Source: Gammaproteobacteria bacterium
Lineage (GTDB): Bacteria > Pseudomonadota > Gammaproteobacteria > GCA-002705445 > GCA-002716945
Reading direction: 5' to 3'
NCBI GenBank assembly: GCA_030835925.1
Contig: JAURQW010000012.1
Location: 3,500 to 67,499, forward strand
Length of the DNA: 64,000 bases
Part shown: in pieces, positions 1 through 64,000 of the stretch
Layout of the letters: every line of letters begins with the position of its first letter
Numbering within the stretch: the first letter of the stretch is position 1
Notes under the pieces: model-generated
What the model saw: only the letters and a program-made list of their open reading frames with translations
Told to the model about the DNA's origin: nothing
Databases searched by the model: none
Program-made: the position numbers and the translations under genes

Positions 1-1
1 G

Positions 2-649
2 ATTTTAATTATGTTTAATAAAAATTTAAGAAACGAATACCTTGATTTTAATATTAAATACATAACAATTATAACCCTTCTTTTTGGTCTATTCTTTTAT
101 AATTCTGGTTCGTTAACAAGAATGCAAAATGCATATGAATCTACCTATAATTATATTTACGATGATGCTCAACATCATTGGCGCCATAAAGACAGCATAG
201 TCCCAAGACTGAGCATATGGAATGGTTCCTTAAATATGATTTATGATAATACTATGCTTGGCGTAGGTTTATCAAACTATAATAATGAATTAAACAATCA
301 AATTATTGCTGGTAAGATCGAACCTATTAGACAAGACCGATCTAATTATACTGCTGGGATGAACCATTCACATAATCAGTTCTTAGATGTTTTTGCAAAA
401 ACTGGTATCATTGGCTTCCTAACTTTAATGTACTTTGTTTTATCAAATTATTATTATTTTTATCATAATTTAAAAAATAATAGAGATAATGTAGCTGGTT
501 TTATGGGCTTAGTAGTATTAACATCTTATCTGTCTTATATGATGTATCATACGATATTATCTCATCAGCAGTCAGTATTATTCATGACATTTTCATTGGC
601 AATCTTTGCTGGATTATCATATTCTAATGCACATGAGAAAAAGGATTAA
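2..649 (+). CDS. O-antigen ligase / Wzy_C-family membrane protein, C-terminal part (5' end outside the window)
   Basis: The frame is open to the window edge. NHSHNQFLDVFAKTGIIGF resembles the O-antigen-ligase (Wzy_C) loop motif and is followed by hydrophobic helices. Confidence 0.6.
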   Translation: MLIMFNKNLRNEYLDFNIKYITIITLLFGLFFYNSGSLTRMQNAYESTYNYIYDDAQHHWRHKDSIVPRLSIWNGSLNMIYDNTMLGVGLSNYNNELNNQIIAGKIEPIRQDRSNYTAGMNHSHNQFLDVFAKTGIIGFLTLMYFVLSNYYYFYHNLKNNRDNVAGFMGLVVLTSYLSYMMYHTILSHQQSVLFMTFSLAIFAGLSYSNAHEKKD

Positions 650-652
650 ACA

Positions 653-1984
653 ATGAATATTACAATAATTGGATGTGGTTATGTTGGGCTTGTCTCTGGT
701 ACATGTCTGTCAGATATAGGGCATAATGTTATATGTATTGATATCAATAAAAATAAAATTAATAGTTTAAAAAAAGGCATTATACCGATTTATGAAGATG
801 GCCTTGAAAAAATGATTGCTTTTAACACTAAGAAAAAAAGGCTCTCATTTACAACATCCTACAAAGAGGCAATTTCTCATTCCGACATTATATTTCTATG
901 CGTGGATACTCCATCTAATAAAGATGGCACAGCTGATCTAACAAGTATCAAAAATACATGTGTCTCGATAAGTAAACATATGACTTCTAATAAAATCATA
1001 GTTGAGAAATCTAGTGTTCCAGTAGGAACATCTGATATGATTCATAAAATTATTTCTACAAATCTGAGAAAGAATAATAAAAAACTTAACTTCGATGTTG
1101 TATCTAATCCAGAATTTCTTAAAGAAGGTTCAGCAATAATTGATTTTATGAAACCAGATAGGATTATTATTGGCATAGATGATATTAAGCTGAAACCTAT
1201 CTTTGATGAAATATATTTACCTTTTAATAGAAAATTTGACAAAATTCAATATATGGATATCAAATCTGCCGAGCTTACAAAATATGCAGCGAATGCAATG
1301 TTAGCAACTAAAATTAGTTTTATTAATGAAATTGCTAATATCGCTGATAAGCTTGGCGTGGATATTGAAAATATCCGCAAGGGTATTGGCGCAGATAAGA
1401 GAATTGGAACTGAATTTCTTTATCCAGGCTGCGGGTATGGTGGATCTTGTTTTCCAAAAGATATAAAGGCTTTGATATCTACATCTAAAGCTAATAAATA
1501 TAATGCAAAATTACTTAGATCGGTTGACGAGGTAAATGATGCTCAGAAAGAAATTTTATCCCAAAAAATATCATCACACTTCAAAAATAAACTTTCAGGA
1601 AAAACTTTTGGCGTATGGGGTTTAGCTTTTAAACCAAATACAGATGATGTGCGATTTGCACCAAGCATCAACCTCATTGACTACTTACTTGCTAATCAAG
1701 CCATAGTAAATGCATATGATCCGATTGCTTCTATTAAAAAAAGTCTTAAACATAAATCGCGTAATTACAAAGAAGTCAGTACTGCAATAAAAGCTATTAA
1801 AAGTGCCGATGGATTAATTATATGCACTGAATGGAAAGAGTTCTGGTCATTAGATATAAAACTATTTCTAAAATATATGAAGCAACCTCTAATATTTGAT
1901 GGAAGAAATATATTTTCTCCGCAAAAAATGAGAGATAGCGGTATTATTTACTATGGTATCGGTCGTGGTGGCAAAACTCCATAA
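653..1984 (+). CDS. ugd: UDP-glucose 6-dehydrogenase
   Basis: 443 aa with N-terminal Rossmann IIGCGYVGLVSG, catalytic-Cys motif GYGGSCFPKD and the UDP-glucose/GDP-mannose dehydrogenase layout. Confidence 0.9.
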   Translation: MNITIIGCGYVGLVSGTCLSDIGHNVICIDINKNKINSLKKGIIPIYEDGLEKMIAFNTKKKRLSFTTSYKEAISHSDIIFLCVDTPSNKDGTADLTSIKNTCVSISKHMTSNKIIVEKSSVPVGTSDMIHKIISTNLRKNNKKLNFDVVSNPEFLKEGSAIIDFMKPDRIIIGIDDIKLKPIFDEIYLPFNRKFDKIQYMDIKSAELTKYAANAMLATKISFINEIANIADKLGVDIENIRKGIGADKRIGTEFLYPGCGYGGSCFPKDIKALISTSKANKYNAKLLRSVDEVNDAQKEILSQKISSHFKNKLSGKTFGVWGLAFKPNTDDVRFAPSINLIDYLLANQAIVNAYDPIASIKKSLKHKSRNYKEVSTAIKAIKSADGLIICTEWKEFWSLDIKLFLKYMKQPLIFDGRNIFSPQKMRDSGIIYYGIGRGGKTP

Positions 1985-2052
1985 TCTTTGATAAATGCTT
2001 GCTTACTAGCCATAATTAAGCTAAATTTATATGTTCATACGGTGAACGCATA

Positions 2053-2544
2053 ATGTGGGTTGTTGCAAAAACAAAAGGGGGCCAAGAGAATAGGGCATTT
2101 CAAAACCTTGATAATCAGGGCTTTGATGTCTTTTTGCCACGTTTTGAAACAAAAAAATTTAAAAATAATGCTTGGCTGTCTCATCATGAGTTGATGTTTC
2201 CAGGGTATATATTCATCAATCTTGACTGTAATTATAATAAAGCACATAAAATTAATAATACATTAGGTATTTACAAACTCTTGATGGATTCTTACTCGGG
2301 TTCCCCATCGATTTTACCAGATAATATTATAGATGAAATAAAAGATAATATAAATAAATCATTATATATCAATAATATAAATGTAGGTGATAATGTAGTT
2401 TATACTAAAGGCACCTTATCGAATATCGTTGGCACTGTGATTGAGATGTCTAGTAAATCAAGAATAAGATTATTGATTGATTTGATTAGCACAAAACAAG
2501 AGGTCTCTGTTGACCCCTCGGACATACAAAGAGTATACGGTTAG
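2053..2544 (+). CDS. rfaH: NusG-family operon-specific antiterminator, RfaH-like
   Basis: 163 aa with a NusG-NTD-like N-terminus (WVVAKTKGGQENRAFQNL..FLPRF..MFPGYIFINLD) and a KOW-like C-terminus (VGDNVVYTKGTLSNIVGTVIE). An exact ops site lies 43 nt downstream. Confidence 0.75.
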   Translation: MWVVAKTKGGQENRAFQNLDNQGFDVFLPRFETKKFKNNAWLSHHELMFPGYIFINLDCNYNKAHKINNTLGIYKLLMDSYSGSPSILPDNIIDEIKDNINKSLYINNINVGDNVVYTKGTLSNIVGTVIEMSSKSRIRLLIDLISTKQEVSVDPSDIQRVYG

Positions 2545-2564
2545 CTAAAACGTATATTTTTAAA

Positions 2565-2587
2565 ACATCTAATTTTCTGTTAGATGT
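2565..2587 (+). promoter_or_regulatory. Hairpin (ACATCTA - 9 nt loop - TAGATGT) abutting the 5' side of ops; JUMPstart-like leader structure
   Basis: Perfect 7-bp inverted repeat read directly from the sequence, ending 1 nt before ops. Confidence 0.4.
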
Positions 2588-2599
2588 GGCGGTAGCGTG
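2588..2599 (+). promoter_or_regulatory. ops: ops (operon polarity suppressor) element GGCGGTAGCGTG, the RfaH recruitment site
   Basis: Exact 12/12 match to the enterobacterial ops/JUMPstart core as I recall it. It is a GC-rich 12-mer in very AT-rich DNA, placed between the rfaH-like gene and the first glycan gene. Confidence 0.8.
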
Positions 2600-2612
2600 G
2601 AAAAAAATATTA

Positions 2613-3527
2613 ATGATGACTGTTTCTGTAGTTATACCTTTTTATAATGAGTCTGAGTCTATTAAAGAAACTCTTTCTTGTCTAGATAATCAAGAATATT
2701 CACCACATGAAGTTATATTCGTTGATTCTGGGTCAACTGATAATACATCGGAAATTATAAATAACCATATTGATAAGCTCAATAAAAATAATTATCGAGT
2801 AATTTACTGCGGTGAAATGAGTCCAAGTTCGTCATTAAATAGAGGGATAAAAGAATCAAGTTCAGAATTAATTGCATATATTGATTGCGGATTGAATATA
2901 CCGTCTAATTGGTTAATTGAAAGTCTTGGAATTATGGAAACACATAATTGCGGTATTGTGTCTTTGCGAATAAAAACTAACGGTACTTCACTCATAGACA
3001 AATCATTTATTGCACAAACATATGGTCTAGCGTCACATACAACATGTTTACCAGGCTCTTTGATAAAGAAAAGCGTGATAGAACAAATAGGGGGTTTGAT
3101 AACTAAGACTAGAGCGAGTTATGATGTTGATTTTATAAATAAAATTAAAAAAAACAATATTAAGAGAGTTATTAATACAAAAACAATAATAAATTACTTT
3201 GGTGTTAATTATGCAGATAATTTAATATCGGGCTCAAAGAAAGTATATAGTTATTCGTTAAACGCTTGGAATGCAGAAGGCGATTATAAACCATACATTT
3301 ATCTGCTGAGTTTAAGTGTACTTTTTATATCATATATATATGATTTACACTATCATGCCATAATTGCTTATTTCGCTCTGCGGGGCTACATAACTCCTAT
3401 TATAAAATCAAAAATAATATCATTTTTTAGTGAACCATCTTTACTATTTACCATGCCGATTACTGGTTTAATTATAGATGTTAGTAGGTTAACAGGTTAC
3501 ATCAAGTCTTATAAATTTCATGACTAA
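2613..3527 (+). CDS. Family-2 glycosyltransferase with C-terminal membrane segments (GtrB/ArnC-like polyprenyl-phosphate glycosyltransferase architecture)
   Basis: VSVVIPFYNESESIKETL and VIFVDSGSTDNT (GT2 signature region), plus hydrophobic C-terminal stretches. I moved the start from GTG 2586 to ATG 2613 so that ops lies in the leader. Confidence 0.7.
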   Translation: MMTVSVVIPFYNESESIKETLSCLDNQEYSPHEVIFVDSGSTDNTSEIINNHIDKLNKNNYRVIYCGEMSPSSSLNRGIKESSSELIAYIDCGLNIPSNWLIESLGIMETHNCGIVSLRIKTNGTSLIDKSFIAQTYGLASHTTCLPGSLIKKSVIEQIGGLITKTRASYDVDFINKIKKNNIKRVINTKTIINYFGVNYADNLISGSKKVYSYSLNAWNAEGDYKPYIYLLSLSVLFISYIYDLHYHAIIAYFALRGYITPIIKSKIISFFSEPSLLFTMPITGLIIDVSRLTGYIKSYKFHD

Positions 3528-3918
3528 TAGAAAAAATATATCTAACTCTAAAAACTCAGATACAGATCTTGCTGTATTAAGATATTTAGAAAATAAACAA
3601 ACAATTAGTCAACGTGAGTTATCTAATGATCTAGGTATAAGCTTAGGCAAGATTAATTTTATATTAAAAGCACTGATTAAAAAGGGAATAGTAAAAGCTA
3701 AGAACTTCAAAAATAATAATAATAAAAGTGTGTATGCATACTATCTTACTGCAGATGGTCTTAATGAAAAAGCTAAATTGACTCTTGAGTTTTTTAAAAG
3801 AAAAAATACAGAATACAATAAATTAAAAAAAGAATTAAAAGATTTACAGCAAGAGATTACACTCTTAGATAGAAGAAAATCAAAAGAAAATATTACTGAT
3901 ATTGATATAGATGAATAA
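3520..3918 (+). CDS. MarR-type winged-helix regulator of the EPS-locus-associated kind
   Basis: 132 aa with a wHTH (LAVLRYLENKQTISQRELSNDLGISLGKINFILKALIKKGIV) and a coiled-coil tail. It overlaps both neighbours by 8 nt. Confidence 0.65.
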   Translation: MTNRKNISNSKNSDTDLAVLRYLENKQTISQRELSNDLGISLGKINFILKALIKKGIVKAKNFKNNNNKSVYAYYLTADGLNEKAKLTLEFFKRKNTEYNKLKKELKDLQQEITLLDRRKSKENITDIDIDE

Positions 3919-4750
3919 TAGCTTGATTATCACTGGAGCCTCGGGTTTTATTGGTTCTCATATAATGAGTTTTATAAAATCTCTTAATATTTCATTTTTA
4001 GGATTTTCAAGACAGAAGAATTACAATAATCTTCAATGGACAAAAGATTATATGGACATAGGTTTAAAAGCAGACAAGAATCAAATTTGTATACATCTTG
4101 CTGGCAATAATATTATAAGCTCCATGGATGATAGTGAGATTGAGCTAACAAAATATTTGGCTGATTTATTTGGCTACAATTTAGTATACATCTCTAGTTC
4201 TTATGTATATGGTAAAAATCATAAATCACTTATAACTGAATTAGATAGCCTAGATGCGGTTAATAATTATTCAAGAAGAAAAGCTCTTTGTGAGGAAATC
4301 GTTATCAACAATTCTGGAAGCGTGCTTAGACTATCAAATGTTTATGGCTCTGGGATGACTAATAATATTTTTAATCATATTTATAAAGAATTTATGAGTC
4401 AGAATAAAATAGTGAAAATTAATAATGCTCTAAACACCAGAGATTTCATACACGTAAGTGATATATGTTCAGCTATTACAACCTACATAACAGACATAAA
4501 ATCTGGTATTTATAATATAGGTACAGGAGAGGGAACTTCAATCAAAGACTTATGTAATATCTTTGCTGCTAAACTCAAAGTTAATAAATCAGCATATCAT
4601 GTCAAATCAATTTCTCAAGACGATACTATGCTGGTCTTAGATTCTAATAAGTTTCGTAATAGCTATAATTGGGAACCTAAAATAAATATAGATGCTGGAA
4701 TAGCATCTTGGGTAAAAGATTATAAAAGAGAGTTATCAGATGCTAAATAA
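3911..4750 (+). CDS. NAD-dependent sugar epimerase/dehydratase (extended SDR)
   Basis: IITGASGFIGSHI glycine-rich NAD motif and YSRRK (YxxxK). Confidence 0.7.
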   Translation: MNNSLIITGASGFIGSHIMSFIKSLNISFLGFSRQKNYNNLQWTKDYMDIGLKADKNQICIHLAGNNIISSMDDSEIELTKYLADLFGYNLVYISSSYVYGKNHKSLITELDSLDAVNNYSRRKALCEEIVINNSGSVLRLSNVYGSGMTNNIFNHIYKEFMSQNKIVKINNALNTRDFIHVSDICSAITTYITDIKSGIYNIGTGEGTSIKDLCNIFAAKLKVNKSAYHVKSISQDDTMLVLDSNKFRNSYNWEPKINIDAGIASWVKDYKRELSDAK

Positions 4751-4851
4751 TAAAAGAATATTAAATACCTGCAATAATAGAACATAAGTATACTTACGGC
4801 TAGATTACTATTGTCTCTAATTTGTAATTATAAAGACCATAAAAAAAGTTG

Positions 4852-5853
4852 ATGAAGAGTAAATTAATAACCGCTGAATTTTTAATGATTGGAAGTGGAA
4901 ACATTGCATTACAACACATTTATGCAATTATAAGTTATAAAAAAAATAGCAAAGTACATCTATTAAAAAGAAGTAGTGCTGTTAATAATATTAGAGTACA
5001 AAATGCATGTGAAACAGTATCATCAGATATCCATAACTTTATACCATTAACTACAAAATCAGTCGCAATAATCACTTCTCCAGCATCGAAACATATTGAT
5101 GATGCGATAATATTAGCAAAGAAAGGGTTTCACTTATTAATAGAAAAACCACTTATGATATCTCGAAAAGGTTATCAAAAACTAATTAATATAACTAATA
5201 AAAAACTATTGTGCACACATGTTGCTTATAATTTAAGATTTAATAATTTAATAATAAATCTTAAAAAAATTATTGATAGTAATATCCATGGAAGAATATT
5301 AAATGTTGATATCAGTATTACCAGTAACTTCAAAAAATGGAGACCAAATAAAAACTACTATGAGACTGTAAGTGCTCAGAAAAAATTTGGTGGTGGAGTT
5401 ATTAATGAACTATCACATGATTTTGATTATATGTTATATTTATTTGGCAAACCTATTGCAGTGACATCGGAACTTTCATATTCAAGAGACAAAAGGATTG
5501 ATGTTGAAACCAAGTCTATTAATTCTTTTAGATATAAAGATTTTTTAATAAATTTATACCAAGATATGTGTTCTGATAAAGAAGAGCGTAAATGTATCGT
5601 TGACTTTGAAAAGGCAAAAATAGTTTTAGATTTTAATAAAAATAAAATATGTGTCATTAAAGATCAGAAAAAAAAATATATAATAAAGAAAGATGCTATG
5701 GCATCAACATATAAAAATCAGTTTGACTATTTCATGAAATGTGTAAAATCAAAAAGCAAATCATCTATGAGTATTAGTGATAATAAATTATTATTCAAAA
5801 CATTAAGTTCAGTTAAACTTTCACATAAAAATAGCAAAGAGATAAGAATATGA
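4852..5853 (+). CDS. Gfo/Idh/MocA-family oxidoreductase
   Basis: N-terminal Rossmann-like MIGSGNIALQHI and the EKP motif (LLIEKPL) typical of the family. ATG 4852 is preferred over TTG 4849. Confidence 0.6.
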   Translation: MKSKLITAEFLMIGSGNIALQHIYAIISYKKNSKVHLLKRSSAVNNIRVQNACETVSSDIHNFIPLTTKSVAIITSPASKHIDDAIILAKKGFHLLIEKPLMISRKGYQKLINITNKKLLCTHVAYNLRFNNLIINLKKIIDSNIHGRILNVDISITSNFKKWRPNKNYYETVSAQKKFGGGVINELSHDFDYMLYLFGKPIAVTSELSYSRDKRIDVETKSINSFRYKDFLINLYQDMCSDKEERKCIVDFEKAKIVLDFNKNKICVIKDQKKKYIIKKDAMASTYKNQFDYFMKCVKSKSKSSMSISDNKLLFKTLSSVKLSHKNSKEIRI

Positions 5854-6545
5854 ATGAGAAAACGGTAGCATTTATTTTTGCAAGATCAGGTTCCAAAGGA
5901 GTAAAAAATAAGAATATTCAATTAATTAACAATATACCTCTCATTGGATACTCAATAAACATTGCAAAGGACTCTAATCTATTTTCTGATATTGTAGTAT
6001 CAACTGATTCAAAGGAGATTGCTGATATAGCTAACTTATATGGAGCGAGCACACCTTTTAATAGACCGGCTGATCTGGCAACAGATGAGTCTGCTGAGTG
6101 GTTATCTTGGCAGCATGCTGTTAAATCATATATGAATATAGCTAAGTTTGATTATTTCTTTAGTTTGCCCGTCACATCCCCATTAAGAAGCAAGGATGAT
6201 ATATTAATGATGAAGAATTATTTCATGGATAATAGTTATGATATTGTTCTTGGCATGATAGAATCTCCTAGATCACCATATTTCAATATAGTGAAGAAAA
6301 AAGATGATGGCTCTATAGAGAGAGTTATTGATTTGGAAAATACTATTAGCAGAAGGCAGGATGCCCCAAAAACTTATGATGTAACAACAACTGGATATAT
6401 CACGACGCCAGACTATATTTTGAATAATAATAATTTGTTTGATGGTAATGTAGGTGGCTATCAAATACCTATAAATAGAAGTTTAGATATTGATAGTGAA
6501 TATGACTTAATGATTGCGCGGAAAATGCTTGAAACTAATGAGTAA
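5850..6545 (+). CDS. Acylneuraminate-type cytidylyltransferase (CMP-nonulosonate synthetase, LegF/PtmB-like)
   Basis: AFIFARSGSKGVKNKNI N-terminal motif of the CMP-NeuAc synthetase family; 231 aa. Confidence 0.8.
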   Translation: MNEKTVAFIFARSGSKGVKNKNIQLINNIPLIGYSINIAKDSNLFSDIVVSTDSKEIADIANLYGASTPFNRPADLATDESAEWLSWQHAVKSYMNIAKFDYFFSLPVTSPLRSKDDILMMKNYFMDNSYDIVLGMIESPRSPYFNIVKKKDDGSIERVIDLENTISRRQDAPKTYDVTTTGYITTPDYILNNNNLFDGNVGGYQIPINRSLDIDSEYDLMIARKMLETNE

Positions 6546-7332
6546 TATATTTGATAATTCAATTAAAGGCAAAGTAGTTCTAATAACTGGAGCATCGGGA
6601 TATATTGGAAGAAACACAGCTCATGCTTTATCAAATTACGGCGCAAATTTAATTCTAGTAGATACAAATCAAAAGAAATTAAAAGATCTAAAGATTTCAA
6701 TTGAGAGTAATAATTCAAGTGTCGATATAATATGCAAAGATCTAACAAAAAAAGGCTCTATCGAGCTAATTAAAAAAATGATTGAGAAGAAATATAAAAA
6801 ACTAGATATATTGATAAACTCAATTGGCTTTGTAGGCACATCTAAAATGAAAGGCTGGAATACAAATTTTAAAAATCAATCCAAACCAGCATGGGATTGT
6901 TCGATAGAGACAAACATGACTTCTATTTTCTTTTTGATACAAGCTCTTCATGTATTAATGAAAAAACCAAAAAGCGCATCAATAGTGAATATTTCTTCTA
7001 TGTATGGTGAGTATGCTCCTGATAAAAATATATATAAAGGGACAAAGATTAATAATCCAGCCGCATACTCTGTAGCAAAAGCAGGTTTAAATCATATGAC
7101 TAAATGGCTTGCTGTTGAATTAGGACCAAAAATAAGAGTCAATGCGATATCCCCAGGTGGATTATTTAGAAATCAAGAAAGAATGTTTGTTAAAAAGTAT
7201 ACTGAGAAAACTTTATTAAAGAGAATGGCTACAGAAGATGATATCATCGGACCTATAATATTTTTTGCATCGGATATGTCTAAATATATTACAGGACAAA
7301 ACTTAATTGTTGATGGAGGTTGGGGTACCTAA
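6538..7332 (+). CDS. Short-chain dehydrogenase/reductase (PtmA-like by position next to the CMP-synthetase)
   Basis: VVLITGASGYIGRN; YSVAKAG (YxxxK). ATG 6538 gives an ATGAGTAA overlap with the upstream stop. Confidence 0.7.
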   Translation: MSNIFDNSIKGKVVLITGASGYIGRNTAHALSNYGANLILVDTNQKKLKDLKISIESNNSSVDIICKDLTKKGSIELIKKMIEKKYKKLDILINSIGFVGTSKMKGWNTNFKNQSKPAWDCSIETNMTSIFFLIQALHVLMKKPKSASIVNISSMYGEYAPDKNIYKGTKINNPAAYSVAKAGLNHMTKWLAVELGPKIRVNAISPGGLFRNQERMFVKKYTEKTLLKRMATEDDIIGPIIFFASDMSKYITGQNLIVDGGWGT

Positions 7333-7336
7333 GAAA

Positions 7337-8653
7337 ATGACTATACAAAAGATAATAAATTATCCAAATACGATAGATTATACTGAACACAAAAAAGATA
7401 GTTCGAGTATAGCTAAATACGGATTACCAAAAGATATAAAGTATTGTAAAAAATGTGTAATATCAAATCAACGCCCTAATACAACTGTTGAATTCAAACA
7501 TACAGCAAATTCAAAAAAAACTACAATAAACTTCAATAGCGAAGGAGTATGTGATGCTTGTGTAGTCACAGAGAAAAAAAATCAAGACATAGACTGGAAA
7601 GAAAGAGAAAGAGAATTAATTTCTTTGTGTGATAAATATAGAAGCAGAAATGGTAATTATGATTGTTTGGTTCCTGGTTCTGGTGGGAAAGATAGTTTTT
7701 ATGCATCTCACATATTAAAGTATAAATTTAACATGAATCCTTTAACTGTAACTTGGGCGCCAAACATATATACTGACTGGGGATGGTCTAACTTTCAAGC
7801 TTGGATCCATTCAGGTATGGATAATTATTTGATGACTCCGAATGGAAGGACTCATCGGCTACTTACTCGTCTCGCTGTTGATAACTTACTGCATCCATTC
7901 CAACCATTTATCTTAGGGCAAAAATGTTTTGCGCCCAAAATGGCAATTAAATTTAACATACCATTAATATTTTACGGAGAACAAGAAGCAGAATATGGCA
8001 CTCCAGTGAATGAGGCAATGTCTTCTAAACGAGATTGGACCTTTTCATCTGTTAAAAAGAGAGATGAGATGTATTTTGGTGGGATATCGTATGAATCATT
8101 GAAAAAAGATTTTGGACTTTCTGATACAGACTTATCGATATATATACCTGAAAATATCAAAAATATTAAATCTACATCACTAGATTTTAGATACTTGGGT
8201 TATTATTTAAAATGGCATCCGCAGTCAAATTACTATTATGCTGCTGAGCATAGTAATTTCAAAGCCGCTCCGGAGAGAACGCTTGGTACATATAGTAAAT
8301 ATAATAGTATTGATGATAAGATTGATGATTTCTTTTATTATACGATGGGAATTAAATTTGGAATAGGACGAGCAACAACAGACGCTGCGCAGGAAATTAG
8401 ATCAGGAGACATTACAAGAGAGGAAGGCGTTCTTTTAGTAAATAAATTTGATCATGAGTATCCTGATAGGTTTGCAGATGAAATATTTAACTACCTAACA
8501 ATTAATAAAAATGAATTTCCAGTAGCACATAAAGAATTTGAAGAACCATTATTTAACTTAAAATATTTTAATGACTTGTGTAATTCATTCAGATCACCTC
8601 ATATATGGAAGTATAGCGATGGAAATTGGGTACTACGATTCCCACTCAAATAA
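7337..8653 (+). CDS. N-acetyl sugar amidotransferase (WbuX/PseA/WbpG family, PP-loop)
   Basis: CKKCVISNQRPN and GVCDACV Cys clusters, with PP-loop SGGKDS (LVPGSGGKDSFY). Confidence 0.8.
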   Translation: MTIQKIINYPNTIDYTEHKKDSSSIAKYGLPKDIKYCKKCVISNQRPNTTVEFKHTANSKKTTINFNSEGVCDACVVTEKKNQDIDWKERERELISLCDKYRSRNGNYDCLVPGSGGKDSFYASHILKYKFNMNPLTVTWAPNIYTDWGWSNFQAWIHSGMDNYLMTPNGRTHRLLTRLAVDNLLHPFQPFILGQKCFAPKMAIKFNIPLIFYGEQEAEYGTPVNEAMSSKRDWTFSSVKKRDEMYFGGISYESLKKDFGLSDTDLSIYIPENIKNIKSTSLDFRYLGYYLKWHPQSNYYYAAEHSNFKAAPERTLGTYSKYNSIDDKIDDFFYYTMGIKFGIGRATTDAAQEIRSGDITREEGVLLVNKFDHEYPDRFADEIFNYLTINKNEFPVAHKEFEEPLFNLKYFNDLCNSFRSPHIWKYSDGNWVLRFPLK

Positions 8654-8655
8654 TT

Positions 8656-9420
8656 ATGACTAGCAATGTTAGATTAATCGCAAGACTTGATATAAAAGGC
8701 CCAAATCTGATAAAAGGTATTCACTTAGAGGGTTTAAGGATAATTGGTGACCCAAATATATTTGCTAGAAAATATTATGATGCTGGTGTTGATGAGATTA
8801 TATACATGGATACTGTTGCAAGTCTTTATGGCAGAAATAATTTAAGTGATATTGTTAAGAAAACTGTAAAAGATGTTTATGTCCCTATAACGGTTGGTGG
8901 GGGAATTAGATCAATAGATGACGTAAAATATCTTCTTAGATGTGGTGCTGAGAAAGTAGCAATTAATACAGCGGCAACTAAGAATCCAGGATTAATTAAA
9001 GAAGTATCAAGAAAATTTGGGTCACAATGTATGGTTTTATCAATTGAGGCTAAACGCAAAGAGAATAGCTGGGAAGTGTATACTGAAAATGGGAGACAGA
9101 AAACTGGTTTAGATGTTATGGATTGGGTTAGAATAGGCGAGGATAATGAGGCTGGAGAAATCCTTCTAACGTCTGTTGATAATGAAGGAACAAAAAAAGG
9201 ATTTGATTATGAACTCATTAAAAAAGTTTCAGAATCAGTATCTATACCTGTTATTGCTAGTGGTGGTATGGGCGAATATGATCATTTAAATGAAGTTGTG
9301 AAAGAGTCATGTGCAGATGCAGTTGCCATGGCTGATATATTACACTATGAGAGGTCTACTATTCAGGAAATTAGAGAATATTGTATTAAAAGCAACATAA
9401 ATGTTAGAGATTATGAATAA
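8656..9420 (+). CDS. HisF-like cyclase subunit paralog (WbuZ-like), partner of the amidotransferase
   Basis: IARLDIKG..VKG, ITVGGGIRS and ASGGMG motifs of imidazole-glycerol-phosphate synthase HisF. The glycan-locus context points to the paralog, not the histidine pathway. Confidence 0.8.
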   Translation: MTSNVRLIARLDIKGPNLIKGIHLEGLRIIGDPNIFARKYYDAGVDEIIYMDTVASLYGRNNLSDIVKKTVKDVYVPITVGGGIRSIDDVKYLLRCGAEKVAINTAATKNPGLIKEVSRKFGSQCMVLSIEAKRKENSWEVYTENGRQKTGLDVMDWVRIGEDNEAGEILLTSVDNEGTKKGFDYELIKKVSESVSIPVIASGGMGEYDHLNEVVKESCADAVAMADILHYERSTIQEIREYCIKSNINVRDYE

Positions 9421-10036
9421 GATAAGTGTTATAGATTATGGTTTATGCAATCTATATAATGTAAGCAATGCTCTTAATCATTTGAAAGCTAAAGTTGAGA
9501 TAATTGAAAATCCGAGAGATGTGTCTAATGCTACACATTTAATTTTGCCAGGAGTGGGCGCTTTTAAAAATGGAATGAGAGGCTTAAAAATCAGAAATCT
9601 GATTGAACCAATAAAAGAACATATTGATAAAAACAAACCCTTTCTAGGCATATGTTTAGGCATGCAGATGATGTTATCTAAGAGTTATGAATTTGATGAA
9701 ATTGAGGGATTAAACATCATAGACGGAGATGTTGTAAAGATTCCTCAAATTAATGATAAAGGACAGACCCATAAAATACCACATATTGGCTGGAATAGAA
9801 TAATTTATAAAGATGATAGGATTACGCATGGACAAAACAAAAAATCATCAATGTATTTTGTTCATTCATATAAAGCTGAATGTAATAATCCTAAAAATAT
9901 TCTTGCTCACACACTTTACAATAACATAGAAATATCTGCAATTATCAATTCTAAAAATGCCTATGGATGCCAGTTTCATCCAGAAAAAAGTGGGAAGTAT
10001 GGATTACGTTTACTTAATGAATTTATCAAACTATAA
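9413..10036 (+). CDS. HisH-like class-I glutamine amidotransferase paralog (WbuY-like)
   Basis: ISVIDYGLCNL, nucleophile motif GICLGMQ and the His region QFHPEKS. Confidence 0.8.
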   Translation: MNKISVIDYGLCNLYNVSNALNHLKAKVEIIENPRDVSNATHLILPGVGAFKNGMRGLKIRNLIEPIKEHIDKNKPFLGICLGMQMMLSKSYEFDEIEGLNIIDGDVVKIPQINDKGQTHKIPHIGWNRIIYKDDRITHGQNKKSSMYFVHSYKAECNNPKNILAHTLYNNIEISAIINSKNAYGCQFHPEKSGKYGLRLLNEFIKL

Positions 10037-10048
10037 AAGGAGAGGACT

Positions 10049-11293
10049 ATGGGTAAAATAATTAAAGTTTCAGATGATATATTTGATAAACAGTTAGAGC
10101 AGTTGCCTAAAGAAGTTACTTTTTGTAAAAAATGTGTTATTTCAAACCAACGTCCGAGAATAAGATGGGGATTGAAAGAGGATGGCGTCTGTTCTGCTTG
10201 TGATTATGCTCATGAGAAAGATAATGAAATTGATTGGGATGAGAGAGAGAGACAGTTGCAGAAAGTTTGTGACGAACATAGGTCTACAGACGGTTCTTGG
10301 GATGTGATAGTACCGAGTTCAGGTGGGAAAGATAGTGGCATGGTCGCTCATAAGCTAAAATATAAGTATGGAATGCATCCTTTAACCATAACCTGGGCAC
10401 CTTTTATATATACAGAAATTGGATGGAAGAATTTTATAGCACTTAAAGATAAGGGCTTTGATAACATACTAGTTCATCCAGACGGTATTTTACACAGAAA
10501 ATTATCACTCCTAGCATTTGATCTTCATGGAGATGCATGGGATCCGTTCGGTTATGGACAACAGTATTTAGCGTATCACTTGTCAGTTAAGTATAATATA
10601 CCGCTAATCTTTTTTGGAGAAAATGGTGAAATAGAGTATGGGGGTGAAGATAAACATAAAAATATGGTAGAGGCTCCTATGGAAGACTGGGAAGAAATAT
10701 TTTATAAAGGTAGTAGTGCTCAAAAACTTGTAGATGCTGGGTTAAAACGAAATATTTTCACAAAGGAAGAAATTGCTTCATTATCTTTTGATTTTTATCA
10801 ACCGCCCAAAAAAGAGGATTTACAACGTGTAGGCTCGAGAGGTCATTGGATGTCATATTATGAAAGGTGGACACCTCAATGGAATTATTACTATGCTGTT
10901 GAAAACACCGGGTTTATAGCTAATGACGATAGATCAGAGGGTACATATCAGAAATATGGAAGTATTGATGATAGATTAGATGGTTTTCATTGGTGGATGG
11001 CTTACATGAAATTTGGAATTTGCAGAACAACATATGATGCTGCTCATGAAATTAGAGATGGGCATATTAATCGAGATGAGGCTGTTGCTTTAGTTCATAA
11101 GTATGATGGAGAATTCCCTGCTAAGTATTGGAAAGATTTTCTAGAATATCTAGATATTACTGATAAAGAATTTTGGTATATAGCTGATAAATATAGAAGC
11201 AGACATATATGGGAGCCAAGTGGACATAAGTCTAGTGGTTACTCGCCTGAAGCTCAATATAAGTTATGGAAATTAAAACATCTAGTTGACTAA
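10049..11293 (+). CDS. Second N-acetyl sugar amidotransferase (WbuX/PseA family paralog)
   Basis: CKKCVISNQRPR, GVCSACD and PSSGGKDSG. It is clearly collinear with the 7337-8653 product. Confidence 0.8.
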   Translation: MGKIIKVSDDIFDKQLEQLPKEVTFCKKCVISNQRPRIRWGLKEDGVCSACDYAHEKDNEIDWDERERQLQKVCDEHRSTDGSWDVIVPSSGGKDSGMVAHKLKYKYGMHPLTITWAPFIYTEIGWKNFIALKDKGFDNILVHPDGILHRKLSLLAFDLHGDAWDPFGYGQQYLAYHLSVKYNIPLIFFGENGEIEYGGEDKHKNMVEAPMEDWEEIFYKGSSAQKLVDAGLKRNIFTKEEIASLSFDFYQPPKKEDLQRVGSRGHWMSYYERWTPQWNYYYAVENTGFIANDDRSEGTYQKYGSIDDRLDGFHWWMAYMKFGICRTTYDAAHEIRDGHINRDEAVALVHKYDGEFPAKYWKDFLEYLDITDKEFWYIADKYRSRHIWEPSGHKSSGYSPEAQYKLWKLKHLVD

Positions 11294-11295
11294 TA

Positions 11296-11955
11296 ATGAG
11301 TAGAATTAACGCAATATACGGTACTGGTGGTTTTGCGAGAGAAGTCATACCTATTTTAAATGAGCAGTATCCCAATGATGATAATATTTTTGTTATACAC
11401 AGAGAGCATCTAACATCTGAAAAATGTATAAATGGATATTCAGTAATGTCATATGAGGATTTTATAGATATATCATCGAAAGAAAAATCCATAACAGTTG
11501 CAATATCAGATGCATCAATAAGATCCAGGATTTCTACTATCATTAATCAGGATGGGGTCAGGCAAAGCAGTATTATATCTAACAAATCAGTTATAATGGA
11601 TGAGGTTATGATATCAAATGGCACAATAATTTGTCCATTTGTAACTATAACCTCTAATATTAGAATAGGACAGAATTTTCATGCCAACATATATAGTTAT
11701 GTAGCACATGATTGTATTATAGGCGATAATGTAACTTTTGCTCCATCAGTCAAATGTAATGGGAACGTAATAATTGAAGATAATGTTTACATTGGCACTG
11801 GAGCTATTATTAAACAAGGTAAGAGTAATAATCCGATAATCCTAGGAGCTAACTCTATTATTTCAGCAGGTTCATTTGTAACAAGAAATGTACAAGCGTC
11901 AACTACTGTGTACGGAAATCCAGCCAAAATATTATCAAAATCCTCTATTAAATAA
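11296..11955 (+). CDS. NeuD/PglB-family hexapeptide-repeat sugar N/O-acyltransferase (LegH-like candidate)
   Basis: An N-terminal IYGTGGFAREV Rossmann-like domain followed by left-handed beta-helix repeats (IGDNVTF, IEDNVYIGTGAII). Confidence 0.75.
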   Translation: MSRINAIYGTGGFAREVIPILNEQYPNDDNIFVIHREHLTSEKCINGYSVMSYEDFIDISSKEKSITVAISDASIRSRISTIINQDGVRQSSIISNKSVIMDEVMISNGTIICPFVTITSNIRIGQNFHANIYSYVAHDCIIGDNVTFAPSVKCNGNVIIEDNVYIGTGAIIKQGKSNNPIILGANSIISAGSFVTRNVQASTTVYGNPAKILSKSSIK

Positions 11956-11963
11956 ATATTATA

Positions 11964-12389
11964 ATGAGCAAATCTCTAAAAAAATCTATACCTATTGAAA
12001 AAATAGTAATAGGCATGTCAGCATCTATTAAAAAAGTTATTGAGTTTGATGATATAAAACTATTTGCAAAATTATCAGGAGATACAAATGCAATTCATCT
12101 CGACAAAGAATATGCTGCTAACTCCAAGTACAAAAAAAATATTGCCCATGGATTAATGTCATCATCATACTTTTCGGGTATATTTGGAACACAATTGCCT
12201 GGAGAAGGTTCTATATATACGTATCAATCACTTAAATTTAAAAGACCAATCTATGTAGGAGATGAAGTTGAAGCCAGGGTGATTGTTTCTAATATCGATA
12301 TTGATAAAAAAAGAGTAAAATTTACAACACAATGCCTAGTTAAATCAAAAATATGCATTGATGGTGAAGCAGAAATATCAATTCCATGA
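11964..12389 (+). CDS. MaoC-like (R)-specific enoyl-CoA/ACP hydratase (hot-dog fold)
   Basis: SGDTNAIHLD...IAHGL motif characteristic of MaoC dehydratases; 141 aa. Confidence 0.75.
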   Translation: MSKSLKKSIPIEKIVIGMSASIKKVIEFDDIKLFAKLSGDTNAIHLDKEYAANSKYKKNIAHGLMSSSYFSGIFGTQLPGEGSIYTYQSLKFKRPIYVGDEVEARVIVSNIDIDKKRVKFTTQCLVKSKICIDGEAEISIP

Positions 12390-13150
12390 ATATCATACAA
12401 CTTATAAAACGAATTATAGATTTAAACAAAGGTCAAATATACAATATATTTTCTAGTGAAGCACTTCTTAGAATAATCGCATGGTATGTTACCCCTATAT
12501 TTTATTACTTGCGATGCTCGCCTAATTTAATCTCCGTAATTGCTTTGTTCGTTGGGCTCTATGCGTCATTACTAATATTTATTTATGGGTTAGATTATAT
12601 TGGTTATGGCATAGGTTTATATGTATTATCAATTATAATCGATCACTGTGATGGAAATATTGCAAGGTTAAAAAATATCCCAACATTCTTTGGTAGATTC
12701 ATGGATGGTCTATTTGATATAATTGTTCTCGGAATATTTCAGTCTTCAATCCTTTATGCATTTATTAGTGAACCTGAGGAGTTATCTGATATTACTCGTA
12801 ATTTCAGCGACCCTTTATTAATATTATTCATAATTAGTATTTTTTTTACTCCTATACAGCATTTGATTTATGATAGGTACTCTGCCTACACAAGATGGAT
12901 AAAAGAAGAACACTCTTTAGTAATACAGCCCACTTTAAGGAGGGAAGTTTCTTTCATATTTATAGATTTCATTAATGACTCACTGTTAATCTTGCTAATT
13001 ATATTGCCGTTTTACTTTGATATAGTAGTCATTTACTTTCTCATAAATTTATTGGCATCAATATATATAGTATTATTACATTTACTCTTTTCTAAGAAAT
13101 ACATGAGTGCTCATGCGGAGAATCATCGTAAAAAAGATATAAAAAGATAA
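12386..13150 (+). CDS. CDP-alcohol phosphatidyltransferase-family membrane enzyme
   Basis: Exact family signature DG-x2-AR-x8-G-x3-D-x3-D in DHCDGNIARLKNIPTFFGRFMDGLFD, with multiple TM helices. Confidence 0.85.
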   Translation: MNIIQLIKRIIDLNKGQIYNIFSSEALLRIIAWYVTPIFYYLRCSPNLISVIALFVGLYASLLIFIYGLDYIGYGIGLYVLSIIIDHCDGNIARLKNIPTFFGRFMDGLFDIIVLGIFQSSILYAFISEPEELSDITRNFSDPLLILFIISIFFTPIQHLIYDRYSAYTRWIKEEHSLVIQPTLRREVSFIFIDFINDSLLILLIILPFYFDIVVIYFLINLLASIYIVLLHLLFSKKYMSAHAENHRKKDIKR

Positions 13151-14442
13151 TGAAATATAGAACAATATATATTGCTGGAATTAATAGAAGCGGAGGCTCA
13201 TTATTATCAAGACTATTTGATGGCCATACTGATATATTAAGTTATCCAACTGAATTAGGTTTTCCTACTGACGAAAATCTTTACGAAATCACTGATTCTT
13301 ACTCCGGTGTACCGCAAACAATCCCATCAATCAATTTTGAAAAAGAGAATGATTTTTATTCGATATTAGAGCTACCCACAGAGAAACATCAATATTCGAC
13401 TACATGGGGTAAGGAAAAAGCAGATCCAATGGGAGTGAGGGATAATTACCTCGAGAAGAATTTTTATGGAAATGTAAGTGCAACTTTTGATTATGATAAA
13501 TTTGCCAGTATATTCAACAAGTTATCAAAAAAATCAAGGTGTATTGAGGACCTATATAGTGCAAGACACCATGCTTATTTTAGCGCTTGGAATAACGGTG
13601 AATATATAAAAAATCAGTCAACTGTTGTTATGCAAGATAGTGGAGGAATATATTTAACTAATATAGACAAATTTTTTAAAGACTTTAAAGAATCTATATT
13701 AATTTATCCTCTAAGAGATCTTATGGGCTATGTAGCAGCTGAAAAGGTCAGATACGCCAGAAGGTTCTTTGGGTCGAGGAGATTTGCTTTCCCGCAACTT
13801 CCGAATTATTTTGTAAAAAAATTTGATCACTATGATCTTGATGCTCAAATCAAAGGATGGTTATGCGCGTTAACCAGAGTAAGAATACTTCAAGAAAAAT
13901 ATAATATAAATAATCAATTTATAGTTTATAGTCATAACACACTTACAGCAAATGCTAGAAATACAATGCAAAAACTCTCTAGTCTATCTAAAATAGATTA
14001 TGAAGATATATTATTAAATCCTACTATTGGCAAAAATGATTGGCTAGGTAATTCTCACTATGGCCCTACAAAAGGAATATCTAATAGTATTTCAAAAAAT
14101 TATCCAAAGGTTTTGACTCATAAAGAAATATCAAGAATACATTTATTTATTGATAATATTGATAAATACATTAAATATAATGAGACTCCTGTAGATTTAA
14201 CGAATATTCCGAGTAAGTTTTTGTATGAATATAATAGACAGAAAAAATATTTTTCGGATAATGATAAACTAAGCCTTTACTATGCCGTAACTAACTCTAC
14301 TAAAAGAAGATATCATATTAAGCAAACACCTAATTACTCGATCTATGCGCTAATTTATGCATTCTTTGTTCGACTAGTACACATACCTAGAATGTTAAAA
14401 TTAAAGTATAGTAAAGGCAAAGGTAAACAAAATTATACATAA
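13150..14442 (+). CDS. Sulfotransferase-fold protein (putative glycan sulfotransferase)
   Basis: An N-terminal 5'-PSB-like loop (IAGINRSGGSLLSRLF) and a later RD-containing segment (IYPLRDLMGYVAAEK) resembling the 3'-PB motif. This is a motif-level call only. Confidence 0.5.
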   Translation: MKYRTIYIAGINRSGGSLLSRLFDGHTDILSYPTELGFPTDENLYEITDSYSGVPQTIPSINFEKENDFYSILELPTEKHQYSTTWGKEKADPMGVRDNYLEKNFYGNVSATFDYDKFASIFNKLSKKSRCIEDLYSARHHAYFSAWNNGEYIKNQSTVVMQDSGGIYLTNIDKFFKDFKESILIYPLRDLMGYVAAEKVRYARRFFGSRRFAFPQLPNYFVKKFDHYDLDAQIKGWLCALTRVRILQEKYNINNQFIVYSHNTLTANARNTMQKLSSLSKIDYEDILLNPTIGKNDWLGNSHYGPTKGISNSISKNYPKVLTHKEISRIHLFIDNIDKYIKYNETPVDLTNIPSKFLYEYNRQKKYFSDNDKLSLYYAVTNSTKRRYHIKQTPNYSIYALIYAFFVRLVHIPRMLKLKYSKGKGKQNYT

Positions 14443-14445
14443 AAG

Positions 14446-15405
14446 ATGACAAAATTATTTATAACACTGGGGCCATCAACGTTAAATAAGAAATTTCTAA
14501 CATCTGTTGATAGTAAAAAAATTAAATTATTAAGAATTAATCTATCTCATACTGATATCAAAGATTTGCCTTGGTTAGTAAGATTTATTAGAAAATATTC
14601 TAAAACACCTATATGTTTTGATAGTGAAGGCGCTCAAATAAGGACATCTAAATTAAAAGGGAAGACAAAAAAACTAATTAGCAATAAAATCATAAAAATC
14701 AACAAAAGTAATATTGAAAACAACGATATTACATTACTCCCCAAAGATATTTATAAACAAATCTCAAAAGGTGATACGTTATCAATAGATTTCAATAGTG
14801 TTGTTGTCAAAGTTGTTAGAGAAAATACTACTCACTTTGAATGCAAAGTCTTACAAGGTGGCACAATAGGGTCGAATAAAAGCATTGCTGTTGATAGGGA
14901 TATTGCCATTCCGCCATTTACAGACAAAGATTTGAAAGCATTTGAGATTGGCTCCAAGCTAAACATTAAAAACTATGCGCTATCTTTTACATCAAGAGCA
15001 ATGGACATCAGGCAGCTAAGAAGTTTTTTTAAATCCAAAATAATCATTACCTCAAAAATAGAGTCAAAAATGGCATTAAAAAATTTATCTGAGATACTAA
15101 AAGAAGCAGATAATATACTTATCGACAGAGGTGACTTATCAAAAGAAATACCGCTTCATGAAATTCCAAAAAAACAAAAAGAAATTATAAAGAGAGCGCG
15201 AAAAATTAAAACACCTGTTTATGTTGCTACAAACTTACTTGAATCTATGGTTACTAGGATGGAACCGACGAGAGCAGAGGTTAACGATGTTTATAATACA
15301 ATTATAGATGGTGCCACTGGTCTTGTTTTGGCAGCAGAGACTGCAATAGGCAAATATCCAGAAAAATGCATAGATATGATACTGAAAATTTCAAAAACTA
15401 CATAG
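14446..15405 (+). CDS. Pyruvate-kinase-like enzyme (A+B domains only, no C-terminal domain)
   Basis: ITLGPST..LRINLSH, DSEGAQIR, IESKMALKNL, DRGDLSKEIP and EPTRAEVNDVYNTIIDGATGLVLAAETAIGKYP are collinear with PK catalytic motifs. At 319 aa it ends where the PK C-domain would begin. Confidence 0.7.
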   Translation: MTKLFITLGPSTLNKKFLTSVDSKKIKLLRINLSHTDIKDLPWLVRFIRKYSKTPICFDSEGAQIRTSKLKGKTKKLISNKIIKINKSNIENNDITLLPKDIYKQISKGDTLSIDFNSVVVKVVRENTTHFECKVLQGGTIGSNKSIAVDRDIAIPPFTDKDLKAFEIGSKLNIKNYALSFTSRAMDIRQLRSFFKSKIIITSKIESKMALKNLSEILKEADNILIDRGDLSKEIPLHEIPKKQKEIIKRARKIKTPVYVATNLLESMVTRMEPTRAEVNDVYNTIIDGATGLVLAAETAIGKYPEKCIDMILKISKTT

Positions 15406-15951
15406 ATGTCATTAAATACTAAGAAATCAAAGATTATTTGGTTCACAGGAATGTCAGGAACAGGTAAAAGTTATTATTCAAAATTTTTGGAAGAGAAACT
15501 GAACAATAATAATAAAAAAGTTAACCTTATTGATGGTGATATCATAAGAGATCGATACAAAATAAAGGTAGGTTTTGAGTATAATGAAATATGTACTAAT
15601 AATAGAAATATTGCTAGGTTATGTGAAAAAGAATACAAGAACTATGATATTACAATTGTTTCTGTAATCTCGCCCTATGAATTAATAAGACAAGAGATAA
15701 AAAATAAATTTCGAGATGATTTCCTACTAATTTATGTTCACTCTGATATTGAATCGCTTAAGGACAGAGATACAAAAGGTTTGTATAAAAAAGCAGATAT
15801 GGGGATAATCGATAACCTCATAGGTTATTCTAAAAAATCTATATATGAGCCGCCAGGAAGTCCAGATTTAATACTTGATACATCAAAAAACATCAAACCT
15901 TCTGAAAATATTAAACTACTTGATTGTTTTATAGATAAAAATATATTATGA
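15406..15951 (+). CDS. Adenylylsulfate (APS) kinase family protein (CysC-like; Cj1415-like is an alternative)
   Basis: P-loop GMSGTGKS, DGDIIR, SVISPY and KGLYKKA..G.I.N..GYS motifs of APS kinases. Confidence 0.75.
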   Translation: MSLNTKKSKIIWFTGMSGTGKSYYSKFLEEKLNNNNKKVNLIDGDIIRDRYKIKVGFEYNEICTNNRNIARLCEKEYKNYDITIVSVISPYELIRQEIKNKFRDDFLLIYVHSDIESLKDRDTKGLYKKADMGIIDNLIGYSKKSIYEPPGSPDLILDTSKNIKPSENIKLLDCFIDKNIL

Positions 15952-17594
15952 CTTGTATTAGGTTTCTCTCTAATAATAATGATATAAATTTTGATGATGA
16001 TGTAATTTATATTACTTTTTCAAAAGTATTTCACTTGCAACATATTAGTCTCAAAAATGTCTTTTATTTTTTTGATATCGACCCTAAGATTAATGAGAAA
16101 GAAATAAACTCACTAATTGAAAAAAATCTTTTTGATGAATCAATAAAAAATCATAATGATTTATATCCTTTATCTTTTAAATATATCTATAAATATTATT
16201 TAACATATACTCAGTTTTATAATAGATTGCATTATTTGATTAATCAATTTAGCGATGTAGATGAGATTCAGTATTCAACAAATATCTCTTTTATATTTTC
16301 AAGAGCTGTACAGAGTATTTGTGAAAATCATTCTATAGAGTCTCGTCCAACTAATGAAGAATTTGATGGATTTAGTTATAGACACAATGAGACTATGCTT
16401 AGTGATATTCCATATAAACAAGATGCGCATATATGGTATGTTTTTTTGTATGCGATGTATTTGAGAATAACTAGTCATAAGGTTTTCGTATTGCCATCCT
16501 CTTTTGTTATGAAATTGCCTAATTCAGTTAATCTTTTAAAGAGTTCAGTTTTCGCATTAAATGAAAAGATAAAACGCTTTTTAGGAATGCATAATTTATC
16601 TAAAAATTCATATAGTTTTAGTGAACTAAATTTTTCAAGAGAGATAGAAACTATGTATAAGTTAGATAGTAAGATTTGGGGCAATTATAGGAATGATCAA
16701 CTACAGCTAATAGAGCATTTAATTAATATTTTTTTTGAGAAGTTCACACCTAATTATTTAGTGTCCTTACAGGATAAAATAAGGAAACTATTTCGTTGGT
16801 CAAATACGAAATGTGTAATCCTTGATGAAACAATTGATGCTTACAGACGACTAATTGCATCAGCGTGCAATGATGAGAAAATAGATCTTGAATATATGCC
16901 GCATGGTATTATTTCAGAACATCTTCAATTTTCGTATACCTCAAATGAAAGTTATGTAAATAAATATATACCCAAAACTCTTGCTTGGAATAGTTTTTCA
17001 TCAGACTACCTAAAAAAAATGAACTTATCTTCTGTGCCAATAACATTCCCAATAAATATATCTCCACGAAAAAAGAACGATAGAAGGGATATTTTAGTCA
17101 TGCTTAGTTATGGAGATAGAGTCAATTTAAATCAATTTGAAGAGGATATAGTTGATATATTAGAGGTAGTGGATTGTACTAAATATAATATTGACTGGAA
17201 AATACATCAAAACATTTTTGAAAAAACTAATAAAATTATGAAAAAACAAAAATCTAATATTGAAAATATGTTAAATATGGAGCTTAATTTTATCCATCAT
17301 GATATTAAATCATCCTCAATATTGAAGAACTATGATTTTATAATTTTTACAACCTATACAACCGGAATTTATGAGGCAGCTTTACTAAACGTACCATTTG
17401 TTATTTATAGTAATGAAACAGAAGTATGTAATGGAATAAAAGTGCCCCTAATTCCTATAGCTAAAAATAAACATGACTTTAGATTAATGCTTAACCAAAC
17501 TAATAGTGACTACCTTAATCTAATAAAGAAATCTTTATTAGAAAATATATCATTAGATAAATACTTGCTGAAAAAAGCTAGGCGCATGATTTAA
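15948..17594 (+). CDS. Hypothetical 548-aa protein; possible novel glycosyl/nonulosonate transferase
   Basis: I recognise no motif. The C-terminal third (ILVMLSYGDR...FIIFTTYTTGIYEAALLNVPFVIY) looks Rossmann/GT-B-like. The start overlaps the upstream stop by 4 nt. Confidence 0.3.
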   Translation: MTCIRFLSNNNDINFDDDVIYITFSKVFHLQHISLKNVFYFFDIDPKINEKEINSLIEKNLFDESIKNHNDLYPLSFKYIYKYYLTYTQFYNRLHYLINQFSDVDEIQYSTNISFIFSRAVQSICENHSIESRPTNEEFDGFSYRHNETMLSDIPYKQDAHIWYVFLYAMYLRITSHKVFVLPSSFVMKLPNSVNLLKSSVFALNEKIKRFLGMHNLSKNSYSFSELNFSREIETMYKLDSKIWGNYRNDQLQLIEHLINIFFEKFTPNYLVSLQDKIRKLFRWSNTKCVILDETIDAYRRLIASACNDEKIDLEYMPHGIISEHLQFSYTSNESYVNKYIPKTLAWNSFSSDYLKKMNLSSVPITFPINISPRKKNDRRDILVMLSYGDRVNLNQFEEDIVDILEVVDCTKYNIDWKIHQNIFEKTNKIMKKQKSNIENMLNMELNFIHHDIKSSSILKNYDFIIFTTYTTGIYEAALLNVPFVIYSNETEVCNGIKVPLIPIAKNKHDFRLMLNQTNSDYLNLIKKSLLENISLDKYLLKKARRMI

Positions 17595-17615
17595 AGGTAT
17601 TTAAAAGATTTCTCT

Positions 17616-18650
17616 ATGAAAATTAATATTAAAAAATACTTAGTTAAAAAAAATACTAAAATCTCTACAGTAATAAAAATGTTGCAAGATAACCCTATTA
17701 AATTGATTGTGGTGGTAACTGACAATGATAAGTTAATTGGGAGCATAACTGATGGAGACCTAAGAAGGGGAATGTTAGATGGGTATAATCTGAAAGATAA
17801 ATGTTCTTTCATAATGAATACGGCACCAAGTTATGCATATGCTAACGATAAAGATAAGATAAATGATATTTTAAATAAAAAAAAGAATATTCCTATTATC
17901 GTGGATAATAAAAATATTGTGATTTCTCTTTATCTTGACGGACTATCATCATCAAAGACAATCAAAACTAATAAAGTAGTGATCATGGCTGGAGGCAGGG
18001 GAGAAAGATTGATGCCTTTAACAAAGGACATCCCCAAGCCTTTGTTAGCAATAAAAGATAAGCCTATTATTAAACATATTATTGAGGCTTTTTTAAAAAA
18101 TGGTTTTGAGGATATCATCATATCTGTTGGTTATAAATCTGAAAAACTTATAGAGTATTTTGAAAAGGATAAATCAATGTCTAAATATGTTACATTTATT
18201 AAAGAGGATAAGCCTCTAAATACCGCAGGTGCTTTATCATTAATACCTAAAAATAAATTAACTGAACCAGTCATTATAAAAAATGGAGATATTATTACGA
18301 ATGTTAACTACAATGATCTTTTAAATTTCCATAATACTCATGATAAACCAATAACAATATGTGCTACGGAATATCAAGTAGCAATACCTTTTGGTTCTAT
18401 AACTACTAAAGATGGTGTTATATCAAATATAGTAGAAAAACCAATTATAAAACACCATGTTAATGCAGGTATATATATAATAAATCCTGAGGCAATAAAA
18501 AAAAATACATCAATTAGTATGATTGACCTTATTAGCGATTATATTAATTCTGGTAATGTAGTCGCTTACCCATTACATGAATCATGGATTGACATTGGTT
18601 CGCCCGAGGACTTTAAAAGAGCGCAAAAAAAAGACTATAACAATGAATAA
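17616..18650 (+). CDS. CBS-pair + sugar-phosphate nucleotidyltransferase (PtmE-like, candidate GlcN-1-P guanylyltransferase)
   Basis: An N-terminal CBS region (VVVTDNDKLIGSITDGDLRR) followed by VVIMAGGRGERLMPLTKDIPKPLL (NTP-transferase G-loop). Confidence 0.75.
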   Translation: MKINIKKYLVKKNTKISTVIKMLQDNPIKLIVVVTDNDKLIGSITDGDLRRGMLDGYNLKDKCSFIMNTAPSYAYANDKDKINDILNKKKNIPIIVDNKNIVISLYLDGLSSSKTIKTNKVVIMAGGRGERLMPLTKDIPKPLLAIKDKPIIKHIIEAFLKNGFEDIIISVGYKSEKLIEYFEKDKSMSKYVTFIKEDKPLNTAGALSLIPKNKLTEPVIIKNGDIITNVNYNDLLNFHNTHDKPITICATEYQVAIPFGSITTKDGVISNIVEKPIIKHHVNAGIYIINPEAIKKNTSISMIDLISDYINSGNVVAYPLHESWIDIGSPEDFKRAQKKDYNNE

Positions 18651-19812
18651 TGTTGTGACATTTGATCTATGTAAAAATATCTTAAGAAATATTAAGAAAT
18701 GTCTGCCAGCTAAAATTTCACAATATTCTGTGCATGAACCCAATTTATCTATTAAGGTGAAAAGAGAACTCAATAACTGCCTAATATCAACTCATATTTC
18801 TTCCTCAGGCAAATATATCGATAAGTTTTCTGAAAGTTTAAAAGATATAATAGGATCAAAATATATATTATTGACAAATAGTGGAACATCGGCTTTGTTT
18901 TGTGCGTTTAATGAATTAGATATAAAAAATCAGGAAGTTATAGTTCCATCGATGACATTTGTGGCTACTCCAAATTCAGTTATACATGCTGGTGGAACAC
19001 CAGTGTTTATTGATTGCTCAAAGTCAAATCTAAATATCGATAAAGATGATTTAGAAAAGTATTTAATTGTCAACTATAAGATCTCTAATGGGGAATGTAA
19101 AAACAAGAAAACAGGTAGAGTATTAAGATGCATAGTTGTGGTTCATACATATGGAGAAGCTGCGAACGTTAACTTAATTTGCAAGCTTGCAAGAAAATAT
19201 AATTTAGAAGTCATTGAAGATGCAGCTGGCGCACTTGGCACCCTCAGATCTAATAAACATGTAGGTACAGTTTCGAGGATGGGAGTAATAAGTTTTAATG
19301 GGAACAAAATAATCACGACTGGTATGGGTGGAGCACTTATTTTCAAGTATAAAAAAGACTACGAGAGCGTTAAACATAAAATATCAACAGCAAGAATTCA
19401 ACATAATTGGAAAGTAGAACATGATATGGTTGGATATAATTTACGTATGGCTAACATTAATGCAGCATTAGGCTATGGGCAGATTATAGATTTTGAAAAA
19501 ATACTTAATAAAAAAAGAGAACTATATCAGAGATATTGCGATATGTTTTCTAATAACAAGTATTGTTATATAAAAAAATCAGATAATACATCTAATAATA
19601 ATTGGGTCACAAATCTATTTCTAAAAGATGAATTTCTTGATGATCATCAGACTTTGATTAAATACTTACAAAATCATAAAATATTTGTTAGAGAATTATG
19701 GAAGCCTATGCACTTATTGCCCATGTTTAAAAAATGTAATCATAGCAGAATAATAAACGCAGTGAAAAGCTGGAAAACAGGCATTAGCTTACCTAGCAGT
19801 TATTATAAATAA
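18643..19812 (+). CDS. DegT/DnrJ/EryC1-family PLP sugar aminotransferase (LegC-like)
   Basis: LTNSGTSAL, IEDAAGALG and SFNGNKIITTGMGGAL (PLP-Lys region). ATG 18643 overlaps the upstream stop. Confidence 0.8.
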   Translation: MNNVVTFDLCKNILRNIKKCLPAKISQYSVHEPNLSIKVKRELNNCLISTHISSSGKYIDKFSESLKDIIGSKYILLTNSGTSALFCAFNELDIKNQEVIVPSMTFVATPNSVIHAGGTPVFIDCSKSNLNIDKDDLEKYLIVNYKISNGECKNKKTGRVLRCIVVVHTYGEAANVNLICKLARKYNLEVIEDAAGALGTLRSNKHVGTVSRMGVISFNGNKIITTGMGGALIFKYKKDYESVKHKISTARIQHNWKVEHDMVGYNLRMANINAALGYGQIIDFEKILNKKRELYQRYCDMFSNNKYCYIKKSDNTSNNNWVTNLFLKDEFLDDHQTLIKYLQNHKIFVRELWKPMHLLPMFKKCNHSRIINAVKSWKTGISLPSSYYK

Positions 19813-20963
19813 TGAATAAACGAAAGATCTGTATTGTTTCATCCAGCAGAGCTGATTATAATCACTTATTTTTATTAATGCAGGCATTAAAAAAATCAAA
19901 AGAAGTTGAATTAAAGTTAATAGTAACTGGCATGCATCTCTTAAAAGAATTTGGAAGTACTTATAAAGAAATAATGAATGATGGTTTTCATATAGATGCT
20001 TTTATTAAAAACCAATGTAGTAAAAATACGAGTAATGCATCATTGAAAATAATATCTGATCAGTTTAAAAATGCAGGTGAAGTATTAGATAAGATGAAAC
20101 CTGATATTATTATTATTCTTGGCGATCGTTATGATATTTTACCCATAGCTCTGTGTTGTCATATAAAAAATATACCGATAGCTCATTTCCATGGTGGAGA
20201 GATTACTTATGGGGCCATAGACGACGCCATAAGACACTCAATTACTAAGTTATCCGATATACATTTTGTCGCCAATATAGATTTTAAAAAAAGAGTTCAA
20301 CAATTAGGTGAAAATCCAAAAAATATATATAATGTTGGGTCTCTTGGCGTTTTGGCAATTAAATCAACTAAAATAATGGCTAAAACAAGTATTTTGCAGA
20401 AATATAATATTACAGGTAGATATATATTGGTTGCGTTGCACCCAGAAACCATTGAAGCTGATAACGACCTAATTATAAAATCCCTTTTCGATGTACTGAA
20501 ACATCAAAAAAATATACATACTGTATTTACCGCTCCTAATTCTGATCCGGGTAATGCAAAAATACTATATAATATTGATAAGTTCAGGAAACTATTTGCA
20601 GACAGATCATCCTTCGTCGCATCAGCAGGAAGAGAAGATTTTATCAATCTAATAAGATACGCTGAATTAATAGTAGGTAATTCTTCATCATGCATAGTTG
20701 AGGCGCCAGCGATAGGTACAAAATCTTTAGTTATAGGTAAAAGACAGAGCGGCAGACCTTTAGTCTCTTCTGTCAGTAAAACAGGGTTGTCTTATACAGC
20801 TATTAATAATAAATTAAAGAAACTGTTAAACCAAAAACATAAGCTTAATCCGAATAATAAACTAGCATATAAGTCATCTACTTCTCTATCAAAGATAATC
20901 AAAATACTATCTACAATATCACTAGATAATATAAAACTTAAAAAATTTATTGATTACAAATGA
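19812..20963 (+). CDS. neuC: Hydrolysing NDP-HexNAc 2-epimerase (NeuC/LegG family)
   Basis: KICIVSSSRADYNHL, ILGDRYD and HFHGGE motifs of hydrolysing UDP-GlcNAc 2-epimerases. Confidence 0.85.
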   Translation: MNKRKICIVSSSRADYNHLFLLMQALKKSKEVELKLIVTGMHLLKEFGSTYKEIMNDGFHIDAFIKNQCSKNTSNASLKIISDQFKNAGEVLDKMKPDIIIILGDRYDILPIALCCHIKNIPIAHFHGGEITYGAIDDAIRHSITKLSDIHFVANIDFKKRVQQLGENPKNIYNVGSLGVLAIKSTKIMAKTSILQKYNITGRYILVALHPETIEADNDLIIKSLFDVLKHQKNIHTVFTAPNSDPGNAKILYNIDKFRKLFADRSSFVASAGREDFINLIRYAELIVGNSSSCIVEAPAIGTKSLVIGKRQSGRPLVSSVSKTGLSYTAINNKLKKLLNQKHKLNPNNKLAYKSSTSLSKIIKILSTISLDNIKLKKFIDYK

Positions 20964-22066
20964 TTGCTAAAAAGAATATTCATGTAATTGCTGAGATTGG
21001 AGTCAATCATAATGGCGATATAAAACTAGCAAAAAGACTTATGTTAGCCTCTAAAAGAGCTGGGGCAGATTCAGTTAAATTTCAAACTTATGATGCGGAT
21101 GAGATTGTTATAAAGGGTGCACAAAAAGCTAATTATCAAATAGTTAATACCAAAAACTTTGAGTCGCAGTATGATATGCTGAAAAGATACGAATTTAGTC
21201 ACAAAGACTATTTGTCGCTCATAAATTATTCAAAAAAAATCAATATACCTCTATTCTCTACAGCAGCTGGTATCAAGAGTTTAAACTATTTAACGAAAAA
21301 GCTAAAATTAAAGACAATCAAGATAGGTTCTTCAGATTTAACCAATATCCCACTACTTCTAAGGGCTGGCGCATCAAAGAAAAATATTATAATTTCATCC
21401 GGTATGGGTGACCTAGGAGAAATTGATATTGCTTTATCTGCATTATCATATGGGTATGATAATAAAAATAAAAATAAGTTGTCTGGCTTTGATATCACAA
21501 AACATAATAGGCTTTATAAAAAATATCATTCTTATTTAGATAATAAGATCACTTTGCTTCATTGTACGACAGAATACCCAGCCCCTTTAAATGAATTAAA
21601 CATTAATATAATCGATATACTAAAGCAGAGATACAAAATTTCTATTGGTTATTCAGACCATTCAAACAACCCATTGACCCCTATTATAGCTTCATCTAAA
21701 AATATTAGCGTAATAGAAGTTCATGTAACCCTAGATAAATCATTATCTGGGCCAGACCATCTATGTTCATTAAACCCTCAAGAGTTTCAGGACTACATCA
21801 AGAATATTAGAAAAACAGAGATGATTTTAGGATCAGAGATTAAGAAACCAACTAAGTCTGAGATAAAAAATAAAAAAAACGTAAGAAAAAGTTTAATTGC
21901 CAAAAAAGATATCAGCAAAGGTGAGGCTATTTCAGAAGATAATATGACTGTTAAACGACCTGGCAAAGGCATCCCATCGATATTTTATAATGATTATCTT
22001 GGAAAAGTTGTTAACAAGAACATTAAAGCTAATAAATTTATTAAAAAAAATGATATCAAATCTTAA
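20960..22066 (+). CDS. neuB: Nonulosonic (sialic/legionaminic) acid synthase with C-terminal SAF domain (NeuB/LegI family)
   Basis: VIAEIGVNHNGDIKLAKRL..ADSVKFQTY and a C-terminal SAF-like tail (SLIAKKDISKGEAISEDNMTVKRPGKGI). Confidence 0.85.
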   Translation: MIAKKNIHVIAEIGVNHNGDIKLAKRLMLASKRAGADSVKFQTYDADEIVIKGAQKANYQIVNTKNFESQYDMLKRYEFSHKDYLSLINYSKKINIPLFSTAAGIKSLNYLTKKLKLKTIKIGSSDLTNIPLLLRAGASKKNIIISSGMGDLGEIDIALSALSYGYDNKNKNKLSGFDITKHNRLYKKYHSYLDNKITLLHCTTEYPAPLNELNINIIDILKQRYKISIGYSDHSNNPLTPIIASSKNISVIEVHVTLDKSLSGPDHLCSLNPQEFQDYIKNIRKTEMILGSEIKKPTKSEIKNKKNVRKSLIAKKDISKGEAISEDNMTVKRPGKGIPSIFYNDYLGKVVNKNIKANKFIKKNDIKS

Positions 22067-22263
22067 TACAGCATCTTGTGAAAATATCTATTCATAATAA
22101 AGCTGTATTATTAAGGCTTACAAAGGATATGCTATTATCCGATATTCTGATTCCTGTAGAACCAAATATTATTATGTACTATGACGTACTTTTGGATCGA
22201 AATAAACTAGTTGATGGATCAACAATGACTGATATACTTAACTAACTATGGATTATTCGTGAT

Positions 22264-23304
22264 ATGAAAGAAGATATAGACATAAATTACTTTATAAAAT
22301 TATTTTTAGAAGAAAAGAAGAAAATTTTTATCATTATTGCTGTTGCCATAACAATATCTGTTGTCTATGCATTAACTGCTACGAAATATTATAAGGCATA
22401 TGCTTATATTCTTCCGCCTCAAACAAAGTATGTTCAAGCTCTTAATGTTGTTGATGCTGATGGTGATCTGATTAGCCAAGAACAGCCGCTCAAACCAGAT
22501 GATATTTATACTTCCTTCATAAGGAATGTCCAGTCAAGAAAATTTCAAAGAGAATATTTCTTTGATAAAGCAGTAAAGCTATTTGATGAGTCTGACAAGG
22601 ATCTTTCTTTTGAAAATAACTTTCACAAGAACTTATCTTTTAAACTTTCGTCACAAACAACATCAAGAGATATAAGATCACAATCATTTTTAACAATAAC
22701 ATATATACATACAGATCCACAAAGAGCTGCATCGATACTTAACGAGTATATCGATATGGTAAATCGTAAAACAGGAGAAGATTTTACAGAGGGCGTTAAT
22801 CAACTAATACGTACTTCTAGAAATTCTTTGATTGCAGAAATTGATGGCAAGCGTCTTCTTGCTAAAAAAATAACACAAGATAGGATAAAGAGACTAGAAG
22901 AGGCGTTCTCGATAGCAACAAAACTAAACATAGTTGATAGAGTTACTGATTCAACTCATTCTCAAAATGTTATATTGAGTGCTGATAAAAATATTGCATC
23001 AGATACACCCCTTTACCTATATGGAACTAAATCATTACGTGCAGAAATTGATGTTCTAAGTAGTCGAGAGTCATTTGAAGCATTTATTCCTGGCTTAAGG
23101 GCTTTAGAGCAAAAAGCTGAGGGATTAAAAAACATTCGTGTTAATTCGTCTGATGTTAAATCAGCACAAATCGATCAACCTGCGAACCCCCCAACAATGA
23201 GATTTACTCCTAAAAGAAAGATTATTGTACTAATGGGAGGCATACTTGGTATATTTATCTCATTCTTATACTTGCTGAGCTTGATGATAGTGAGAAGAAA
23301 ATAA
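22264..23304 (+). CDS. wzz: Polysaccharide co-polymerase / O-antigen chain-length determinant (Wzz family)
   Basis: TM helices at both ends (IFIIIAVAITISVVYAL; IIVLMGGILGIFISFLYLLSLMIV), a long periplasmic middle, and a Pro-rich PANPP segment before TM2. Confidence 0.75.
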   Translation: MKEDIDINYFIKLFLEEKKKIFIIIAVAITISVVYALTATKYYKAYAYILPPQTKYVQALNVVDADGDLISQEQPLKPDDIYTSFIRNVQSRKFQREYFFDKAVKLFDESDKDLSFENNFHKNLSFKLSSQTTSRDIRSQSFLTITYIHTDPQRAASILNEYIDMVNRKTGEDFTEGVNQLIRTSRNSLIAEIDGKRLLAKKITQDRIKRLEEAFSIATKLNIVDRVTDSTHSQNVILSADKNIASDTPLYLYGTKSLRAEIDVLSSRESFEAFIPGLRALEQKAEGLKNIRVNSSDVKSAQIDQPANPPTMRFTPKRKIIVLMGGILGIFISFLYLLSLMIVRRK

Positions 23305-23336
23305 ATAAAAATCATATTTAGCACCTCTAGATATAA

Positions 23337-24065
23337 ATGTATAAATTTTTAAAAAAATCTTCTAAGAATCTATTAGGCGAAATATATTATTATCTTATTA
23401 AAAAATATCATGAAAAAGGCAATAGGTCTCTGATATATCATGCCTTTGGCTCAGATTTAAAACATGATACATATGGTATAAGTATTGATATAAATAGATT
23501 TAGGGAGCATATGAAATTTGTAATTAATAATTATGAGATCACTCATATCAACAACCTTGATTCTAGTGAAATTAATGTTTCAGTGACAATTGATGATGGG
23601 TACAAAGATACGTTAAACGCAATAGATATTTTGATAAAAAAGAATATACCTTTCACATTATATATAAGTCCTGAAAACTTAGACAAAACAGATTATCTAT
23701 CCTCAAAAGATGTCAAGGACATATCCCTGATAAATATGTGTATAATTGGCACACATGGTTATAGCCATAAAAAATTATCAACTCTTGATAAGGCGCAGCA
23801 GCATACTGAATTACAAAAAAGCAAAATTGTTCTAGAAGAACTAATTGGTAAAGAAGTGAATACTTTATCATATCCCCATGGATCATTTAATCAAGATACA
23901 ATATCAATTGCTAAAGAACTAGGCTATAAGTCTGCAGCATCAAGTATCAAAGGTTTCAATAATATAAAGACAGACCCGTTTAAAATGAGAAGGATTGAAG
24001 TGATAGCCTCTGATAAATTAAGAGAGTTGACAAAGAAAATTAAAGGATACTATGACTTCTATTAG
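23337..24065 (+). CDS. Polysaccharide deacetylase (NodB-homology/CE4-like)
   Basis: VTIDDGYKDT (TFDDG-like), GTHGYSHKKL (H-x-x-x-H) and LSYPHGS. Confidence 0.7.
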   Translation: MYKFLKKSSKNLLGEIYYYLIKKYHEKGNRSLIYHAFGSDLKHDTYGISIDINRFREHMKFVINNYEITHINNLDSSEINVSVTIDDGYKDTLNAIDILIKKNIPFTLYISPENLDKTDYLSSKDVKDISLINMCIIGTHGYSHKKLSTLDKAQQHTELQKSKIVLEELIGKEVNTLSYPHGSFNQDTISIAKELGYKSAASSIKGFNNIKTDPFKMRRIEVIASDKLRELTKKIKGYYDFY

Positions 24066-25359
24066 TATAAATTATTATACTTTACTCAAGGCTAGCATGC
24101 TTTTCCTCCTTATAGGAAATCTTGCCAGAAGTATATCTCCCGTTATTGCAGCTCTTTTTGAGTTTTCTCTGATAGCACTAATGTTATTTTTCACAATTAT
24201 TTATTTAGCACAGACAAAAACAACTTTTTCAAATAATGAACTGATATATTACTCATTCTTGTTATATCTTATTTTACACTTGGTTGCCGCATCTATATTT
24301 AGACCTATAGAACTCCAGCTATCATTTTATGATATCTTTTATTATAATTTATCTGAGTTTAGATTATCAACATTAGGGTATCTATTACCGTTAATATTTA
24401 TCCCCATATATTATAAAAATAAAATTAACTTTGAAATCTTTTTGGTTGGACTAATAAAATTTGCTATATTATATACAATTTTTGAACAAGTCTTTTCTCT
24501 TCTTGGATTCAGATATTTATTTGAGATTGGTTATGCTAATTCTGGCGTTGTATCAGATAACTTGATTGGTCTTAAGAGCTTGGGCATGTATAGAGTCTGG
24601 GGTTTAATAGGCTCGCCGCAATTGCTGGGTATTTTTCATGTTATTACATTAGTTTATCTTTTAGATAAAAAAGAAAAATTTTGGTCAATTCTATGCATTA
24701 TCGCAATAATTGCTAGCACGTCCAAAAGCGCGTATATTATTTTACTTTTTTATGCATTTATTTATATGATTCAAAAAAAACATTTTCTAACACTTATGTT
24801 TTCTCTAATATTAATGATTATTATTTCTGTCGCTACTATATCTTTTTATTCGTACATTATGGATTTGCATCTTGAAAGTGATTATCCAAATTTTACGAAA
24901 TTTATAGGATCGATATATGGTTACTTTATACTTTTAACAAGTGTAGCTGAAGTAAGTGCCGCAGAAAGATTTATAACCGGTGGAGCACTGAATGACTTTT
25001 TATTATATTTTTCAGCTAATCCGGAAAATATTCTAGCTGGCAAAGGAATAACGTATTCGATATTTCTGGATACATCATCGATAATATATTCTAATTATTT
25101 TTACTTAACTTCAGATTACTATTTTTTAACTTTTGTGGAGCAATATGGCTTAATTGGTTTTATTTTTGCATTATTTATATTTCTAATCTATCCATTTGCA
25201 AAGATATTGACAACTGATAAATTGTATTATGCAGTTCCAATAATATTTTTTTTATCTATGATGCATTATCCGCCAAATATATCTAAATTATTTATGGTGT
25301 TTATGGCTTATTCTTTATATAAAGTATATTTATCGGAGGATCATGTGGATGAAAAATAA
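24052..25359 (+). CDS. O-antigen polymerase (Wzy)-like polytopic membrane protein
   Basis: 435 aa and about 10 or more hydrophobic helices, adjacent to wzz. There is no catalytic motif I can verify. Confidence 0.55.
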   Translation: MTSISINYYTLLKASMLFLLIGNLARSISPVIAALFEFSLIALMLFFTIIYLAQTKTTFSNNELIYYSFLLYLILHLVAASIFRPIELQLSFYDIFYYNLSEFRLSTLGYLLPLIFIPIYYKNKINFEIFLVGLIKFAILYTIFEQVFSLLGFRYLFEIGYANSGVVSDNLIGLKSLGMYRVWGLIGSPQLLGIFHVITLVYLLDKKEKFWSILCIIAIIASTSKSAYIILLFYAFIYMIQKKHFLTLMFSLILMIIISVATISFYSYIMDLHLESDYPNFTKFIGSIYGYFILLTSVAEVSAAERFITGGALNDFLLYFSANPENILAGKGITYSIFLDTSSIIYSNYFYLTSDYYFLTFVEQYGLIGFIFALFIFLIYPFAKILTTDKLYYAVPIIFFLSMMHYPPNISKLFMVFMAYSLYKVYLSEDHVDEK

Positions 25360-26038
25360 AATACCAGCAGCTATTATATTATGCGGCGGGAAAGGAATGC
25401 GGCTAAGACCTCTAACGAATGATAAACCAAAGCCTTTAATAGCCATTGATGGTCATCCAATTTTATATCATGTGATTAATCATTTAATAAAGTCAGGCAT
25501 TAAAAAGTTTTATATTGCTACAGGATACAAGTCTATTAAGATTGAAGAATTTATGAGGAAATCGTTCAAAAAAATTGATTATACAGTAATAAACTCGGGC
25601 GATGTAGACATATTATATAGAATAAAAGATTGTATGAAATCTCTGAATGATGATTTTATATTATGTTATGGTGATACTATTTCAAACGTAAATATTAAAA
25701 AGTTAATAAAATATCATAATGAAAAACCCAACTCTGTAACAGTCACCTCATATCCTGTTTCAATACCTTTTGGGTTGCTAGAGGTTAATAGCGAGGGTTT
25801 AGTTAGATCTTTTAAAGAAAAACCAATCCTAAACGATTCTATAAATATAGGATACTTTTATTTTAATCACTCGATGAGACATCTACTAAACAGAAAAAAG
25901 AAATTGATTTCTGTTATAAATCAATTAGTTGAAGATGGTCAACTAAGAGCATATAAGCATAAAGGAATACATATAACTATTAATACATTGGCTGAACTTG
26001 ATCATGCAAAACAAAATATCTCAAAAATATATAAATAA
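25343..26038 (+). CDS. Sugar-phosphate nucleotidyl(cytidylyl)transferase, RfbF-like but shorter
   Basis: AAIILCGGKGMRLRPLTNDKPKPLI G-loop; 231 aa. An alternative ATG lies at 25349. Confidence 0.7.
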   Translation: MWMKNKIPAAIILCGGKGMRLRPLTNDKPKPLIAIDGHPILYHVINHLIKSGIKKFYIATGYKSIKIEEFMRKSFKKIDYTVINSGDVDILYRIKDCMKSLNDDFILCYGDTISNVNIKKLIKYHNEKPNSVTVTSYPVSIPFGLLEVNSEGLVRSFKEKPILNDSINIGYFYFNHSMRHLLNRKKKLISVINQLVEDGQLRAYKHKGIHITINTLAELDHAKQNISKIYK

Positions 26039-27056
26039 AAAATTTTGGAGAAAAAAAACTGTTCTTATAACAGGAGTAAATGGTTTCATTGGTGGAAACC
26101 TTGTGAAATTACTAATTTCGCTTGGTGCTAATGTGATAGGTATTAGTAACGATAGAAAAAAGGATAGATTCTTAAAATATGAGGGACTGTTGAATAAAAT
26201 TAAATATTATAAGGCCGATATATCTAATTATAATCAAATTAAAAAAATTGTATCAGAGAATAATATAAGCATTTGTTTCCACCTTGCCGCACAAGTTGAT
26301 GTTAATATAGCTAAAAATGAACCTTTTCATACATTTGAATCAAATATAAGAGGCACATATAATTTACTAGAAGTATTGCGGACGTCAAAGAAAATCAAAT
26401 CAATAATTGTTGCGTCATCTGATAAAGCATATGGGGAGTATGAACTTAACAAATTACCATATGAAGAAACCTATGATCTTAGACCTAGATTTCCCTATGA
26501 TGTCTCAAAAGCTTGCGCAGATTTAATAACCAAGTCTTATTCTACATCTCTTTTTAATTTACCTGTGATTACCACTAGATTTTCGAATATCTATGGACCA
26601 GGACAATTAAATTTTACCGCATTAATTCCTGATTGTATGTTAGCGAATTTTGGTTATAGAAAATTCATACCAAGAGGCAATGGAAGAAATAAAAGAGATT
26701 TTTTATATGTTGAAGATGTTTGTGATTTATATTTATGCCTTGGTTATTATCTATATAATGATAATAAACTTTCGGGTGAAATCTTTAATGCTGGTACTGG
26801 TAGAGGTTTTAGGGTTGATGAAATTGTCAACGATATATGTATGCTGGACAATAATAAAGATTTATATTGCTCAATTAAAAAATCATATGTTGGCAAAAAA
26901 CTCACTGGAGAGATTCAACATCAGTTCATGTCATATGTTAAACTAAATAAAATGTTTGGATGGAAACCCCATACAGAAATAAAAGAAGGATTAAGAAGTA
27001 CATATAAATGGTACAATGGGTTTTTAAAAAAATATAACTATAAAGATTTCTTATAA
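26004..27056 (+). CDS. NAD-dependent NDP-sugar dehydratase/epimerase (extended SDR)
   Basis: VLITGVNGFIGGNL and YDVSKACAD (YxxxK). Paired with the upstream nucleotidyltransferase. Confidence 0.7.
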   Translation: MQNKISQKYINKKFWRKKTVLITGVNGFIGGNLVKLLISLGANVIGISNDRKKDRFLKYEGLLNKIKYYKADISNYNQIKKIVSENNISICFHLAAQVDVNIAKNEPFHTFESNIRGTYNLLEVLRTSKKIKSIIVASSDKAYGEYELNKLPYEETYDLRPRFPYDVSKACADLITKSYSTSLFNLPVITTRFSNIYGPGQLNFTALIPDCMLANFGYRKFIPRGNGRNKRDFLYVEDVCDLYLCLGYYLYNDNKLSGEIFNAGTGRGFRVDEIVNDICMLDNNKDLYCSIKKSYVGKKLTGEIQHQFMSYVKLNKMFGWKPHTEIKEGLRSTYKWYNGFLKKYNYKDFL

Positions 27057-27067
27057 GAGTTAAAAAA

Positions 27068-28213
27068 ATGAAAATTATGATACTTGGCGCAGATGGATAC
27101 TTAGGTTGGCCAACTGCTGTAGACCTAGCATTTAAAAAGCATAAATTAATGCTTGTTGATAGTTATATCAAACGTAAAATCATGACTAAGATGAATCGAG
27201 AGCCATTAGTCAAATCACCGACGCTGTCAACAAAAGTAAGAAAGTTAAATAAAGCTGGATGTAACGTAAGTATGGCAAATATAGATTGTTGCGACTTTAC
27301 CAAGCTGTCTAATATCTTTAAAAAATTTCAGCCTGATGCTGTAATCCATTTCGCAGAACTTCCGTCTGCTCCTTATTCTATGATTGGAAACAAAGAAGCA
27401 TGGAGTACACTTGATAATAACCTGCATACAACTCTAAACTTAATTTGGTGCGTTAAAAATATTAAAACTGATTGTCATATAATTAAACTTGGTACAATGG
27501 GAGAATATGGTACTCCAAATATTGATATAGAAGAAGGGTGGTTAAACATCAAACATAATAATAGGGAACAGAGATTTATGTATCCAAGACAGGCCTCAAG
27601 TTTGTATCATACATCAAAGATAATGGATACTGACTTATTATGGTTCTATACAAGAATGAATAAAATTAAAGTAACAGATCTAATGCAAGGCCCCGTTTAT
27701 GGAATTATGAACAATGACTTTATAGAGGCAAACGATTTCCAAATCTCTTTCGCATATGATGATATGTTTGGAACTGTACTAAATAGATTTATTGTGCAAG
27801 CCGTCGCTAAAACGCCATTGCTGGTATATGGTTCAGGTTCCCAAATTAGAGGTTATATTAATATTAAAGATACTCTAGCATGTATAAGTCTTGCTCTTGA
27901 GAACCCTCCTGCATCAGGAGACATGCATATTCATAATCAATTTACCGAACAATTCTCAGTGAATCAACTAGCTAAAAAAGTACAGAAGTCTCTCAAGAAA
28001 ATTGATATAGATGTCTCAATCAATAAAATTAAAAACCCTAGAATTGAATCTGAAAAACACTATTATAATGCTAAAAATAAAAATATGATGAATTATGGAT
28101 TATCACCAACTTTCTTAAACGATGATATCATTATATCTATCGCGCAATATGTTCTAAAGTATAAAAAATACATTAACAAAAAAATACTTAAACCAAAAAC
28201 AAAATGGGCATGA
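27068..28213 (+). CDS. SQD1/SqdB-like UDP-sulfoquinovose synthase family SDR
   Basis: ILGADGYLGWPTAVDL (SQD1-type GGDGYCGW region), HFAELPSAPYSM, LGTMGEYG and the Tyr-His pair in SSLYHTSK (YHxxK), as in SQD1. Confidence 0.65.
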   Translation: MKIMILGADGYLGWPTAVDLAFKKHKLMLVDSYIKRKIMTKMNREPLVKSPTLSTKVRKLNKAGCNVSMANIDCCDFTKLSNIFKKFQPDAVIHFAELPSAPYSMIGNKEAWSTLDNNLHTTLNLIWCVKNIKTDCHIIKLGTMGEYGTPNIDIEEGWLNIKHNNREQRFMYPRQASSLYHTSKIMDTDLLWFYTRMNKIKVTDLMQGPVYGIMNNDFIEANDFQISFAYDDMFGTVLNRFIVQAVAKTPLLVYGSGSQIRGYINIKDTLACISLALENPPASGDMHIHNQFTEQFSVNQLAKKVQKSLKKIDIDVSINKIKNPRIESEKHYYNAKNKNMMNYGLSPTFLNDDIIISIAQYVLKYKKYINKKILKPKTKWA

Positions 28214-29187
28214 AAATCTTAATAACAGGCGGTCTCGGTTTTATTGGTCAGAATTTACTTAGATTTCTAGTAAGTAAAAAAGAAATAGCAAAAATAATAG
28301 TTGTTGATAATTATTCCCAAATTAAAAATCCAGATCTGAAAGACTTAAAAAATATAAAATATTTTTCTAAAGAAAATTATAAAATAAATAAATCAAGAAT
28401 TAATATTATAAAAGCAAATATAAAAGATTTTAGTTTTGCAAAACTAATTTGCAGTGAAATAGATTCTGTTATTCATCTAGCTGCTGAATCAGGCGTAGAT
28501 ATTTCAGTTAATAGACCTAAATATGCATTTGATGTTAATGTTCTGGGTACATTTAATTATCTAGAAGCATCTAGGCTAAATAATGTTAAGAATTTTATTT
28601 TTGCATCCAGCGGATCAGTTTTTGGAAAAGCAACTCCACCAATGCATGAAGACTATGAAAAAAAACCAATATCTCCGTATGGTTCTTCAAAGCTTGCTAT
28701 TGAGTCATTTTGTAATTCATATGCGTCTGTATATGATATAAAGACAACTATATTGAGATTTAGCAATGCATATGGTAATCATTCATTTCATAAAAATAGT
28801 GTCATATCAAAATATATAAAAAACATATTAAATAATAAACCATTGATAGTTTTCGGAGATGGAAGACAGACTAGAGATTATATACATGTAAATGACATAG
28901 TTATGGCTATATTCAGAAGTATTAAAACTAGAAATAAATCAGAATCTTATCATATAGGCACGGGCGTTGAGACAGATCTTAACCAGATTATTAAAATCAT
29001 GTCATCAATATTTAAAAAACTTGGTTATAACATACCTGTTATTATTCATGAAGATAATAGAGTAGGCGATATGAAAAATAATTCCTTATATATCAAAAAT
29101 ACTTATAAAAAACTTAACTGGAAGTCTTCTATACAACTTAATGAAGGAATAAAAAATACAATATCTTGGTATATCTCTAATCAATAA
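28210..29187 (+). CDS. NAD-dependent epimerase (GalE/UDP-sugar 4-epimerase-like)
   Basis: ILITGGLGFIGQNL and YGSSKLAIE (YxxxK). Confidence 0.7.
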   Translation: MKILITGGLGFIGQNLLRFLVSKKEIAKIIVVDNYSQIKNPDLKDLKNIKYFSKENYKINKSRINIIKANIKDFSFAKLICSEIDSVIHLAAESGVDISVNRPKYAFDVNVLGTFNYLEASRLNNVKNFIFASSGSVFGKATPPMHEDYEKKPISPYGSSKLAIESFCNSYASVYDIKTTILRFSNAYGNHSFHKNSVISKYIKNILNNKPLIVFGDGRQTRDYIHVNDIVMAIFRSIKTRNKSESYHIGTGVETDLNQIIKIMSSIFKKLGYNIPVIIHEDNRVGDMKNNSLYIKNTYKKLNWKSSIQLNEGIKNTISWYISNQ

Positions 29188-30213
29188 ATGATATATATTT
29201 TAACTTTTTTTACGACCTTATTGATCTGTCTTTTGTTAATAAAGTCATCTATTGTTACCGCGGATCAAGCATCAAGAGGGGAATATAAATACAGTATTGC
29301 AACTTCTGGCGGTATAGCGCTATCAGTTCCCTTGATCTTTAGCATGCTCTTAATGATTGGCGTCAATGAGAATGATCTTTTTTATTTACTCCTCTTAACT
29401 GCCATTTCATTAGTAGGTGTTGCAGATGATTTTTATGATACGCCTCAAATTATTAGATTCATATTTCAAATCTTAATATCATTATTTTTTGCAATATATT
29501 TTATAACAACTAATCCTATTGATGTATTTTTTATAGTTCTGTCAATAGTATATGTGATAAATTCCTTAAATTTCTTCGATGGGATTGACCTACTTGTTTC
29601 AACGCAAATGATATTTATGCTTTGTTCTTTATTATTAATAGTTACTTATCAAGATATTGTTTTGCAAGATAGCATGGTTAATATGACTTCTATAATGATA
29701 CTGTCAGTTATCTCTTTGATTGGTTTTAGCATCTATAATTATTCTCCAGCATCTCTATTTTTAGGTAGCTCTGGATCTTATTATCTTGGTTTTATGATAT
29801 CTACGCTATTTGCTTTTTTTATCTTCACAGAAAATATTTCCTTATATACATGTATGATTTTATATAGTACGCCATTAATTGACACTATTCTTGTATTTAT
29901 TTTTCGATTTATTACTAAATTAAGATATCAGTACAAAAAATCGTCAAACCTAATAAGTTCTTCAATAGAGTCTGTTAAAACAGTATTTTTTGTAGCACAT
30001 TCTATGCATAACTATCAAATTATGAGTAGAAAACTAAAGAGTCATATTAAGGTAGATATTTTTATTCTGACTTTAAATATAATATGGTGTTTACCATTGG
30101 CGCTCTTATCTGTTATATATACGGATTTCAGTCATTTTATTTTTATACTATCGCTGGCACCATATACCATAATCTCTATATATAATAAGACTGGCATGGA
30201 AGTTTATAAATAG
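29188..30213 (+). CDS. Polyprenyl-phosphate HexNAc-1-phosphate transferase (WecA/WbpL/MraY family) initiating enzyme
   Basis: VGVADDFYD and NSLNFFDGIDLL (NxxNxxDGxDGL-like), with about 10 TM helices. Confidence 0.75.
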   Translation: MIYILTFFTTLLICLLLIKSSIVTADQASRGEYKYSIATSGGIALSVPLIFSMLLMIGVNENDLFYLLLLTAISLVGVADDFYDTPQIIRFIFQILISLFFAIYFITTNPIDVFFIVLSIVYVINSLNFFDGIDLLVSTQMIFMLCSLLLIVTYQDIVLQDSMVNMTSIMILSVISLIGFSIYNYSPASLFLGSSGSYYLGFMISTLFAFFIFTENISLYTCMILYSTPLIDTILVFIFRFITKLRYQYKKSSNLISSSIESVKTVFFVAHSMHNYQIMSRKLKSHIKVDIFILTLNIIWCLPLALLSVIYTDFSHFIFILSLAPYTIISIYNKTGMEVYK

Positions 30214-30325
30214 TGAAAAATATCTTTTCAAAAAACATATCTGAATATCTTATGTCAATTAATCATTCCAGGTATTCTCATAATGATATTCTAAAAATTA
30301 TAACTGATGGAATTAAAACATAATA

Positions 30326-32092
30326 ATGTTTAGTGATCTAATGAAAGTGTCAAGGTTATTCTCGTCTAGTGATAAACTAGCGCTCGTTTATTTATTTTTT
30401 TTAAATATTCTTACAAGCTTCTTTGAAATTATAGGCATAGCCTCAATAGTTCCTTTTGTTGGACTTATAAGCGATCCAGACTTTCTAAGTAAATATGATT
30501 TCCTGAAAAATATTTATAGTAATTTCCAATTATCTACTCAAGAATCTATTATATATACCGGTATTGCGATAATAGTATTATTTGTATCAAGCAATCTTAC
30601 GAGTGCATATAACTTATGGAGAACAGTAAAGTTTACTGCAGAACAAAATCATAAGATAGCTGTCTTAATTATGGAAAAATATCTTTCTCAGGATTATAAT
30701 TATTTCTTAAAATCAGATATTTCACATATAACCAAAAACATCCTGGATGAGGCGTCTGTAGTTGCTGAAAATGTACTTATGCCACTATTGCAACTCACAA
30801 CAAGATTTACGGTCTTAATCAGTATATCTATATTATTGTTTATAATTAATCCAGAGATATTCTTATACTCGCTAATGAGTTTATTGAGTATATATTTTAT
30901 AATTTACAAAAGTATAAAGAATTTAATTACCAGATATGGCAAGGAGAGACTTATAAGCAATGATAGGCGTTTTAAAAATGTGAATGATTCACTCAAGTCA
31001 ATTAAAGACGTAAAGTTCTATAATGCCGAGCGTTTCTATATAGATGAATTCTCTAGTGCACAAAAAAGTTTTTCTAATTTAACAGCAAAAAATACATTAT
31101 TATCTGTACTACCAAAATATCTCATTGAAATTTTTGCGATTGGAGGGTTGTTTACTGTAACAATATATATAATTAGCCTAAATAATGAAATTGTTTCTTA
31201 TTTGCCTACGTTAGCTGTTTTTATGTTGGCTGCTTATAGATTATTACCTTTGATACAACAAATATATGTTAATTTCTCTACAATAAAATTCTTTTATCCC
31301 GTACTGAAGATGATAGAGGAAATTACCAATCTAGCTGAGACTAAAATTACCAGACCATTAGATAAATTAGATTTCAATCATGATATCAAATTCAGTAATA
31401 TATCTTTTTCTTATGGAGAAAAATCTATATTAAATAATATTAATTTCACTATAAATAAATCTGATGTAGTAGGGCTTTTAGGCAAAACAGGCGTAGGCAA
31501 AACAACCTTATTAGATTTATTATTGGGTTTTAATAAGCCTTCTGCTGGTCAAGTTTTAATAGATGGAACAATATTAGACAGAAAAGATATTTATAAATTA
31601 TGTAATACCACAGGGTATGTTTCACAAAATATAGCATTTTTAGATACAACAATAGCAAAAAATATTGCATTTGGAGTTAATGAAGAAAATATCGACTATG
31701 ATCTTATAAATAAATTAATTGATTGCGTGAAGTTAAGGCAACTTGTAGATTCGCTTGAAGATGGAATCATGTCCAAGATTGGTGAAAATGGAGCTAAATT
31801 AAGTGGTGGGCAATGCCAAAGACTTGGGATCGCAAGAGCATTATACTTGAAACCATCGTTAATTATATTTGATGAAGCCACAAATGCTTTAGACTCAAAT
31901 ACAGAAGAGGAAATCATCAAGTCAATCAAAGAATTCACTAGTAATGAAATTACGATCTTTATGATCACACATAGATTATCATCTGTAAATATATGTGATA
32001 AAGTATTGATATTAAATAAAAATAATATTGTATCTTTTTCTAGCAAAGATATTACATCTGATATGTTGAAAGATATGATAAACCAAGAATAA
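30326..32092 (+). CDS. ABC exporter half-transporter (TMD-NBD; MsbA/PglK-like), candidate glycolipid flippase
   Basis: Six predicted N-terminal helices, Walker A GKTGVGKTTL, signature LSGGQCQRLGIARAL and Walker B IIFDEATNALD. Confidence 0.8.
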   Translation: MFSDLMKVSRLFSSSDKLALVYLFFLNILTSFFEIIGIASIVPFVGLISDPDFLSKYDFLKNIYSNFQLSTQESIIYTGIAIIVLFVSSNLTSAYNLWRTVKFTAEQNHKIAVLIMEKYLSQDYNYFLKSDISHITKNILDEASVVAENVLMPLLQLTTRFTVLISISILLFIINPEIFLYSLMSLLSIYFIIYKSIKNLITRYGKERLISNDRRFKNVNDSLKSIKDVKFYNAERFYIDEFSSAQKSFSNLTAKNTLLSVLPKYLIEIFAIGGLFTVTIYIISLNNEIVSYLPTLAVFMLAAYRLLPLIQQIYVNFSTIKFFYPVLKMIEEITNLAETKITRPLDKLDFNHDIKFSNISFSYGEKSILNNINFTINKSDVVGLLGKTGVGKTTLLDLLLGFNKPSAGQVLIDGTILDRKDIYKLCNTTGYVSQNIAFLDTTIAKNIAFGVNEENIDYDLINKLIDCVKLRQLVDSLEDGIMSKIGENGAKLSGGQCQRLGIARALYLKPSLIIFDEATNALDSNTEEEIIKSIKEFTSNEITIFMITHRLSSVNICDKVLILNKNNIVSFSSKDITSDMLKDMINQE

Positions 32093-32098
32093 TATAAT

Positions 32099-33115
32099 AT
32101 GAACAATGAGCTAAAAAAATCTAATGTTGTAATAACGGGTGCTGATGGCTTTATTGGTTCACATTTAACTGAATCGTTGGTTAAACTTGGATGTAATGTT
32201 ACTGCTTTTACAATGTATAACTCACTTAATAGTTGGGGTTGGCTTGATACCATAGATAAGAAAATCATTGATAACACAAAAGTTATTTCTGGTGATATAC
32301 GTGATCAACGGTCTGTAAATAATTTATGTCATAAAGCTGACTATATTTTTCATTTAGCATCATTAATAGCTATACCATATTCTTATGAATCTCCTTATTC
32401 TTATCTTCAAACTAATGCATTAGGGACCTTGAATGTTCTGGAGTACTGCCGTGAAAAAGGCATCAAACAATTGATTCATACATCAACCAGTGAAGTTTAT
32501 GGTGACTTTACTAAAATACCCATAGACGAAAATACTCCTGTAATAGCTAAGTCTCCGTATTCAGCTACAAAAATAGCTGCAGATCAGCTAGCTTATGCTT
32601 ACTATAGTAGTTACGATATTCCCATAAGCATAATAAGACCATTTAACACATTTGGACCAAGACAGTCCAATAGAGCTATTATCCCAACAATTATCACACA
32701 ACTCTTAAACAATAAGAAAGATGTAAAACTTGGTTCGCTTTATCCTACTCGAGATTTCACATATGTAAGAGACACAGTTAAAGGATTCATTGCTATGATA
32801 AATAAGAAGAAAAGCCTTGGTCAGGTCATAAATATTGGTTCGGGCTATGAGATATCAATAGGTGATTTATTTTCATTAATTAACTCTATAATTAATACTG
32901 ATATAAAAATTAAAAAAGATAGATCGCGAATTAGACCAAAAAAAGGAGAAGTCAATAGATTGAAAGCTAATAATAAAAAAGCTAAGGATCTAATAGGGTG
33001 GACACCGGAGTATCATGGAAAGCAAGGATTAAAAAAAGCTATGATGGAAACTATAGATTGGTTTAAAGATCCAAATAATATTAAACTATATAAATCAGGC
33101 TTGTATAATATATAA
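32099..33115 (+). CDS. NAD-dependent NDP-sugar dehydratase/epimerase (extended SDR; LegB-type 4,6-dehydratase candidate)
   Basis: VVITGADGFIGSHL, STSEVYG and YSATKIAAD. Confidence 0.7.
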   Translation: MNNELKKSNVVITGADGFIGSHLTESLVKLGCNVTAFTMYNSLNSWGWLDTIDKKIIDNTKVISGDIRDQRSVNNLCHKADYIFHLASLIAIPYSYESPYSYLQTNALGTLNVLEYCREKGIKQLIHTSTSEVYGDFTKIPIDENTPVIAKSPYSATKIAADQLAYAYYSSYDIPISIIRPFNTFGPRQSNRAIIPTIITQLLNNKKDVKLGSLYPTRDFTYVRDTVKGFIAMINKKKSLGQVINIGSGYEISIGDLFSLINSIINTDIKIKKDRSRIRPKKGEVNRLKANNKKAKDLIGWTPEYHGKQGLKKAMMETIDWFKDPNNIKLYKSGLYNI

Positions 33116-33215
33116 TCTTGGTATTTTTATTAATAAGAATATAACAATTCAACCAACCATAAAGTTTGAAGATCTATTTCAAAGTAACAAGGGTGGAATA
33201 ACAACATCAAGTTAT

Positions 33216-34142
33216 TTGACTAAATCAGGTCGTTATTCTCTCTATAAAATCATATCTATTATTAAAAAAAATAATAACAATATAAATAACATATATTTAC
33301 CAAGCTTTATATGCAAAGAAGTAATTTCGTCATTAATATCATTTAATCTCGACATTTCATTTTATAAGCTAAACAATGATCTCTCTCCAGATATAAATTT
33401 TTTGAAAAAGAATCTCAAAAGAAATTCAATTTTATTCATAGTGAACTATTTTGGTGTATTGGCGGATTGGAGTTCTATTAATGATATTAAAAATGAATAT
33501 GAATTAATAACGATTGAAGATAACTGCCATTCATTAAATGAAAAAAATGGAATAGGTTCATATGGAGATTATTCATTTAATAGTTTACGAAAAATTATAC
33601 CATTATTGAGTGGCTCGGAACTTAATATTAACATAGCCAGTATTATACCTGAAACAAATAATCTTAAATTAAGGATTCCAGATATTGATGAAATTAAATA
33701 TCTCTTAAGATTTTATAGGAATAAAAAAAGCACAAAAATATCTATAAATGGCTCTGAAAATAATGAGATAGTCTCTAGTGAGAAAGGTATAGATTATATT
33801 TCAAAAAGGATATTAGATAATCATGAGTTTGATATAGATCATATATGCCTGACTAGACGCCATAACTTTATTTCATGGAATAGATTCTTGCCTAGTAGTG
33901 AATTACGTTCTTTTCATATCGATATCAATAAGGTCTATTGTCCATATGTGTATCCTTGTATTGCTGAATCAGATGAAATAAAGAAAAAGTGGATAGAATG
34001 GGGAATGAAAAATAATATTAGGATCATTAATTGGCCTAAAATACCATTTAAATCACATGATCATTTTGAAAATTCTCATTTGAATATGGTTTTATTATTT
34101 CCTATAAACCATCAGTTTAATCTACCCATTAGGTTGAATTAA
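33216..34142 (+). CDS. DegT-like PLP aminotransferase-fold protein (short; start uncertain)
   Basis: TKSGRYSLY (cf. SGTSAL), IEDNCHSL and SFNSLRKIIP (SF..K Lys region). The annotated start is TTG. The frame is open upstream to 33057 with no ATG/GTG/TTG. Confidence 0.5.
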   Translation: MTKSGRYSLYKIISIIKKNNNNINNIYLPSFICKEVISSLISFNLDISFYKLNNDLSPDINFLKKNLKRNSILFIVNYFGVLADWSSINDIKNEYELITIEDNCHSLNEKNGIGSYGDYSFNSLRKIIPLLSGSELNINIASIIPETNNLKLRIPDIDEIKYLLRFYRNKKSTKISINGSENNEIVSSEKGIDYISKRILDNHEFDIDHICLTRRHNFISWNRFLPSSELRSFHIDINKVYCPYVYPCIAESDEIKKKWIEWGMKNNIRIINWPKIPFKSHDHFENSHLNMVLLFPINHQFNLPIRLN

Positions 34143-34180
34143 TAGTATATTTAACAGGTAACATTATTAAAGAGAATGAT

Positions 34181-36115
34181 TTGAAAGACTATTTACTTAA
34201 TTTGCCAAGATTTACAAAAAGATTGTTAATGGTAACAACTGATTTTGTATCTCTCGCTTTAATGGCATGGGTCGCTCTTGTTTTAAGAGGCGATGGTTTT
34301 TTTAATATAAATGATGGATATAAATTATCCGGTGCCTCACCTCAGGAGCTTTATCAGTTTATTATAGTAGCTCCTATTATTACTATAGCGGTTCTTTTAA
34401 AAATGCGTTTATATCGGTCAATAATTCGATATATTAACGTTGATACATATGTGAAAATCTCAAAGGCATGTCTAATATCAGTTGGTCTATTAGCGATAGG
34501 TATGATTTCATTTGAAATGCCAATACCAAGGTTCACATATCCAATTTATTTTATACTGGCAACTACATCTGTGATCTATATAAGATATACAGCAAGTAGT
34601 TATCTAGCATTCAAAAATATAATGAAAAAGCGAAACGTCTTAATGGTTGGCACACATGAAGAATCCATTCAAATAGCAGAATTTTTAAAGAATAACGATC
34701 AATTGCAACCTATAGGCTTCATAGTTTCAGCTGTCAATTACGAAAAATCTAGTATTGCTGAACTACCTGTATATAACGTTTCACAAACAAATAATATAAT
34801 TATCAAAAGAGATATTGAAGAGATTTTAATAATTGAAAATAAGATAACTAAAAAAGAGACTTTGGAAATTATCAAACAGCTTTCTCCTCATCAAAAATTA
34901 ATTAGAAAAGTTCCTGATATATCTGATTATGCTTCTGGAAAAATTCAGGTCTCAGACTTTAAAAGAATTGATATTGAGGATTTATTAGGAAGAGTAGCAA
35001 TTAAGACAGATCCATTCTTATTGAAGTCATGTATTGAAAATAAAACAGTTATGGTTACAGGCGCAGGTGGCTCAATTGGGTCTGAGCTAGCAAGACAAAT
35101 AATACAGCATAACCCAAAGAAGATTATACTTCTTGAGCAATCTGAATATTTTTTATATAAAATTGATAATGAAGTCTCTAATATTGATAAAATAAAAAAC
35201 AAAAGTATTCAATTAAAATCTTTTCTTGGTTCAGTAACGGATGATGACTTTGTATCTAACATTTTTAAATCAGAAATGATTGATACAGTTTATCATGCAG
35301 CTGCTAATAAGCATGTTCCTCTAGTTGAAGATAACCCTATATCAGCAATCAAGACAAATATATTTGGAACCAAAGTTGTGGCTGAAAATGCATTGATAAA
35401 TAATATTGAAAACTTTGTCCTCATATCAAGTGATAAAGCTGTTAGACCAACAAATATTATGGGTGCAACAAAAAGGTTCGCAGAGTTAATCCTTCAATCT
35501 ATGCAAGATAAAGTTGACAAGATGCCATCAAACCAATGTAAAACTAAATTCTGTATGGTCAGATTTGGCAATGTTCTGGATACATCCGGTTCAGTAGTGC
35601 CATTATTTAGAAATCAAATAAAAGAGGGTGGCCCAGTAACGGTTACAGATACTAGAGTAATAAGATATTTTATGACAATCAGTGAAGCTACAGAGCTTGT
35701 TATACAGGCAGGTTCGTTAAGCAAAGGTGGTGAAGTATTTCTATTAGATATGGGAGAGCCTATGAGTATACTTAGCCTGGCAAAAGAAATGATTAGGCTC
35801 AGCGGGAAAGAAATTAAAGATGAAGCAAACCCTGATGGTGATATAGAAATTGTAATAACAGGATTAAGACCAGGTGAAAAACTTTATGAAGAATTACTTA
35901 TTGGCGATAATGTAAGCAAGACAGCACATGACCATATTATGTATGCAAATGAAGGGAAGCTTTCTGTAGAGGAGATTAATCGTTTCATTCAAGACCTTAC
36001 TAATTTGAAATCTAAATCAAGTATTAACGAAGTACAAAAGATTCTATACCAGTCTGTTGAAGGTTATAGTCCTAATAAAACAGAAAATATTATTGATTTT
36101 AAAGCTAACTCTTAG
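34181..36115 (+). CDS. Membrane-anchored UDP-HexNAc 4,6-dehydratase (WbpM/PglF/CapD family)
   Basis: N-terminal TM helices followed by VMVTGAGGSIGSEL and SSDKAVRPTNIMGATKR. 644 aa with a TTG start. Confidence 0.85.
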   Translation: MKDYLLNLPRFTKRLLMVTTDFVSLALMAWVALVLRGDGFFNINDGYKLSGASPQELYQFIIVAPIITIAVLLKMRLYRSIIRYINVDTYVKISKACLISVGLLAIGMISFEMPIPRFTYPIYFILATTSVIYIRYTASSYLAFKNIMKKRNVLMVGTHEESIQIAEFLKNNDQLQPIGFIVSAVNYEKSSIAELPVYNVSQTNNIIIKRDIEEILIIENKITKKETLEIIKQLSPHQKLIRKVPDISDYASGKIQVSDFKRIDIEDLLGRVAIKTDPFLLKSCIENKTVMVTGAGGSIGSELARQIIQHNPKKIILLEQSEYFLYKIDNEVSNIDKIKNKSIQLKSFLGSVTDDDFVSNIFKSEMIDTVYHAAANKHVPLVEDNPISAIKTNIFGTKVVAENALINNIENFVLISSDKAVRPTNIMGATKRFAELILQSMQDKVDKMPSNQCKTKFCMVRFGNVLDTSGSVVPLFRNQIKEGGPVTVTDTRVIRYFMTISEATELVIQAGSLSKGGEVFLLDMGEPMSILSLAKEMIRLSGKEIKDEANPDGDIEIVITGLRPGEKLYEELLIGDNVSKTAHDHIMYANEGKLSVEEINRFIQDLTNLKSKSSINEVQKILYQSVEGYSPNKTENIIDFKANS

Positions 36116-36139
36116 CCAATCTACTAGTCATTATATTAT

Positions 36140-36823
36140 ATGAAAATTGATAAGTATCTGATAAATAAAAATGAGACAATTAAGTCTGCTTTAAAAAAAA
36201 TAGACGGGAATCACTTAGGTATAATATTTATAGAGGATGATAATATAGTTGTTGGGGTTGCAACAGACGGTGATATACGAAGATTCATGTTAAAAGAAAA
36301 TAGCTTAGATTCTATTATACATAAATGTATGAATAAAGATTTCTTCTATCTTATTGATTCTGATGTAACTAATAATTTAATACTAGAATCATTAAATGAC
36401 AGAATTAAAGTAATCCCAGTATTGAATGCAAAGAGAAATTTGGTTTCTGTTGTTTCTGATAAAGTAACATCTTGGGAGACTACTGTTCATAAACCCTGGG
36501 GATACTATAATACTTTAATCAATAATAAAGAGTTTTTGGTTAAAAAGATTGTAATATTTTCCAAACAAAGTATCTCATTACAAATTCATAATTTTAGATC
36601 AGAGCACTGGATTGTTTTAGAAGGCACTGCAACTATCTTAATAAATAAAAATGAGATCACTTTAAAAAAATCTGAATCTACATATGTTCCTCGGAAAACT
36701 GAACATAAAGTTACTAATAATACAGATGAACCACTAATTATTTTAGAAACTCAACTTGGAACAAAGTTATCGGAAAACGATATTATTAGAATTGAAGATC
36801 AGTATAACAGGAACTCAAAATAA
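36140..36823 (+). CDS. CBS-pair + cupin (type-II phosphomannose-isomerase-like) protein
   Basis: CBS region (GVATDGDIRRFM) followed by cupin KPWGYY...ISLQIHNFRSEHWIVLEGTA...VPRKTEHKVTN. Confidence 0.65.
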   Translation: MKIDKYLINKNETIKSALKKIDGNHLGIIFIEDDNIVVGVATDGDIRRFMLKENSLDSIIHKCMNKDFFYLIDSDVTNNLILESLNDRIKVIPVLNAKRNLVSVVSDKVTSWETTVHKPWGYYNTLINNKEFLVKKIVIFSKQSISLQIHNFRSEHWIVLEGTATILINKNEITLKKSESTYVPRKTEHKVTNNTDEPLIILETQLGTKLSENDIIRIEDQYNRNSK

Positions 36824-36900
36824 AATTATACTTAGCTATTATCATGTTAGGCTTGATGCTATATTAATTAGCTAGTATTGCAATTTTTCTGGAGACAATA

Positions 36901-37719
36901 ATGGGTGTAAAAATAATTGCCGAAGGTGGCATTAATCATAATGGCGATATCACTATGGCAGAAAAACTAATTGATGTAGCCGTTGATTCTGGTTGTGATT
37001 ATATTAAATTTCAAAAAAGGAATCCAGATATCTGTGTACCAGAAAAACAAAAGAATGTTCCTAAGTCTACTCCTTGGGGTGATATGACATACCTAGAGTA
37101 TAAAAAGAAAACTGAATTTGATAAAAAAGAATATGACCATATTGACAAATATTGTAAGAAACAGAAGATTAAGTGGTTTTGCAGTGTTTGGGATCTAGAT
37201 TCTGTAGATTTTATGAAACAGTATTGTTCTATAACAAAAATACCCTCAGCTTTGATTGTTGATGAAAAGTTATGTAAAAAAGCAAGACAAGAAAATACTG
37301 AGCTAATTATATCAACAGGTATGAGTACAGAAAAAGAGATTGAGCAAGCTATTTCTTGGTGTGATCCTGATATAATTATGCACACAAATTCCACTTATCC
37401 CTCTCCTTTAAATCAAATAAATATTAGATATATCAGTTGGTTACAGTCTAAATATAAAAATAAAATCATTGGTTATAGTGGACATGAGTTAGGACTTATG
37501 CCTACAATTCATGCTGTTGCAATTGGAGCAAAATATGTAGAAAGACATATAACTCTTGATAAAGAATTATGGGGCTCTGATCATAAGGCCTCACTTGAGC
37601 CTAAAGAACTGAATGAATTAGTTGCATTTATAAGAGAAATCGAAGCTAGCGCTGGTGACGGTGGTCCTAGGTCGCTACTCCAAGGCGAGAAAGACAAACT
37701 CAAGAGTCTGCGTGGTTGA
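36901..37719 (+). CDS. NeuB-family PEP-condensing (ulosonic/nonulosonic acid) synthase lacking the SAF domain
   Basis: IIAEGGINHNGDITMAEKLIDVA..CDYIKFQKR; SGHELG; ERHITLD. At 272 aa it ends before any SAF/antifreeze-like domain. Confidence 0.7.
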   Translation: MGVKIIAEGGINHNGDITMAEKLIDVAVDSGCDYIKFQKRNPDICVPEKQKNVPKSTPWGDMTYLEYKKKTEFDKKEYDHIDKYCKKQKIKWFCSVWDLDSVDFMKQYCSITKIPSALIVDEKLCKKARQENTELIISTGMSTEKEIEQAISWCDPDIIMHTNSTYPSPLNQINIRYISWLQSKYKNKIIGYSGHELGLMPTIHAVAIGAKYVERHITLDKELWGSDHKASLEPKELNELVAFIREIEASAGDGGPRSLLQGEKDKLKSLRG

Positions 37720-37725
37720 GTTTAA

Positions 37726-38799
37726 ATGAACTTTGTCAGTCATTTCAAAAATAAAACAGTCCTTGTTACAGGTAACACGGGCTTTAAGGGTTCATGGTTA
37801 TCACTATGGCTTAATCTCATGGGCGCAAAGGTAATTGGAGTCTCTAAAGATATACCAACAATCCCATCTCATTATAAGCTTAATAATAAGTTTTATCTCA
37901 AAAATGAAAAATTTGATTTATCAAATAAAAAATTAATTACGAAAATTATTAAAAATTCTAAGCCAGATTATATATTTCATTTAGGAGCTCAAGCTATAGT
38001 ATTAGAATCATATAACGATCCATATGCAACCTATCTATCAAATACAGTTGGTACGCTGAATATATTAGAGTCATTAAAGGAAAGTAATCATAAATGTACT
38101 GCAATTTTAATTACTAGTGATAAATGTTATGAGAATATTGACAAAAAAGTTAATTATAAGGAAAAGGATAGACTCGGTGGACTTGACCCCTATAGCTCAT
38201 CAAAAGCATCAGCTGAACTTATAATACGAAGTTATTATGAATCATATTTTAAAACTAAATCTTCCAATGTCAGAATCTGTTCTGCTAGAGCAGGCAATGT
38301 AATGGGCGGAGGTGATTGGGCAAAACATAGGATAGTCCCAGATTGCATGAAATCATGGTCTGAAGGAAAAAAAGTAATTATAAGAAATGCTAAATCAACA
38401 AGACCATGGCAACATGTTCTTGAGCCATTAAGCGGATACCTGACACTTGCAAAATCATTATCCAAAGATCAAAATCTAAACGGCGAAGCTTTTAATTTTG
38501 GTCCTAATTCAAGTTCCTCTCATACTGTTAAAGAATTAGTTGATAATCTATCTTTATATTATCCGGGGTCAGAGTCTAAAGTAATCCTAGATAAAAATAA
38601 ACGATATGAAGCCAATCTCCTTAGTTTGAATTGTTTAAAAGCAAAAAAATTACTTAATTGGTCATCTAAGATTAATTTTAAGAATACTGCCAAGATGACA
38701 AGTCAATGGTATGAGACATATTATAATTCAAGTCCGAATAATGCCTATAAGTTATCATTAGAGCAGATTGAGAGATATATAGCGTTATTAGATAGATGA
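37726..38799 (+). CDS. rfbG: CDP-glucose 4,6-dehydratase
   Basis: FKNKTVLVTGNTGFKGSWLSLWL (RfbG-type N-terminus), YSSSKASAE and RPWQHVLEPLSGYL. Confidence 0.8.
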   Translation: MNFVSHFKNKTVLVTGNTGFKGSWLSLWLNLMGAKVIGVSKDIPTIPSHYKLNNKFYLKNEKFDLSNKKLITKIIKNSKPDYIFHLGAQAIVLESYNDPYATYLSNTVGTLNILESLKESNHKCTAILITSDKCYENIDKKVNYKEKDRLGGLDPYSSSKASAELIIRSYYESYFKTKSSNVRICSARAGNVMGGGDWAKHRIVPDCMKSWSEGKKVIIRNAKSTRPWQHVLEPLSGYLTLAKSLSKDQNLNGEAFNFGPNSSSSHTVKELVDNLSLYYPGSESKVILDKNKRYEANLLSLNCLKAKKLLNWSSKINFKNTAKMTSQWYETYYNSSPNNAYKLSLEQIERYIALLDR

Positions 38800-39218
38800 T
38801 AGAAGAAATAATTATCACCCATTTAAAAAGGATACACGTATCTAACGGAGATGTTCTTCATGGGATGAAAAAGACAGATGATGGATACACTGATTTTGGA
38901 GAGATTTATTTTTCAAATATTTTAAAAGATAAAATAAAAGCTTGGAAAATCCATAAAAAAATGACATTAAATCTAATAGTACCATCTGGCTCAGTGCGTT
39001 TTAATTTTATTCAAGTTAGCTCAGAGGGATTGATAGATAATCGCATGGAGATCACAGTCTCTAGTGACAACTATTGCAGGATCACAGTACCGCCAAATAT
39101 AATTTTTGGATTTAAGGGAATAGGAAAGGATGCAAACATTATTGCAAATATTGCAGATATTACTCATAGTGACGATGAAGTGAAAAAAATTGATATTAAT
39201 AAATTTGAGTTCAAATAA
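38796..39218 (+). CDS. Small RmlC-like cupin (NDP-sugar epimerase / keto-isomerase candidate)
   Basis: 140 aa with a cupin-like FGEIYFSNILKDKIKAWKIHKKMTLNLIVPSGSVRF, located between rfbG and rfbF. Confidence 0.5.
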   Translation: MIEEIIITHLKRIHVSNGDVLHGMKKTDDGYTDFGEIYFSNILKDKIKAWKIHKKMTLNLIVPSGSVRFNFIQVSSEGLIDNRMEITVSSDNYCRITVPPNIIFGFKGIGKDANIIANIADITHSDDEVKKIDINKFEFK

Positions 39219-39219
39219 A

Positions 39220-39921
39220 ATGAGAGTAATAATATTGGCGGGTGGATTCGGAACAAGACTTGGGGAGGTCACAGATCTTATCCCAAAACCTATGGTATCA
39301 GTAGGGGGAAAGCCTATAATTATTCACCTCATGGAACATTTTGCTTCATATGGGCATACTCAGTTTCATATAGCACTAGGATATAAAGCTAATGTAATTG
39401 AAAAATATTTTAATGAACATTCTTTTGAATGGAGCATTAATCTTCATGATACAGGACTCCATACTGCGACTGGTGGGAGGGCTAAACAAATTAGCTCGTC
39501 ATTAAATGGCGAAAAATGTTTTCTTACATATGGAGATGGGTTATCTAATGTAGATTTATCTCAACTAGAAATATTTCATAATAACCATGGTGGGTTAGCT
39601 ACAGTAACAGCAGTTCATCCAGCGGCTAGATTTGGAGAATTAGATTTAGATGGTGATAGGGTGTTGTCCTTTGAGGAAAAACCACAGCTTCAGACCGGGT
39701 GGATAAATGGCGGATTTTTTCTTTTAGAAAATGATTTTTTTAAATATATTAGCTCTGATTCAATCATGCTTGAAAGAGAGCCGTTAGAATCAGCGACAAA
39801 AGATAAAAATTTATTTGCGTTTAAGCACGATGGTTTCTGGCAATGCATGGACACAAGGAGAGATCATAGTTTATTAGAAGAACTATACAAGCAGGGCAAT
39901 CCTCCATGGCAAAAAAAATAA
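39220..39921 (+). CDS. rfbF: Glucose-1-phosphate cytidylyltransferase
   Basis: MRVIILAGGFGTRLGEVTDLIPKPMV, WINGGFF and GFWQCMDTRRD motifs. ATG 39220 lies 1 nt after the upstream stop. Confidence 0.8.
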   Translation: MRVIILAGGFGTRLGEVTDLIPKPMVSVGGKPIIIHLMEHFASYGHTQFHIALGYKANVIEKYFNEHSFEWSINLHDTGLHTATGGRAKQISSSLNGEKCFLTYGDGLSNVDLSQLEIFHNNHGGLATVTAVHPAARFGELDLDGDRVLSFEEKPQLQTGWINGGFFLLENDFFKYISSDSIMLEREPLESATKDKNLFAFKHDGFWQCMDTRRDHSLLEELYKQGNPPWQKK

Positions 39922-39983
39922 GTATCTTAGGTATTACATTAAATCAATTGGCAGAGTTTAAAAGCTCTGAAAGGTAAAATATA

Positions 39984-40673
39984 ATGAATGTTATCGCAAT
40001 AATACCCGCAAGAGGAAATAGTAAAGGAATAAAAAATAAAAATATTATTAATTTTTGTAATAAACCATTAATATATTGGACTATAGAACAATCACTAAAA
40101 AGTAAGCATATAAGCCAGAATGTTTATGTTACTTCTGATAATAAAGATATCTTGGATTTATCAGCAAGCTATGGCGCGATACCAATATTAAGGCCAGATG
40201 AGTTGTCAACAGATACATCTTCAAGCGAAGATGCACTATTACATGCAATAGAGAAAATCGAGAAGACTACCAGTATTGATTTAGTTGTCTTTTTGCAATG
40301 CACATCACCATTAAGAGAGACTGACGATATCGATAATGCCATTGATAGTTTTATAAAAAATGATTATGATTCACTTTTTTCAGCTACAGATATGAAAGAT
40401 TTATGTTTATGGAGATCTATAGATGATAATTTCTGTAGTATAAATTTTAATTATAAGGCGAGACAAATGAGACAAAATATAACGCCTCAATATTCTGAAA
40501 ATGGATCATTTTATATAGTTAAACCAGATATCTTAAAAAAGAATAAAAATAGATTTGGTGGAAAAATTGGAATATATGAAATGGATGCATGGAAGGTATA
40601 TGAAATAGATGAAGAGGATGATATTGAGATTTGTAATTATTTCATGACAACAAAAATCTTAAAAAATAATTAA
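39984..40673 (+). CDS. Second acylneuraminate-type cytidylyltransferase (CMP-ulosonate synthetase)
   Basis: IAIIPARGNSKGIKNKNI and LQCTSPLR motifs; 229 aa. Confidence 0.8.
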   Translation: MNVIAIIPARGNSKGIKNKNIINFCNKPLIYWTIEQSLKSKHISQNVYVTSDNKDILDLSASYGAIPILRPDELSTDTSSSEDALLHAIEKIEKTTSIDLVVFLQCTSPLRETDDIDNAIDSFIKNDYDSLFSATDMKDLCLWRSIDDNFCSINFNYKARQMRQNITPQYSENGSFYIVKPDILKKNKNRFGGKIGIYEMDAWKVYEIDEEDDIEICNYFMTTKILKNN

Positions 40674-40691
40674 AAAATGGTACGATAAGCA

Positions 40692-41663
40692 ATGGCAAAT
40701 AGAAAAGTATATATGAATGGAAAATTTGTTGATGAATGTGAAGCAAAGGTATCAATCTTTGACTCATCTTTAATGTTTGGTGACATGGTATTTGAAATGA
40801 CTAGGTCATTCAATGGCGAACATTTTAAACTCAAAGAACATATCGATAGATTATTTATGGGGTTAAAAATTCTTCGTATAGAATTACCAGAGAGTAAAGA
40901 AGATGTATATAATTTATGCATAAAAACCGCCCAAATGAATCAAGATGCATTTGATGAAGACGATGAACATAGGTTACTAATAGACGTATCAAGGGGTGTT
41001 TTGGGAATTTATGAGGGGATCAATGGTATCCATCGTGGATACAATTTAATTATTGCAGACTTCCCGTTAAAATGGACAGTTCAAGGTATGGGAAAGTTAT
41101 TCTCAACGGGAATAAACAATGTAATTACTAATCAGAAAGTTATTCCCGCACACTTAATGGATCCAAAAATTAAAAATAGAAGTCGTCTCTTTTATTTAAT
41201 GGCAAACATAGAAGCATCATTATTTAAAGGTGAAAATAATTGGCCTTTAATGCTTGATACTGATGGATATATTACGGAGGGGAGTGGAGATAATTTTTTT
41301 ATTGTTAAGAATAATACTGTAATCTCGCCAGAAGGTAGAAATATGCTTAGAGGAATTAGTAGAGATTATATTATGAAAGACTTATGTAAAACTTTAGATA
41401 TAAATGTTATTGAGAAAAATATCGAACCTTATGATGTGTATGAAGCTGATGAAGCATTCATTTCTGCTACGCCATTTTGTATGTTACCTGTTACATCTCT
41501 AAATTCTCTCAAAATAGGTGATGGAAAACCTGGTAAAGTATTCAATAAATTAATACGTTTATGGTCAAAGAATACAGGTGTAGATATTATCAAACAAATA
41601 GAATCATGGAATAAAGGAATAGAAAATTCAAAAAATAAAGTAACACCATACAAATTTAAATGA
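40692..41663 (+). CDS. Class-IV (BCAT / D-amino-acid) PLP aminotransferase
   Basis: VSIFDSSLMFGDMVFEMTR..HIDRL; EGSGDNFFIV; RGISR. Confidence 0.7.
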   Translation: MANRKVYMNGKFVDECEAKVSIFDSSLMFGDMVFEMTRSFNGEHFKLKEHIDRLFMGLKILRIELPESKEDVYNLCIKTAQMNQDAFDEDDEHRLLIDVSRGVLGIYEGINGIHRGYNLIIADFPLKWTVQGMGKLFSTGINNVITNQKVIPAHLMDPKIKNRSRLFYLMANIEASLFKGENNWPLMLDTDGYITEGSGDNFFIVKNNTVISPEGRNMLRGISRDYIMKDLCKTLDINVIEKNIEPYDVYEADEAFISATPFCMLPVTSLNSLKIGDGKPGKVFNKLIRLWSKNTGVDIIKQIESWNKGIENSKNKVTPYKFK

Positions 41664-42409
41664 CAGATATACGTAAAGTTGTTGATAAGCTGAAAAATGA
41701 TAATTTTGTTATTATCAAAAATTTCTTTGATAAAAAAGTTTTATCTGAGATTAAAGTAGAAATAAAAATTCTTAAAGAAGCGGAAATGAATAGAAGAGAC
41801 AAGCATTTTATTAAAGTTAATGACAAATTAATACTTAGTAGCATGCATAATATTCATCTATATTCTACTTATTATAAAAATTTAATATTAGATAGCAAAT
41901 TGAGAGATATTGTCAAACTAAGGTATGGTTCAACAAGCAAGAGAATATTCAATTCTTCGCTTTTTGCTAAACCTAAAAATGTTGGGCTTTCTACGAAAAT
42001 ACATCAAGATAATGCATTTTTTAATTTAAATAATGCTGAAGCTCTGACATGTTGGGTTGCAATTGATAAATCAGACAAAGATAATGGAGGATTATTTTAT
42101 TATAAAGGATCTTCTAAATTAGGTCTTGTTAATCATATTCCTGAAGGCAATCTAGGGGCATCTATGACTATAGAGAAAACAGAAGAATTCAAAAGACTAA
42201 TTAAAAAATTCAAGAAAGTTTTTATTGATGTTTCTCCAGGAGATTGTGTTATACATGATGCACTAGTTGTTCATGGAAGTAAGTCCAATATTTCAAATAA
42301 AAATCGTAGAGCATTTAATTTTTCTATAGCTAGTAGAGATAGTATTAATAAGAAAAAACTTAATCTTTATAAAAATAAATTAAAAAAGTTCTTAGATGAT
42401 AATAAATAG
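41660..42409 (+). CDS. PhyH-family Fe(II)/2-oxoglutarate dioxygenase
   Basis: An HQD facial-triad start (KIHQDNAFF) and a distal His (ALVVHGSKSN); 249 aa. Confidence 0.65.
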   Translation: MTDIRKVVDKLKNDNFVIIKNFFDKKVLSEIKVEIKILKEAEMNRRDKHFIKVNDKLILSSMHNIHLYSTYYKNLILDSKLRDIVKLRYGSTSKRIFNSSLFAKPKNVGLSTKIHQDNAFFNLNNAEALTCWVAIDKSDKDNGGLFYYKGSSKLGLVNHIPEGNLGASMTIEKTEEFKRLIKKFKKVFIDVSPGDCVIHDALVVHGSKSNISNKNRRAFNFSIASRDSINKKKLNLYKNKLKKFLDDNK

Positions 42410-42606
42410 TGGATTACTCATCATATTTTATTAATCATATATCTAGCGAAGAAGTAACGCTAGAACGACAGCCTCTAGTAAATGTCACATATAATCAAGA
42501 ACTATACATATATAAAAATGGTGGTCATAGGCATCGTATGGGTACCCGAATAAACCATAAATTACCAGAAGACTTCTATCAACAAGGCAAGCTTCAATGG
42601 CAGTGA
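42409..42606 (+). pseudogene. Remnant of a glucose-1-phosphate cytidylyltransferase (rfbF) 3' end
   Basis: The last 58 aa align without gaps to the C-terminus of the 39220-39921 product, with 23/58 identical by hand count (LER.PL, ..K..G, M.TR..H.L.E..Y.QG...WQ). The GFWQCMDT motif has degraded to GHRHRMGT, and the roughly 200 N-terminal residues are absent. Confidence 0.65.
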
Positions 42607-42616
42607 AAATAAGTCA

Positions 42617-43549
42617 ATGAGAATACTTATAACAGGCGCATCTGGATTACTAGGTGGAAGACTGGCTAATCATCTTCATCAAAAAAAGAAATATATACTA
42701 ACAATGTTATCTAGAAGAGCAGAAGAACATGATTATTTAAAAAATTTTGGTTCTGTAATCAATATTGATTGGGACGATCAGAATCAATTAAATAAAATAC
42801 TAAAGAATATAGATATTGTAGTGCATGCTTTTGGACCAACAGCTCAACAGTGTTCAAACGATCCAGTTAATCAAATATCTTTATATAAGAAATATACACA
42901 AAATCTTTTAAAAGCTATAAAGTCGAATACGATATCTAAAGTTATATTATTATCGTCAATACATGTTTATTCTGAGAACCCAGAAGGAGATGTTGATGAA
43001 GAAAGCGCTACACTAAATAATCACCCTTATGCTTTAAGTAAAATTGCAGTGGAGGATATAATCAAAAAATCTACTATGTTAAATCCCAAGTTCTATACGT
43101 TGAGACTATCTAACTGTTATGGCTATCCGATAACCAGGACAAAAGACTGCTGGAATTTATTTGTTAATGATATTTGCAAAGGGTCAGTAACTAATAAATC
43201 ATTAATTATTAAGAACAATCCATACAACAGAAGAGATTTCCTACCAGTCACATACTTTTGCGATGTTGTCGAGCATATTATAAGCAATAACAATATAAAA
43301 GAAGGTTTATATAATTTAACATCAGGTGAAACAAGAGAATTGATTGAGTTTAGTAAATATATTAAAAATATTCTTAGAAAGACTTTAGGTGTATCTTTAC
43401 AAATTGAATATAATAAGCATAATAAAAAAACCAAAAATTTTGCACTATTAAATAATAAAATTTCTTCAAAGATACCAGATATATTGGTTAATCATGAAGA
43501 TGAGATTCAAAAATTATACATATATTGTAAAGATAATTTTACAAAATGA
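42617..43549 (+). CDS. NAD-dependent epimerase/reductase (extended SDR)
   Basis: ILITGASGLLGGRL and YALSKIAVE. Confidence 0.65.
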   Translation: MRILITGASGLLGGRLANHLHQKKKYILTMLSRRAEEHDYLKNFGSVINIDWDDQNQLNKILKNIDIVVHAFGPTAQQCSNDPVNQISLYKKYTQNLLKAIKSNTISKVILLSSIHVYSENPEGDVDEESATLNNHPYALSKIAVEDIIKKSTMLNPKFYTLRLSNCYGYPITRTKDCWNLFVNDICKGSVTNKSLIIKNNPYNRRDFLPVTYFCDVVEHIISNNNIKEGLYNLTSGETRELIEFSKYIKNILRKTLGVSLQIEYNKHNKKTKNFALLNNKISSKIPDILVNHEDEIQKLYIYCKDNFTK

Positions 43550-44448
43550 AATTTTCAATTATTTTGCCAACTTATAATAGAGCAGAATTGTTCCTCAAAA
43601 GAGCAATTGATTCAGTGGTTAGGCAGTCGTATAAAGATTGGGAGCTAATAATAGTTGATAACAATTCCACAGATAGTACAAAAGACTTGGTTGGCTCTTA
43701 TTCAGGTAATAATATTCGTTTATATAGTATCCAAAACGAAGGAAATATTGCAAAATCGCGCAATTTAGGTATATCAAAAGCGAAAGGTGAATTTATTGCA
43801 TTTTTAGATTCTGATGACTATTGGAGAGCAGATAAACTTGAGAAATGCATAAGTATTTTAAAAAATAATCCAGGCTATGACGGTGTTTGTCATGCTGAAT
43901 ACTGGATAGATGCTACAAGGTGTCAACAAATTAGAAAATATGGACCTGAAAGATATTTTAATTATAAACAACTACTTGTTAGAGGGAATTCAGTATCATT
44001 ATCTGCGATGATTGTTAATAGAGATAATATAATTACTGTAAAGAGTTTTTCAGAGAACAGAGAAATGATAACAGCTGAAGATTATGATTTATGGATAAAA
44101 TTAGCAAAGAATAACACAGAGATTTTTTTTACTAATGAGCCTTTAGGGTATTACCAGATACATGAGGATTCAGAGAGTTCGAATATATCAAGAAATACAA
44201 AAGCTATTATTTATGTTATAGAAAGCCACTTGAAAGATCAAAAAAAGATATTAAACAAAGCTCTTGCAAACTGCTGGAAAAATACTGGTAAACAATTTTA
44301 CTTAAATTGTTTAAATTATGAATCATATAGGTCATATCTAAAATCATTAAAATATAATTGCATGAATATAAAGATATATTTATTAATTTTAACCACTCTT
44401 GTGCCAGCCAAGTTTTATAAATATATAGTGAATAAGAAAAATGACTAA
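43546..44448 (+). CDS. Family-2 glycosyltransferase
   Basis: FSIILPTYNRAELFLKRAIDSV..QSYKDWELIIVDNNSTDST and FLDSDD. Confidence 0.8.
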   Translation: MKFSIILPTYNRAELFLKRAIDSVVRQSYKDWELIIVDNNSTDSTKDLVGSYSGNNIRLYSIQNEGNIAKSRNLGISKAKGEFIAFLDSDDYWRADKLEKCISILKNNPGYDGVCHAEYWIDATRCQQIRKYGPERYFNYKQLLVRGNSVSLSAMIVNRDNIITVKSFSENREMITAEDYDLWIKLAKNNTEIFFTNEPLGYYQIHEDSESSNISRNTKAIIYVIESHLKDQKKILNKALANCWKNTGKQFYLNCLNYESYRSYLKSLKYNCMNIKIYLLILTTLVPAKFYKYIVNKKND

Positions 44449-47266
44449 ACTAAAAATATCATATTCATATTTAATTGGTGATCTTTTGCATTATGGACAT
44501 CTTGAATTACTTAAAAAAGCAAAAGCAAAATGCGACTTACATATATGTGGAATAATATCTGATAAAGCTGCTAATGAATGGCAGTCACCTTTAATATGTA
44601 ATTATATAGAGCGAAGTAGCGTTATACAGCAAATAAGATATGTTGACAAGATTATGCAACAAGATTCCTTAGATCCATCTAGTAATCTTAAAAAAATAAT
44701 AAAAAAATATCCTCAGGCTACAATTTATTTTTTTCCGATGTATCAAAAATGGAATTTTCTACCTGGAACTAAAATAGTTAATGAGATTGGAGGAAAAATT
44801 ATTAAACCAGGTTTTTATAATAAACTTTCTCGTAGTAACATCAGAAGAGCCTTCAAAGAATCACCGAAAGTTAGCAAGATTACACATTCATTAAATAATC
44901 AAGTAAATTATAACCATGCATTTGATATAAATACGACTAAAGCTGAAACATTAAAAAATCTATCTAATCAATTAAAGAAATCATACATAGAAAAACTATT
45001 CACATTTAATATAAAAGAGTGGAGAGGTTCATCTGATAAAATCATTAAAAAATCACAGGAAATATTTGGTACAAAGAAAGTAGTGGTTAGGAGCTCATCA
45101 TTGTCTGAGGATATGATGAGTACTTCTGGTGCTGGGTTATATCATTCAGAACTTAATGTAGATAACTCTGATAGAAAGCAGTTAAAGCATTCAATAAACA
45201 AAGTGAAGCAGAGTTACAATAAAGGCAAAAAGGATCAATTTGATCAGATTATTATACAAGAACAATCTAATGATGTGATTATTAGCGGTGTATGTCTGAC
45301 ACGTAATCTTAAGAATAACTCTCCGTACTACATTATTAATTTTGATGATAAATCTATGCAAACAGATACTGTAACTGGTGGTCTAGTTGGTGATAAGGTA
45401 GAAATAATAAGAAATATTGAGATTAAAAGTATTCCATCTAAATGGAAAAACTTGATTATTTCTATAAGAGAAATAGAAGATCTTCTCCCCAATCTAGCTC
45501 TAGATATAGAGTTTGCGATCAACAAGAAAAAACAAATAATTATTTTTCAGGTAAGACCATTAGCCGCTAACTCAAAATACCCTGAGCATAATGATTTAAA
45601 AATATTTGATAACCATAAAAAAATCAAAAATATATATAAAAAGGAAATAAATCACCTCGGTGATGGTGAAGTCATATTGAGTGATATGGGTTTCTGGAAC
45701 CCTGCAGAGCTTATCGGAGATAGGCCTTTACCGTTAGGTGAATCATTGTTTAACAAGATTCTGATGGATGATGTATGGAATTCATCACTACTATCTCTTG
45801 GGTATAGTAAATCTGAAGGCTCTCTTAGTACAAAGATAGGAAATAAGCCTTATATTAATTTAAAAAAGTCTTTTGAAACATTAACCCCAAAAGATATTCC
45901 TAATTCTCTAAAAGATAAGCTAATCAAGTATTATAATAAAAAACTTAAGAGTTATCCTCAATATCATGATAAGTTAGAATTTGAGGTTGTGCTAAGTTCT
46001 TTCAATATGAATACTGATAACTCAATGGATGAGTTATTACAAAATAATTTTAATATTGATGAAATTACTCAAATCCGCAATTCTTTATATAAACTGACCA
46101 AGAATATTTTCAAAGATTATAAAGATATTTTTTCTAATGATACAACTTCAATAAAAAAGCTTGTTAAGAATTTTAAATATATCCCAACAACTAAAGCTAA
46201 TTGGAAGAGAAATCTTTTAACGCTAGTAACATATATAGATCAAATTCGAAAGAATGGTACGCCACAATTCTGTAGAGCAGCAAGATTAACATTTATTGCC
46301 AAAGATTTTATAAAAAGTTTTATTGATCATAATCCTAAATATAAAGAAGACTGTGAATTACTGTTATCAAAAATAAAAACTGTATCGTCTACTATGCAGG
46401 ATGACTTGGCTATGGCAAGTGACACTAAGAAGAAAGCAAGATTCTTTAAAAAGTATGGTCATCTAAGACCTGATACATATAACATTAATAATAAAAGATA
46501 TGATCAGATGAAAAACTTATTATCAAAAAACATAAGGAAAAATATAAAGGATAATAGAAAATCTGTTAATCCTGAATTAGTAAAAGATATTAATATATCT
46601 CTAAAAGAATTAAAACTTAATATCGATTATAAAGGGTTTATAAACTTTCTTGAATCATCTATAAAAAATCGAGAAAAATATAAATTTGAATATAGCAAGG
46701 TTATAAGCGGAATTATAGAAATGATTGCTGATATTGGTAATGTAATCAATATCAACAGACAAGATTTTTCCTACATAGATTATCAGACTCTTAAAATAAT
46801 TTTGAATTCAGATATGGATGTTAGTTCAGCGCATGAATTATGCACATCATTGATAATTTCTAGACGTAATAATCATGAAGTCTTAAATCATATCTCGTTA
46901 CCGTCATTGCTATTTAATCTTCAGGGTCTTACTGTCATAGCTAATCATACAACAGTGCCAAATTTCATTACTGACGAAATAGTTGAATCAAAAGTTATTA
47001 ATATAAAGATGCAAGAAACAACAAACATCACTAATAAAATAGTTGTAATAGATAATGCTGATCCTGGTTATGATTGGATATTCTCATATAAGATAAAAGG
47101 CTTGATAACTTTATATGGTGGGTTAGCGTCGCATATGGCAATTAGGTGTGCTGAATTTAATATACCTGCTGCGATTGGTTGTGGTTCATTAGTTTATGAA
47201 ACAGTAAACACTTCTGAAAAAATATTGCTTGATTGTAAAAATAAAAAAATCAAGAAGATAATATGA
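44441..47266 (+). CDS. Fusion protein: TagD-like cytidylyltransferase domain + PPDK/PEP-synthase-type ATP-grasp + phosphohistidine swivel domain (Cj1418 glutamine-kinase-like)
   Basis: aa 1-~135 carry GDLLHYGHLELLKKAK (HxGH). aa ~165-235 carry TKAETLKNL...VVVRSSSLSEDMMSTSGAGLY (PPDK_N signature). The C-terminus carries DNADPGYDW...LYGGLASHMAIRCAEFNIPAAIGCG (mobile His domain; His codon at 47132-47134). Confidence 0.7.
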   Translation: MTKLKISYSYLIGDLLHYGHLELLKKAKAKCDLHICGIISDKAANEWQSPLICNYIERSSVIQQIRYVDKIMQQDSLDPSSNLKKIIKKYPQATIYFFPMYQKWNFLPGTKIVNEIGGKIIKPGFYNKLSRSNIRRAFKESPKVSKITHSLNNQVNYNHAFDINTTKAETLKNLSNQLKKSYIEKLFTFNIKEWRGSSDKIIKKSQEIFGTKKVVVRSSSLSEDMMSTSGAGLYHSELNVDNSDRKQLKHSINKVKQSYNKGKKDQFDQIIIQEQSNDVIISGVCLTRNLKNNSPYYIINFDDKSMQTDTVTGGLVGDKVEIIRNIEIKSIPSKWKNLIISIREIEDLLPNLALDIEFAINKKKQIIIFQVRPLAANSKYPEHNDLKIFDNHKKIKNIYKKEINHLGDGEVILSDMGFWNPAELIGDRPLPLGESLFNKILMDDVWNSSLLSLGYSKSEGSLSTKIGNKPYINLKKSFETLTPKDIPNSLKDKLIKYYNKKLKSYPQYHDKLEFEVVLSSFNMNTDNSMDELLQNNFNIDEITQIRNSLYKLTKNIFKDYKDIFSNDTTSIKKLVKNFKYIPTTKANWKRNLLTLVTYIDQIRKNGTPQFCRAARLTFIAKDFIKSFIDHNPKYKEDCELLLSKIKTVSSTMQDDLAMASDTKKKARFFKKYGHLRPDTYNINNKRYDQMKNLLSKNIRKNIKDNRKSVNPELVKDINISLKELKLNIDYKGFINFLESSIKNREKYKFEYSKVISGIIEMIADIGNVININRQDFSYIDYQTLKIILNSDMDVSSAHELCTSLIISRRNNHEVLNHISLPSLLFNLQGLTVIANHTTVPNFITDEIVESKVINIKMQETTNITNKIVVIDNADPGYDWIFSYKIKGLITLYGGLASHMAIRCAEFNIPAAIGCGSLVYETVNTSEKILLDCKNKKIKKII

Positions 47267-47931
47267 AAAATATTTTAATAACACAAAGAATTGGCAAAAA
47301 TAAATATGGTGAGTACTACGATTATCTTGAATCTTCATACATAAAGTATCTAAACCAATATGAGATTAATCCAATTATACTTCCTAATAATACAAAAGAT
47401 ATCATTGGTTTTTATAAAAAAAATAGATGTAGTCATATCATATTGACAGGTGGAGATGATATATGTCCATCCCTATATAACAAGAAAGCTGCAAAACTAA
47501 ATAATAATCTTTATCAAAGAGACTTAAATGAGCAAATACTTGTAAAATATTCTGTAGAGAAAAAGATTCCAGTTCTTGGTATTTGCAGAGGCTTCCAAAT
47601 TATAAACGTCTGTTTAGGTGGTAAACTTACAAAAGATATTTGTGAGATTACTAATTCTATTAATAAAAAGAAGCATAAAGTAAATTTTACTAAAGACTTT
47701 GCAAAAAAGATGAAGAGGGAGTCAATTATAGTAAACTCATATCATAACCAAGGCATCACAAAACCGCAACTTGCTACTAATTTAGTACCAGTAGGTTTTT
47801 CAGATGATGGTGAACTAGTAGAAATTTATAATCATGTTAAATTACCAATCATAGGTATTCAATGGCATCCCGAAAGAAAAAACTTCTGTAAAGATTTTGA
47901 TGAGTATATATTTAAATTATTTTTGAAATAA
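47263..47931 (+). CDS. Class-I glutamine-amidotransferase-like gamma-glutamyl hydrolase (peptidase C26; Cj1417-like)
   Basis: Nucleophile elbow PVLGICRGFQIIN and His region GIQWHPE; 222 aa. Confidence 0.75.
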   Translation: MKNILITQRIGKNKYGEYYDYLESSYIKYLNQYEINPIILPNNTKDIIGFYKKNRCSHIILTGGDDICPSLYNKKAAKLNNNLYQRDLNEQILVKYSVEKKIPVLGICRGFQIINVCLGGKLTKDICEITNSINKKKHKVNFTKDFAKKMKRESIIVNSYHNQGITKPQLATNLVPVGFSDDGELVEIYNHVKLPIIGIQWHPERKNFCKDFDEYIFKLFLK

Positions 47932-47932
47932 G

Positions 47933-48694
47933 ATGAAAGCAATTATATTAGCTGCAGGGAAAGGAACTAGATTGGGAAAACTAACCTCAGATAGGCCTAA
48001 AGGTATGCTTGACTTCATGGGCAAAACTTTATTGGAGCATCAAATATCTATATATAGATTAGCTGGATTTACAGATATAACTATTGTACGGGGCTATAAA
48101 AAAAATAAAATTGATTATAAAGATATTAAGTATGTTGATAATGATTTATATGATAAAACGAATATGATTGAGTCATTAATGTGCGCCAGAGATCAAATAA
48201 ATGATGATTGTATAATATCGTACTCAGATATTTTATTTTCTACTAACTTACTAGCATCTCTTATTAAAAACAAAAGCTCAGTAGTCGTCACTGTCGATTC
48301 AGATTGGAAGAAATATTGGAATCACCGTTATGGCTCTTTAACAGAAGATTTAGAAGATCTTCAGATAAAAAATAATAAAGTAATAAAAATTGGACAACCA
48401 GTTACTGAATCAAAGTCGTTAGATTATCGATATGTAGGATTAAATAAATTTACATTAGATGGCATGAGAAAAATGCTATCGTTATATGATAAGAAAAAGT
48501 TACTCAAAGAAAAATGGAAATCATCTGGCAATCAATTTAAAAATGGTTATATGACCGATATATTACAAGAAATGATTGATGATAAAATTGAGGTTACACC
48601 ACATTTTACAAAAAATGAATGGCTGGAAATAGATACAGAGAGTGATTATGTTGTTGCAAAAGAATTGTATCTTAACAAGGAGTTTAAGTTTTAA
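47933..48694 (+). CDS. Nucleotidyltransferase (NTP_transferase fold; Cj1416-like cytidylyltransferase candidate)
   Basis: MKAIILAAGKGTRLGKLTSDRPKGML G-loop; 253 aa. Confidence 0.7.
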   Translation: MKAIILAAGKGTRLGKLTSDRPKGMLDFMGKTLLEHQISIYRLAGFTDITIVRGYKKNKIDYKDIKYVDNDLYDKTNMIESLMCARDQINDDCIISYSDILFSTNLLASLIKNKSSVVVTVDSDWKKYWNHRYGSLTEDLEDLQIKNNKVIKIGQPVTESKSLDYRYVGLNKFTLDGMRKMLSLYDKKKLLKEKWKSSGNQFKNGYMTDILQEMIDDKIEVTPHFTKNEWLEIDTESDYVVAKELYLNKEFKF

Positions 48695-48699
48695 ATATT

Positions 48700-49245
48700 A
48701 TGAATGCTAAAAATATTCATTCTTACCCAGTGCTTGATATATCAACTTATCTCGATGAATTCATCAACCAAAGAAAATTGTTTCTCGAAGAGATAAGGCA
48801 TTCGATAGATTCTGATATTAATAATATTAAATATGAAGTAAATAAAGTTATTGATTCCTATATTAGCTTGAATAAATCAAGTTCTTCGATCTTAAACAGA
48901 TTGATTAAACTAATAAATAACTTTGAATCATTAGATGAACACGATATTAAATTGATTATGTATCTTAAAAGATATTTTGAATTGCATAGGGCGCTTTACA
49001 CAGAGTTTGATTCTAAAAAGAAAAAGTTAGATGCTACTTCTCAAAAGAATGATATAAATATGTTATTTACAGTATCATACTTGCTGCAATTAATGTATAC
49101 AAAAACTAATGATTTTAATTATTTAAGTACATCTATAAAGATTAATGAATTTATTCTTACTGACTTCACATTACATGAATTAAAAGACTATCCTCTTGTC
49201 AAGTATCTGATTAATCATGAATTATTAATTTTCGAGAAATTATAA
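48700..49245 (+). CDS. Hypothetical protein (181 aa, predicted helical, no recognisable motif)
   Basis: ORF tightly packed between neighbours (5-nt gap upstream, 1-nt overlap downstream). Confidence 0.4.
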   Translation: MNAKNIHSYPVLDISTYLDEFINQRKLFLEEIRHSIDSDINNIKYEVNKVIDSYISLNKSSSSILNRLIKLINNFESLDEHDIKLIMYLKRYFELHRALYTEFDSKKKKLDATSQKNDINMLFTVSYLLQLMYTKTNDFNYLSTSIKINEFILTDFTLHELKDYPLVKYLINHELLIFEKL

Positions 49246-50012
49246 TGAAAATATCTAATTTTGGTATCATTTTATATCCTTCTACAAGATCTTTAGCATA
49301 CCTTCATATGTTATCTACAAATAATATTCTACCAAAAGAAGCTATAGTGATGGGTAAATGGCCTTTTTTACCAAATGATATTTTACTTGAAGCAAAAAAA
49401 TACTCTTATGCAGAGAAATATTTTTCGCTTAACGATAATCTAGAATTGTTGATTAAACATAAAGATATTAACTTATCTCTAATAGATAGCACTGACATTA
49501 ATAGCCAAGAAATACGCGAAGCCTTAAGCAAAGCTGAGTGTAAAAACTTTATATTCACTGGAGGCGGCATATTAAAAAAAGAAGTTTTGTCGCTAGATAT
49601 AGACTTTATACATGTCCATCCTGGAGATATCAACTATTATCGTGGCAGTACATGCTTTCACTATAGTTATTTAAATAAACAGAGTGTTTCTTGCACAACA
49701 TTCATAATGAGAAAAGAGCTAGATAGGGGAGAAGTTTTAGATATCAGTCATATACATCAGAATATTTTTATAGAAAATGATCAAAGCTTTTTTATCGACT
49801 ATATATATGACCCGTTCATCAGATCCATATCTTTAAAAAAACTTTTTCCTCATCTAGAAAACTTAAAAAAGAAAAAGAAAATAAGAATTAATAAATTTTA
49901 TGGACATGATCATTATGTTATACATCCAGTGCTAAGGAGTCTATTCATAAAAAAGATAAATAATTCTTATAGAATGAATGATAAAAAAGGGATATACATA
50001 ATTGATGCTTAA
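49245..50012 (+). CDS. Formyltransferase-fold protein (Fmt/PurN N-domain-like; sugar N-formyl/acyl transferase candidate)
   Basis: FIHVHPGDINYYRGSTCFHYSYLNKQSVSCTTFIMRKELDRGEVL parallels the formyltransferase motif (N)xHPSLLPxYRG...G.T.H.....D.G.I. Confidence 0.45.
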   Translation: MKISNFGIILYPSTRSLAYLHMLSTNNILPKEAIVMGKWPFLPNDILLEAKKYSYAEKYFSLNDNLELLIKHKDINLSLIDSTDINSQEIREALSKAECKNFIFTGGGILKKEVLSLDIDFIHVHPGDINYYRGSTCFHYSYLNKQSVSCTTFIMRKELDRGEVLDISHIHQNIFIENDQSFFIDYIYDPFIRSISLKKLFPHLENLKKKKKIRINKFYGHDHYVIHPVLRSLFIKKINNSYRMNDKKGIYIIDA

Positions 50013-51183
50013 ATACCTTTATATAATGCTTAGATTGATCATTGGAACAGTCCTAAGAGGAGCCAAGCTTTTTATTAAACAAAAAAATATAATTATTCTG
50101 AGCTCTATAGATCATTATACTTATAAGACTAATACAAGATACTTATTTGAATATCTTTCAAAGTATTTGACTAACTATGACGTCTATTATGTAACAGAAA
50201 GCATTCAAATAAAGCAATATTTTGAAGAGAATAATCTTAAATATTTAACAAAAAAAAACTTAATAAACTATCTCTGGGTTGCGCTTAGAACAAAAATTGT
50301 TATAAATGCTGGTGATGCTTATTTTAATTTTCTAAATATAATCAATGATGATGTAATTAAAATATGTACCATGCATGGTAATAGCCCTAAGACCACATTA
50401 CCTAAAGGTTATAGAATAAAAAATAGGTACAAAGACTTTGATTATATTTGTTTTAATAATAAATACTGTGCTGAGTTAATTGGAATAAAAAATTTTGGGT
50501 TAGAATCAAAGAAAGTTCTAGTCTTAGGGTCACCGCAATGTGACCAATATTTTAATCAGAATAAAGTAAAAGAGAAAAACTCATATAAAATATGGTCGCG
50601 CAGATTAAATCAAAACTTTTCTGAAAACTCAAAAACAATTTTATATACTCCCACATGGAGACCTTATCAGTATCCAAATCCTATAACTAATATTGATGGT
50701 TTTGACTGGGAAGAATTTAATTCATTTTTGGCGAAACATAATTTTTTTTTCTACTATTCCATTCATGCAATAAGCGAAAATAATAATTATAACTTTAACG
50801 ATACTAATATTAGATATATCAATGAAACCGAAGAACATTTATATGATACAAATAATTTTCTAAATGAAGTGGATTGTCTAGTGAATGATTACTCAAATAC
50901 TAATACAGATTTCTCTATATTAAATAGACCACAATTATATATAATGCCAGATTATGAAGAATATATTAAGAAAAAAGGCTTCACTGAAGATTATTCTATA
51001 TTCATATCTGGGATAAATATATTAGATTTCAACACATTATGTTCATCATTATCAAATGCATTGAATATGCCTGAGTATTTAGCCCAAACGTTACAACCAA
51101 GAAGCAACCTTCTTAATAAATATTCATCTGTTAAAATCAAGGATTCCTGCAAAGAATATAAAAACTTTATAGATACATTATAA
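50005..51183 (+). CDS. CDP-glycerol/alditol-phosphate glycerophosphotransferase-like (TagB/TagF family)
   Basis: TILYTPTWRP matches the TagF-family (L)YAPT(W/F)R motif. The size and position of the motif are appropriate. Confidence 0.5.
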   Translation: MLKYLYIMLRLIIGTVLRGAKLFIKQKNIIILSSIDHYTYKTNTRYLFEYLSKYLTNYDVYYVTESIQIKQYFEENNLKYLTKKNLINYLWVALRTKIVINAGDAYFNFLNIINDDVIKICTMHGNSPKTTLPKGYRIKNRYKDFDYICFNNKYCAELIGIKNFGLESKKVLVLGSPQCDQYFNQNKVKEKNSYKIWSRRLNQNFSENSKTILYTPTWRPYQYPNPITNIDGFDWEEFNSFLAKHNFFFYYSIHAISENNNYNFNDTNIRYINETEEHLYDTNNFLNEVDCLVNDYSNTNTDFSILNRPQLYIMPDYEEYIKKKGFTEDYSIFISGINILDFNTLCSSLSNALNMPEYLAQTLQPRSNLLNKYSSVKIKDSCKEYKNFIDTL

Positions 51184-51884
51184 TGGATTTTCAAATAGCT
51201 CTTATGACTTCGATAGAAAATATTCTTAACTTAGAATCGGATTATATACAAATTATATTCACATCCCTTGAGGTATCTTTTACAGCAATTTTAATATCAT
51301 TTATAGTATCTATTCCTATTTCATCAATACTGGCTACAAAAGAATTTTATGGTAAATCTCTTTTAATAGTTTTAGTAAATACCTTGATGGCATTACCGCC
51401 AGTTGTTGTCGGGTTATTGCTATATATAGTTTTTTCAAGCCAAGGTATTCTTGGTTCATATGATCTTTTGTATACAGTAAATGCAATGATTATAGCTCAA
51501 ACAATTCTTATTACTCCAATCTTAATTAGCTTATCGCAAGTAACATTAACGAGATATTATCACAAATACAATGATCTTTTATTATCAATGCATGCATCTT
51601 ATACTAAAAGAGTATTTACTTTAGTTTGGGAAGCAAAGTATGCTTTAACAATTAATCTTTTGGTTGGTTTTGGCAGAGCATTGTCTGAAGTAGGAGCAAT
51701 AATAATTGTTGGGGGAAATATTGCACATTTGACACGTACGATGACTACAGGTATAGTCCTGGAAACATCTAGAGGTGATCTTGCTAATGCAATAAGCCTT
51801 GGTATTACATTAATTACAATAGCTTTGTTTGTTAATATAATTCTCCATTCTCTTAAAGTATATGGAGAAAAAAACCTTGTCTAA
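51183..51884 (+). CDS. ABC transporter permease, oxyanion (tungstate TupB-like) type
   Basis: About 5-6 TM helices with the binding-protein-dependent permease loop (FGRALSEVGAIIIVGGNI). Confidence 0.6.
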   Translation: MDFQIALMTSIENILNLESDYIQIIFTSLEVSFTAILISFIVSIPISSILATKEFYGKSLLIVLVNTLMALPPVVVGLLLYIVFSSQGILGSYDLLYTVNAMIIAQTILITPILISLSQVTLTRYYHKYNDLLLSMHASYTKRVFTLVWEAKYALTINLLVGFGRALSEVGAIIIVGGNIAHLTRTMTTGIVLETSRGDLANAISLGITLITIALFVNIILHSLKVYGEKNLV

Positions 51885-52497
51885 AATTATTATTCAACTT
51901 AATGATATATGTAAGAAAATAGCTGATAGACATGTGCTTAAAAATATTAATCTAGATATTTATGATAAAGATATAACTGTCATAACAGGTCATAATGGAG
52001 CAGGGAAGTCAACTTTACTTAAAATACTTGCTGGATTATCTAAAGAGACAAGCGGGGTATTGAAATATCATAATGAAGGTTTAATAAAATCATCAGGATT
52101 TATTTTTCAAAAACCAATATTTTTAAATAGATCTGTAAAGGATAACCTATTGCATGCGTTATCCTGTATTGGAAAAAGTTATGCTTATTCTGAAAAAATA
52201 ATTTCGAAGTATTTAGCATATTACAATCTAACCTATCTTGCAGATATACCAGCTATTAAATTATCGTCTGGAGAACAACAATTATTATCATTTATACGAT
52301 CAATATCATTAAACCCAGAAATATTATTTTTGGATGAACCTACAAGTAATTTGGATATAAATTATTCAAGTATTATTAATGAAGAAATTTTAAAACTGTC
52401 AAATACTATTAAAATTATTATAGTTAGCCAATCTATTGATCAAATCAAGAAGTTTACAAACAGTCCGGTAATAATGGAAGGAGGTAAAATTATATGA
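51862..52497 (+). CDS. ABC transporter ATP-binding protein (TupC-like)
   Basis: Walker A GHNGAGKSTLL, signature LSSGEQQLL and Walker B LFLDEPTSNLD. Confidence 0.75.
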   Translation: MEKKTLSKIIIQLNDICKKIADRHVLKNINLDIYDKDITVITGHNGAGKSTLLKILAGLSKETSGVLKYHNEGLIKSSGFIFQKPIFLNRSVKDNLLHALSCIGKSYAYSEKIISKYLAYYNLTYLADIPAIKLSSGEQQLLSFIRSISLNPEILFLDEPTSNLDINYSSIINEEILKLSNTIKIIIVSQSIDQIKKFTNSPVIMEGGKII

Positions 52498-53309
52498 AAA
52501 TACTTCTTATTTTTATGCTTATGCTATCCAATGTATCTTATGGTTCAGACTTAAATGCCATAAAATTACTCTCAACAACATCTACAAGAGATTCTGGATT
52601 ACTAGAATACTTATTACCTTTTTTTCAAAGCAAATATAATATACAAGTTCAAGTGATCGCTTTAGGAACTGGTCAAGCACTTCAAGCAGCTAAAAGTTGT
52701 AATGGTGATATATTATTAACTCATGCCTTAGAACTCGAAAATAAATTCATACTAGATGGATATGGCATCTCTAGAGATGATCTTATGTATAATGATTTTG
52801 TCATCATTGGTCCAGATAATGACCCGGCTGATATTCAGTCATTGAAGAATGCCTCTGATGTATTTAGGAAGATTTCAACTTCTAGTAATTTATTTATATC
52901 TAGAGGTGATGGGAGCGGAACTAATATTTCAGAAAACAATATTTGGGCTCTTATAAAGATTAATCCAATAGACTTCAGTGGACAGTGGTATCTTGAGGCA
53001 GGTCAAGGGATGGGTTCTACTATAAATATCGCCATTGGAAAGAATGCATATACATATACTGATCGTGCCACATGGCTAAATTTCAAAAATAAAGCTAACC
53101 ATTCAATTTTATTTGAAGGAGACCCCATAATGTTTAATCAATATGGCCTTGTTAGGCTAGACCCTGATAGATGTGTTAATGCAAACAATAGAAACATTGA
53201 TTTGTTTTATGGCTGGATTATTTCAAAAGAAGCACAGTTTCTTATAGGTGAATATATGCTTAACGGGACCAAGTTATTTATACCTAATTATCATAAATAT
53301 GATGATTAA
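52494..53309 (+). CDS. Periplasmic substrate-binding protein, tungstate TupA-like
   Basis: A signal peptide followed by LLSTTSTRDSGLLEYLLP..VIALGTGQAL, resembling the TupA N-terminal T-T-T-S anion-binding region as I recall it. Confidence 0.55.
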   Translation: MKILLIFMLMLSNVSYGSDLNAIKLLSTTSTRDSGLLEYLLPFFQSKYNIQVQVIALGTGQALQAAKSCNGDILLTHALELENKFILDGYGISRDDLMYNDFVIIGPDNDPADIQSLKNASDVFRKISTSSNLFISRGDGSGTNISENNIWALIKINPIDFSGQWYLEAGQGMGSTINIAIGKNAYTYTDRATWLNFKNKANHSILFEGDPIMFNQYGLVRLDPDRCVNANNRNIDLFYGWIISKEAQFLIGEYMLNGTKLFIPNYHKYDD

Positions 53310-53360
53310 GAATTATATTAACATTAATTATAGACATAATATATATTATACGAACATATA

Positions 53361-54848
53361 ATGACAAATGCACTTATAATACTTGGTAATCAGCTATTCC
53401 CTGTTAAACATATAAGGAAAGTTAAGCCTGACTGTGTATACATGAGAGAAGATTATCAGTTATGTACTTACCAGAAACATCATAAACATAAAATAACACT
53501 ATTTTTATCAGCAATGAGATCATATAAAGATGACTTAATAAGCTCTAAAATTGATGTACATTACCATCAACTAAACCCAGGTTTAACAGGTACTTATACA
53601 TCATACTTAATTAAGTTTATTAATAAAGAAAAGATTCAAGAAATAAGCTTTTTCGAAATAGAGGACAAATGGTTTGAAAAAGAGATGCTTAGGTTAAAAA
53701 AGGTGTGCAATATTAAAGTCAATATCATAAAAACACCTATGTTTCTAACAAATAGAGATGAATTCCTAGAGCTCTCCCCTCCTAGTAAAACACTACCTAA
53801 ATACAAGATGGCATCCTTCTATATAGCTCAGCGCAAAAAAATGAACATATTACTAGAGAATGGTAAGCCTAAAGGTGGTAAATGGTCCCATGATAAAGAG
53901 AATAGGAAGAAAATACCAAAAAACATCGATGTACCTATATTTAGAAATTATAAAGATACTACTCATACAAAAGACATAAAAAAGATTATAAATAAAGTTT
54001 TTCCAGATAATTATGGAGAAACTGATGACTTCAACTACCCTACTACCAGAAAAACCGCGCTAGCTATGCTTGATCATTTTATTTCCGAAAAACTCAATGA
54101 ATTTGGCGATTATGAGGACTCTGTTGATGGACGTTCACCTTTTTGGTTTCATTCTGTTCTCAGTCCTCTTCTGAATATTGGGCTTATTATTCCAGATGAT
54201 ATTATTTCAAGAGTACTAAAGAAAAAGAACATAAAAATAAACTCCTACGAAGGGTTCATTAGACAAATTATTGGTTGGAGAGAATTTATGAGAGGAATAT
54301 ATCAACAAGATGCAAAAATTATGTCTAACTCTAATTTCTTCGGCAATAATCGCAAAATGAAAAATTCTTGGTATGATGGTTCTACTGGCTTACTACCTTT
54401 AGATCAAAGCATTAAAAGCACATTAAAATATTCTTATGCGCATCACATTGAAAGATTAATGATTCAGGCTAATATAATGAACTTATGTGAAATTGACCCA
54501 AAAATTGTTTACAACTGGTTTATGGAGATGTACATAGACTCATCTGACTGGGTTATGACACCTAATGTTTATAGCATGGGTTTATTTGCTGATGGAGGCA
54601 TAATGGCCACCAAACCTTATCTGTGTGGTTCAAATTATATGCTGAAAATGATGGATTTTAAAAAAGGCGATTGGTGTAAAGTTTTAGATGGACTATATTG
54701 GAGATTTATTGATAAGCATCTAAAATTTTTTAAATCTAACCCAAGATTAAGCATGATGGCGGCAATACTTGGTAAGATGGATAAAAAGAGGAAAGATGAA
54801 CTTTTTATTCTTGCTAATAAATTTATTGAGGAAAATACAAAATCATGA
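53361..54848 (+). CDS. Cryptochrome/photolyase-related protein (COG3046, FeS-BCP / bacterial (6-4) photolyase-like)
   Basis: ALIILGNQLFP N-terminus, WREFMRG and a C-terminal Cys-containing region (PYLCGSNYMLKM...GDWC); 495 aa. Confidence 0.65.
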   Translation: MTNALIILGNQLFPVKHIRKVKPDCVYMREDYQLCTYQKHHKHKITLFLSAMRSYKDDLISSKIDVHYHQLNPGLTGTYTSYLIKFINKEKIQEISFFEIEDKWFEKEMLRLKKVCNIKVNIIKTPMFLTNRDEFLELSPPSKTLPKYKMASFYIAQRKKMNILLENGKPKGGKWSHDKENRKKIPKNIDVPIFRNYKDTTHTKDIKKIINKVFPDNYGETDDFNYPTTRKTALAMLDHFISEKLNEFGDYEDSVDGRSPFWFHSVLSPLLNIGLIIPDDIISRVLKKKNIKINSYEGFIRQIIGWREFMRGIYQQDAKIMSNSNFFGNNRKMKNSWYDGSTGLLPLDQSIKSTLKYSYAHHIERLMIQANIMNLCEIDPKIVYNWFMEMYIDSSDWVMTPNVYSMGLFADGGIMATKPYLCGSNYMLKMMDFKKGDWCKVLDGLYWRFIDKHLKFFKSNPRLSMMAAILGKMDKKRKDELFILANKFIEENTKS

Positions 54849-55600
54849 AAAATATTATAAAAAAATTAATGAAGCTGTTTGGATATAAAATAATCAAGAT
54901 TAATAAAGTTGGTTATCCTATTGATTATTGTAATGATTTTGTAAGTGAGTTTAAAGCTATAGAACCATTTACGATGACTAGTATTGAAAGAATATATGCC
55001 TTGAAATCTGCGGTAGAATACATAGCTAAAAATAATATCCGTGGATCTTTTGTGGAATGTGGTGTTTGGAAAGGTGGGTCTTGCATGATGATGGCAAATA
55101 CTTTAGTAGAAAATGGGCAATTTGAAAGGGAAATATGGCTGTATGATACATTTGATGGTATGACAAATCCTACAGATGATGATATTGAGGTTGAGACTAA
55201 AATAAAGGGCATGGAACTCCTTAAGGATCTTGATAAAACTACTGATAAATATAATATGTGGGCATATGCTCCAAAGGATCTTGTCATTAAAAATATGAGA
55301 TCTACGGCGTATCCAGAAAAAAACATTAAATATATAGAAGGCAAAGTTGAGCAAACCCTGCCTGAAAATACTCCAGGAGAAATTGCGCTCCTAAGATTAG
55401 ATACTGATTGGTATGAATCTACAAAGATCGAACTAGAAGCACTATACCCTCTTCTGGTCAGAGGCGGAGTACTAATAATAGATGATTATGGTCACTTTCA
55501 TGGAGCAAAAAAAGCTGTTGATGAGTATTTTCATAGTATTAATGAAGAGCCGCTTATGCATCGAATTGACTATTCAGGGAGAATGATCGTAAAAAGATAA
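54845..55600 (+). CDS. TylF/MycF-family SAM-dependent O-methyltransferase
   Basis: GSFVECGVWKGGSCMMMA, LRLDTDWYEST and LIIDDYGHF motifs typical of macrocin-O-methyltransferase-like enzymes. Confidence 0.75.
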   Translation: MKNIIKKLMKLFGYKIIKINKVGYPIDYCNDFVSEFKAIEPFTMTSIERIYALKSAVEYIAKNNIRGSFVECGVWKGGSCMMMANTLVENGQFEREIWLYDTFDGMTNPTDDDIEVETKIKGMELLKDLDKTTDKYNMWAYAPKDLVIKNMRSTAYPEKNIKYIEGKVEQTLPENTPGEIALLRLDTDWYESTKIELEALYPLLVRGGVLIIDDYGHFHGAKKAVDEYFHSINEEPLMHRIDYSGRMIVKR

Positions 55601-55947
55601 TGATTAGAGTTTATTATAATCAAAAATGCACTGTATGTAATATTGAAATATCCCATTATAAAAAGAAAAATATTTCTAATATAATTTGGGTTGACATTAA
55701 TAACCCATCGAAAGATCTAAAAATCTTAGGAAAATCGCATAAAGAAATGATGAGGAGGCTTCATGTGATAGATGGTAAAACCATTTACTCTGGTGCAAGC
55801 GCATTTATAATATTATGGAGCAATTTACCTAATTACAAGTTATTAAGTAAAATTCTAAATTTACCTATAATTTTTCAAGTTTTTAATATCTTCTATGAAT
55901 TTATTGCTTTTTTGTTATTTATAAAAAATAATCGTGGTTTAACTTAA
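55600..55947 (+). CDS. DCC-family thiol-disulfide oxidoreductase (DUF393)
   Basis: An N-terminal CxxC (YYNQKCTVCN) and a small size of 115 aa. Confidence 0.6.
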   Translation: MIRVYYNQKCTVCNIEISHYKKKNISNIIWVDINNPSKDLKILGKSHKEMMRRLHVIDGKTIYSGASAFIILWSNLPNYKLLSKILNLPIIFQVFNIFYEFIAFLLFIKNNRGLT

Positions 55948-55954
55948 AATTAAT

Positions 55955-56353
55955 TCACTTTTTAAGATCACTAATATGCTTGGAAAGTGCAGACGATGAT
56001 TTTTGAATTTCTATAACAAACAAGAGTATAGATGCGCTTAATAATATTGTGGCTACTCCAAACAAGCTAAAAGCAACAGAAGGTACATCTATATATCTAA
56101 AAAATATCGTTAATAGATTAGCAATAAATGCTAGTCCAGCCAGCGTCTGCATTGACTTTACTAAGAACAACCTATCTGTTAATAATTCTATTTGTTCAGT
56201 AAACTTATCTCTTACTTCATCTTCTTTTAGAACTCTATCATGTAAGTCTCTGATCAATTTACTTAGAGAGCTATATCTGTTGCCAAATACAATCATCATT
56301 AATGGGATAGCTGGAAACAATAATGCTGGATACCAAAAGTTTAAATCTTCCAT
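55955..56353 (-). CDS. Small membrane protein, DUF2721-like
   Basis: Three hydrophobic helices separated by a charged coiled segment (LIRDLHDRVLKEDEVRDKFTEQIELL). Preferred over the antisense ORF at 56049-56381. Confidence 0.5.
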   Translation of the reverse strand: MEDLNFWYPALLFPAIPLMMIVFGNRYSSLSKLIRDLHDRVLKEDEVRDKFTEQIELLTDRLFLVKSMQTLAGLAFIANLLTIFFRYIDVPSVAFSLFGVATILLSASILLFVIEIQKSSSALSKHISDLKK

Positions 56354-56407
56354 AAAAAACCTCTCAATCTATCTTATGTAATAATATACCAAATTATTAT
56401 ATATTAT

Positions 56408-56854
56408 TTATTTTTTTATACGCTTTTCCCATCTATCAAGAATTTTACTTGAAGAGTTCGTTTTAGAACCTCCGATATTAAATTTAAATGACACATCATC
56501 ATCATTAACAAATACATTATATTCTGGTGTATTAATCTCTCCTCTATCACCACCATTACAAAAGACCACCTGATCATCTGGATATAATTCTTTAGTTTTT
56601 TTTATTGCATCAATAGCAGTATCATCTCTATCATCAAAATCTATGATATCGTTGACCATATATAACGCCTGAATTACAGTAGATCTTTCTTTATAATTTA
56701 GAAAATATTTGCCCTTCTTTCTTTCTAGCCATTCATCAGAATTAATTCCTACAAGCAAAAAATCTCCTTCATTTTTTGCAGATATAAAATAATCTATATG
56801 TCCTGAATGTAATGGATCAAACCCTCCTGTAACTAATGAAATTTTCCTAGGCAT
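56408..56854 (-). CDS. Cytidylyl/adenylyltransferase-family protein (HxGH nucleotidyltransferase, RfaE-domain-II-like)
   Basis: VTGGFDPLHSGHIDYF motif; 148 aa. Confidence 0.65.
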   Translation of the reverse strand: MPRKISLVTGGFDPLHSGHIDYFISAKNEGDFLLVGINSDEWLERKKGKYFLNYKERSTVIQALYMVNDIIDFDDRDDTAIDAIKKTKELYPDDQVVFCNGGDRGEINTPEYNVFVNDDDVSFKFNIGGSKTNSSSKILDRWEKRIKK

Positions 56855-56857
56855 GTT

Positions 56858-57010
56858 TTACTCAAAGTTTGCTAATAATTTACGACGCATTTCAAAATAG
56901 TTTTCTTCATCAATGATTCCTTGATTATATTTAATCTTAATATCTTCAAGCTTTATTAGAGTTTGAGAAACTAATTTCTGATAATTATCATCTTTGGGCT
57001 GCGTCTTCAT
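56858..57010 (-). CDS. Small SHOCT-domain-like protein (50 aa; not in the supplied ORF track)
   Basis: Hand translation gives MKTQPKDDNYQKLVSQTLIKLEDIKIKYNQGIIDEENYFEMRRKLLANFE. The tail resembles the SHOCT motif (L..L..L...G.I..EE....K.KLL). Confidence 0.35.
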   Translation of the reverse strand: MKTQPKDDNYQKLVSQTLIKLEDIKIKYNQGIIDEENYFEMRRKLLANFE

Positions 57011-57155
57011 TTAAGTCAGCCTTTTCAAATGCAAGTTTTAACTCATTACATGTCATTACCTCATCATTAGCTTGCATTATATCAACAGTTTTATGTGTTG
57101 CGCATGAAGAGATAAAAATATCTGTAACAAGATATGAAACCAATTTTTTAATCAT
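56988..57155 (-). CDS. Small putative lipoprotein (55 aa; not in the supplied ORF track)
   Basis: Hand translation gives MIKKLVSYLVTDIFISSCATHKTVD..., with a lipobox-like ISSC after a hydrophobic leader. The start lies 2 nt downstream of the nuclease gene's stop. Confidence 0.3.
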   Translation of the reverse strand: MIKKLVSYLVTDIFISSCATHKTVDIMQANDEVMTCNELKLAFEKADLNEDAAQR

Positions 57156-57157
57156 TT

Positions 57158-57637
57158 TTATTTACACTTTTTTCTAAAAATACATGGCTCTATGGGATTT
57201 TTATAACCCCATAAACCTTTATTATTTAGTTTAGCATGATTTTCTAAATTTATAAGATAACCGTTAGTCCTATATTTTCTATAAACCCAGGCATTGCCAC
57301 TTTTAATCATTTTGGCATTTATATATGTTGCTTCATTATTCTTATAAATATAAATATCAGCTAACTGTCTTCCATATCTATCATCTTTAGCTGTAACTAC
57401 AAAAACTCTTTTATTCAACAATAAATTCTCAAGGAATTTTTTCGATTTAATTCCATAATCTTGTTTTTTTTCTGGAGCGTCAATGTATAACAATCTAATT
57501 GTATTAGTAATCTCCCCTACTTTAATTTTAACGCTATCTCCATCAGTAACTTTAACAACTAGACCCTCATATTCAGATGCACTGATATCTGGTATGAATA
57601 ATGAAAAGATACTAATTGCTATCAATAAATATTTCAT
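57158..57637 (-). CDS. Secreted thermonuclease (staphylococcal-nuclease/SNase fold)
   Basis: A signal peptide followed by VTDGDSVKI..IRLLYIDAPE and RYGRQLADIY motifs. Confidence 0.8.
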   Translation of the reverse strand: MKYLLIAISIFSLFIPDISASEYEGLVVKVTDGDSVKIKVGEITNTIRLLYIDAPEKKQDYGIKSKKFLENLLLNKRVFVVTAKDDRYGRQLADIYIYKNNEATYINAKMIKSGNAWVYRKYRTNGYLINLENHAKLNNKGLWGYKNPIEPCIFRKKCK

Positions 57638-58791
57638 AGAGATTTTATAAAATTTTCTATTTCCTTAGAGAATCTATTAGTATCTACTAAAAATGAATCA
57701 TGTCCCTGAATGCAATCAAGTTCTTGATATTCGACTATCGTATTAGATAATGACAATAATTCTGCAATTTCTTTTTGTTGTTGTGAAGGGAAAAGAACAT
57801 CTGTAGTTACACCAAGCACCAACGCTTTATCTATTTTCGTTTTAGAAATAGCATCTAATGTTGATTCGCCATGTTTGGCCACATCAAACCAATCCATCGC
57901 TCTTGATAGATATAAATAGCAATTAGCATCAAAGATATCCTGAAACTTTACAGCCTGATGCTCTAGGTAGGATTCAATTTCAAACTCAAAGCTTGTATTC
58001 TCAATACCAAAAGTATTTTGATTCAACTTATTGTCATCTGACTTTTTTCGTCCGAACCTTTGCGTCCATTCAGAAGCAGATCTATAAGATGTCATTCCAA
58101 TTTTTCTAGCAATGCGCACACCATTCAATGGTGGTTTTTTATAAGAATAAAAACCATTATTCCATAATGGGTCTTTTCTGATTACTTCTCTTTGAAGTGA
58201 TCTTAATGCAATTGCATATGGAAGAGCTTGTGTTGCAGAAGATATTAAAATAAGATTCTTAACTACAGTACTATGCAGGATCGAAAAAGCTAGCGCTTTC
58301 ATACCTCCTAAAGAAGGACCGATTAAAACTTTTATCGAATCAATACCTATTTTCTCTAGCAATAAAGATGATGCATTAGCCATATCTTCAACAGTTAGCT
58401 CAGGAAATGTTAGCCTGTATGGCTCATTTGTCTTTTTATTAATTGATACAGGACTTGTTGACCCGAAACAACTACCTAGCGTATTTATACATATAACATA
58501 ATGATCTTTTGTATTTATTGCCTTATCATGTCCTACAACTGCCTCCCACCAACCTGGAGTCTGATCAACTGAAGAGGAAGCTACATGTGAGCTAGCAGAT
58601 AAACCAGTAAAAATTACGACGACATTAGATTTATCTTTATTCAGAGAACCCCATGTTTCATAAGCAATATTTAACTCAGAAAGCATACCGCCTCTAACAA
58701 GATCAAAGTCGTCTGCAACTTTAGTTACTGTAGCAGAATCATTATTATGCTTAAAAAGCTGTATGATATTTTTATTAGAATCTGTTTTCAT
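57634..58791 (-). CDS. metX: Homoserine O-acyltransferase (MetX family)
   Basis: LNIAYETWG, nucleophile elbow GPSLGGMKA and C-terminal GHDSFL. Confidence 0.85.
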   Translation of the reverse strand: MKTDSNKNIIQLFKHNNDSATVTKVADDFDLVRGGMLSELNIAYETWGSLNKDKSNVVVIFTGLSASSHVASSSVDQTPGWWEAVVGHDKAINTKDHYVICINTLGSCFGSTSPVSINKKTNEPYRLTFPELTVEDMANASSLLLEKIGIDSIKVLIGPSLGGMKALAFSILHSTVVKNLILISSATQALPYAIALRSLQREVIRKDPLWNNGFYSYKKPPLNGVRIARKIGMTSYRSASEWTQRFGRKKSDDNKLNQNTFGIENTSFEFEIESYLEHQAVKFQDIFDANCYLYLSRAMDWFDVAKHGESTLDAISKTKIDKALVLGVTTDVLFPSQQQKEIAELLSLSNTIVEYQELDCIQGHDSFLVDTNRFSKEIENFIKSL

Positions 58792-58800
58792 AAAGCGATG

Positions 58801-59778
58801 TTAGTATAATTCTTTATTTAAAACAATTAATAAGTTGTCATAGAAAAGTTTTTTGTTAAGATTTCCGCGCATATCAATTTTGAGTTTCTGCAAAATTCTA
58901 ATAATATGAGTTGCTCTTAAACTATTAATCGGGATTTTCTTAGATAATGTAACATAAATACCTTTTATGATACTTGCATCATCTAGGAATGAACCTTTCA
59001 TTAATATATAAAACAATGACAATAGATAGTCGATACATAAGCACCCTCTTTCCATCCAATCCTTAGAAAGATTTATTGGGTTAATCTTATTTTCATAAAG
59101 ATCAGATAATTCAGTCTCAAACAACTTATAATTATTGAGGCACTCATATTCTTTAGTCATGTCTTTTAAACTCGGTTTTGATGATAAATAGTAATCAAAA
59201 TGAGAGTCATATATATTTTTAGTTTCATTTATATTATATCTAAAAAGATGACATCTGCTCTTAACTGTATCCTTAATTGATTCTACTTCAGAAGCTAACA
59301 ATAGAAAAATGCATGGCGAATTTGTTTCTTCTAGCGTTTTAAGCAATGCTGCAGATGATTGAGCATTTAGATAATTACAATTATTGATGATAATAAACTT
59401 ATGCTTATATCTCGCGGTAATATTAGTGAACTCTTTTAAATCTCTGATATGGTCTATTGCTATATCTGACCCTACTCTACAATTATCAAATTTGTCTTCG
59501 AACCCCAATTCATATAATATTCTTTCTTTGTTACTGATCATTCGCTCGAATTTTCCAGATTTATTATATAAAGGCAAAGATAAGTAAAATATATCTGAAC
59601 TTGACATTAAGTTATCAGAATATGCAATACCATTAGATTCATAATATTTTTCAATAAGACGATTAACAAAAGAATATTTTCCCGTAGCATTAGGCGAATG
59701 AATAATTATATTATAATTCCTTTTTTTAAAATCATACTGGTTAGCAAACTGATTGAGGTTGCTTTCTAGGTTACTCAT
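58801..59778 (-). CDS. holB: DNA polymerase III delta' subunit
   Basis: AALLKTLEE and VKSRC motifs, in the conserved position after tmk. Confidence 0.7.
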   Translation of the reverse strand: MSNLESNLNQFANQYDFKKRNYNIIIHSPNATGKYSFVNRLIEKYYESNGIAYSDNLMSSSDIFYLSLPLYNKSGKFERMISNKERILYELGFEDKFDNCRVGSDIAIDHIRDLKEFTNITARYKHKFIIINNCNYLNAQSSAALLKTLEETNSPCIFLLLASEVESIKDTVKSRCHLFRYNINETKNIYDSHFDYYLSSKPSLKDMTKEYECLNNYKLFETELSDLYENKINPINLSKDWMERGCLCIDYLLSLFYILMKGSFLDDASIIKGIYVTLSKKIPINSLRATHIIRILQKLKIDMRGNLNKKLFYDNLLIVLNKELY

Positions 59779-60391
59779 TTATTAACCTATCCAAATATCC
59801 TTTTAATACTTTTTCAACATCCTTTTTGTCGCCATCTGTTGAAATATTAATAACTTTAGTATTATTTTTGAATACTTCTGAATATGCCTCTTTAATTTTT
59901 ATTAAAAATTCTTTTCCTTGTTTTTCAAATTTATCTGATATATCTCTTTCATTAATTCTTGAAAAACTAGTCTCAATGGATGCGTCAAGGTGGAATATCA
60001 GAGAAATATTTTTAGCGAAATATCCATCTAGAACATTATGTAGATCAATAACTTCTTTGTTGCCTTGAGAAACACCTTGATATACCAAAGTAGAATAATG
60101 AAACCTATCGCAAATAACATACTTGCCTTCTGATAATGCTTTTAGGATAACATTGTTATAGTTGTAAACTCTTGAGGCATAAAACAAGACTGCTTCAGAT
60201 ACTGAGTCTAGGTTAGAATTGGTATCTAATAGTATATTTCTGACTGATTCTCCGAAAGCCGTACCGCCAGGCTCCCTTGTAACTATACATTCTATGTCAC
60301 ACTTCTTAAGGTAATCAGAGGCATACTGTATATGGGTAGATTTCCCAGTTCCCTCATTACCTTCAAATATTATAAATTTTCCAATAGCCAT
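59771..60391 (-). CDS. tmk: Thymidylate kinase
   Basis: FIIFEGNEGTGKST P-loop, TREPGGT and DRF. Confidence 0.9.
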   Translation of the reverse strand: MAIGKFIIFEGNEGTGKSTHIQYASDYLKKCDIECIVTREPGGTAFGESVRNILLDTNSNLDSVSEAVLFYASRVYNYNNVILKALSEGKYVICDRFHYSTLVYQGVSQGNKEVIDLHNVLDGYFAKNISLIFHLDASIETSFSRINERDISDKFEKQGKEFLIKIKEAYSEVFKNNTKVINISTDGDKKDVEKVLKGYLDRLINE

Positions 60392-60394
60392 ACA

Positions 60395-61213
60395 TTAATA
60401 TATAAAACCCTTCAATATATTATATATTATATGGTCCTTAGAAAATTTATTATTTTCGATTTGATCAATAAAAACCAAACCCTGAACCGAGTTAACTTTA
60501 AATGAGACATCATAATTCTTTAAGGTCTTAATAGATATATTTTTTTCCAGGACTTTATACTTTTTATTCTTTAAAAATTTAATAATTTGGTTTTTTATTA
60601 TTCCATCAATCCCACATTTTGTTATCTTTGGGGAATAGAAAATTATATTTGACTTATTAAGGCTAACAAAAAATATGTTTGATGATAAAGTTTCTATAAT
60701 ATTATTATTATACGTAACAACTAAATCATCCATATTTTTTTGATTATTCAATTCGCTCGCAATTAAACATTGATCAATCCTATTCAAATGTTTAATTTTT
60801 GCTAAATCAGAATTCTCATAAATATTATAGTTGGAAATTTTTAACTTGACCGCTCTATTTTTTTTAACAGCTGATGTCTTATCATGTTTGATAAAATATA
60901 AATTATGACTTATATCTTTTGTAAATTTATAACCAAATGAGCTAGACCCACGTGTTAATATTACTTTGATTACACAGTTTGTTTTTTTACCAATAGCCTT
61001 ATTTATATTTTTTTCAAGAAGATCCAAGCTGGGCTTATTAAGTTTTAGTTTTTTGCATCCAGCATGGAGTCTTTTTGTATGATCTATTAAATATTTTATT
61101 TTTGAATCTTTTATAAGAATTGTTTCAAATAAGCCATCTCCATAATTAAAACCTCTATCATGAATAGAGATATTTTTTGGATTAATAAAGATATTAAACT
61201 TAGAATGATTCAT
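60395..61213 (-). CDS. pabC: Aminodeoxychorismate lyase (class-IV PLP enzyme)
   Basis: DRGFNYGDGLFETI, in the conserved position between fabF and tmk. Confidence 0.7.
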   Translation of the reverse strand: MNHSKFNIFINPKNISIHDRGFNYGDGLFETILIKDSKIKYLIDHTKRLHAGCKKLKLNKPSLDLLEKNINKAIGKKTNCVIKVILTRGSSSFGYKFTKDISHNLYFIKHDKTSAVKKNRAVKLKISNYNIYENSDLAKIKHLNRIDQCLIASELNNQKNMDDLVVTYNNNIIETLSSNIFFVSLNKSNIIFYSPKITKCGIDGIIKNQIIKFLKNKKYKVLEKNISIKTLKNYDVSFKVNSVQGLVFIDQIENNKFSKDHIIYNILKGFIY

Positions 61214-61221
61214 TTAACTGA

Positions 61222-62463
61222 TCAATCATATTTTGAAAATACTATAGAACCATTCGTTCCACCAAAACCAAAAGAATTGGTCAAGGCATGATTAATATTC
61301 ATTTTTTTGGACGACTCAGTATTAAAATCCAAATCACACTCAGGATCTTGATTATCCACATTTATTGTTTGATGTATCATTTGATTCTTTAAAGATAATA
61401 CAGTTACTAGTGCTTCAACTCCACCTGCTGCGCCAAGCAAATGCCCTATCATTGACTTAGTGGAATTTACGACTAAGTTTTTTGAATGGTTTCCAAATAA
61501 ATTTTTAACAGCTTTAGCTTCAACAATGTCACCTGCAGGTGTTGATGTTCCATGAGCATTAATATAGCTTATATCTTCAATACTTAAGTCAGCATCTTTT
61601 ATAGCATTTTTCATACTTCTCTGAGCGCCTTCTCCGCTCTCTGATGGGAGAGTCATGTGAAAGGCATCAGCACTCATGCCATAACCAGATAGCTCTGCAT
61701 ATATTTTCGCCCCTCTTCTTTTCGCATGCTCTAATTCTTCAAGTACCAACACTCCAGCTCCATCACCAAGTACAAAGCCGTCTCTTCCAGTATCCCATGG
61801 TCTGCTAGCCTTTTCTGGATCATCATTTCTTGTCGATAATGCTCTTGCAGCTGCAAAACCACCTATACCAAGAGGTGTAGTGGCCATTTCAGCACCTCCA
61901 CATACCATTAAATCAGCATGAGAATACTGTATTTGCCTATATCCCTCTCCTATATTATGAGTGCCTGTTGTACACGCTGTAACAATTGATAAGTTTGGAC
62001 CCTTATAACCATATTTAATGGACAAATTACCAGAAATCATATTTATTATTGTTGCGGGTATAAAAAATGGAGAAATTCTCTTAGGGCCTGATTTCAAATA
62101 AGTATTATGTGTTTTTTCAATACTAGGTAAGCCTCCGATTCCCGATCCTATTGCAACGCCAATTCTTTCAAGATCCAAATCACAATTTTCTAGACCTGAG
62201 TCTGTGATGGCATCTATGCCAGCTGCCATACCATATTGCATAAATAGGTCTAATTTGCGTTGCTCTTTAATGTCAAAATATTTTTCCGCATTAAAATCTT
62301 TTATGGGTGCAGAAAATTTGACAGGCATATCGCTAGCATCAAATACGGTAATCGGTTGAACACCAGATTTACCAGCATTAAGGGCTGACCATAAGTCATC
62401 AACAGTATTGCCAACCGGCGATATACATCCCAAACCAGTAACTACGACTCTTCTTTTCTGCAT
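61222..62463 (-). CDS. fabF: 3-oxoacyl-ACP synthase II
   Basis: Active-site VTACTTGTH, HGTSTPAGD and GHLLGAAG. Confidence 0.95.
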   Translation of the reverse strand: MQKRRVVVTGLGCISPVGNTVDDLWSALNAGKSGVQPITVFDASDMPVKFSAPIKDFNAEKYFDIKEQRKLDLFMQYGMAAGIDAITDSGLENCDLDLERIGVAIGSGIGGLPSIEKTHNTYLKSGPKRISPFFIPATIINMISGNLSIKYGYKGPNLSIVTACTTGTHNIGEGYRQIQYSHADLMVCGGAEMATTPLGIGGFAAARALSTRNDDPEKASRPWDTGRDGFVLGDGAGVLVLEELEHAKRRGAKIYAELSGYGMSADAFHMTLPSESGEGAQRSMKNAIKDADLSIEDISYINAHGTSTPAGDIVEAKAVKNLFGNHSKNLVVNSTKSMIGHLLGAAGGVEALVTVLSLKNQMIHQTINVDNQDPECDLDFNTESSKKMNINHALTNSFGFGGTNGSIVFSKYD

Positions 62464-62472
62464 TTTTATTAA

Positions 62473-62706
62473 TTATAGATTTTTATTAACGTAATCAATA
62501 GCTTGTTGAACGGTTGTTATTTTTTCTGCTTCTTCATCCGGAATTTCTGTATCAAATTCTTCTTCAAGACCCATCACTAATTCAACTGTATCAAGAGAAT
62601 CAGCACCTAAATCATCAATGAACTTTGAATCATTTTTTACATCTTCATCTTTTACCCCTAGCTGTTTTACTACAACACTTTTTACTCGCTCATCTATATT
62701 ACTCAT
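62473..62706 (-). CDS. acpP: Acyl carrier protein
   Basis: [36 protein letters not shown], which closely matches the E. coli-type AcpP core. Confidence 0.97.
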
Positions 62707-62779
62707 GTTTTTTTGTCTCCTTTATTTATATTGTACTGCGATGATATCTACAAACATTCTACAAGAAATTTACTTGTTT

Positions 62780-63517
62780 TCACATATATAACCCACCATT
62801 TACATTAATATTTTCACCTGTGATGTAAGACGCCTTATCAGATGCCAAAAACCCTACCACATTCGCCAACTCTGATGCTAGCCCCATCCTTCCAAGAGGA
62901 ATGGACTTAACAAGCATGTCTTTCTGAGAATCTTTTAATTTTTTTGTCATATCTGTATCAATAAATCCAGGAGAAATAGTATTTACTGTAATATTTCTGC
63001 TTGCAACCTCTTTAGCTAACGATTTTGTAAATCCTAATAAAGCTGATTTCGTTGATGAATAGTTTGTTTGGCCAGCATTGCCACTAACGCCCACAACAGA
63101 GCCTATGTTAATAACTCGACCATATCTTTCTTTCATCATATCTTTGACGAATTCTTTTGTTATGCGGTATATTGAGGTCAAGTTAGTGTCTATTACTTCG
63201 TCCCACTCTTTATCGCTCATTCTAATCAACAGATTATCCATTGTAATTCCGGCATTATTTACCAACACTGAGACTTTGCCATATTCACTTGTTATTTTTT
63301 CGTTTAAAGTCGAAACAGCATTCTTATCAGTTACATCAAAGATAACACCGCAGCCACTTCCATTAGTCGATTTTAATACATTATTGACATCATCAATGCC
63401 TTGCTGTGATCTAGATGTACCAATTACAGTAAAACCATCATTTGATAGAGAAATTAGTATTTCTTTACCAATACCCCTGTTTGCTCCAGTTATTAATGCT
63501 ATTTTTGAATCAGCCAT
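62780..63517 (-). CDS. fabG: 3-oxoacyl-ACP reductase
   Basis: ALITGANRGIGKE, NNAG and YSSTKSA. ATG 63517 is preferred over GTG 63529. Confidence 0.93.
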   Translation of the reverse strand: MADSKIALITGANRGIGKEILISLSNDGFTVIGTSRSQQGIDDVNNVLKSTNGSGCGVIFDVTDKNAVSTLNEKITSEYGKVSVLVNNAGITMDNLLIRMSDKEWDEVIDTNLTSIYRITKEFVKDMMKERYGRVINIGSVVGVSGNAGQTNYSSTKSALLGFTKSLAKEVASRNITVNTISPGFIDTDMTKKLKDSQKDMLVKSIPLGRMGLASELANVVGFLASDKASYITGENINVNGGLYM

Positions 63518-64000
63518 TATATGCCTCACTTACTCCATCAATAGACTCATATTTGTCTATAGAAGAGCTTGTCACCCCATCTTTATTTATTAATATTTTG
63601 CTATTCAAACCAGTTAGAACCTTACCAGGCCCTATCTCAATATAATTACCTATATTTTCACTGAATATCTTTTCAATGGTTTTTTCCCATAATACAGGAT
63701 TACACACTTGGTCACACAAAGATTTGATTATATCAAGTTTACTGTCTTTTATCGATGCATCTGAATTATGTATAACTGGGAATAAGCTTTCTTTTTTTAA
63801 AACATCTATATTATTCAATAATTTAAATAGCTTATCTGAACATGAGTTCATGATTGATGAATGAGCAGCGACACTGACCGGCAAAATAATAACCCTTTTA
63901 ACTCCTTGTGTTTTAAATACAGGCTCACATGAGTCGATAAGATTTTTATGTCCAGCAATCACGATCTGATTTTTCGAATTATAATTAACAGGCTGAATAA
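63510..64000 (-). CDS. fabD: Malonyl-CoA:ACP transacylase, C-terminal part (5' end outside the window)
   Basis: The frame is open to the window edge (..NYNSKNQIVIAGHK..). VSVAAHSSIM and GPGKVLTGL motifs. The annotated 'M' at 63962 is an internal GTG/Val. Confidence 0.9.
   Translation of the reverse strand, partial: IQPVNYNSKNQIVIAGHKNLIDSCEPVFKTQGVKRVIILPVSVAAHSSIMNSCSDKLFKLLNNIDVLKKESLFPVIHNSDASIKDSKLDIIKSLCDQVCNPVLWEKTIEKIFSENIGNYIEIGPGKVLTGLNSKILINKDGVTSSSIDKYESIDGVSEAYNG

Follow-up and report, generated by a model that had tools for sequence, protein, structure and literature searches.

In the 64-kb stretch of DNA analysed here (the window), a hypervariable surface-glycan operon of uncultured marine Gammaproteobacteria most probably has, at its fixed head, a self-contained processivity switch of the RfaH/ops type; we give this reading a probability of roughly 0.7. 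The control system is known and its layout is new; it is not a new kind of system. The evidence comes from the gene preceding the ops element, from the element itself and the hairpin next to it, and from the same positions in related marine lineages.

The gene upstream of ops encodes an RfaH-like NusG paralog

The putative first cistron (2053..2544, + strand) is an ORF of 163 aa with matches in Pfam, NCBIfam, the PDB and an AF2 model. The initial annotation had called it RfaH-like, and both database comparisons agreed. Among the NCBIfam models, the ranking was RfaH (82.4 bits), UpxY (59.4), LoaP (52.1) and NusG (49), with all four scores under their curated cut-offs. The RfaH models TIGR01955 and NF006534 gave 82.4 bits (cut-off 144.5) and 73.3 bits (cut-off 124), the UpxY model NF033644 gave 59.4 against 100, and the LoaP model NF033641 gave 52.1 against 125. 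The best PDB match was E. coli RfaH, in an alignment that spans residues 2–157 and includes the C-terminal domain. The paralog is thus closest to RfaH, yet scores under the curated cut-off.

The N-terminal domain had a significant Pfam NusG match (PF02357, E = 5.8e-16), as had been proposed. The KOW-like C-terminus proposed with it fared less well, since the Pfam KOW match (E = 0.0095) was below the cut-off and not significant, although the RfaH alignment includes this domain. Taken together, the Pfam NGN match, the RfaH alignment over residues 2–157 and the AF2 models describe a two-domain NGN + KOW protein of ~160 aa. AF2 predicted the N-terminal domain with a pLDDT of ~90 and a TM-score (normalised by target length) of 0.84 to the RfaH chain 8pen_P. 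When a 24-sequence family alignment was used, the C-terminal domain was modelled as helical with a pLDDT of 27–53, and the whole model best matched autoinhibited RfaH (5ond_A, 8pfg_P; 150 aligned columns). When 82 sequences were used, it was modelled as a 5-strand barrel with a pLDDT of ~80, matching activated RfaH and NusG. The predicted state of this domain, helical or beta, depends on the alignment used. The segment RIRLLIDLI of the paralog is similar to RSMLLLNLI of RfaH.

In E. coli RfaH, four side chains contact ops, namely K10, H20, R23 and R73 (PMC5995543). The paralog retains K10 alone, as K8, and the other three are replaced (H20 by N18, R23 by N21 and R73 by L71), a loss that the initial annotation had overlooked. 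In the 24-sequence family alignment, N18 and N21 were invariant and L71 was present in at least 90% of the sequences. Because three of the four contact side chains are replaced, the read-out of ops is not identical to that of E. coli. The equivalents of K10, Q13, R16 and Q24 were invariant within the family at 48% identity or more, and the same four were invariant in the 24-sequence alignment.

The ops element is conserved among marine relatives

The 12-mer GGCGGTAGCGTG lies at 2588..2599 on the + strand, which is the non-template strand, and begins 43 nt past the stop codon of the paralog (ending at 2544). These coordinates were correct as annotated, and the 12/12 identity with the E. coli element was checked directly: the leader of E. 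coli K-12 rfb carries ...GCCAGGGGCGGUAGCGUG, with an Rfam JUMPstart match of 60 bits. The suggested search for further copies was run over both strands of the 64-kb window and yielded only the copy at 2588–2599; this single-copy statement covers 64 kb of genome, and the rest of the genome may contain further ops sites or another RfaH. The base composition of the window predicts 2e-4 exact copies per window and 1e-7 in the gap between the stop and start codons. A second ops-like site at 39083–39094 (minus strand, 2 mismatches) was attributed to chance, being on the wrong strand, within an ORF and at the number expected from shuffles.

The 8-nt core GCGGTAGC alone arose by chance in ~15% of shuffles, so the real proof of ops is conservation at the same position in relatives. 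Orthologous loci were compared as the initial annotation had advised, and the core was invariant at the same spot in 18 related marine lineages whose paralogs are 30–99% identical, while the columns around it had a mean identity of 57%. The invariant bases are ops positions 2–9; positions 1 and 10–12 vary across lineages. In E. coli, positions 3–8 are required for RfaH contact and not for pausing (PMC5995543). An invariant core with varying pause-determining flanks (1, 10–12) is the pattern expected of protein read-out rather than of a mere pause site. If ops works here as in E. coli, RNA polymerase would be expected to pause at T2598.

The phase of ops relative to the next gene was 0, 1 or 2 across relatives, and the TAG within ops was an in-frame stop in L013, L018 and L026. 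As all three phases occur, ops is not coding. The claim of a genuine non-coding ops on the non-template (+) strand is therefore sustained by the 18-lineage conservation together with the phase data. As is typical of RfaH targets, a promoter-proximal ops (GGCGGTAGnnTG) stands on the non-template strand, the same strand as the genes.

A hairpin conserved in structure precedes ops

A 20-nt spacer (2545..2564, + strand) separates the stop codon from a predicted JUMPstart-type RNA hairpin, ACATCTAAT-TTTCT-GTTAGATGT (2565..2587, + strand), which ends directly at G1 of ops. The length of this spacer is kept in relatives (18–22 nt) and its sequence is not. The position of the hairpin had been annotated correctly, but its size had been given as 7 bp; it contains 8 Watson-Crick pairs (ACATCTAA / TTAGATGT) and a ninth T.G pair around a 5-nt loop, and is stronger than claimed. 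Its predicted energy of -8.5 kcal/mol falls in the lowest 1% of same-length windows across the window. Nor is it an oddity, as had been implied, because JUMPstart elements are known to have a hairpin right against ops.

In 16 of 18 lineages the hairpin ends 0–5 nt 5' of ops; the distance is 10 nt in L014, and L025 has only an imperfect stem ending 1–3 nt 5' of ops. At least 10 different stem sequences occur among the lineages, with stems of 6–10 bp, loops of 3–11 nt and G.U pairs in 11/18, and the fold on the + strand is more stable than that on the − strand in 17/18. The hairpin is conserved by structure, not by sequence. This conservation was assessed from per-lineage stem tables, from energies against genomic control windows and from the strand comparison. 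The variable spacer between hairpin and ops put the stems out of register in a MAFFT alignment of the region. A covariance model of six closely related hairpin-ops sequences was too sequence-specific: it gave distant lineages 10–13 bits, and spurious minus-strand and unrelated matches appeared. A minus-strand terminator was also rejected, given the weaker − fold in 17/18 lineages and the lack of any minus-strand ORF of at least 120 aa converging there.

A predicted promoter and a palindrome upstream of the factor gene

A sigma-70-type promoter was predicted 5' of the factor gene at 1999..2027 (+ strand), with the -35 box TTGCTT at 1999–2004, a 17-nt spacer and the -10 box TAAATT at 2022–2027. 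A consensus scan also returned an overlapping alternative promoter at 1988..2016 (+ strand; TTGATA 1988–1993, 17 nt, CATAAT 2011–2016). Promoter matches in 30% GC DNA are unspecific, with chance-level counts in the scans. The pattern TTG(A/C)YW-17-TA(C/A)A(T/C)T was found at a conserved position in 12 of 14 main-family lineages, at paralog identities down to 39%, with the -10 box ending 21–27 nt 5' of the paralog ATG; L001 and L017 have an altered form of the homologous box. Between paralog and ops, no conserved promoter was found except in L014 and L037. For these reasons, the factor gene appears to be the first cistron, and ops to lie in the gap between it and the second.

The palindrome TATATGTTCA-TACGG-TGAACGCATA (2028..2052, + strand) abuts the -10 box and ends at the paralog ATG. 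In all related loci the sequence ATGTTCA-N5-TGAACAT is itself kept, and not the structure alone. It is duplicated in L008/L022, has additional copies in L025 and L027–L029, and recurs 5' of ops in L014/L024 and L037 and 5' of the MarR gene in L033/L035. The palindrome probably serves as an operator, and the factor gene may in addition have its Shine-Dalgarno sequence in the loop and 3' arm (GGTGA). Promoter and palindrome had both escaped the initial annotation.

The glycan genes and the related loci

Downstream of ops, the A-rich spacer GAAAAAAATATTA (2600..2612, + strand; 13 nt, without a Shine-Dalgarno sequence) leads to ATGATG at 2613–2618 and to the first target gene, a family-2 glycosyltransferase (2613..3527, + strand; Pfam Glycos_transf_2, 5.2e-23). 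In all relatives, the conserved N-terminus M(T/K/S)(I/V)S/V-V-I-P-F/Y-Y-N-E starts at the downstream ATG, and the sequence comparison places the true start at ATG 2613 or 2616 rather than at GTG 2586. The initial annotation had named a start at GTG 2586 as the case against a non-coding ops; this case fails on the three phases and on the in-frame TAG in three lineages.

The next gene encodes a MarR-family EPS-associated transcriptional regulator (MarR_EPS; 3520..3918, + strand; NCBIfam TIGR04176, 130.7 bits, above the cut-off of 88). It stands beside the paralog in every locus, including relatives of 30–36% identity, and is a candidate binder of the palindrome. Then follows a glycan-synthesis and export array of ~50 co-directional, tightly packed genes (3911..53309, + strand, from the ORF list and Pfam samples), which may extend to 55600. 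Its largest gaps are 207, 197 and 112 nt, and the sampled Pfam matches include epimerases, cytidylyltransferases, an ABC exporter and Polysacc_synt_2. The array is presumably a transcription unit kept processive by the factor. Terminator-like sites within it were at chance level, promoter and terminator consensus scans of the whole cluster gave counts at or under the shuffle expectation, and the consensus scan returned no convincing intrinsic terminator after the factor gene or within the array. The missing Shine-Dalgarno sequence of the glycosyltransferase gene had been offered as evidence of ribosome recruitment by the factor. It carries no such weight, because most cluster genes lack one (an SD-like 4-mer precedes 15/57 cluster ORFs, vs 16% background).

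The order WaaL-Ugd-paralog-ops-GT2-MarR_EPS was syntenic in all 13 main-family loci examined, and the protein identities track each other. The paralog, ops, GT2 and MarR_EPS are inherited together, and the head module is inherited vertically. Neither a tRNA nor a compositional break was found at the locus. A portable cassette travelling with the island had been suggested and, with 13/13 syntenic loci and neither mark, is not supported; the head module is instead a fixed chromosomal head before a variable gene set. The other part of that suggestion, that the factor gene is physically coupled to ops unlike in enterics, stood up well, as the coupling is kept across the whole marine clade. The paralog gene is upstream of ops and the glycan genes in every locus and is not an unlinked monocistronic gene of the RfaH kind. 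The layout corresponds to a first gene of its own polysaccharide operon, as for UpxY: the promoter is upstream, the glycan genes are downstream and all are on one strand of a putative operon. A scan of genome collections returned two MAG matches, labelled 'Gammaproteobacteria bacterium' and 'uncultured Ectothiorhodospiraceae'.

Proposed mechanism and alternative explanations

We infer pausing at ops, binding of the factor, antitermination and the role of the palindrome as follows. Transcription would start at the conserved promoter (1999–2027), probably gated by the abutting palindrome, and RNA polymerase would transcribe the RfaH-like gene as the first cistron. Some 54 nt beyond the stop codon of this gene, it would reach the JUMPstart-type signal, the RNA hairpin and then ops. 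On the non-template strand, ops would act as it does in E. coli, halting the polymerase and exposing a small GCGGTAGC DNA hairpin, which the N-terminal domain of the factor would read. The bound factor would then travel with the polymerase, exclude NusG and Rho and possibly recruit ribosomes, so that ~50 kb of AT-rich, SD-poor glycan genes could be expressed without polarity.

The distances around the hairpin suggest a more specific version, which we regard as possible but unlikely. Of 16 lineages, 14 had a stop-to-ops distance of 40–47 nt (mean 42.4, sd 1.8), despite differing sequence, stem and loop, against 7–25 nt (sd 6.2) for the gap from ops to ATG. Shorter hairpins are paired with longer hairpin-to-ops spacers (16+5, 18+4, 19+3, 21+2 and 23+0 nt). 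The two exceptions to the spacing, L014 and L037, have both acquired their own promoter-palindrome module 5' of ops, and outside these two there is no conserved internal promoter. The initial annotation had not remarked on this near-constancy. In this version, a translation-coupled hand-off, the stop-to-pause distance would be tuned so that the lead ribosome is completing the factor at the moment when its own polymerase pauses at ops. By then the N-terminal domain would be folded with the C-terminal 30–40 residues still inside the ribosome, and hence not autoinhibited, and the nascent N-terminal domain would load in cis on the polymerase that transcribed its gene; the hairpin would fill or shorten the RNA between ribosome and polymerase, or prolong the pause. 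Cis, co-translational recruitment has been hypothesised for ancestral RfaH (summarised in PMC13015549), and a hand-off, if true, would be a living example of it, with a canonical ops in addition. However, the constant spacing could reflect plain inheritance of a compact JUMPstart-like unit beside the stop codon. The stop-to-pause distance of 51–58 nt also exceeds the 30–38 nt spacers in the titles of solved coupled-complex entries, unless the hairpin is looped out. Moreover, transcription-translation coupling in the host is assumed, and a diffusible factor would serve equally.

Somewhat less probable still is an arrangement as in classical E. coli operons, in which the glycan transcript begins at the hairpin, from a promoter of its own located either in the 3' end of the paralog gene or within the 20-nt spacer. 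Hairpin and ops would then make up a normal 5' leader, and the factor would be diffusible and regulate in trans, its gene being a neighbour by happenstance. A TATATT or TATACT box does stand 6–8 nt 5' of the hairpin in lineages of 57–99% identity, L027 and L029 have TATAAT-like boxes after the stop codon, L014 and L037 carry a good promoter before ops (TTGATA-17-TAAAAT, 10/12), and a 5'-terminal hairpin would stabilise the mRNA. In the window, the box is TATATT at 2553–2558, a weak -10-only candidate with no usable -35. Outside L014 and L037, however, the best candidates between stop codon and ops mostly scored 7–8/12 (one of 9/12 in L029), with non-homologous -35 boxes at inconsistent positions, and DNA of 30% GC is expected to contain -10-like hexamers by chance. 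With no terminator between paralog and ops, read-through from upstream would reach ops anyway.

It is improbable that the hairpin and the GC-rich box form a generic pause, attenuation or RNA-processing signal that the paralog does not read, for instance one that uncouples or stabilises a short factor mRNA or serves as a site for another protein. The paralog family lacks three of the four residues that make contact in E. coli, and the hairpin is kept in structure only, both of which would agree with such a signal. Yet the invariant part is the central GCGGTAGC, which in E. coli is dispensable for pausing and essential for RfaH binding, while the pause flanks vary; element and paralog are always found together, down to 30% identity; and the hairpin has no U-tract 3' of it and no terminator-like site in the scan. 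Finally, a motif that merely codes for a glycosyltransferase started at GTG 2586 (in the window, this codon shares the frame of the GT2 ORF; in L008-type contigs, gene callers used the equivalent ATG, giving a 314-aa product) or a chance GC-rich 12-mer is refuted by the phases, the in-frame TAG, the downstream protein N-terminus, the 2e-4 expected copies and the 18-lineage conservation, and has a negligible probability.

Returning to the RfaH/ops switch, models of RfaH evolution (PMC7593976, PMC13015549) describe early paralogs as cis-made and ops-independent, and later ones as autoinhibited, ops-reading and trans-acting. The clade has features of both stages: a strictly cis-encoded factor, an exact enterobacterial ops with a JUMPstart-type hairpin, and a reading head that matches that of E. 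coli only in part. Either the recognition of ops is both older and more plastic in the protein than thought, or the invariant GCGGTAGC is constrained beyond those four side chains. The family offers a natural test bed of ~620 bp (promoter, factor gene, 43-nt spacer and ops) for the effect of synthesis beside the loading site. The module heads a hypervariable surface-glycan region of abundant uncultured marine Gammaproteobacteria, and a single fixed entry point may license the expression of any glycan genes swapped in behind it.

Comparison with known systems

The locus shares with the RfaH-ops system of E. coli and Salmonella the identical 12-nt ops on the non-template strand, a long surface-polysaccharide operon as target, and a ~160-aa NGN+KOW factor with K10, Q13, R16 and Q24 kept. 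It differs in that rfaH of E. coli is an unlinked monocistronic gene, whereas the factor gene here would be cistron 1 of the target operon, and in that the equivalents of H20, R23 and R73 are N, N and L. In E. coli K-12 rfb, ops ends ~75 nt before rfbB; here it is intercistronic and 13 nt before the next start codon.

As in E. coli JUMPstart, a short hairpin precedes ops (0–5 nt away here and in relatives; a 5-bp stem and 1 nt in E. coli), and the window has the short hairpin immediately 5' of GGCGGUAGCGUG that characterises JUMPstart (RF01707). In an Rfam scan of 1900–2700, JUMPstart was the sole sensible match, at 16.5 bits against a gathering score of 35. Only ops aligned, the hairpin being treated as an insertion; the 5' CAGYGCA box of JUMPstart is absent here, GAGUAUA being aligned to it. 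JUMPstart lies in the 5' UTR of polysaccharide operons. Here the signal lies 5' of the first glycan gene but follows the factor gene, and the conserved promoter is upstream of both.

The layout is less unusual than first claimed, as cis-encoded RfaH-like factors are documented (PMC7593976, PMC13015549, PMC11880322). They include IncX PrfaH and the Shewanella and Idiomarina types. RfaH-like proteins encoded in cis by LPS/EPS operons comprise clusters CL2-CL8 (PMC7593976) and 'monomorphic' Idiomarina-type orthologs (PMC13015549). As here, their genes adjoin or sit in a long cell-envelope polysaccharide operon and some E. coli ops-binding residues are missing; cluster CL4 (PMC7593976) is likewise associated with an HTH regulator. 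These factors are proposed to be ops-independent and to rely on cis synthesis, whereas a canonical ops is kept across the clade described here.

PrfaH of IncX3 plasmids is the first gene of, and co-transcribed with, the long virB operon (PMC11880322; PDB 9ik0). Both systems have an ops-type site within the factor's own transcription unit and DNA-contact residues that differ from those of E. coli RfaH; the similarity of PrfaH (9ik0) to the paralog is weak (E = 0.0015 over residues 14–96). The ops-like site of PrfaH has its own sequence and lies in the 5' UTR upstream of prfaH (PMC11880322), whereas the ops here is canonical and downstream. No GCGGTAGC occurs upstream of the paralog ATG in the window, and thus none in a 5' UTR of the factor gene, the single copy lying 3' of the stop codon. 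Because ops is downstream of the factor gene, the factor's own transcription would be ops-independent. PrfaH is also plasmid-borne and H-NS-controlled, whereas the locus here is chromosomal and paired with the MarR_EPS regulator.

Like the paralog, UpxY of Bacteroides is a NusG paralog encoded by the first gene of its own capsular polysaccharide operon and specific to that operon. It belongs to another phylum, and the UpxY model gives the paralog a lower score than the RfaH model does. The recognition determinant of UpxY lies in the 5' UTR upstream of upxY and is not known to be ops. LoaP of Firmicutes is also a specialised NusG paralog beside a very long biosynthetic operon, with a small transcript hairpin near the loading point, and it is reported to bind a specific leader RNA hairpin. 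Here, in contrast, the sequence of the hairpin is not conserved and the DNA-type ops is.

A canonical ops element follows an RfaH-like gene

The ORF at 2053–2544 (+ strand, 163 aa) encodes a protein with a Pfam NusG N-terminal domain (5.8e-16). Among NCBIfam models, RfaH gave the top score (82 bits), followed by UpxY (59), LoaP (52), and NusG (49), all four scores being under their curated cut-offs. The best PDB sequence match was E. coli RfaH, covering residues 2–157, to which the protein is 25% identical. These results indicate a divergent RfaH-like NusG paralog, as the initial annotation had proposed.

In E. coli RfaH, the side chains contacting ops are K10, H20, R23, and R73 (PMC5995543). 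Only K10 is kept in the paralog, the others being N18, N21, and L71; in a 24-sequence family alignment, N18 and N21 were invariant and L71 occurred in at least 90% of the sequences. The equivalents of E. coli Q13, R16, and Q24 are retained. AF2 with the family alignment of 24 sequences gave a helical C-terminal domain at low confidence, the whole model being closest to autoinhibited RfaH, and AF2 with 82 sequences, including remote NusG-like proteins, gave a C-terminal beta-barrel at moderate confidence, matching activated RfaH and NusG. In the related loci L025–L029, the paralog was 39–46% identical to that of the window, versus 60–63% for the upstream Ugd and 55–65% for the downstream MarR_EPS; it evolves faster there than its neighbors, and its DNA site is nonetheless invariant.

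The ops element GGCGGTAGCGTG (2588–2599, +) begins 43 nt past the paralog stop codon and is separated by the 13 nt spacer GAAAAAAATATTA (+) from ATGATG at 2613; all coordinates first assigned to the ORF, ops, spacer, and ATGATG were correct on rechecking. The reported identity to the E. coli element also held, as the 12-mer also occurs in the K-12 rfb leader, within a segment that scores 60 bits with Rfam JUMPstart. A window-wide search found one exact copy, and the chance expectation from base composition was 2e-4 copies per window. The sequence GGCGGTACTGTG at 39083–39094 (−) was rejected as a second ops: it has two mismatches, lies within an ORF and on the opposite strand, and is consistent with chance, 0.25 two-mismatch matches being expected per window.

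The best supported pathway, to which we assign a probability of about 0.7, would begin with polymerase starting at a conserved promoter before the paralog and transcribing the factor gene. The hairpin-ops signal would then halt polymerase, the N-terminal domain of the factor would bind the exposed non-template GCGGTAGC hairpin and remain on polymerase, and the bound factor would keep Rho and NusG from causing polarity over the ~50 kb transcribed downstream.

The factor gene as the probable first cistron

Directly 5′ of the paralog ATG lies a putative sigma-70-type promoter (TTGCTT at 1999–2004 and TAAATT at 2022–2027, +). The pattern conserved before the paralog is TTG(A/C)YW-17-TA(C/A)A(T/C)T, with a palindrome immediately after. 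In this AT-rich DNA, the promoter assignment is weak and comes from positional conservation only. A scan revealed no terminator-like site after the paralog, and the paralog is most simply read as cistron 1, with ops in the first intercistronic gap.

If transcription instead began at an internal promoter between the paralog stop and ops, the hairpin-ops segment would be an ordinary leader, which we consider unlikely. Promoter candidates in this interval mostly scored 7–8/12, with one at 9/12, and were non-homologous and inconsistently placed; the exceptions were lineages L014 and L037, where the interval contains a complete promoter-palindrome module. Fourteen of 16 lineages have a stop-to-ops distance of 40–47 nt (mean 42.4, sd 1.8), and the outliers are these same two (69 nt in L014 and 116 nt in L037). 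The ops-to-ATG gap, from 7 to 25 nt, was far more variable. As a tentative, less likely refinement of factor loading at ops, the fixed stop-to-pause distance might bring the ribosome that completes the factor into step with its own polymerase waiting at the pause, so that the factor would load in cis during translation.

The palindrome (T)ATATGTTCA-N5-TGAACAT(AT) (2028–2052, +) stands right before the paralog ATG. Unlike the hairpin, it is conserved in sequence among loci with paralogs as distant as 39% identity. The palindrome resembles an operator, whose loop and 3′ arm (GGTGA) may additionally provide the Shine-Dalgarno sequence of the paralog. The promoter-palindrome module (palindrome ATGTTCA-N5-TGAACAT) is duplicated in L008/L022, additional palindrome copies lie 5′ of the −35 in L025 and L027–L029, and L014/L024 and L037 have the palindrome before ops as well. 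In L033 and L035, relatives of 30–36% identity, it spans the start of the MarR gene. The MarR-family EPS-associated regulator of the window (3520–3918, +; TIGR04176, 130.7 bits vs a cut-off of 88) is a candidate for binding the palindrome. Every locus has this regulator together with the paralog: in the main family it is the second gene downstream, and in the distant relatives it is the immediate neighbor. The RfaH cluster CL4 has been associated with an HTH regulator (Wang et al. 2020, PMC7593976).

A sense-strand hairpin precedes ops

The hairpin described at 2565–2587 (+) is present, but with eight Watson-Crick pairs plus a T.G pair rather than the 7 bp initially counted. Its predicted energy was −8.5 kcal/mol, within the lowest 1% of same-length windows. 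The hairpin ended 0–5 nt 5′ of ops in 16 of 18 lineages; the exceptions were L014, with a 10 nt spacer, and L025, which has only an imperfect stem ending 1–3 nt before ops. Longer spacers went with shorter hairpins across lineages. At least 10 unrelated stem sequences were found, such as ACATCTAA, CTAACTA, CTAATTTTT, AGATAGTA, GGTAGTA, and GATAG, and the loops were likewise unrelated. Folding energies fell in the lower tail of the genomic control windows in all 18 lineages (control-window fraction ≤0.05 in 10). Of the two strands, the + strand gave the more stable fold in 17/18 lineages, and G.U pairs occurred in the hairpins of 11/18, indicating that the hairpin acts as sense RNA and not as a double-stranded palindrome. 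Since a covariance model attempted on hairpin-ops did not generalize across lineages, covariation was documented for each lineage, without a formal pair count.

The ops core is invariant and noncoding

Homolog searches found relatives of the paralog solely among marine metagenomes and MAGs carrying the label Gammaproteobacteria, and loci were recovered for paralogs of 99% down to 30% identity. The motif (G/A)GCGGTAGCGT(G/T/C) lay between the paralog stop and the next gene in every main-family locus (39–99% identity) reaching past the stop; L030 stops short of this position. In relatives of 30–36% paralog identity, TGCGGTAGCTAT was present. Comparison of the 12-mer with related loci, as the initial annotation had proposed, thus found the core kept and the flanks variable. 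In an alignment of 18 lineages with a mean column identity of 57%, the eight columns of GCGGTAGC, corresponding to ops positions 2–9, were the sole invariant columns.

A generic pause or processing signal could also account for hairpin-ops. In E. coli, the ops flanks set the pause, and positions 3–8 are needed for RfaH contact and not for pausing (PMC5995543). An invariant center with variable flanks argues for read-out by a protein over a bare pause site, and we regard a generic signal as quite improbable.

Relative to the conserved start of the downstream glycosyltransferase (N-terminus M-T/K/S-I/V-S-V-V-I-P-F/Y-Y-N-E), ops occurred in phase 0, 1, or 2 across relatives, and its TAG is an in-frame stop in L013, L018, and L026. 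Therefore, GTG 2586, once considered as a start that would make the motif coding, is not the glycosyltransferase start, and the predicted start is ATG 2613 or 2616. That the 12-mer is coding sequence or a chance match has a negligible probability.

In distant relatives, a variant site, TGCGGTAGCTAT(T/C)(G/A), which keeps the invariant core, was located at 3526–3537 in L033, 4671–4682 in L035, and 1664–1675 in L037. The hairpin before it was clear in L033 and L035 and weak in L037, and the TG pause dinucleotide was displaced by 2 nt in L033 and L035. The L035 site lies not directly after the paralog but ~1.2 kb downstream of it, behind an epimerase gene. In L039, four tandem repeats ~160 nt apart containing CGGAATCGGCGGTAGCCGATATCCGGGACC (3717–4196, minus strand relative to the paralog) sit downstream of a GC-rich NusG paralog of 25% identity. 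GGCGGTAGC forms part of the repeat, though on the other strand, and a similar repeat of ~134 nt lies at 627–1029. These repeats are possibly REP-like elements and probably unrelated to ops.

A fixed module at the head of the glycan cluster

The order WaaL-Ugd-paralog-ops-GT2-MarR_EPS was common to all 13 main-family loci examined, with identities that track each other (Ugd 60–87%, MarR_EPS 55–93%, GT2 47–80%, paralog 39–79%). A formate-tetrahydrofolate ligase gene lies farther upstream, and the housekeeping block fabG-fabF-pabC-tmk-holB occupies the far side of the window. A search for tRNA at the locus found none, and composition analysis of the window showed no compositional break. Variable glycan genes are thus headed by a module that is fixed in the chromosome, not by the portable cassette initially suggested. 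In L026–L028, ~1.2 kb extra separates Ugd (ending near 1740–1756) from the paralog (starting at 3001), so the head region is not wholly immune to insertions.

Between 11 and 55600, the window carries 57 co-directional ORFs on the + strand, interrupted by few gaps; sampled products of the glycan cluster include epimerases, cytidylyltransferases, an ABC exporter, and Polysacc_synt_2. A Shine-Dalgarno-like 4-mer preceded only 15 of these ORFs, vs a 16% background expectation, and translation initiation in the cluster is largely Shine-Dalgarno-independent. Its absence before the first glycan gene, initially taken as evidence, is therefore undistinctive and says little. Within the glycan cluster, an unusual fusion at 44441–47266 (+) encodes a 941-aa protein with an N-terminal cytidylyltransferase-like domain and pyruvate-phosphate-dikinase/PEP-utilising domains. 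The array ends (53361–55600, +) in a photolyase-related DPRP-family gene and a TylF-type O-methyltransferase; no convincing + strand terminator was found in the 355 nt gap (55601–55954) before the convergent genes.

Comparison with known systems

The hairpin-before-ops architecture was noted for JUMPstart by Weinberg et al. (PMC2864571). In the E. coli rfb leader, 1 nt separates a 5 bp hairpin from ops, the same layout as in the marine loci, whereas the window scores 16.5 bits with the JUMPstart model RF01707, below the cut-off of 35. Cis-encoded RfaH-like genes beside envelope-polysaccharide operons have already been catalogued (PMC7593976; PMC13015549 Table 1), so the initial annotation overstated the novelty of this arrangement. 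Experiments on IncX3 PrfaH have established that an RfaH paralog can be the first cistron of the operon that carries an ops-type site; there, the site is non-canonical and upstream of the factor gene, whereas the marine loci have a canonical ops downstream (PMC11880322). A published model ties cis encoding to ops independence (PMC13015549), and the marine RfaH-like family does not fit this dichotomy. The novelty lies in the combination of a canonical ops and a JUMPstart-type hairpin at a fixed distance past the factor cistron, a partly replaced reading head, and conservation across a clade of uncultured marine Gammaproteobacteria.

Follow-up and report, generated by a model that had tools for sequence, protein, structure and literature searches.

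The Kdn-9-phosphate (Kdn-9-P) synthetase of Prymnesium parvum is a SAF-less protein of 312 aa for which Man-6-P was the sole sugar converted among seven tested, with zero conversion of unphosphorylated Man, ManNAc, ManN, and Ara (PMC6200933 and its supplement). In Streptomyces coelicolor, a NeuA/NeuB operon belongs to a cluster implicated in the synthesis of a teichulosonic-acid cell-wall polymer (PMC3479208, PMC13011467). We compared these systems with a locus in a 64-kb stretch of DNA (the window), which is part of the surface-sugar island of a tiny marine bacterium. An earlier note had described, at 36901-42409, a second ulosonic-acid module built as one unit around a short NeuB paralog and CDP-hexose genes. 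Every gene that it listed is present and intact on the + strand, with its coordinates confirmed (Table 1), and purifying selection acts on all module genes (dN/dS 0.03-0.19). The view that this is a second ulosonic-acid module with a logic unlike that of Neu, Leg, or Pse is supported by our analysis, and the judgement that its end product is not predictable is upheld. The single unit is not, since three of its genes, for a cytidylyltransferase, a class IV aminotransferase, and a PhyH dioxygenase, are an imported cassette. With a probability of about 0.55, the region holds two interleaved pathways and a tailoring cassette added later, and makes a Kdn-like nine-carbon acid via a sugar phosphate.

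Table 1. Features of the module and its flanks, in window positions
Feature	Position	Strand	Basis and remarks
CBS pair + type II phosphomannose-isomerase (PMI) cupin, 227 aa	36140..36823	+	PF01050, E 2.4e-33; TIGR01479 GMP_PMI positions 352-467
SAF-less NeuB-family synthase, 272 aa	36901..37719	+	PF03102 only, E 5.7e-69; proposed Kdn-9-phosphate-type synthase (sugar-6-P + PEP)
CDP-glucose 4,6-dehydratase (RfbG)	37726..38799	+	TIGR02622, 428.9 bits, cut-off 278; syntenic in L015
RmlC-like small cupin, 140 aa	38796..39218	+	Homolog profile vs PDB 3ejk
Glucose-1-phosphate cytidylyltransferase-like (RfbF)	39220..39921	+	TIGR02623 is best match, 254 bits, below cut-off 300
NeuA-type CMP-ulosonate synthetase (CTP_transf_3), 229 aa	39984..40673	+	PF02348, E 1.5e-25; first gene of cassette
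Fold-type IV (BCAT-like) aminotransferase, 323 aa	40692..41663	+	PF01063 (Aminotran_4), E 7e-39; proposed ulosonic-acid aminating enzyme
PhyH-family Fe(II)/2-oxoglutarate dioxygenase, 249 aa	41660..42409	+	PF05721, E 2e-23; proposed oxidant partner
Decayed duplicate of rfbF 3' end	42495..42616	+	blastn and three-way alignment; relic of ancestral rfbF-SDR junction
SDR, 310 aa	42617..43549	+	PF01370, E 1e-28

As had been reported, the synthase has no SAF domain, the NeuB domain being its sole one. Its length matches that of hundreds of homologs of 270-280 aa, and in the alignment all PEP and metal ligands are kept, the conserved catalytic residues being E8, K36, Q38, K113, S116, S138, N163, Y166, S193, H195, E214, H216, and D227; the position of E134 in Neisseria meningitidis NeuB is L118. 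Together with a dN/dS of 0.033 against the 96% relative L015, this shows that the protein is not a truncated pseudogene, and the degeneracy on alignment considered in the earlier note is not borne out. Nor is the synthase the oddity that it had seemed: phylogenetic analysis placed it in a very large SAF-less clade, grouped with the P. parvum synthase (support 96, and 97/92 in a second tree), with N. meningitidis NeuB, PseI, SpsE, 6ncs, and the LegI-like NeuB of the window all outside. The P. parvum enzyme, the only verified characterized Kdn-9-P synthase in the comparison and a long branch in the tree, is 34% identical to the window synthase (E 3e-42), and 23% identical to the window's own SAF-bearing NeuB. 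This placement suggests that Man-6-P would be the substrate.

The genomic context of the relatives agrees with a sugar-phosphate route. We surveyed 165 dereplicated loci around synthase relatives, 129 of them with less than 52% identity and 36 from the closer marine clade, and found a HAD phosphatase gene within 10 kb of the synthase relative in 105 and 16 of them, respectively; in the Streptomyces relatives, a NeuA-HAD fusion lies directly 5' of the synthase. The window contains no phosphatase gene, and the small HAD usual in the marine relatives was not found in the 83%-complete genome. A single KdsC gene is present in the genome, on contig 22, and its product is a candidate for the missing Kdn-9-P phosphatase step.

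A likely supplier of the substrate is encoded by the gene directly 5' of the synthase. The earlier note had begun the module after a 77-bp spacer; this spacer is real (36824-36900), but promoter and terminator scans gave no excess of matches over shuffled sequence, and the CBS-cupin gene that precedes it is also directly 5' of the synthase in two close relatives, L015 and L095, and shares one gene string with it in L007. The start of the module was thus set one gene late, leaving out a PMI domain. The CBS-cupin carries the motifs KPWGYY and SLQIHNFRSEHW, which we take to be of the cupin/PMI type, shows a dN/dS of 0.044, and is the sole such PMI domain in the genome. Over its cupin half, it shares 40-46% identity with the C-terminal region of frames of ~475-500 aa in 268 of 401 genomes of the class; frames of this length have the size of bifunctional GMP/PMI enzymes. 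The PMI domain and its recurrent position by the synthase point to the sequence Fru-6-P, Man-6-P, Kdn-9-P, Kdn, CMP-Kdn, in which the CBS-cupin likely supplies Man-6-P from Fru-6-P.

The absence of NeuC and DegT genes noted earlier holds inside 36901-42409, but not elsewhere: LegC, NeuC, and the SAF-bearing NeuB are encoded at 18577-22066, and a divergent DegT-like gene (33216-34142) and a WbpM-type dehydratase gene (34181-36115) lie immediately 5' of the region. The synthase might then be a second nucleotide-route (Leg/Pse-like) enzyme, using a 2,4-diamino-2,4,6-trideoxyhexose made by the WbpM and DegT-like proteins or shared with the legionaminic module. The lack of a phosphatase in the window would suit such a route, as would the marine relatives, since those with 55-71% identity often have DegT and PseB/LegB-like genes as neighbors, joined by NeuC-like genes in L010. 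We nevertheless consider it unlikely, because the trees separate the synthase from NeuB, PseI, SpsE, and the LegI-like enzyme of the window, the SAF domain and its substrate-binding Arg are missing, Leu replaces E134, and the conserved neighbor is a PMI gene. Moreover, loci with DegT also hold a small HAD, as in the phage-like compact operon L001 (SDR-DegT-CTP3-NeuB-HAD-SDR), which fits amination after condensation. In L007, an SDR and DegT pair adjoins the CTP3 gene and the synthase, parallel to the aminotransferase pair of the window.

The CDP-hexose genes appear to form a pathway of their own. The RmlC-like cupin has no Pfam match of its own, but a profile built from five homologs matches PDB 3ejk, titled 'dTDP sugar isomerase' (E 3.7e-23), and a 52%-identical homolog (L207/L215) bears PF00908. 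Such a cupin lies 3' of a 4,6-dehydratase in six of the six loci where it was seen, and it is probably an epimerase or isomerase acting on a CDP-4-keto-6-deoxyhexose. For RfbF, the ORF caller placed the start at TTG 39190, whereas the N-terminus from ATG 39220 reads MRVIILAGGFGTR; the ATG is the likelier true start, and the homologs have 233-237 aa. In L015 the gene order is NeuB-rfbG-RmlC-like-rfbF-SDR-GT2, without the cassette, and the SDR directly 3' of rfbF there is 82% identical to that of the window (dN/dS 0.19). This SDR is probably the 4-ketoreductase that would complete the CDP-6-deoxyhexose module.

The proposal that these genes feed the synthase, through a 6-deoxy or otherwise unusual aldose that would be condensed with PEP into a new 9-deoxy ulosonic acid and activated with CMP, finds little favor in these data. 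The argument for it is proximity: the synthase-rfbG spacer is only six bases long, the linkage recurs in L015, and the CDP trio adjoins NeuB-type genes in L205-L208, L215/L216, and L234. Near synthase relatives, the trio occurs in L015 only (1/165). Homology between the loci with this linkage extends from end to end and takes in their WbpM, GT2, Glyphos_transf, and 941-aa genes, so the CDP-NeuB linkage may be inherited rather than functional. The synthase belongs to a sugar-phosphate-route clade with the Man-6-P-specific Kdn-9-P synthase and with phosphatase-linked relatives, and a 6-deoxy sugar is unfit as its substrate because it is without the 6-phosphate that the characterized members of the clade use. 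In addition, the module has neither an NDP-sugar hydrolase nor a 2-epimerase to free an aldose, and in L015 the trio is contiguous with the SDR reductase as a self-sufficient module. We regard this route as very improbable.

The remaining three genes differ in history from their neighbors. Against L205, the NeuA-type protein, aminotransferase, and PhyH protein are 76, 86, and 79% identical, respectively, but NeuB is only 40% and RfbG 51% identical; the NeuA-type gene is missing at the equivalent position of L015, and the cassette is missing from G798. The PhyH gene overlaps the aminotransferase gene by 4 bp, with an identical overlap in L205, L207, and L215. By blastn, window positions 42518-43914 match L015 positions 7332-8728, overlapping the end of rfbF, to which window positions 39001-39923 also match, and in a three-way alignment the relic is ~70% identical to the functional rfbF copy, with a junction of the L015 type. 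Judged from this sequence pattern, the cytidylyltransferase, aminotransferase, and PhyH genes came as one cassette by recombination, and the relic marks the insertion.

The nearest solved structures of the NeuA-type protein are CMP-Neu5Ac synthetases, including an entry titled PpNeuA (E 1e-27 to 1e-17). The aminotransferase scores below every cut-off of NCBIfam, and its homologs (67-94% identical) come from records labelled Flavobacteriales, Gammaproteobacteria, and Pelagibacter. Among 37 family genomes, six encode the aminotransferase, and each of them also has a NeuB-type gene. In 10/10 contexts with readable upstream DNA, a NeuB-type synthase gene is found no more than 3 kb 5' of it, and a CMP-transferase gene was identified beside it in these contexts, except in L218 and L220. 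Aligned with PHYHD1, the PhyH protein shows the HxD...H triad and an Arg. The cassette probably replaces a hydroxyl of the ulosonic acid by an amine, and a literature search returned no description of the tailoring chemistry of such an aminotransferase/PhyH pair. An AP_endonuc_2 domain accompanies the aminotransferase in every other genome examined, but none is found in the whole genome of the window (83% complete); the tailoring branch here may therefore be incomplete or work differently.

Alternatively, the aminotransferase and PhyH might spare the sugar backbone, serving a hydroxylated or D-amino-acid substituent, acting on the C2 keto-acid of an open-chain product, or being non-functional passengers. 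Among solved structures, those closest to the aminotransferase belong to true branched-chain aminotransferases (E 1e-50), and it retains an Arg, presumably a carboxylate binder, that aligns with the BCAT Y-I-R motif; the missing AP_endonuc_2 partner and the secondary acquisition of the cassette would also agree with this. Such roles seem doubtful given the linkage to NeuB-type and CMP-transferase genes, and neither a ligase nor an acyltransferase travels with the aminotransferase. Amination at C2 would remove the anomeric hydroxyl required for CMP activation, and the three ORFs are intact, with dN/dS against L205, measured across lineages, of 0.04-0.08.

In the preferred Kdn-like pathway, the CBS-PMI protein would convert Fru-6-P to Man-6-P, which the SAF-less synthase would condense with PEP to Kdn-9-P or a close analogue. 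This product would be dephosphorylated by a phosphatase encoded outside the window, for which KdsC is the candidate, and the NeuA-type enzyme would make the CMP-sugar. Most probably, PhyH oxidizes one CH-OH group of this acid to a ketone that the aminotransferase would convert to an amine, yielding an amino-Kdn-type sugar, and RfbF, RfbG, the RmlC-like cupin, and the SDR would make a separate CDP-6-deoxyhexose for the same glycan. Points against this proposal are the lack of a phosphatase in the window, the low identity (34%) to a P. parvum synthase that is itself on a long branch, the DegT and PseB/LegB-like neighbors of many marine relatives, the WbpM-type and DegT-like genes just 5', the missing AP_endonuc_2 partner, and the chance that the BCAT-like enzyme acts on the C2 keto-acid function instead. 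In L205-L208, L215/L216, and L234, moreover, the CDP trio again has the aminotransferase cassette as its neighbor, although these look like homologous whole loci.

Compared with O-antigen CDP-6-deoxyhexose pathways (RfbF/RfbG with an epimerase and a reductase), the module has an RfbG of equivalog score and RfbF-like, RmlC-like, and SDR genes that are contiguous in L015, but its epimerase, with 140 aa, is unusually short. No RfbH/RfbI-type 3-deoxygenation genes occur in the CDP module, so a 6-deoxyhexose rather than a 3,6-dideoxyhexose is expected. With canonical NeuB/LegI/PseI enzymes (N. meningitidis NeuB, PDB 1xuu/2wqp), the synthase shares the TIM-barrel family and the PEP and metal ligands; it differs in the missing SAF domain, the Leu at E134, its own clade, a clade-specific KFQKRNP motif followed by a different loop, and the absence of a NeuC/PseG partner in the module. 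A widespread, uncharacterized cassette of SAF-less NeuB, NeuA, HAD, fold-IV aminotransferase, AP_endonuc_2, and SDRs is found in L217 and partly in L218-L220. There, the gene for a 58-68% identical aminotransferase directly follows one for a NeuB-type synthase, and in L217 a CMP-transferase gene was identified as well, but the window has a PhyH dioxygenase as oxidant in place of SDRs, no AP_endonuc_2 in its genome, and, as isomerase, a PMI cupin where the cassette has a GmhA-like SIS protein, and its synthase falls in the 'plain' HAD-linked subclade rather than the aminotransferase-linked one.

The teichulosonic-acid polymer of S. coelicolor contains Kdn. Its SCO4879-SCO4881 genes (NeuE/NeuA/NeuB-like, in the cluster SCO4873-4882) resemble the window in that Streptomyces SAF-less homologs, presumed orthologous to SCO4881, are 47-49% identical to the synthase, belong to the same clade, and follow a NeuA-HAD fusion. 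That system serves a Gram-positive wall polymer rather than a Gram-negative surface glycan and has neither aminotransferase nor PhyH. With phosphate-route Kdn systems, the synthase relatives share a dedicated HAD phosphatase, and with the P. parvum route the window has in common a SAF-less synthase of the same clade and a NeuA-type CMP synthetase, with the PpNeuA entry among its nearest structures. The two differ in that the synthases are 34% identical and the window locus has a dedicated CBS-PMI gene for the substrate but no phosphatase; its added aminotransferase/dioxygenase pair points to an end product other than plain Kdn.

The window has a GC content of ~30%, and its first ~56 kb consist almost entirely of surface-glycan genes on the forward strand. 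Searches with Pfam and NCBIfam recovered every gene that the earlier note had listed at 36901-42409, and the 77-bp spacer that it had described also exists. The 272-aa and 368-aa proteins are the sole NeuB-family gene products in the assembly and, given the complete legionaminic-type module upstream, the 272-aa protein is truly a second synthase, as had been claimed. The legionaminic-type module comprises a PtmA-like SDR, a first CTP_transf_3 gene, two WbuX genes with HisH/HisF, a PglD-like acetyltransferase, a CBS-nucleotidyltransferase, LegC, NeuC, the 368-aa SAF-bearing NeuB and LegB. We likewise found no NDP-sugar 2-epimerase/hydrolase (NeuC/LegG/PseG) within 33000-44500, in agreement with the reported lack of a NeuC-type epimerase beside the second synthase; the sole NeuC lies beside the SAF-bearing NeuB. 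A promoter and terminator scan gave match counts equal to those of shuffled sequence and was uninformative on operon boundaries. Farther upstream of the synthase, a 308-aa protein with only a weak DegT match in Pfam (E 1e-4) is 39% identical to 341-aa DegT-annotated gene products that precede WbpM in two other loci (L207 and L215); it is a sugar aminotransferase, short and divergent, that forms a pair with the WbpM-type dehydratase.

Features of the glycan island discussed in the text
Positions	Feature	Product or remark
12386-15405	Genes next to the APS-kinase-like gene	CDP-alcohol phosphatidyltransferase-like, 430-aa and 319-aa proteins
15406-15951	APS-kinase-like gene
18577-22066	Legionaminic module region	Holds the SAF-bearing NeuB
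19812-20963	NeuC	Legionaminic module
27068-28213	UDP-sulfoquinovose-synthase-like SDR
32099	LegB	Legionaminic-type module
33216-34142	DegT-like gene	308 aa
36140-36823	CBS-PMI (CBS-cupin)	227 aa
36901-37719	Synthase (SAF-less NeuB)	272 aa
37726-38799	rfbG
38796-39218	RmlC-like gene	140 aa
39220-39921	rfbF
39924-42517	Segment with no counterpart in L015
39984-40673	CTP_transf_3 cytidylyltransferase	Cassette
40692-41663	Class IV aminotransferase	Cassette
41660-42409	PhyH dioxygenase	Cassette
42495-42616	Decayed duplicate of the rfbF 3' end
42617-43549	SDR	Fourth gene of the CDP module
44441-48694	Gene for 941-aa protein and following genes

The Pfam content of the synthase is a NeuB domain alone, with no C-terminal SAF (antifreeze-like) domain; in canonical NeuB, LegI and PseI this domain supplies an Arg to the active site of the partner subunit. 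The protein ends (...KSLRG) where the alignment to the SAF-bearing 3g8r stops (...SLRSLR), and a 6-base spacer separates it from the next gene. The possibility that it is degenerate, which the earlier note had named as a ground for refutation, was assessed by aligning it to Neisseria meningitidis (Nm) NeuB. Residues E8, K36, Q38, K113, S116 and S138 correspond to Nm E25, K53, Q55, K129, S132 and S154, and residues N163, Y166, S193, H195, E214, H216 and D227 to Nm N184, Y186, S213, H215, E234, H236 and D247. With the exception of Nm E134, which is Leu here, the PEP, metal and catalytic positions of Nm NeuB are invariant in 21 aligned homologs, and dN/dS is 0.03 in the comparison with the relative of 96% identity. 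SAF is missing from 30% of the nonulosonic-acid synthases in UniProt, including whole branches such as that of Streptomyces (PMC8208679). Taken together, the invariant ligands, the low dN/dS and the published SAF-less branches dismiss a degenerate enzyme. The same dN/dS also excludes a SAF-bearing NeuB truncated to a pseudogene, as does a length typical of the family: the best 120 of 8000 scored homologs, mainly from marine metagenomes, are all 270-282 aa long at 60% identity or higher.

A biochemical reference for the SAF-less form is the Kdn-9-P synthetase of Prymnesium parvum, the coding sequence of which is given in the supplement of PMC6200933. Man-6-P was the sole sugar converted among seven tested; unphosphorylated Man, ManNAc, ManN and Ara were not converted, nor were ManNAc-6-P and Ara-5-P (PMC6200933). 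The translated enzyme is a SAF-less protein of 312 aa that is 34% identical to the window synthase (E 3e-42) and 23% identical to the SAF-bearing NeuB of the window, and it shares with the former the motifs KFQKRNP, SVWD, STGM, SGH and ERH..D...WG.DH.ASLEP. In a quick maximum-likelihood tree it joins all 46 sampled SAF-less relatives (SH-aLRT 96), and a careful tree returned the same grouping (UFboot/SH-aLRT 97/92); NmNeuB, PseI, SpsE, the Leptospira 6ncs protein and the LegI-like enzyme of the window fall on the opposite side in both. The careful tree also contained a provisional human NANS sequence, which fell in the SAF-less/P. parvum clade and serves as a lead only; the quick tree without it leads to the same conclusions. 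The synthase thus appears to group with a biochemically characterized sugar-6-P enzyme, a placement that is good but, since the P. parvum branch is long, not conclusive. At 34% identity, another sugar phosphate may serve as the substrate.

The neighborhoods of synthase relatives point in the same direction. Loci were fetched from genomes (80), metagenomes (80) and contig look-ups (14); in high-GC loci, where naive ORF calls gave many spurious antisense ORFs, only clusters that Pfam, or tblastn searches with known queries, had confirmed were used. A ~100-aa protein that repeatedly adjoins the marine relatives is a minimal HAD phosphatase with a DxDxT motif, matching TIGR01689 in 11 of 12 members and PDB 9iqw with E 1e-23. 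In Streptomyces and many other relatives a KdsC-like HAD is found, often fused to a NeuA-type gene directly upstream; the NeuE/NeuA/NeuB-like operon of S. coelicolor lies inside a cluster implicated in a teichulosonic-acid wall polymer (PMC3479208, PMC13011467). By tblastn counts, a HAD gene occurs within 10 kb in 105 of the 129 loci of the <52% identity group and in 16 of the 36 marine-clade loci, the contigs of which are shorter. As a dedicated phosphatase is needed only for a phosphorylated product, the aldose condensed by these enzymes would be a sugar 6-phosphate, and a 6-deoxy sugar would be impossible. No HAD gene was found in the window and no small HAD phosphatase in its genome (an 83%-complete assembly), where the only KdsC is of the housekeeping type, on contig 22.

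Immediately upstream of the synthase, CBS-PMI aligns with the phosphomannose-isomerase portion at the C-terminal end of bifunctional GMP/PMI enzymes (PF01050, E 2e-33; positions 352-467 of TIGR01479). Across the class, 268 of 401 genomes contain ~475-500-aa frames whose C-terminal part shares 40-46% identity with the cupin half of CBS-PMI, and the window's genome has no further domain of this kind. CBS-PMI keeps KPWGYY and SLQIHNFRSEHW, which we take to be cupin/PMI-type motifs. The gene is directly upstream of the synthase in L015, the locus of the 96%-identical relative, and in L095 (81%), and it heads the gene string containing the synthase in L007 (71%). In distant loci with an aminotransferase-linked synthase the equivalent place is taken by a GmhA-like SIS isomerase or a fused AP_endonuc_2 domain. 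A sugar(-phosphate) isomerase beside the synthase is therefore a recurring theme, which here points to the sequence Fru-6-P to Man-6-P to Kdn-9-P; the adjacent PMI domain lends indirect support to Man-6-P as the probable substrate. Separately, L209 (on a contig labelled Pelagibacter) and L217 (marine) have a GmhA-like SIS_2 isomerase directly upstream of an aminotransferase-linked SAF-less synthase, and the substrate in these lineages may be a heptose-7-P, leading to a ten-carbon product.

The earlier note had raised the possibility that the CDP-hexose genes feed the synthase. RfbG is a CDP-glucose 4,6-dehydratase equivalog (TIGR02622, 428.9 bits against a cut-off of 278.45), RfbF best matches the glucose-1-P cytidylyltransferase model TIGR02623 at 254 bits, below its cut-off of 300, which leaves its nucleotide specificity tentative, and the 140-aa protein has no Pfam match and is RmlC-like. 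The SDR, which directly follows rfbF in L015, could be assigned to no particular reductase family. The gene order in L015 is LegB, DegT-like, WbpM, CBS-PMI, NeuB, rfbG, 140-aa, rfbF, SDR and GT2, at 82-96% identity to the window except for the DegT-like gene (75%) and GT2 (63%), with nothing between rfbF and the SDR. The genes rfbG, RmlC-like, rfbF and SDR are predicted to form a self-sufficient 6-deoxyhexose pathway, and as RfbH/RfbI-type genes are absent from the module, no 3,6-dideoxy sugar is expected. Among 165 dereplicated loci around synthase relatives, the CDP trio (rfbG, RmlC-like, rfbF) recurs in L015 only. It does adjoin the cassette of cytidylyltransferase, aminotransferase and PhyH genes in the cassette-bearing loci of the L205 type; these share homology with the window over their full extent, and we read the linkage, as probable rather than proven, as inherited locus structure and not as pathway coupling. 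Given the phosphate-route clade, the self-contained module in L015 and the single recurrence in 165 loci, the CDP-hexose genes are most likely a neighbor of the synthase and not its feeder.

Comparison with L015 also revealed how the cassette arrived. The segment between rfbF and the SDR has no counterpart there, and the ~120 bp preceding the SDR are a decayed duplicate of the rfbF 3' end (~70% identity) that meets the SDR start exactly as in L015, a recombination scar of the cassette insertion. Identity to the L205 counterparts is 76% for the cytidylyltransferase, 86% for the aminotransferase and 79% for PhyH, but only 40% for the NeuB domain and 51% for rfbG, which flank them. The rfbF relic and this closer relationship indicate that the three genes came by recombination from another locus type.

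In the bacterial family of the window, NeuB-type matches occur in 10 of 37 genomes (~1 Mb each), and the 272-aa form is confined to the window's genome and that holding L015 (G798). The other eight (G347, G796, G800, G805, G806, G809, G812 and G813) have a 631-688-aa frame which, where read (L205-L208, L215/L216, L233-L235), is a NeuB-(SAF)-AP_endonuc_2 fusion with genes for a nucleotidyltransferase and a 453-aa CBS-GHMP kinase ahead of it; we found no description of this fusion architecture. The aminotransferase occurs in six family genomes, all six with a NeuB-type gene (compared to 10/37 overall), and is absent from G798. The window is the single case that pairs the cassette with a 'plain' SAF-less synthase of the HAD-linked kind.

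Aminotransferase homologs of 67-94% identity occur in records labelled Flavobacteriales, Gammaproteobacteria and Pelagibacter. A NeuB-type synthase lies at most 3 kb upstream in 10 of 10 readable contexts (the window and nine others), an eleventh (L219) being a 3.6-kb contig that ends before the position of the upstream synthase, and a CMP-transferase gene was identified beside the aminotransferase in all readable contexts except L218 and L220. Two partner sets accompany it: PhyH, always with a 4-bp overlap (the window, L205-L208, L215/L216, L234), and AP_endonuc_2 with an SDR (L217-L220, L235). The AP_endonuc_2 protein, a xylose-isomerase-like TIM barrel, was found free or synthase-fused in L205-L208, L215-L220, L234 and L235. 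A PF01261 search of the window's genome returned no AP_endonuc_2, with control genomes positive; as all other examined genomes with the aminotransferase also carry this domain, tailoring by the window's cassette may be incomplete or altered. An oxidant and an aminotransferase also stand near synthases of other operons: L007 has an SDR and a DegT aminotransferase beside the CTP_transf_3 gene and synthase, and a compact phage-like operon (L001) reads SDR-DegT-CTP_transf_3-NeuB-HAD-SDR. This repeated placement beside a phosphate-route synthase suggests amination after condensation, with position and timing (free acid or CMP-sugar) left free. The phage-like PhyH proteins near SAF-less NeuB in L004 and L102 have no significant similarity to that of the window and so do not support a conserved PhyH-NeuB pair.

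PhyH has its facial triad, the aminotransferase keeps the catalytic Lys and an Arg aligned with the BCAT Y-I-R motif, and the nearest structures to the cytidylyltransferase are CMP-sialate synthetases, including an entry titled PpNeuA. PhyH would convert a carbinol to a ketone by hydroxylating the carbinol carbon, as the KanJ dioxygenase does in kanamycin biosynthesis, and the transaminase would then turn the ketone into an amine; together they would serve as an aerobic equivalent of the SDR/AP_endonuc_2 sets found with the aminotransferase elsewhere. The full proposal is an O2-dependent route to an amino-ulosonic acid without an NDP-sugar, from Fru-6-P through Man-6-P and Kdn-9-P to Kdn, followed by ketone formation by PhyH and amination by the BCAT-like fold-IV enzyme; we regard it as tentative, with a probability of roughly 0.3. 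A literature search for links of class IV aminotransferases or PhyH to ulosonic acids found nothing relevant.

Several other genes of the island were recorded. The assembly, which is 83% complete, has 27 contigs totalling ~0.92 Mb, and genomes of the same genus are ~1.0-1.2 Mb, so that in this marine gammaproteobacterium the ~56-kb island accounts for about 5% of a streamlined genome. Downstream, a protein of 941 aa unites TagD-like cytidylyltransferase, PPDK_N and PEP-utilizer mobile domains, and genes for a Peptidase_C26 glutamine amidotransferase and an NTP_transf_3 protein come next; the 941-aa gene also follows GT2 in L215. Together with the APS-kinase-like gene upstream, this set presumably resembles the Campylobacter jejuni Cj1415-Cj1418 O-methyl-phosphoramidate genes. 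The genes adjoining the APS-kinase-like gene form a combination unusual in a glycan locus, the 430-aa protein having no assigned family and the 319-aa protein having a pyruvate-kinase barrel domain alone. The UDP-sulfoquinovose-synthase-like SDR (NF041015, 411 bits, cut-off 575) hints at a sulfonated sugar. Finally, metagenome contigs of 17-259 kb (L001-L006) carry SAF-less NeuB operons in phage-like surroundings with PhoH, ClpP, HSP20, sigma factor and numerous small ORFs, with strings that include the compact SDR-DegT-(MptE-like+CTP_transf_3)-NeuB-HAD-SDR and NeuB with pyruvyltransferase, methyltransferases, CTP_transf_3 and PhyH.

Overall, the earlier interpretation is partly supported: the module is a second, non-canonical ulosonic-acid one, but a CDP-hexose feeder is not supported, and the product is unpredictable only as far as the end product is concerned: the backbone is predictable as Kdn-type, made by the phosphate route, from the clade, the phosphatase linkage and the PMI domain. 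What we found no description of is the tailoring by the imported aminotransferase and PhyH. The very abundant SAF-less homologs of NeuB usually carry the annotation 'N-acetylneuraminate synthase', and the placement with Kdn-9-P synthase together with the phosphatase linkage provides a testable substrate prediction for many of these wrongly annotated genes, in marine bacteria as well as in phage-like contigs. The locus also shows cassette swapping, with its recombination scar, in a streamlined marine gammaproteobacterium of ~1 Mb, inside a hypervariable glycan island of the kind that probably shapes phage susceptibility. If the proposed route is true, a mobile three-gene cassette could join different synthases and diversify marine surface glycans; amination at C5 would lead to a neuraminic-type sialic acid independently of ManNAc, and amination elsewhere would yield a new positional isomer. 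Amination of Kdn by the cassette after condensation would represent a new logic for amino-sialic-type sugars, unlike that of the Neu, Leg and Pse routes.

What the first reader, a model, noticed from the sequence alone, without database searches (positions are those of the whole stretch)
44441..48694. Syntenic homologs of the C. jejuni phosphoramidate (MeOPN) donor pathway, with a cytidylyltransferase domain fused to the glutamine-kinase-like enzyme
Seen in sequence: three overlapping or abutting genes. (i) A 941-aa protein with a PPDK/PEP-synthase-type ATP-grasp signature (VVVRSSSLSEDMMSTSGAGLY) and a C-terminal phosphohistidine swivel domain (GGLASHMAIRCAEFNIPAAIGCG, His codon 47132-47134). 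(ii) A class-I amidotransferase/peptidase-C26-like hydrolase (GICRGFQ, WHPE). (iii) An NTP-transferase (ILAAGKGTRLG). Established knowledge, from memory of the Campylobacter work: Cj1418 (L-glutamine kinase, PPDK-like with catalytic His), Cj1417 (gamma-glutamyl-CDP-amidate hydrolase, GATase-like), Cj1416 (CTP:phosphoglutamine cytidylyltransferase) and Cj1415 (CysC-like kinase) make the activated phosphoramidate donor for the capsule O-methyl phosphoramidate. They are encoded in exactly this 1418-1417-1416 order. A CysC-like gene exists at 15406, and a TylF-type O-methyltransferase lies at 54845. What is new here: an extra N-terminal ~135-aa HxGH cytidylyltransferase (TagD-like) domain is fused to the kinase; the host is an AT-rich, apparently gammaproteobacterial genome; and the Cj1415-like kinase is detached. 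P-N-bonded glycan decorations are, to my knowledge, essentially a Campylobacter speciality, so this cassette may specify a new phosphoramidate-type (or related phospho-amino-acid) modification.
Basis: partly seen in the sequence, partly recalled or inferred. Interest (0 to 1): 0.8.

Follow-up and report, generated by a model that had tools for sequence, protein, structure and literature searches.

The report
Phosphoramidate-donor cassette with fused cytidylyltransferase
Three tightly packed genes in a marine bacterium's surface-sugar locus match the Campylobacter pathway that builds a rare phosphorus-nitrogen sugar decoration, in a widespread but unstudied variant whose kinase carries an extra nucleotide-transferase domain.

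Summary
Three overlapping or abutting + strand genes at 44441-48694 encode a 941-aa PPDK-like His-swivel kinase with an N-terminal TagD/Fom1-type cytidylyltransferase domain, a C26 gamma-glutamyl hydrolase and a COG1213/LicC-type cytidylyltransferase.

All three proteins group with kinase-hydrolase-cytidylyltransferase trios that, in other phyla, end with a kinase IMG names 'cytidine diphosphoramidate kinase'. That is the Cj1418-1417-1416-1415 layout. They do not group with PEP synthase, rifampin phosphotransferase or PuuD. I could not obtain the C. jejuni sequences, so homology to them is indirect.

The fusion is not special to this genome. It marks a large sub-family found in at least ten phyla, including archaea. 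It always sits beside the hydrolase and cytidylyltransferase, rarely beside a Cj1415-type kinase, and usually beside TagF-like or LicD phosphotransferases. No paper I found describes it.

The 'detached Cj1415' at 15406 fails the sub-family test. It sits next to a sulfotransferase-like gene and may serve sulfation instead.

Best reading: Gln is converted to phospho-Gln, then CDP-Gln, then CDP-amidate, which the adjacent TagF-like enzyme uses directly. The role of the fused domain is unresolved. This is a new variant of a known kind, of moderate interest.

The parts
44441..47266 (+). 941-aa fusion protein: N-terminal cytidylyltransferase domain plus glutamine-kinase-like PPDK-type kinase
   Evidence: ORF. 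Pfam CTP_transf_like, PPDK_N and PEP-utilizers. NCBIfam NF004508 scores 708 bits against a cut-off of 501 over aa 163-939. AF2 model has pLDDT 84.9.
44441..44824 (+). NCT domain (aa 1-128): TagD/Fom1-type (COG0615) cytidylyltransferase fold, HYGH at aa 17-20
   Evidence: phmmer against PDB hits ECT, TagD, TarD and Fom1 CyTase. Foldseek TM 0.74-0.81 to 1coz, 2b7l and 5x3d. Motif conservation.
44825..44923 (+). Flexible linker (aa 129-161) between the NCT domain and the kinase
   Evidence: pLDDT below 50 for aa 129-135 and 137-161. This stretch is poorly conserved and of variable length in the alignment.
44924..46960 (+). ATP-grasp nucleotide-binding domain (RSSS..ED, aa 217-224) and central helical substrate domain of the kinase
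   Evidence: PPDK_N match at aa 160-259. R217 S218 S219 S220 E223 D224 are invariant in 27 sequences. The whole body superposes on rifampin phosphotransferase.
46961..47263 (+). Phosphohistidine swivel domain; His898 codon at 47132-47134
   Evidence: PF00391 match at aa 865-934. G893 G894 S897 H898 are invariant. Codon read directly.
47263..47931 (+). 222-aa class-I amidotransferase/C26 gamma-glutamyl hydrolase (Cj1417-like)
   Evidence: Peptidase_C26 at 131.6 bits. Best NCBIfam hit is NF045546, gamma-glutamyl-CDP-amidate hydrolase, at 84 bits against a cut-off of 250. It is 27-39% identical to trio-linked C26 proteins and 24% to E. coli PuuD.
47933..48694 (+). 253-aa COG1213/LicC-type cytidylyltransferase (Cj1416-like)
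   Evidence: NTP_transf_3 and NTP_transferase. Best PDB hit is LicC 1jyk. It falls in the clade of trio-linked cytidylyltransferases, apart from the window's three other NTP-transferases.
48700..49245 (+). 181-aa protein of unknown family (U181), a conserved accessory gene
   Evidence: No Pfam or NCBIfam hit. Homologues sit next to the same cassette in Gottesmanbacteria L023 and Leptospira L083.
49245..50012 (+). 255-aa formyltransferase-fold protein (U255), a conserved accessory gene paired with U181
   Evidence: Weak Fmt and sugar N-formyltransferase hits. A profile hits Fmt, ArnA and sugar N-formyltransferases. H125, R133-G134-S135 and D160 are invariant. Co-occurrence shown.
50002..51183 (+). 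393-aa TagF-like CDP-alcohol phosphotransferase (Glyphos_transf), candidate transferase for the donor
   Evidence: PF04464 at 131.5 bits. It overlaps its neighbours in the same array. TagF-like or LicD genes accompany most sister loci.
13150..15951 (+). Possible but doubtful second module: sulfotransferase-like U430 (13150-14442), pyruvate-kinase-barrel protein (14446-15405) and APS-kinase-like protein (15406-15951)
   Evidence: Pfam and NCBIfam results. The U430 profile hits the sulfotransferase PAPS-binding motifs. A 46%-identical U430 lies between the cytidylyltransferase and the APS-kinase-like gene in Planctomycetia L080.
54845..55600 (+). TylF-type O-methyltransferase, possibly co-transcribed; its link to the cassette is unproven
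   Evidence: PF05711. It lies in the same gap-free + strand array, with no terminator signal above chance. Weak TylF-like hits occur near the kinase in L067 and L074.

Best explanation
The cassette is a member of the glutamine-kinase / gamma-glutamyl-amidate hydrolase / COG1213 cytidylyltransferase family, whose characterised example is C. jejuni Cj1418-1417-1416.

Inferred chemistry:
1. The kinase body uses ATP to phosphorylate His898 and passes the phosphoryl group to the amide N of L-glutamine.
2. A cytidylyltransferase joins CMP from CTP to give CDP-L-glutamine.
3. The C26 hydrolase removes glutamate to leave cytidine diphosphoramidate.

This window belongs to a distinct, widespread sub-family. 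In it the kinase carries a flexibly tethered TagD/Fom1-type cytidylyltransferase domain, a Cj1415-type 3'-kinase is normally absent, and TagF-like or LicD phosphotransferases are the usual neighbours. I therefore propose that the non-3'-phosphorylated CDP donor is used directly by the adjacent TagF-like enzyme (50002-51183). That enzyme would release CMP and place a phosphoramidate-type group on a sugar of the large nonulosonic-acid-containing glycan encoded by the locus. U181 and U255 (formyltransferase fold) would act as tailoring enzymes.

What is shown: gene anatomy, family placement, conserved catalytic residues, synteny statistics and fold. What is inferred: substrates, products, the TagF step and the job of the fused domain. 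The fused domain probably catalyses a cytidylyl transfer in the same pathway, as the Fom1 CyTase domain does.
For: - Kinase family: NF004508 scores 708 bits against a cut-off of 501. IMG names relatives 'glutamine kinase'.
- Kinase identity: 30-37% over about 800 aa to kinases of complete kinase-C26-cytidylyltransferase-APSK sets, against a 66-aa local match to E. coli PpsA.
- Catalytic residues: His898 and RSSS..ED are invariant in 27 sequences.
- C26: best hit is the Cj1417 model, with a score (84) inside the 71-134 range of all trio-linked C26 proteins.
- Cytidylyltransferase: it falls in the trio-linked clade, and Cj1416 is a COG1213 enzyme (PMC12275187).
- Gene order: kinase-C26-cytidylyltransferase-APSK in L080, L084, L086 and L087 reproduces cj1418 to cj1415. 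Relatives of the trio-linked APSK of Leptospira L083 are named 'cytidine diphosphoramidate kinase'.
- Sub-family pattern: APSK within 10 kb in 2 of 21 fused loci against 7 of 9 unfused loci (Fisher p=5e-4). LicD or TagF in 11 of 21 against 0 of 9 (p=0.011). Glyphos_transf is the top Pfam family among neighbours of the remaining fused loci.
- Fused domain: more distant relatives of the domain (about 30-35% identity) are fused to LicD.
- Chemical precedent: the TagF-like FtaD transfers a phospho-group from a CDP-amino-acid donor (10.64898/2026.02.12.704994).
- Pathway reference: PMC11800397.
Against: - No C. jejuni sequence could be compared directly.
- The C26 protein is far below the equivalog cut-off (84 vs 250).
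- No enzyme in this sub-family has been assayed, and no TagF or LicD enzyme is known to accept CDP-amidate.
- With a Cj1416-like enzyme present, the fused cytidylyltransferase has no assigned step. Its first His is N or T in 5 of 26 relatives, and the TagD lysines and the RTEGISTT motif are not kept.
- The TagF-like genes of different loci are not orthologous (28-46 bits).
- The synteny counts are not phylogenetically independent.
- An APS-kinase-like gene and a sulfotransferase-like gene do exist in the window, so a 3'-phospho donor route is not excluded.
Confidence: 0.45

Rival explanations
1. Two independent branches share one fused gene. The N-terminal domain is an ordinary TagD-like enzyme that makes CDP-glycerol or another CDP-alditol for the TagF-like or LicD transferase, a teichoic-type phosphodiester decoration. 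The kinase, C26 hydrolase and COG1213 enzyme make the phosphoramidate donor, which a different, unidentified transferase handles.
For: The domain has the TagD/TarD fold, with TM 0.74-0.81. Its more distant relatives (about 30-35% identity) are LicD-cytidylyltransferase fusions, the classic donor-plus-transferase pairing. A Cj1416-like enzyme already covers the phospho-glutamine step. In Fom1 the fused CyTase and the PEP mutase do not catalyse consecutive steps (5x3d hit; Fom1 chemistry from my own knowledge).
Against: The TagD residues that bind glycerol-phosphate and CTP (Lys44, Lys46, RTEGISTT) are replaced by conserved W47, S49 and KLSRxxI. The fusion has been kept together with the kinase across at least ten phyla, and this NCT sub-type is found mainly in fusions to PPDK-type kinases, which argues for a tighter functional link. 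No other candidate phosphoramidate transferase is conserved across fused loci.
Confidence: 0.2
2. This is the first reader's full model, a split Campylobacter-type pathway. The trio makes cytidine diphosphoramidate. The detached APS-kinase-like enzyme (15406) 3'-phosphorylates it, and the neighbouring sulfotransferase-fold protein U430 (13150) transfers the phosphoramidate, as PAPS-dependent enzymes transfer sulfate. The TylF enzyme then O-methylates it to give MeOPN.
For: No sulfate adenylyltransferase accompanies the kinase in the window. A 46%-identical U430 lies between the cytidylyltransferase and an APS-kinase-like gene in Planctomycetia L080. U430 carries both PAPS-binding motif regions. 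Sulfotransferase-domain genes flank the Azospirillum cassette. TylF-like genes lie near the kinase in L067 and L074.
Against: The window kinase scores 86 bits on NF004041, against a cut-off of 127. Seven of nine trio-linked kinases score 143-185 on it, while the window kinase's best model is generic apsK. It keeps the APS-kinase ISP motif that the Cj1415-like clade lacks, and it branches basally. It lies 29 kb from the trio. Fused-type loci normally lack such a kinase. APS kinase plus a sulfotransferase is the ordinary signature of glycan sulfation.
Confidence: 0.15
3. A CDP-linked phospho-amino acid (CDP-glutamine or a relative) is itself the donor. The TagF-like enzyme transfers phospho-glutamine onto the sugar, as FtaD does with CDP-N-methylthreonine. 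The C26 enzyme then trims glutamate after transfer, or only salvages the donor.
For: FtaD precedent. TagF-like or LicD neighbours. Two cytidylyltransferases could serve two phospho-substrates.
Against: The C26 gene is invariably adjacent, and in 31 loci it is fused to the kinase. It is most similar to the enzyme that acts on the soluble CDP intermediate. No signal peptide or other sign of periplasmic action was looked for or seen.
Confidence: 0.12
4. The big protein is an ordinary PEP synthase/PPDK or an antibiotic (rifampin-type) phosphotransferase, the C26 protein is a generic gamma-glutamyl hydrolase, and the cassette has nothing to do with P-N chemistry.
For: The closest solved structure for the kinase body is rifampin phosphotransferase. 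PGAP labels relatives only 'PEP-utilizing enzyme'.
Against: PEP synthase models score at most 47 bits against cut-offs of 600-880. The rph model scores 23 against 999, and only over the swivel domain. E. coli PpsA matches only 66 aa. The structural match to RPH has 14-15% identity, and no Cj1418 structure exists in the PDB for comparison. The cassette is fixed within glycan loci.
Confidence: 0.05

Closest known systems
C. jejuni MeOPN donor pathway: Cj1418 L-glutamine kinase, Cj1416 CTP:phosphoglutamine cytidylyltransferase, Cj1417 gamma-glutamyl-CDP-amidate hydrolase, Cj1415 cytidine diphosphoramidate kinase (PMC11800397; PMC6429109)
   Same: The three protein families are the same and in the same gene order. 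The catalytic His is in a C-terminal swivel domain. The C26 protein is closest to the Cj1417 model. The cassette sits in a surface-glycan locus.
   Different: The kinase carries an extra N-terminal COG0615 cytidylyltransferase domain on a disordered linker. There is no adjacent Cj1415-type kinase. A TagF-like phosphotransferase and a U181/formyltransferase-like pair follow in the array. The C26 protein is far below the equivalog cut-off. The organism is a marine AT-rich proteobacterium.
C. difficile flagellin Type A glycan pathway FtaA-D (CDP-threonine / CDP-N-methylthreonine donors; TagF-like FtaD) (10.64898/2026.02.12.704994)
   Same: A CDP-activated amino-acid-derived donor is combined with a Glyphos_transf-family phosphotransferase that decorates a sugar hydroxyl.
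   Different: FtaA-D has no PPDK-like kinase and no C26 hydrolase. Its product is a P-O phosphodiester to threonine rather than a P-N group.
Fom1 of fosfomycin biosynthesis (N-terminal CyTase domain fused to PEP mutase; PDB 5x3d)
   Same: It is among the closest solved relatives of the fused domain and the only one that aligns over its full length. In both, an N-terminal TagD-like cytidylyltransferase is fused to a phosphoryl-chemistry enzyme of the same pathway and acts on an unusual phosphorus nucleophile.
   Different: The partner domain is PEP mutase rather than a His-swivel kinase. Fom1 belongs to secondary metabolism, not glycan decoration.
TagD/TagF and LicC/LicD systems (CDP-glycerol, CDP-ribitol and CDP-choline decoration of glycans)
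   Same: The logic is the same: a cytidylyltransferase plus a CDP-alcohol phosphotransferase. Both cytidylyltransferase classes (COG0615 and COG1213) and both transferase families appear in these loci.
   Different: Here they are coupled to a glutamine-kinase-like enzyme and a gamma-glutamyl hydrolase. The TagD substrate-binding lysines and the RTEGISTT motif are not conserved.
Rifampin phosphotransferase RPH-Lm (PDB 5hv1/5fbs) and PEP synthase/PPDK
   Same: The three-domain architecture (ATP-grasp, helical substrate domain, His swivel) is shared, as presumably is the ATP to His~P to substrate mechanism.
   Different: Identity is only 14-15%. Sequence models for rph and PEP synthase match only the swivel domain, well below their cut-offs.

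Membership tests
L-glutamine kinase (Cj1418-type, EC 2.7.3.13) | PPDK/PEPS-type ATP-grasp nucleotide domain with the RSSxxxED motif | tested here: met
   PPDK_N at 43.6 bits. R217-S220, E223 and D224 are invariant.
L-glutamine kinase (Cj1418-type, EC 2.7.3.13) | C-terminal phosphohistidine swivel domain with a catalytic His | tested here: met
   PF00391 at 51.8 bits. His898 is invariant in 27 of 27 sequences.
L-glutamine kinase (Cj1418-type, EC 2.7.3.13) | Full-length sequence membership in the dedicated family model | tested here: met
   NF004508 (PRK05849) scores 708.5 bits against a cut-off of 501 over aa 163-939. IMG names three relatives 'glutamine kinase'. That this model contains Cj1418 is my inference and was not verified.
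L-glutamine kinase (Cj1418-type, EC 2.7.3.13) | Direct alignment or phylogeny with Cj1418 itself | not tested
   The sequence was not obtainable. No Campylobacter locus was among the 80 kept or in the top-120 lists, and the original papers are not held.
L-glutamine kinase (Cj1418-type, EC 2.7.3.13) | Gln-dependent ATP to AMP + Pi with N5-phospho-Gln as product | not testable with these tools
   This needs a biochemical assay.
gamma-glutamyl-CDP-amidate hydrolase (Cj1417, NF045546) | Class-I amidotransferase/C26 fold with a Cys-His(-Glu) triad | tested here: met
   Peptidase_C26 at 131.6 bits. GICRGFQ and WHPE are present.
gamma-glutamyl-CDP-amidate hydrolase (Cj1417, NF045546) | Score at or above the equivalog cut-off (250 bits) | tested here: not met
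   The score is 84.2 bits, though this is the best of all NCBIfam models. Nine of ten trio-linked C26 proteins from other phyla hit this model at 71-134 bits and the tenth gave no hit at the 1e-15 threshold; none reaches the cut-off.
CTP:phosphoglutamine cytidylyltransferase (Cj1416, COG1213) | COG1213/LicC-type NTP-transferase fold with an N-terminal GxGxRL motif | tested here: met
   NTP_transf_3 at 59 bits. Best PDB hit is LicC 1jyk. Relatives are labelled COG1213. Cj1416 is a COG1213 enzyme (PMC12275187).
CTP:phosphoglutamine cytidylyltransferase (Cj1416, COG1213) | Orthology with cytidylyltransferases of complete kinase-C26-cytidylyltransferase-APSK sets | tested here: met
   In an NJ tree the window protein sits inside the trio-linked clade, and the window's three other NTP-transferases are the outgroup.
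Cytidine diphosphoramidate kinase (Cj1415-type) - for the gene at 15406 | Membership of the APS-kinase sub-family that trio-linked kinases belong to (NF004041/PRK05541, cut-off 127) | tested here: not met
   The window protein scores 86.2 bits. Seven of nine trio-linked kinases score 143-185. Relatives of the trio-linked kinase of Leptospira L083 are named 'cytidine diphosphoramidate kinase' by IMG.
Cytidine diphosphoramidate kinase (Cj1415-type) - for the gene at 15406 | Adjacency to the kinase-hydrolase-cytidylyltransferase trio | tested here: not met
   It lies 29 kb upstream, next to a sulfotransferase-like gene and a pyruvate-kinase-barrel gene.
TagD/Fom1-type (COG0615) cytidylyltransferase - for aa 1-128 | Rossmann-like nucleotidyltransferase fold | tested here: met
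   Foldseek TM 0.74-0.81 to 1coz, 2b7l and 5x3d.
TagD/Fom1-type (COG0615) cytidylyltransferase - for aa 1-128 | HxGH motif | tested here: met
   HYGH at aa 17-20 in the window. Across the sub-family the first His is N or T in 5 of 26 sequences.
TagD/Fom1-type (COG0615) cytidylyltransferase - for aa 1-128 | Second nucleotide motif (RTEGISTT / ISST) and the TagD Lys44/Lys46 | tested here: inconclusive
   KLSRSNI aligns with Fom1 GISSTRL, so one Ser is kept. Lys44 and Lys46 are replaced by W47 and S49.
PEP synthase / PPDK / rifampin phosphotransferase | Full-length match above the family cut-off | tested here: not met
   The best PEP synthase model scores 46.7 against 883, and rph scores 23 against 999, both over the swivel domain only. 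E. coli PpsA gives a 66-aa local match.

The most novel reading that the evidence does not exclude
The fused cytidylyltransferase-kinase cassettes define a second, mechanistically distinct route to P-N (phosphoramidate-type) glycan decoration. In this route a CDP donor that is not 3'-phosphorylated is installed by TagF- or LicD-type phosphotransferases. The route operates in marine Proteobacteria, gut Bacteroidales, clostridial flagellin glycosylation islands, CPR bacteria and archaea. P-N glycans would then be common rather than a Campylobacter curiosity, and the fused domain would catalyse a new cytidylyl transfer to a phosphoramidate-type nucleophile.
Probability: 0.3. Interest if true: 0.8.

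Novelty: new variant of a known kind. Interest (0 to 1): 0.55.

Why it matters
The MeOPN group of Campylobacter capsules matters for phage recognition and host interaction. A 2019 review held in the library says MeOPN-modified sugars have so far been identified only in Campylobacter. This window, and the survey it prompted, show that the donor-pathway genes occur in more than 585 GTDB species. They come in at least three architectures: plain, with an N-terminal cytidylyltransferase fusion, and with a C-terminal hydrolase fusion.

The fused type has a consistent and different gene neighbourhood. If its product is a phosphoramidate installed by TagF or LicD enzymes, that would explain orphan observations such as the phosphoramide in Xanthomonas LOS. 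It would also give glycobiologists a genomic marker for P-N decorations in cultivable organisms such as Parabacteroides goldsteinii and Clostridium tetani, and would add a new substrate class to two large transferase families. If the product is something else, the cassette is still an untested enzyme system of wide distribution.

Tried and rejected
1. Obtaining Cj1415-1418 sequences for direct comparison failed.
- The original papers are not held.
- The top-120 lists of three protein searches held no Campylobacter entries.
- The PDB holds no Cj14xx chains.

2. Naming the cytidylyltransferase through source annotations gave only 'phosphocholine cytidylyltransferase family' or 'choline kinase' (COG1213), which is uninformative.

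3. Taxonomic naming of the host: close relatives carry only WGS or Tara accessions, and the best GTDB relative of the kinase is only 40% identical.

4. I considered the Vibrio alfacsensis plasmid enzyme (966 aa) as another example of the fused type. I rejected this because its N-terminal extension does not align with the domain and its TagF-like gene is not orthologous.

5. The promoter and terminator scan gave no signal above shuffles, so operon limits remain undefined.

6. I considered U430 and the U446 family as one transferase family and rejected it, because jackhmmer finds no link between them. U446 looks SGNH-like from its GDSF... motifs (motif reading is mine).

7. The PEP synthase, antibiotic kinase and generic PuuD readings are rejected on model scores and pairwise tests.

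Full report
**Observation.** All are on the + strand. The first junction is a 4-nt ATGA overlap and the second a 1-nt gap. Every quoted motif is in the translations, and the His codon cat at 47132-47134 is codon 898.

Pfam finds CTP_transf_like (aa 14-89), PPDK_N (160-259) and PEP-utilizers (865-934) in the large protein. It finds Peptidase_C26/GATase in the second and NTP_transf_3/NTP_transferase in the third. The same 941-aa protein, followed by the same two genes, is on contigs from three independent metagenomes. This is therefore real, conserved coding sequence.

The genes sit in a gap-free co-directional array running from 42617 to 55947, inside a glycan locus of about 55 kb. That locus contains NeuB, CMP-nonulosonate synthetase-type, Wzz, WecA-type and many epimerase and aminotransferase genes. 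The right flank is fabG-fabF-pabC(Proteobacteria equivalog)-tmk-holB-metX. This flank, with 27-34% GC, fits the 'AT-rich gammaproteobacterium' guess. Close relatives come from Tara and GOS surface-ocean data.

**Family placement.** The kinase body (aa 163-939) matches NCBIfam equivalog NF004508 (PRK05849, unnamed) at 708 bits against a cut-off of 501. PEP synthase models reach at most 47 bits against cut-offs of 600-880, and the rifamycin phosphotransferase model reaches 23 against 999; both match only the swivel domain. IMG names three homologues of about 40% identity 'glutamine kinase'.

The C26 protein's best NCBIfam model is NF045546, gamma-glutamyl-CDP-amidate hydrolase, the Cj1417 activity. 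Its score is 84 bits, far below the 250-bit equivalog cut-off. That shortfall is general. Nine of ten C26 proteins taken from other such trios across phyla also have this model as best hit, at 71-134 bits; the tenth (L053) gave no hit at the 1e-15 threshold used. None reaches the cut-off.

The 253-aa protein is a COG1213/LicC-type enzyme. According to PMC12275187 this is the class Cj1416 belongs to.

Pairwise outgroup tests agree:
- The window kinase is 30-37% identical over about 800 aa to kinases of complete four-gene sets. Against E. coli PpsA it gives only a 66-aa local match.
- The window C26 protein is 27-39% identical to trio-linked C26 proteins and 24% identical to E. coli PuuD.

In an alignment of 27 fused proteins, His898, G893-G894-S897 and R217-S220/E223/D224 are invariant. 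An AlphaFold2 model (pLDDT 84.9, pTM 0.72) superposes over its whole kinase body on rifampin phosphotransferase at 14-15% identity. That is the expected nearest solved fold, because no Cj1418 structure is in the PDB.

**Distribution and architectures.** Eighty loci were kept. With loci from other look-ups, I analysed 84 non-redundant loci by ORF calling and phmmer seeds. Four layouts appear:
1. N-terminal cytidylyltransferase (NCT) fused to the kinase: 22 complete loci, each with the C26 and COG1213 genes adjacent. In 21 of them the order is kinase-C26-cytidylyltransferase.
2. Plain kinase + C26 + cytidylyltransferase: 9 loci, 7 of which have an APS-kinase-like gene within 10 kb. In L080, L084, L086 and L087 it follows the trio, giving the cj1418-to-cj1415 order.
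3. Kinase fused C-terminally to C26: 31 loci, mostly Lachnospiraceae and Bacteroides, with no cytidylyltransferase or APS kinase nearby.
4. Kinase alone or with C26 only: 21 loci.

The fused type occurs in Bacteroidota, Bacillota, Planctomycetota, Desulfuromonadales, Synergistota, Marinimicrobia, Melainabacteria, a CPR lineage, Berkiella, and two archaeal MAGs. Searching the NCT domain alone against 1.84 billion representatives gave 131 hits at E<=1e-10, and most full-length hits are 920-985 aa. The fusion is therefore a widespread sub-family and not a feature special to this genome. In a search of the held literature I found no paper describing it.

NJ trees place the cytidylyltransferases of fused loci as one sub-clade nested among those of unfused loci, well apart from the window's three other NTP-transferases. 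The kinases show a compatible pattern. These trees are rough: NJ, midpoint-rooted, no support values.

**Neighbourhood logic.** APS-kinase-like genes lie within 10 kb in 2 of 21 fused loci against 7 of 9 unfused trio loci (Fisher p=5e-4). LicD or TagF-like genes were seeded in 11 of 21 against 0 of 9 (p=0.011). Among the nine fused loci without a seed hit, Glyphos_transf was the most frequent Pfam family among neighbours, tied at four members with three generic families. These counts ignore shared ancestry, and the TagF-like genes are not mutually orthologous, so the association holds at family level only.

Examples with the fused kinase:
- Parabacteroides: trio, then a flippase, then LicD.
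- Brocadia: trio, two unknown genes, then LicD, in a nonulosonic-acid cluster.
- C. tetani: a PF00884 protein, an APS-kinase-like gene, then the trio, inside a flagellin glycosylation island.

In the window the trio is followed by U181, U255 and a TagF-like gene, each overlapping or abutting the next. The U181/U255 pair recurs after the trio in a Gottesmanbacteria MAG, and between the APS-kinase-like gene and the kinase in Leptospira ilyithenensis. U255 has the formyltransferase fold, with its His and Asp conserved.

**The fused domain.** It aligns with ethanolamine-phosphate cytidylyltransferase, TagD and TarD. It aligns over its full length with the CyTase domain of Fom1, and the model gives TM 0.74-0.81 to those folds. 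A linker of about 33 residues with pLDDT below 50 joins it to the kinase.

Conserved with TagD: D14, H20, D41, R58, D69, and usually H17. The first His is N or T in 5 of 26 relatives. TagD Lys44 and Lys46 are W47 and S49. RTEGISTT is replaced by KLSRxxI, which aligns with Fom1 GISSTRL. The domain therefore looks like a nucleotidyltransferase with altered substrate contacts, perhaps inactive in some lineages.

More distant relatives of the domain, at about 30-35% identity, are LicD-cytidylyltransferase fusions. Four proteins of 1128-1208 aa join the same domain to a differently ordered PPDK-type kinase. Both facts tie this domain type to 'phosphorylate, cytidylylate, transfer' pathways.

**The 'detached Cj1415' and the TylF gene.** The 15406 protein is an APS-kinase-family member. 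Its best model is generic apsK (138.2 bits against a cut-off of 138.7), and it scores only 86 on NF004041/PRK05541 (cut-off 127). Seven of nine trio-linked kinases score 143-185 on that model. Relatives of the trio-linked kinase from Leptospira L083 are named 'cytidine diphosphoramidate kinase' by IMG. The window protein keeps the canonical ISP motif where that clade has LS(I/L)F, and it branches basally.

Its neighbours are a pyruvate-kinase-barrel protein and U430. A U430 profile touches the 5'-PSB and 3'-PB regions of sulfotransferases. This reads most simply as a sulfation module. However, a 46%-identical U430 lies between the cytidylyltransferase and an APS-kinase-like gene in a Planctomycetia locus, and a sulfotransferase fold is what one would expect for an enzyme using a 3'-phospho-CDP donor. 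The claim is therefore undecided and weakly disfavoured.

The TylF gene is 3.7 kb beyond the TagF-like gene. A TupABC-like transporter and a photolyase-related gene lie between them. It is in the same array, whose largest gap is 51 nt, and no terminator signal exceeds chance.

**Mechanism.** I commit to the following.
- *Shown:* family placement, catalytic residues and synteny.
- *Inferred:* everything else below.

The kinase makes N5-phospho-glutamine via His898~P. A cytidylyltransferase makes CDP-glutamine. The C26 enzyme releases glutamate to give cytidine diphosphoramidate, as established for C. jejuni (PMC11800397; PMC6429109). In the fused sub-family the donor is not 3'-phosphorylated. 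A TagF-like or LicD enzyme transfers it with release of CMP, which is chemically the same reaction these families perform with CDP-alcohols. The precedent with a CDP-amino-acid donor is C. difficile FtaD.

I put about 0.7 on the trio making a CDP-amidate-type donor and 0.45 on the whole scheme. Rivals:
- The fused domain and TagF form an independent CDP-alditol branch (0.2).
- Intact CDP-glutamine is transferred, with later trimming (0.12).
- No P-N chemistry at all (0.05).

**Novelty and limits.** The cassette is a new variant of a known kind. It has the known enzyme families and probable chemistry, in an undescribed, phylogenetically broad architecture with a different downstream logic. P-N glycan groups are not strictly Campylobacter-only, since Xanthomonas campestris LOS carries a phosphoramide (PMC8042644).

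The main gaps are these:
- No direct comparison with the C. jejuni proteins.
- No biochemical data for any member of the fused sub-family.
- Synteny statistics uncorrected for phylogeny.
- An unresolved role for the fused domain.

Noticed in passing
L022, L024, L027-L031, L033-L040, L042, L043, L047, L049, L050, L052, L055, L059, L060, L062, L065, L069, L071, L072, L076, L077 (kinase ORFs at about 10000-13000 in each): 31 loci, mostly Lachnospiraceae, Butyrivibrio and Bacteroides MAGs, encode a protein of about 1010-1040 aa in which the glutamine-kinase-like enzyme is fused C-terminally to the C26 hydrolase. No COG1213 cytidylyltransferase or APS-kinase-like gene lies within 10 kb. This might make free phosphoramidate or use a different activation route.
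   Followed up: partly
Proteins P0156, P0159, P0163, P0169: Four proteins of 1128-1208 aa join the same NCT-type cytidylyltransferase domain to a PPDK-type enzyme with permuted domain order. The PEP-utilizers swivel lies at about aa 730-830 and the PPDK_N ATP-grasp at the C-terminus. This is a second, independent cytidylyltransferase-kinase fusion.
   Followed up: partly
Proteins P0192, P0194, P0208: More distant relatives of the NCT domain (about 30-35% identity) are proteins of 295-333 aa with an N-terminal LicD segment and a C-terminal cytidylyltransferase domain.
   Followed up: partly
window 13150-17594: This sub-cluster holds a sulfotransferase-like U430, a pyruvate kinase reduced to its barrel domain (319 aa), an APS-kinase-like protein and a 548-aa protein with no family hit. 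A CDP-alcohol phosphatidyltransferase-family gene (12386-13150) precedes it. No sulfate adenylyltransferase is in the window. A pyruvate-kinase-barrel homologue also lies just upstream of the kinase in a Marine Group I thaumarchaeote (L081 561-1133).
   Followed up: partly
window 48700-50012; L023 14294-15674; L083 8716-9992: The U181 (no known family) and U255 (formyltransferase fold) gene pair travels with the cassette in three distant lineages. A formyltransferase-like enzyme tied to a phosphoramidate-donor pathway has no known role.
   Followed up: partly
window 51183-53309: A TupABC-like oxyanion ABC importer (permease, ATPase and PBP_like_2 binding protein, all below the TupA/B/C equivalog cut-offs) starts on the stop codon of the TagF-like gene, so it appears co-transcribed with glycan genes. 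Its ligand is unknown; phosphate, sulfate or tungstate are possibilities.
   Followed up: no
window 53361-55947: A photolyase-related DPRP-family protein (495 aa), a TylF methyltransferase and a DCC1-like thiol-disulfide oxidoreductase-family protein close the + strand array. The coding strand and GC skew both switch sign at about 56 kb.
   Followed up: no
window 56408-56854 (- strand): A stand-alone 148-aa CTP_transf_like protein gives a weak phmmer hit to the NCT seed. It is probably a housekeeping nucleotidyltransferase such as CoaD and was not examined further.
   Followed up: no
L006 (C. tetani QMBC01000002.1), L007 (Brocadia), window 20960-22066 and 39984-40673: The cassette repeatedly sits beside nonulosonic-acid genes (NeuB, CMP-NulO synthetase). 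In C. tetani it lies inside a flagellin glycosylation island with Maf/MptE-like genes. This hints that the acceptor may be a nonulosonic acid or a flagellin glycan in some lineages.
   Followed up: partly
L007 14364-15704, L008, L021, L058, L067, L084 (family 'U446'): A protein family of 405-450 aa with no Pfam hit and SGNH/GDSL-like motifs (GDSF..., GxGNxG..DQ, GGH) accompanies both fused and unfused cassettes in six loci.
   Followed up: partly
L088 (Vibrio alfacsensis plasmid pYa108, NZ_AP024168.1 about 127.8-133.4 kb): A plasmid-borne copy of the layout: a 966-aa 'PEP-utilizing enzyme' whose N-terminal extension is unrelated to NCT, then C26, a LicC-like gene and a CDP-glycerol glycerophosphotransferase-family gene, with divergent cysD-cysN next to it. 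Thirteen other plasmids (Azospirillum, Cupriavidus, Roseovarius, Agrobacterium and others) also carry the kinase.
   Followed up: partly
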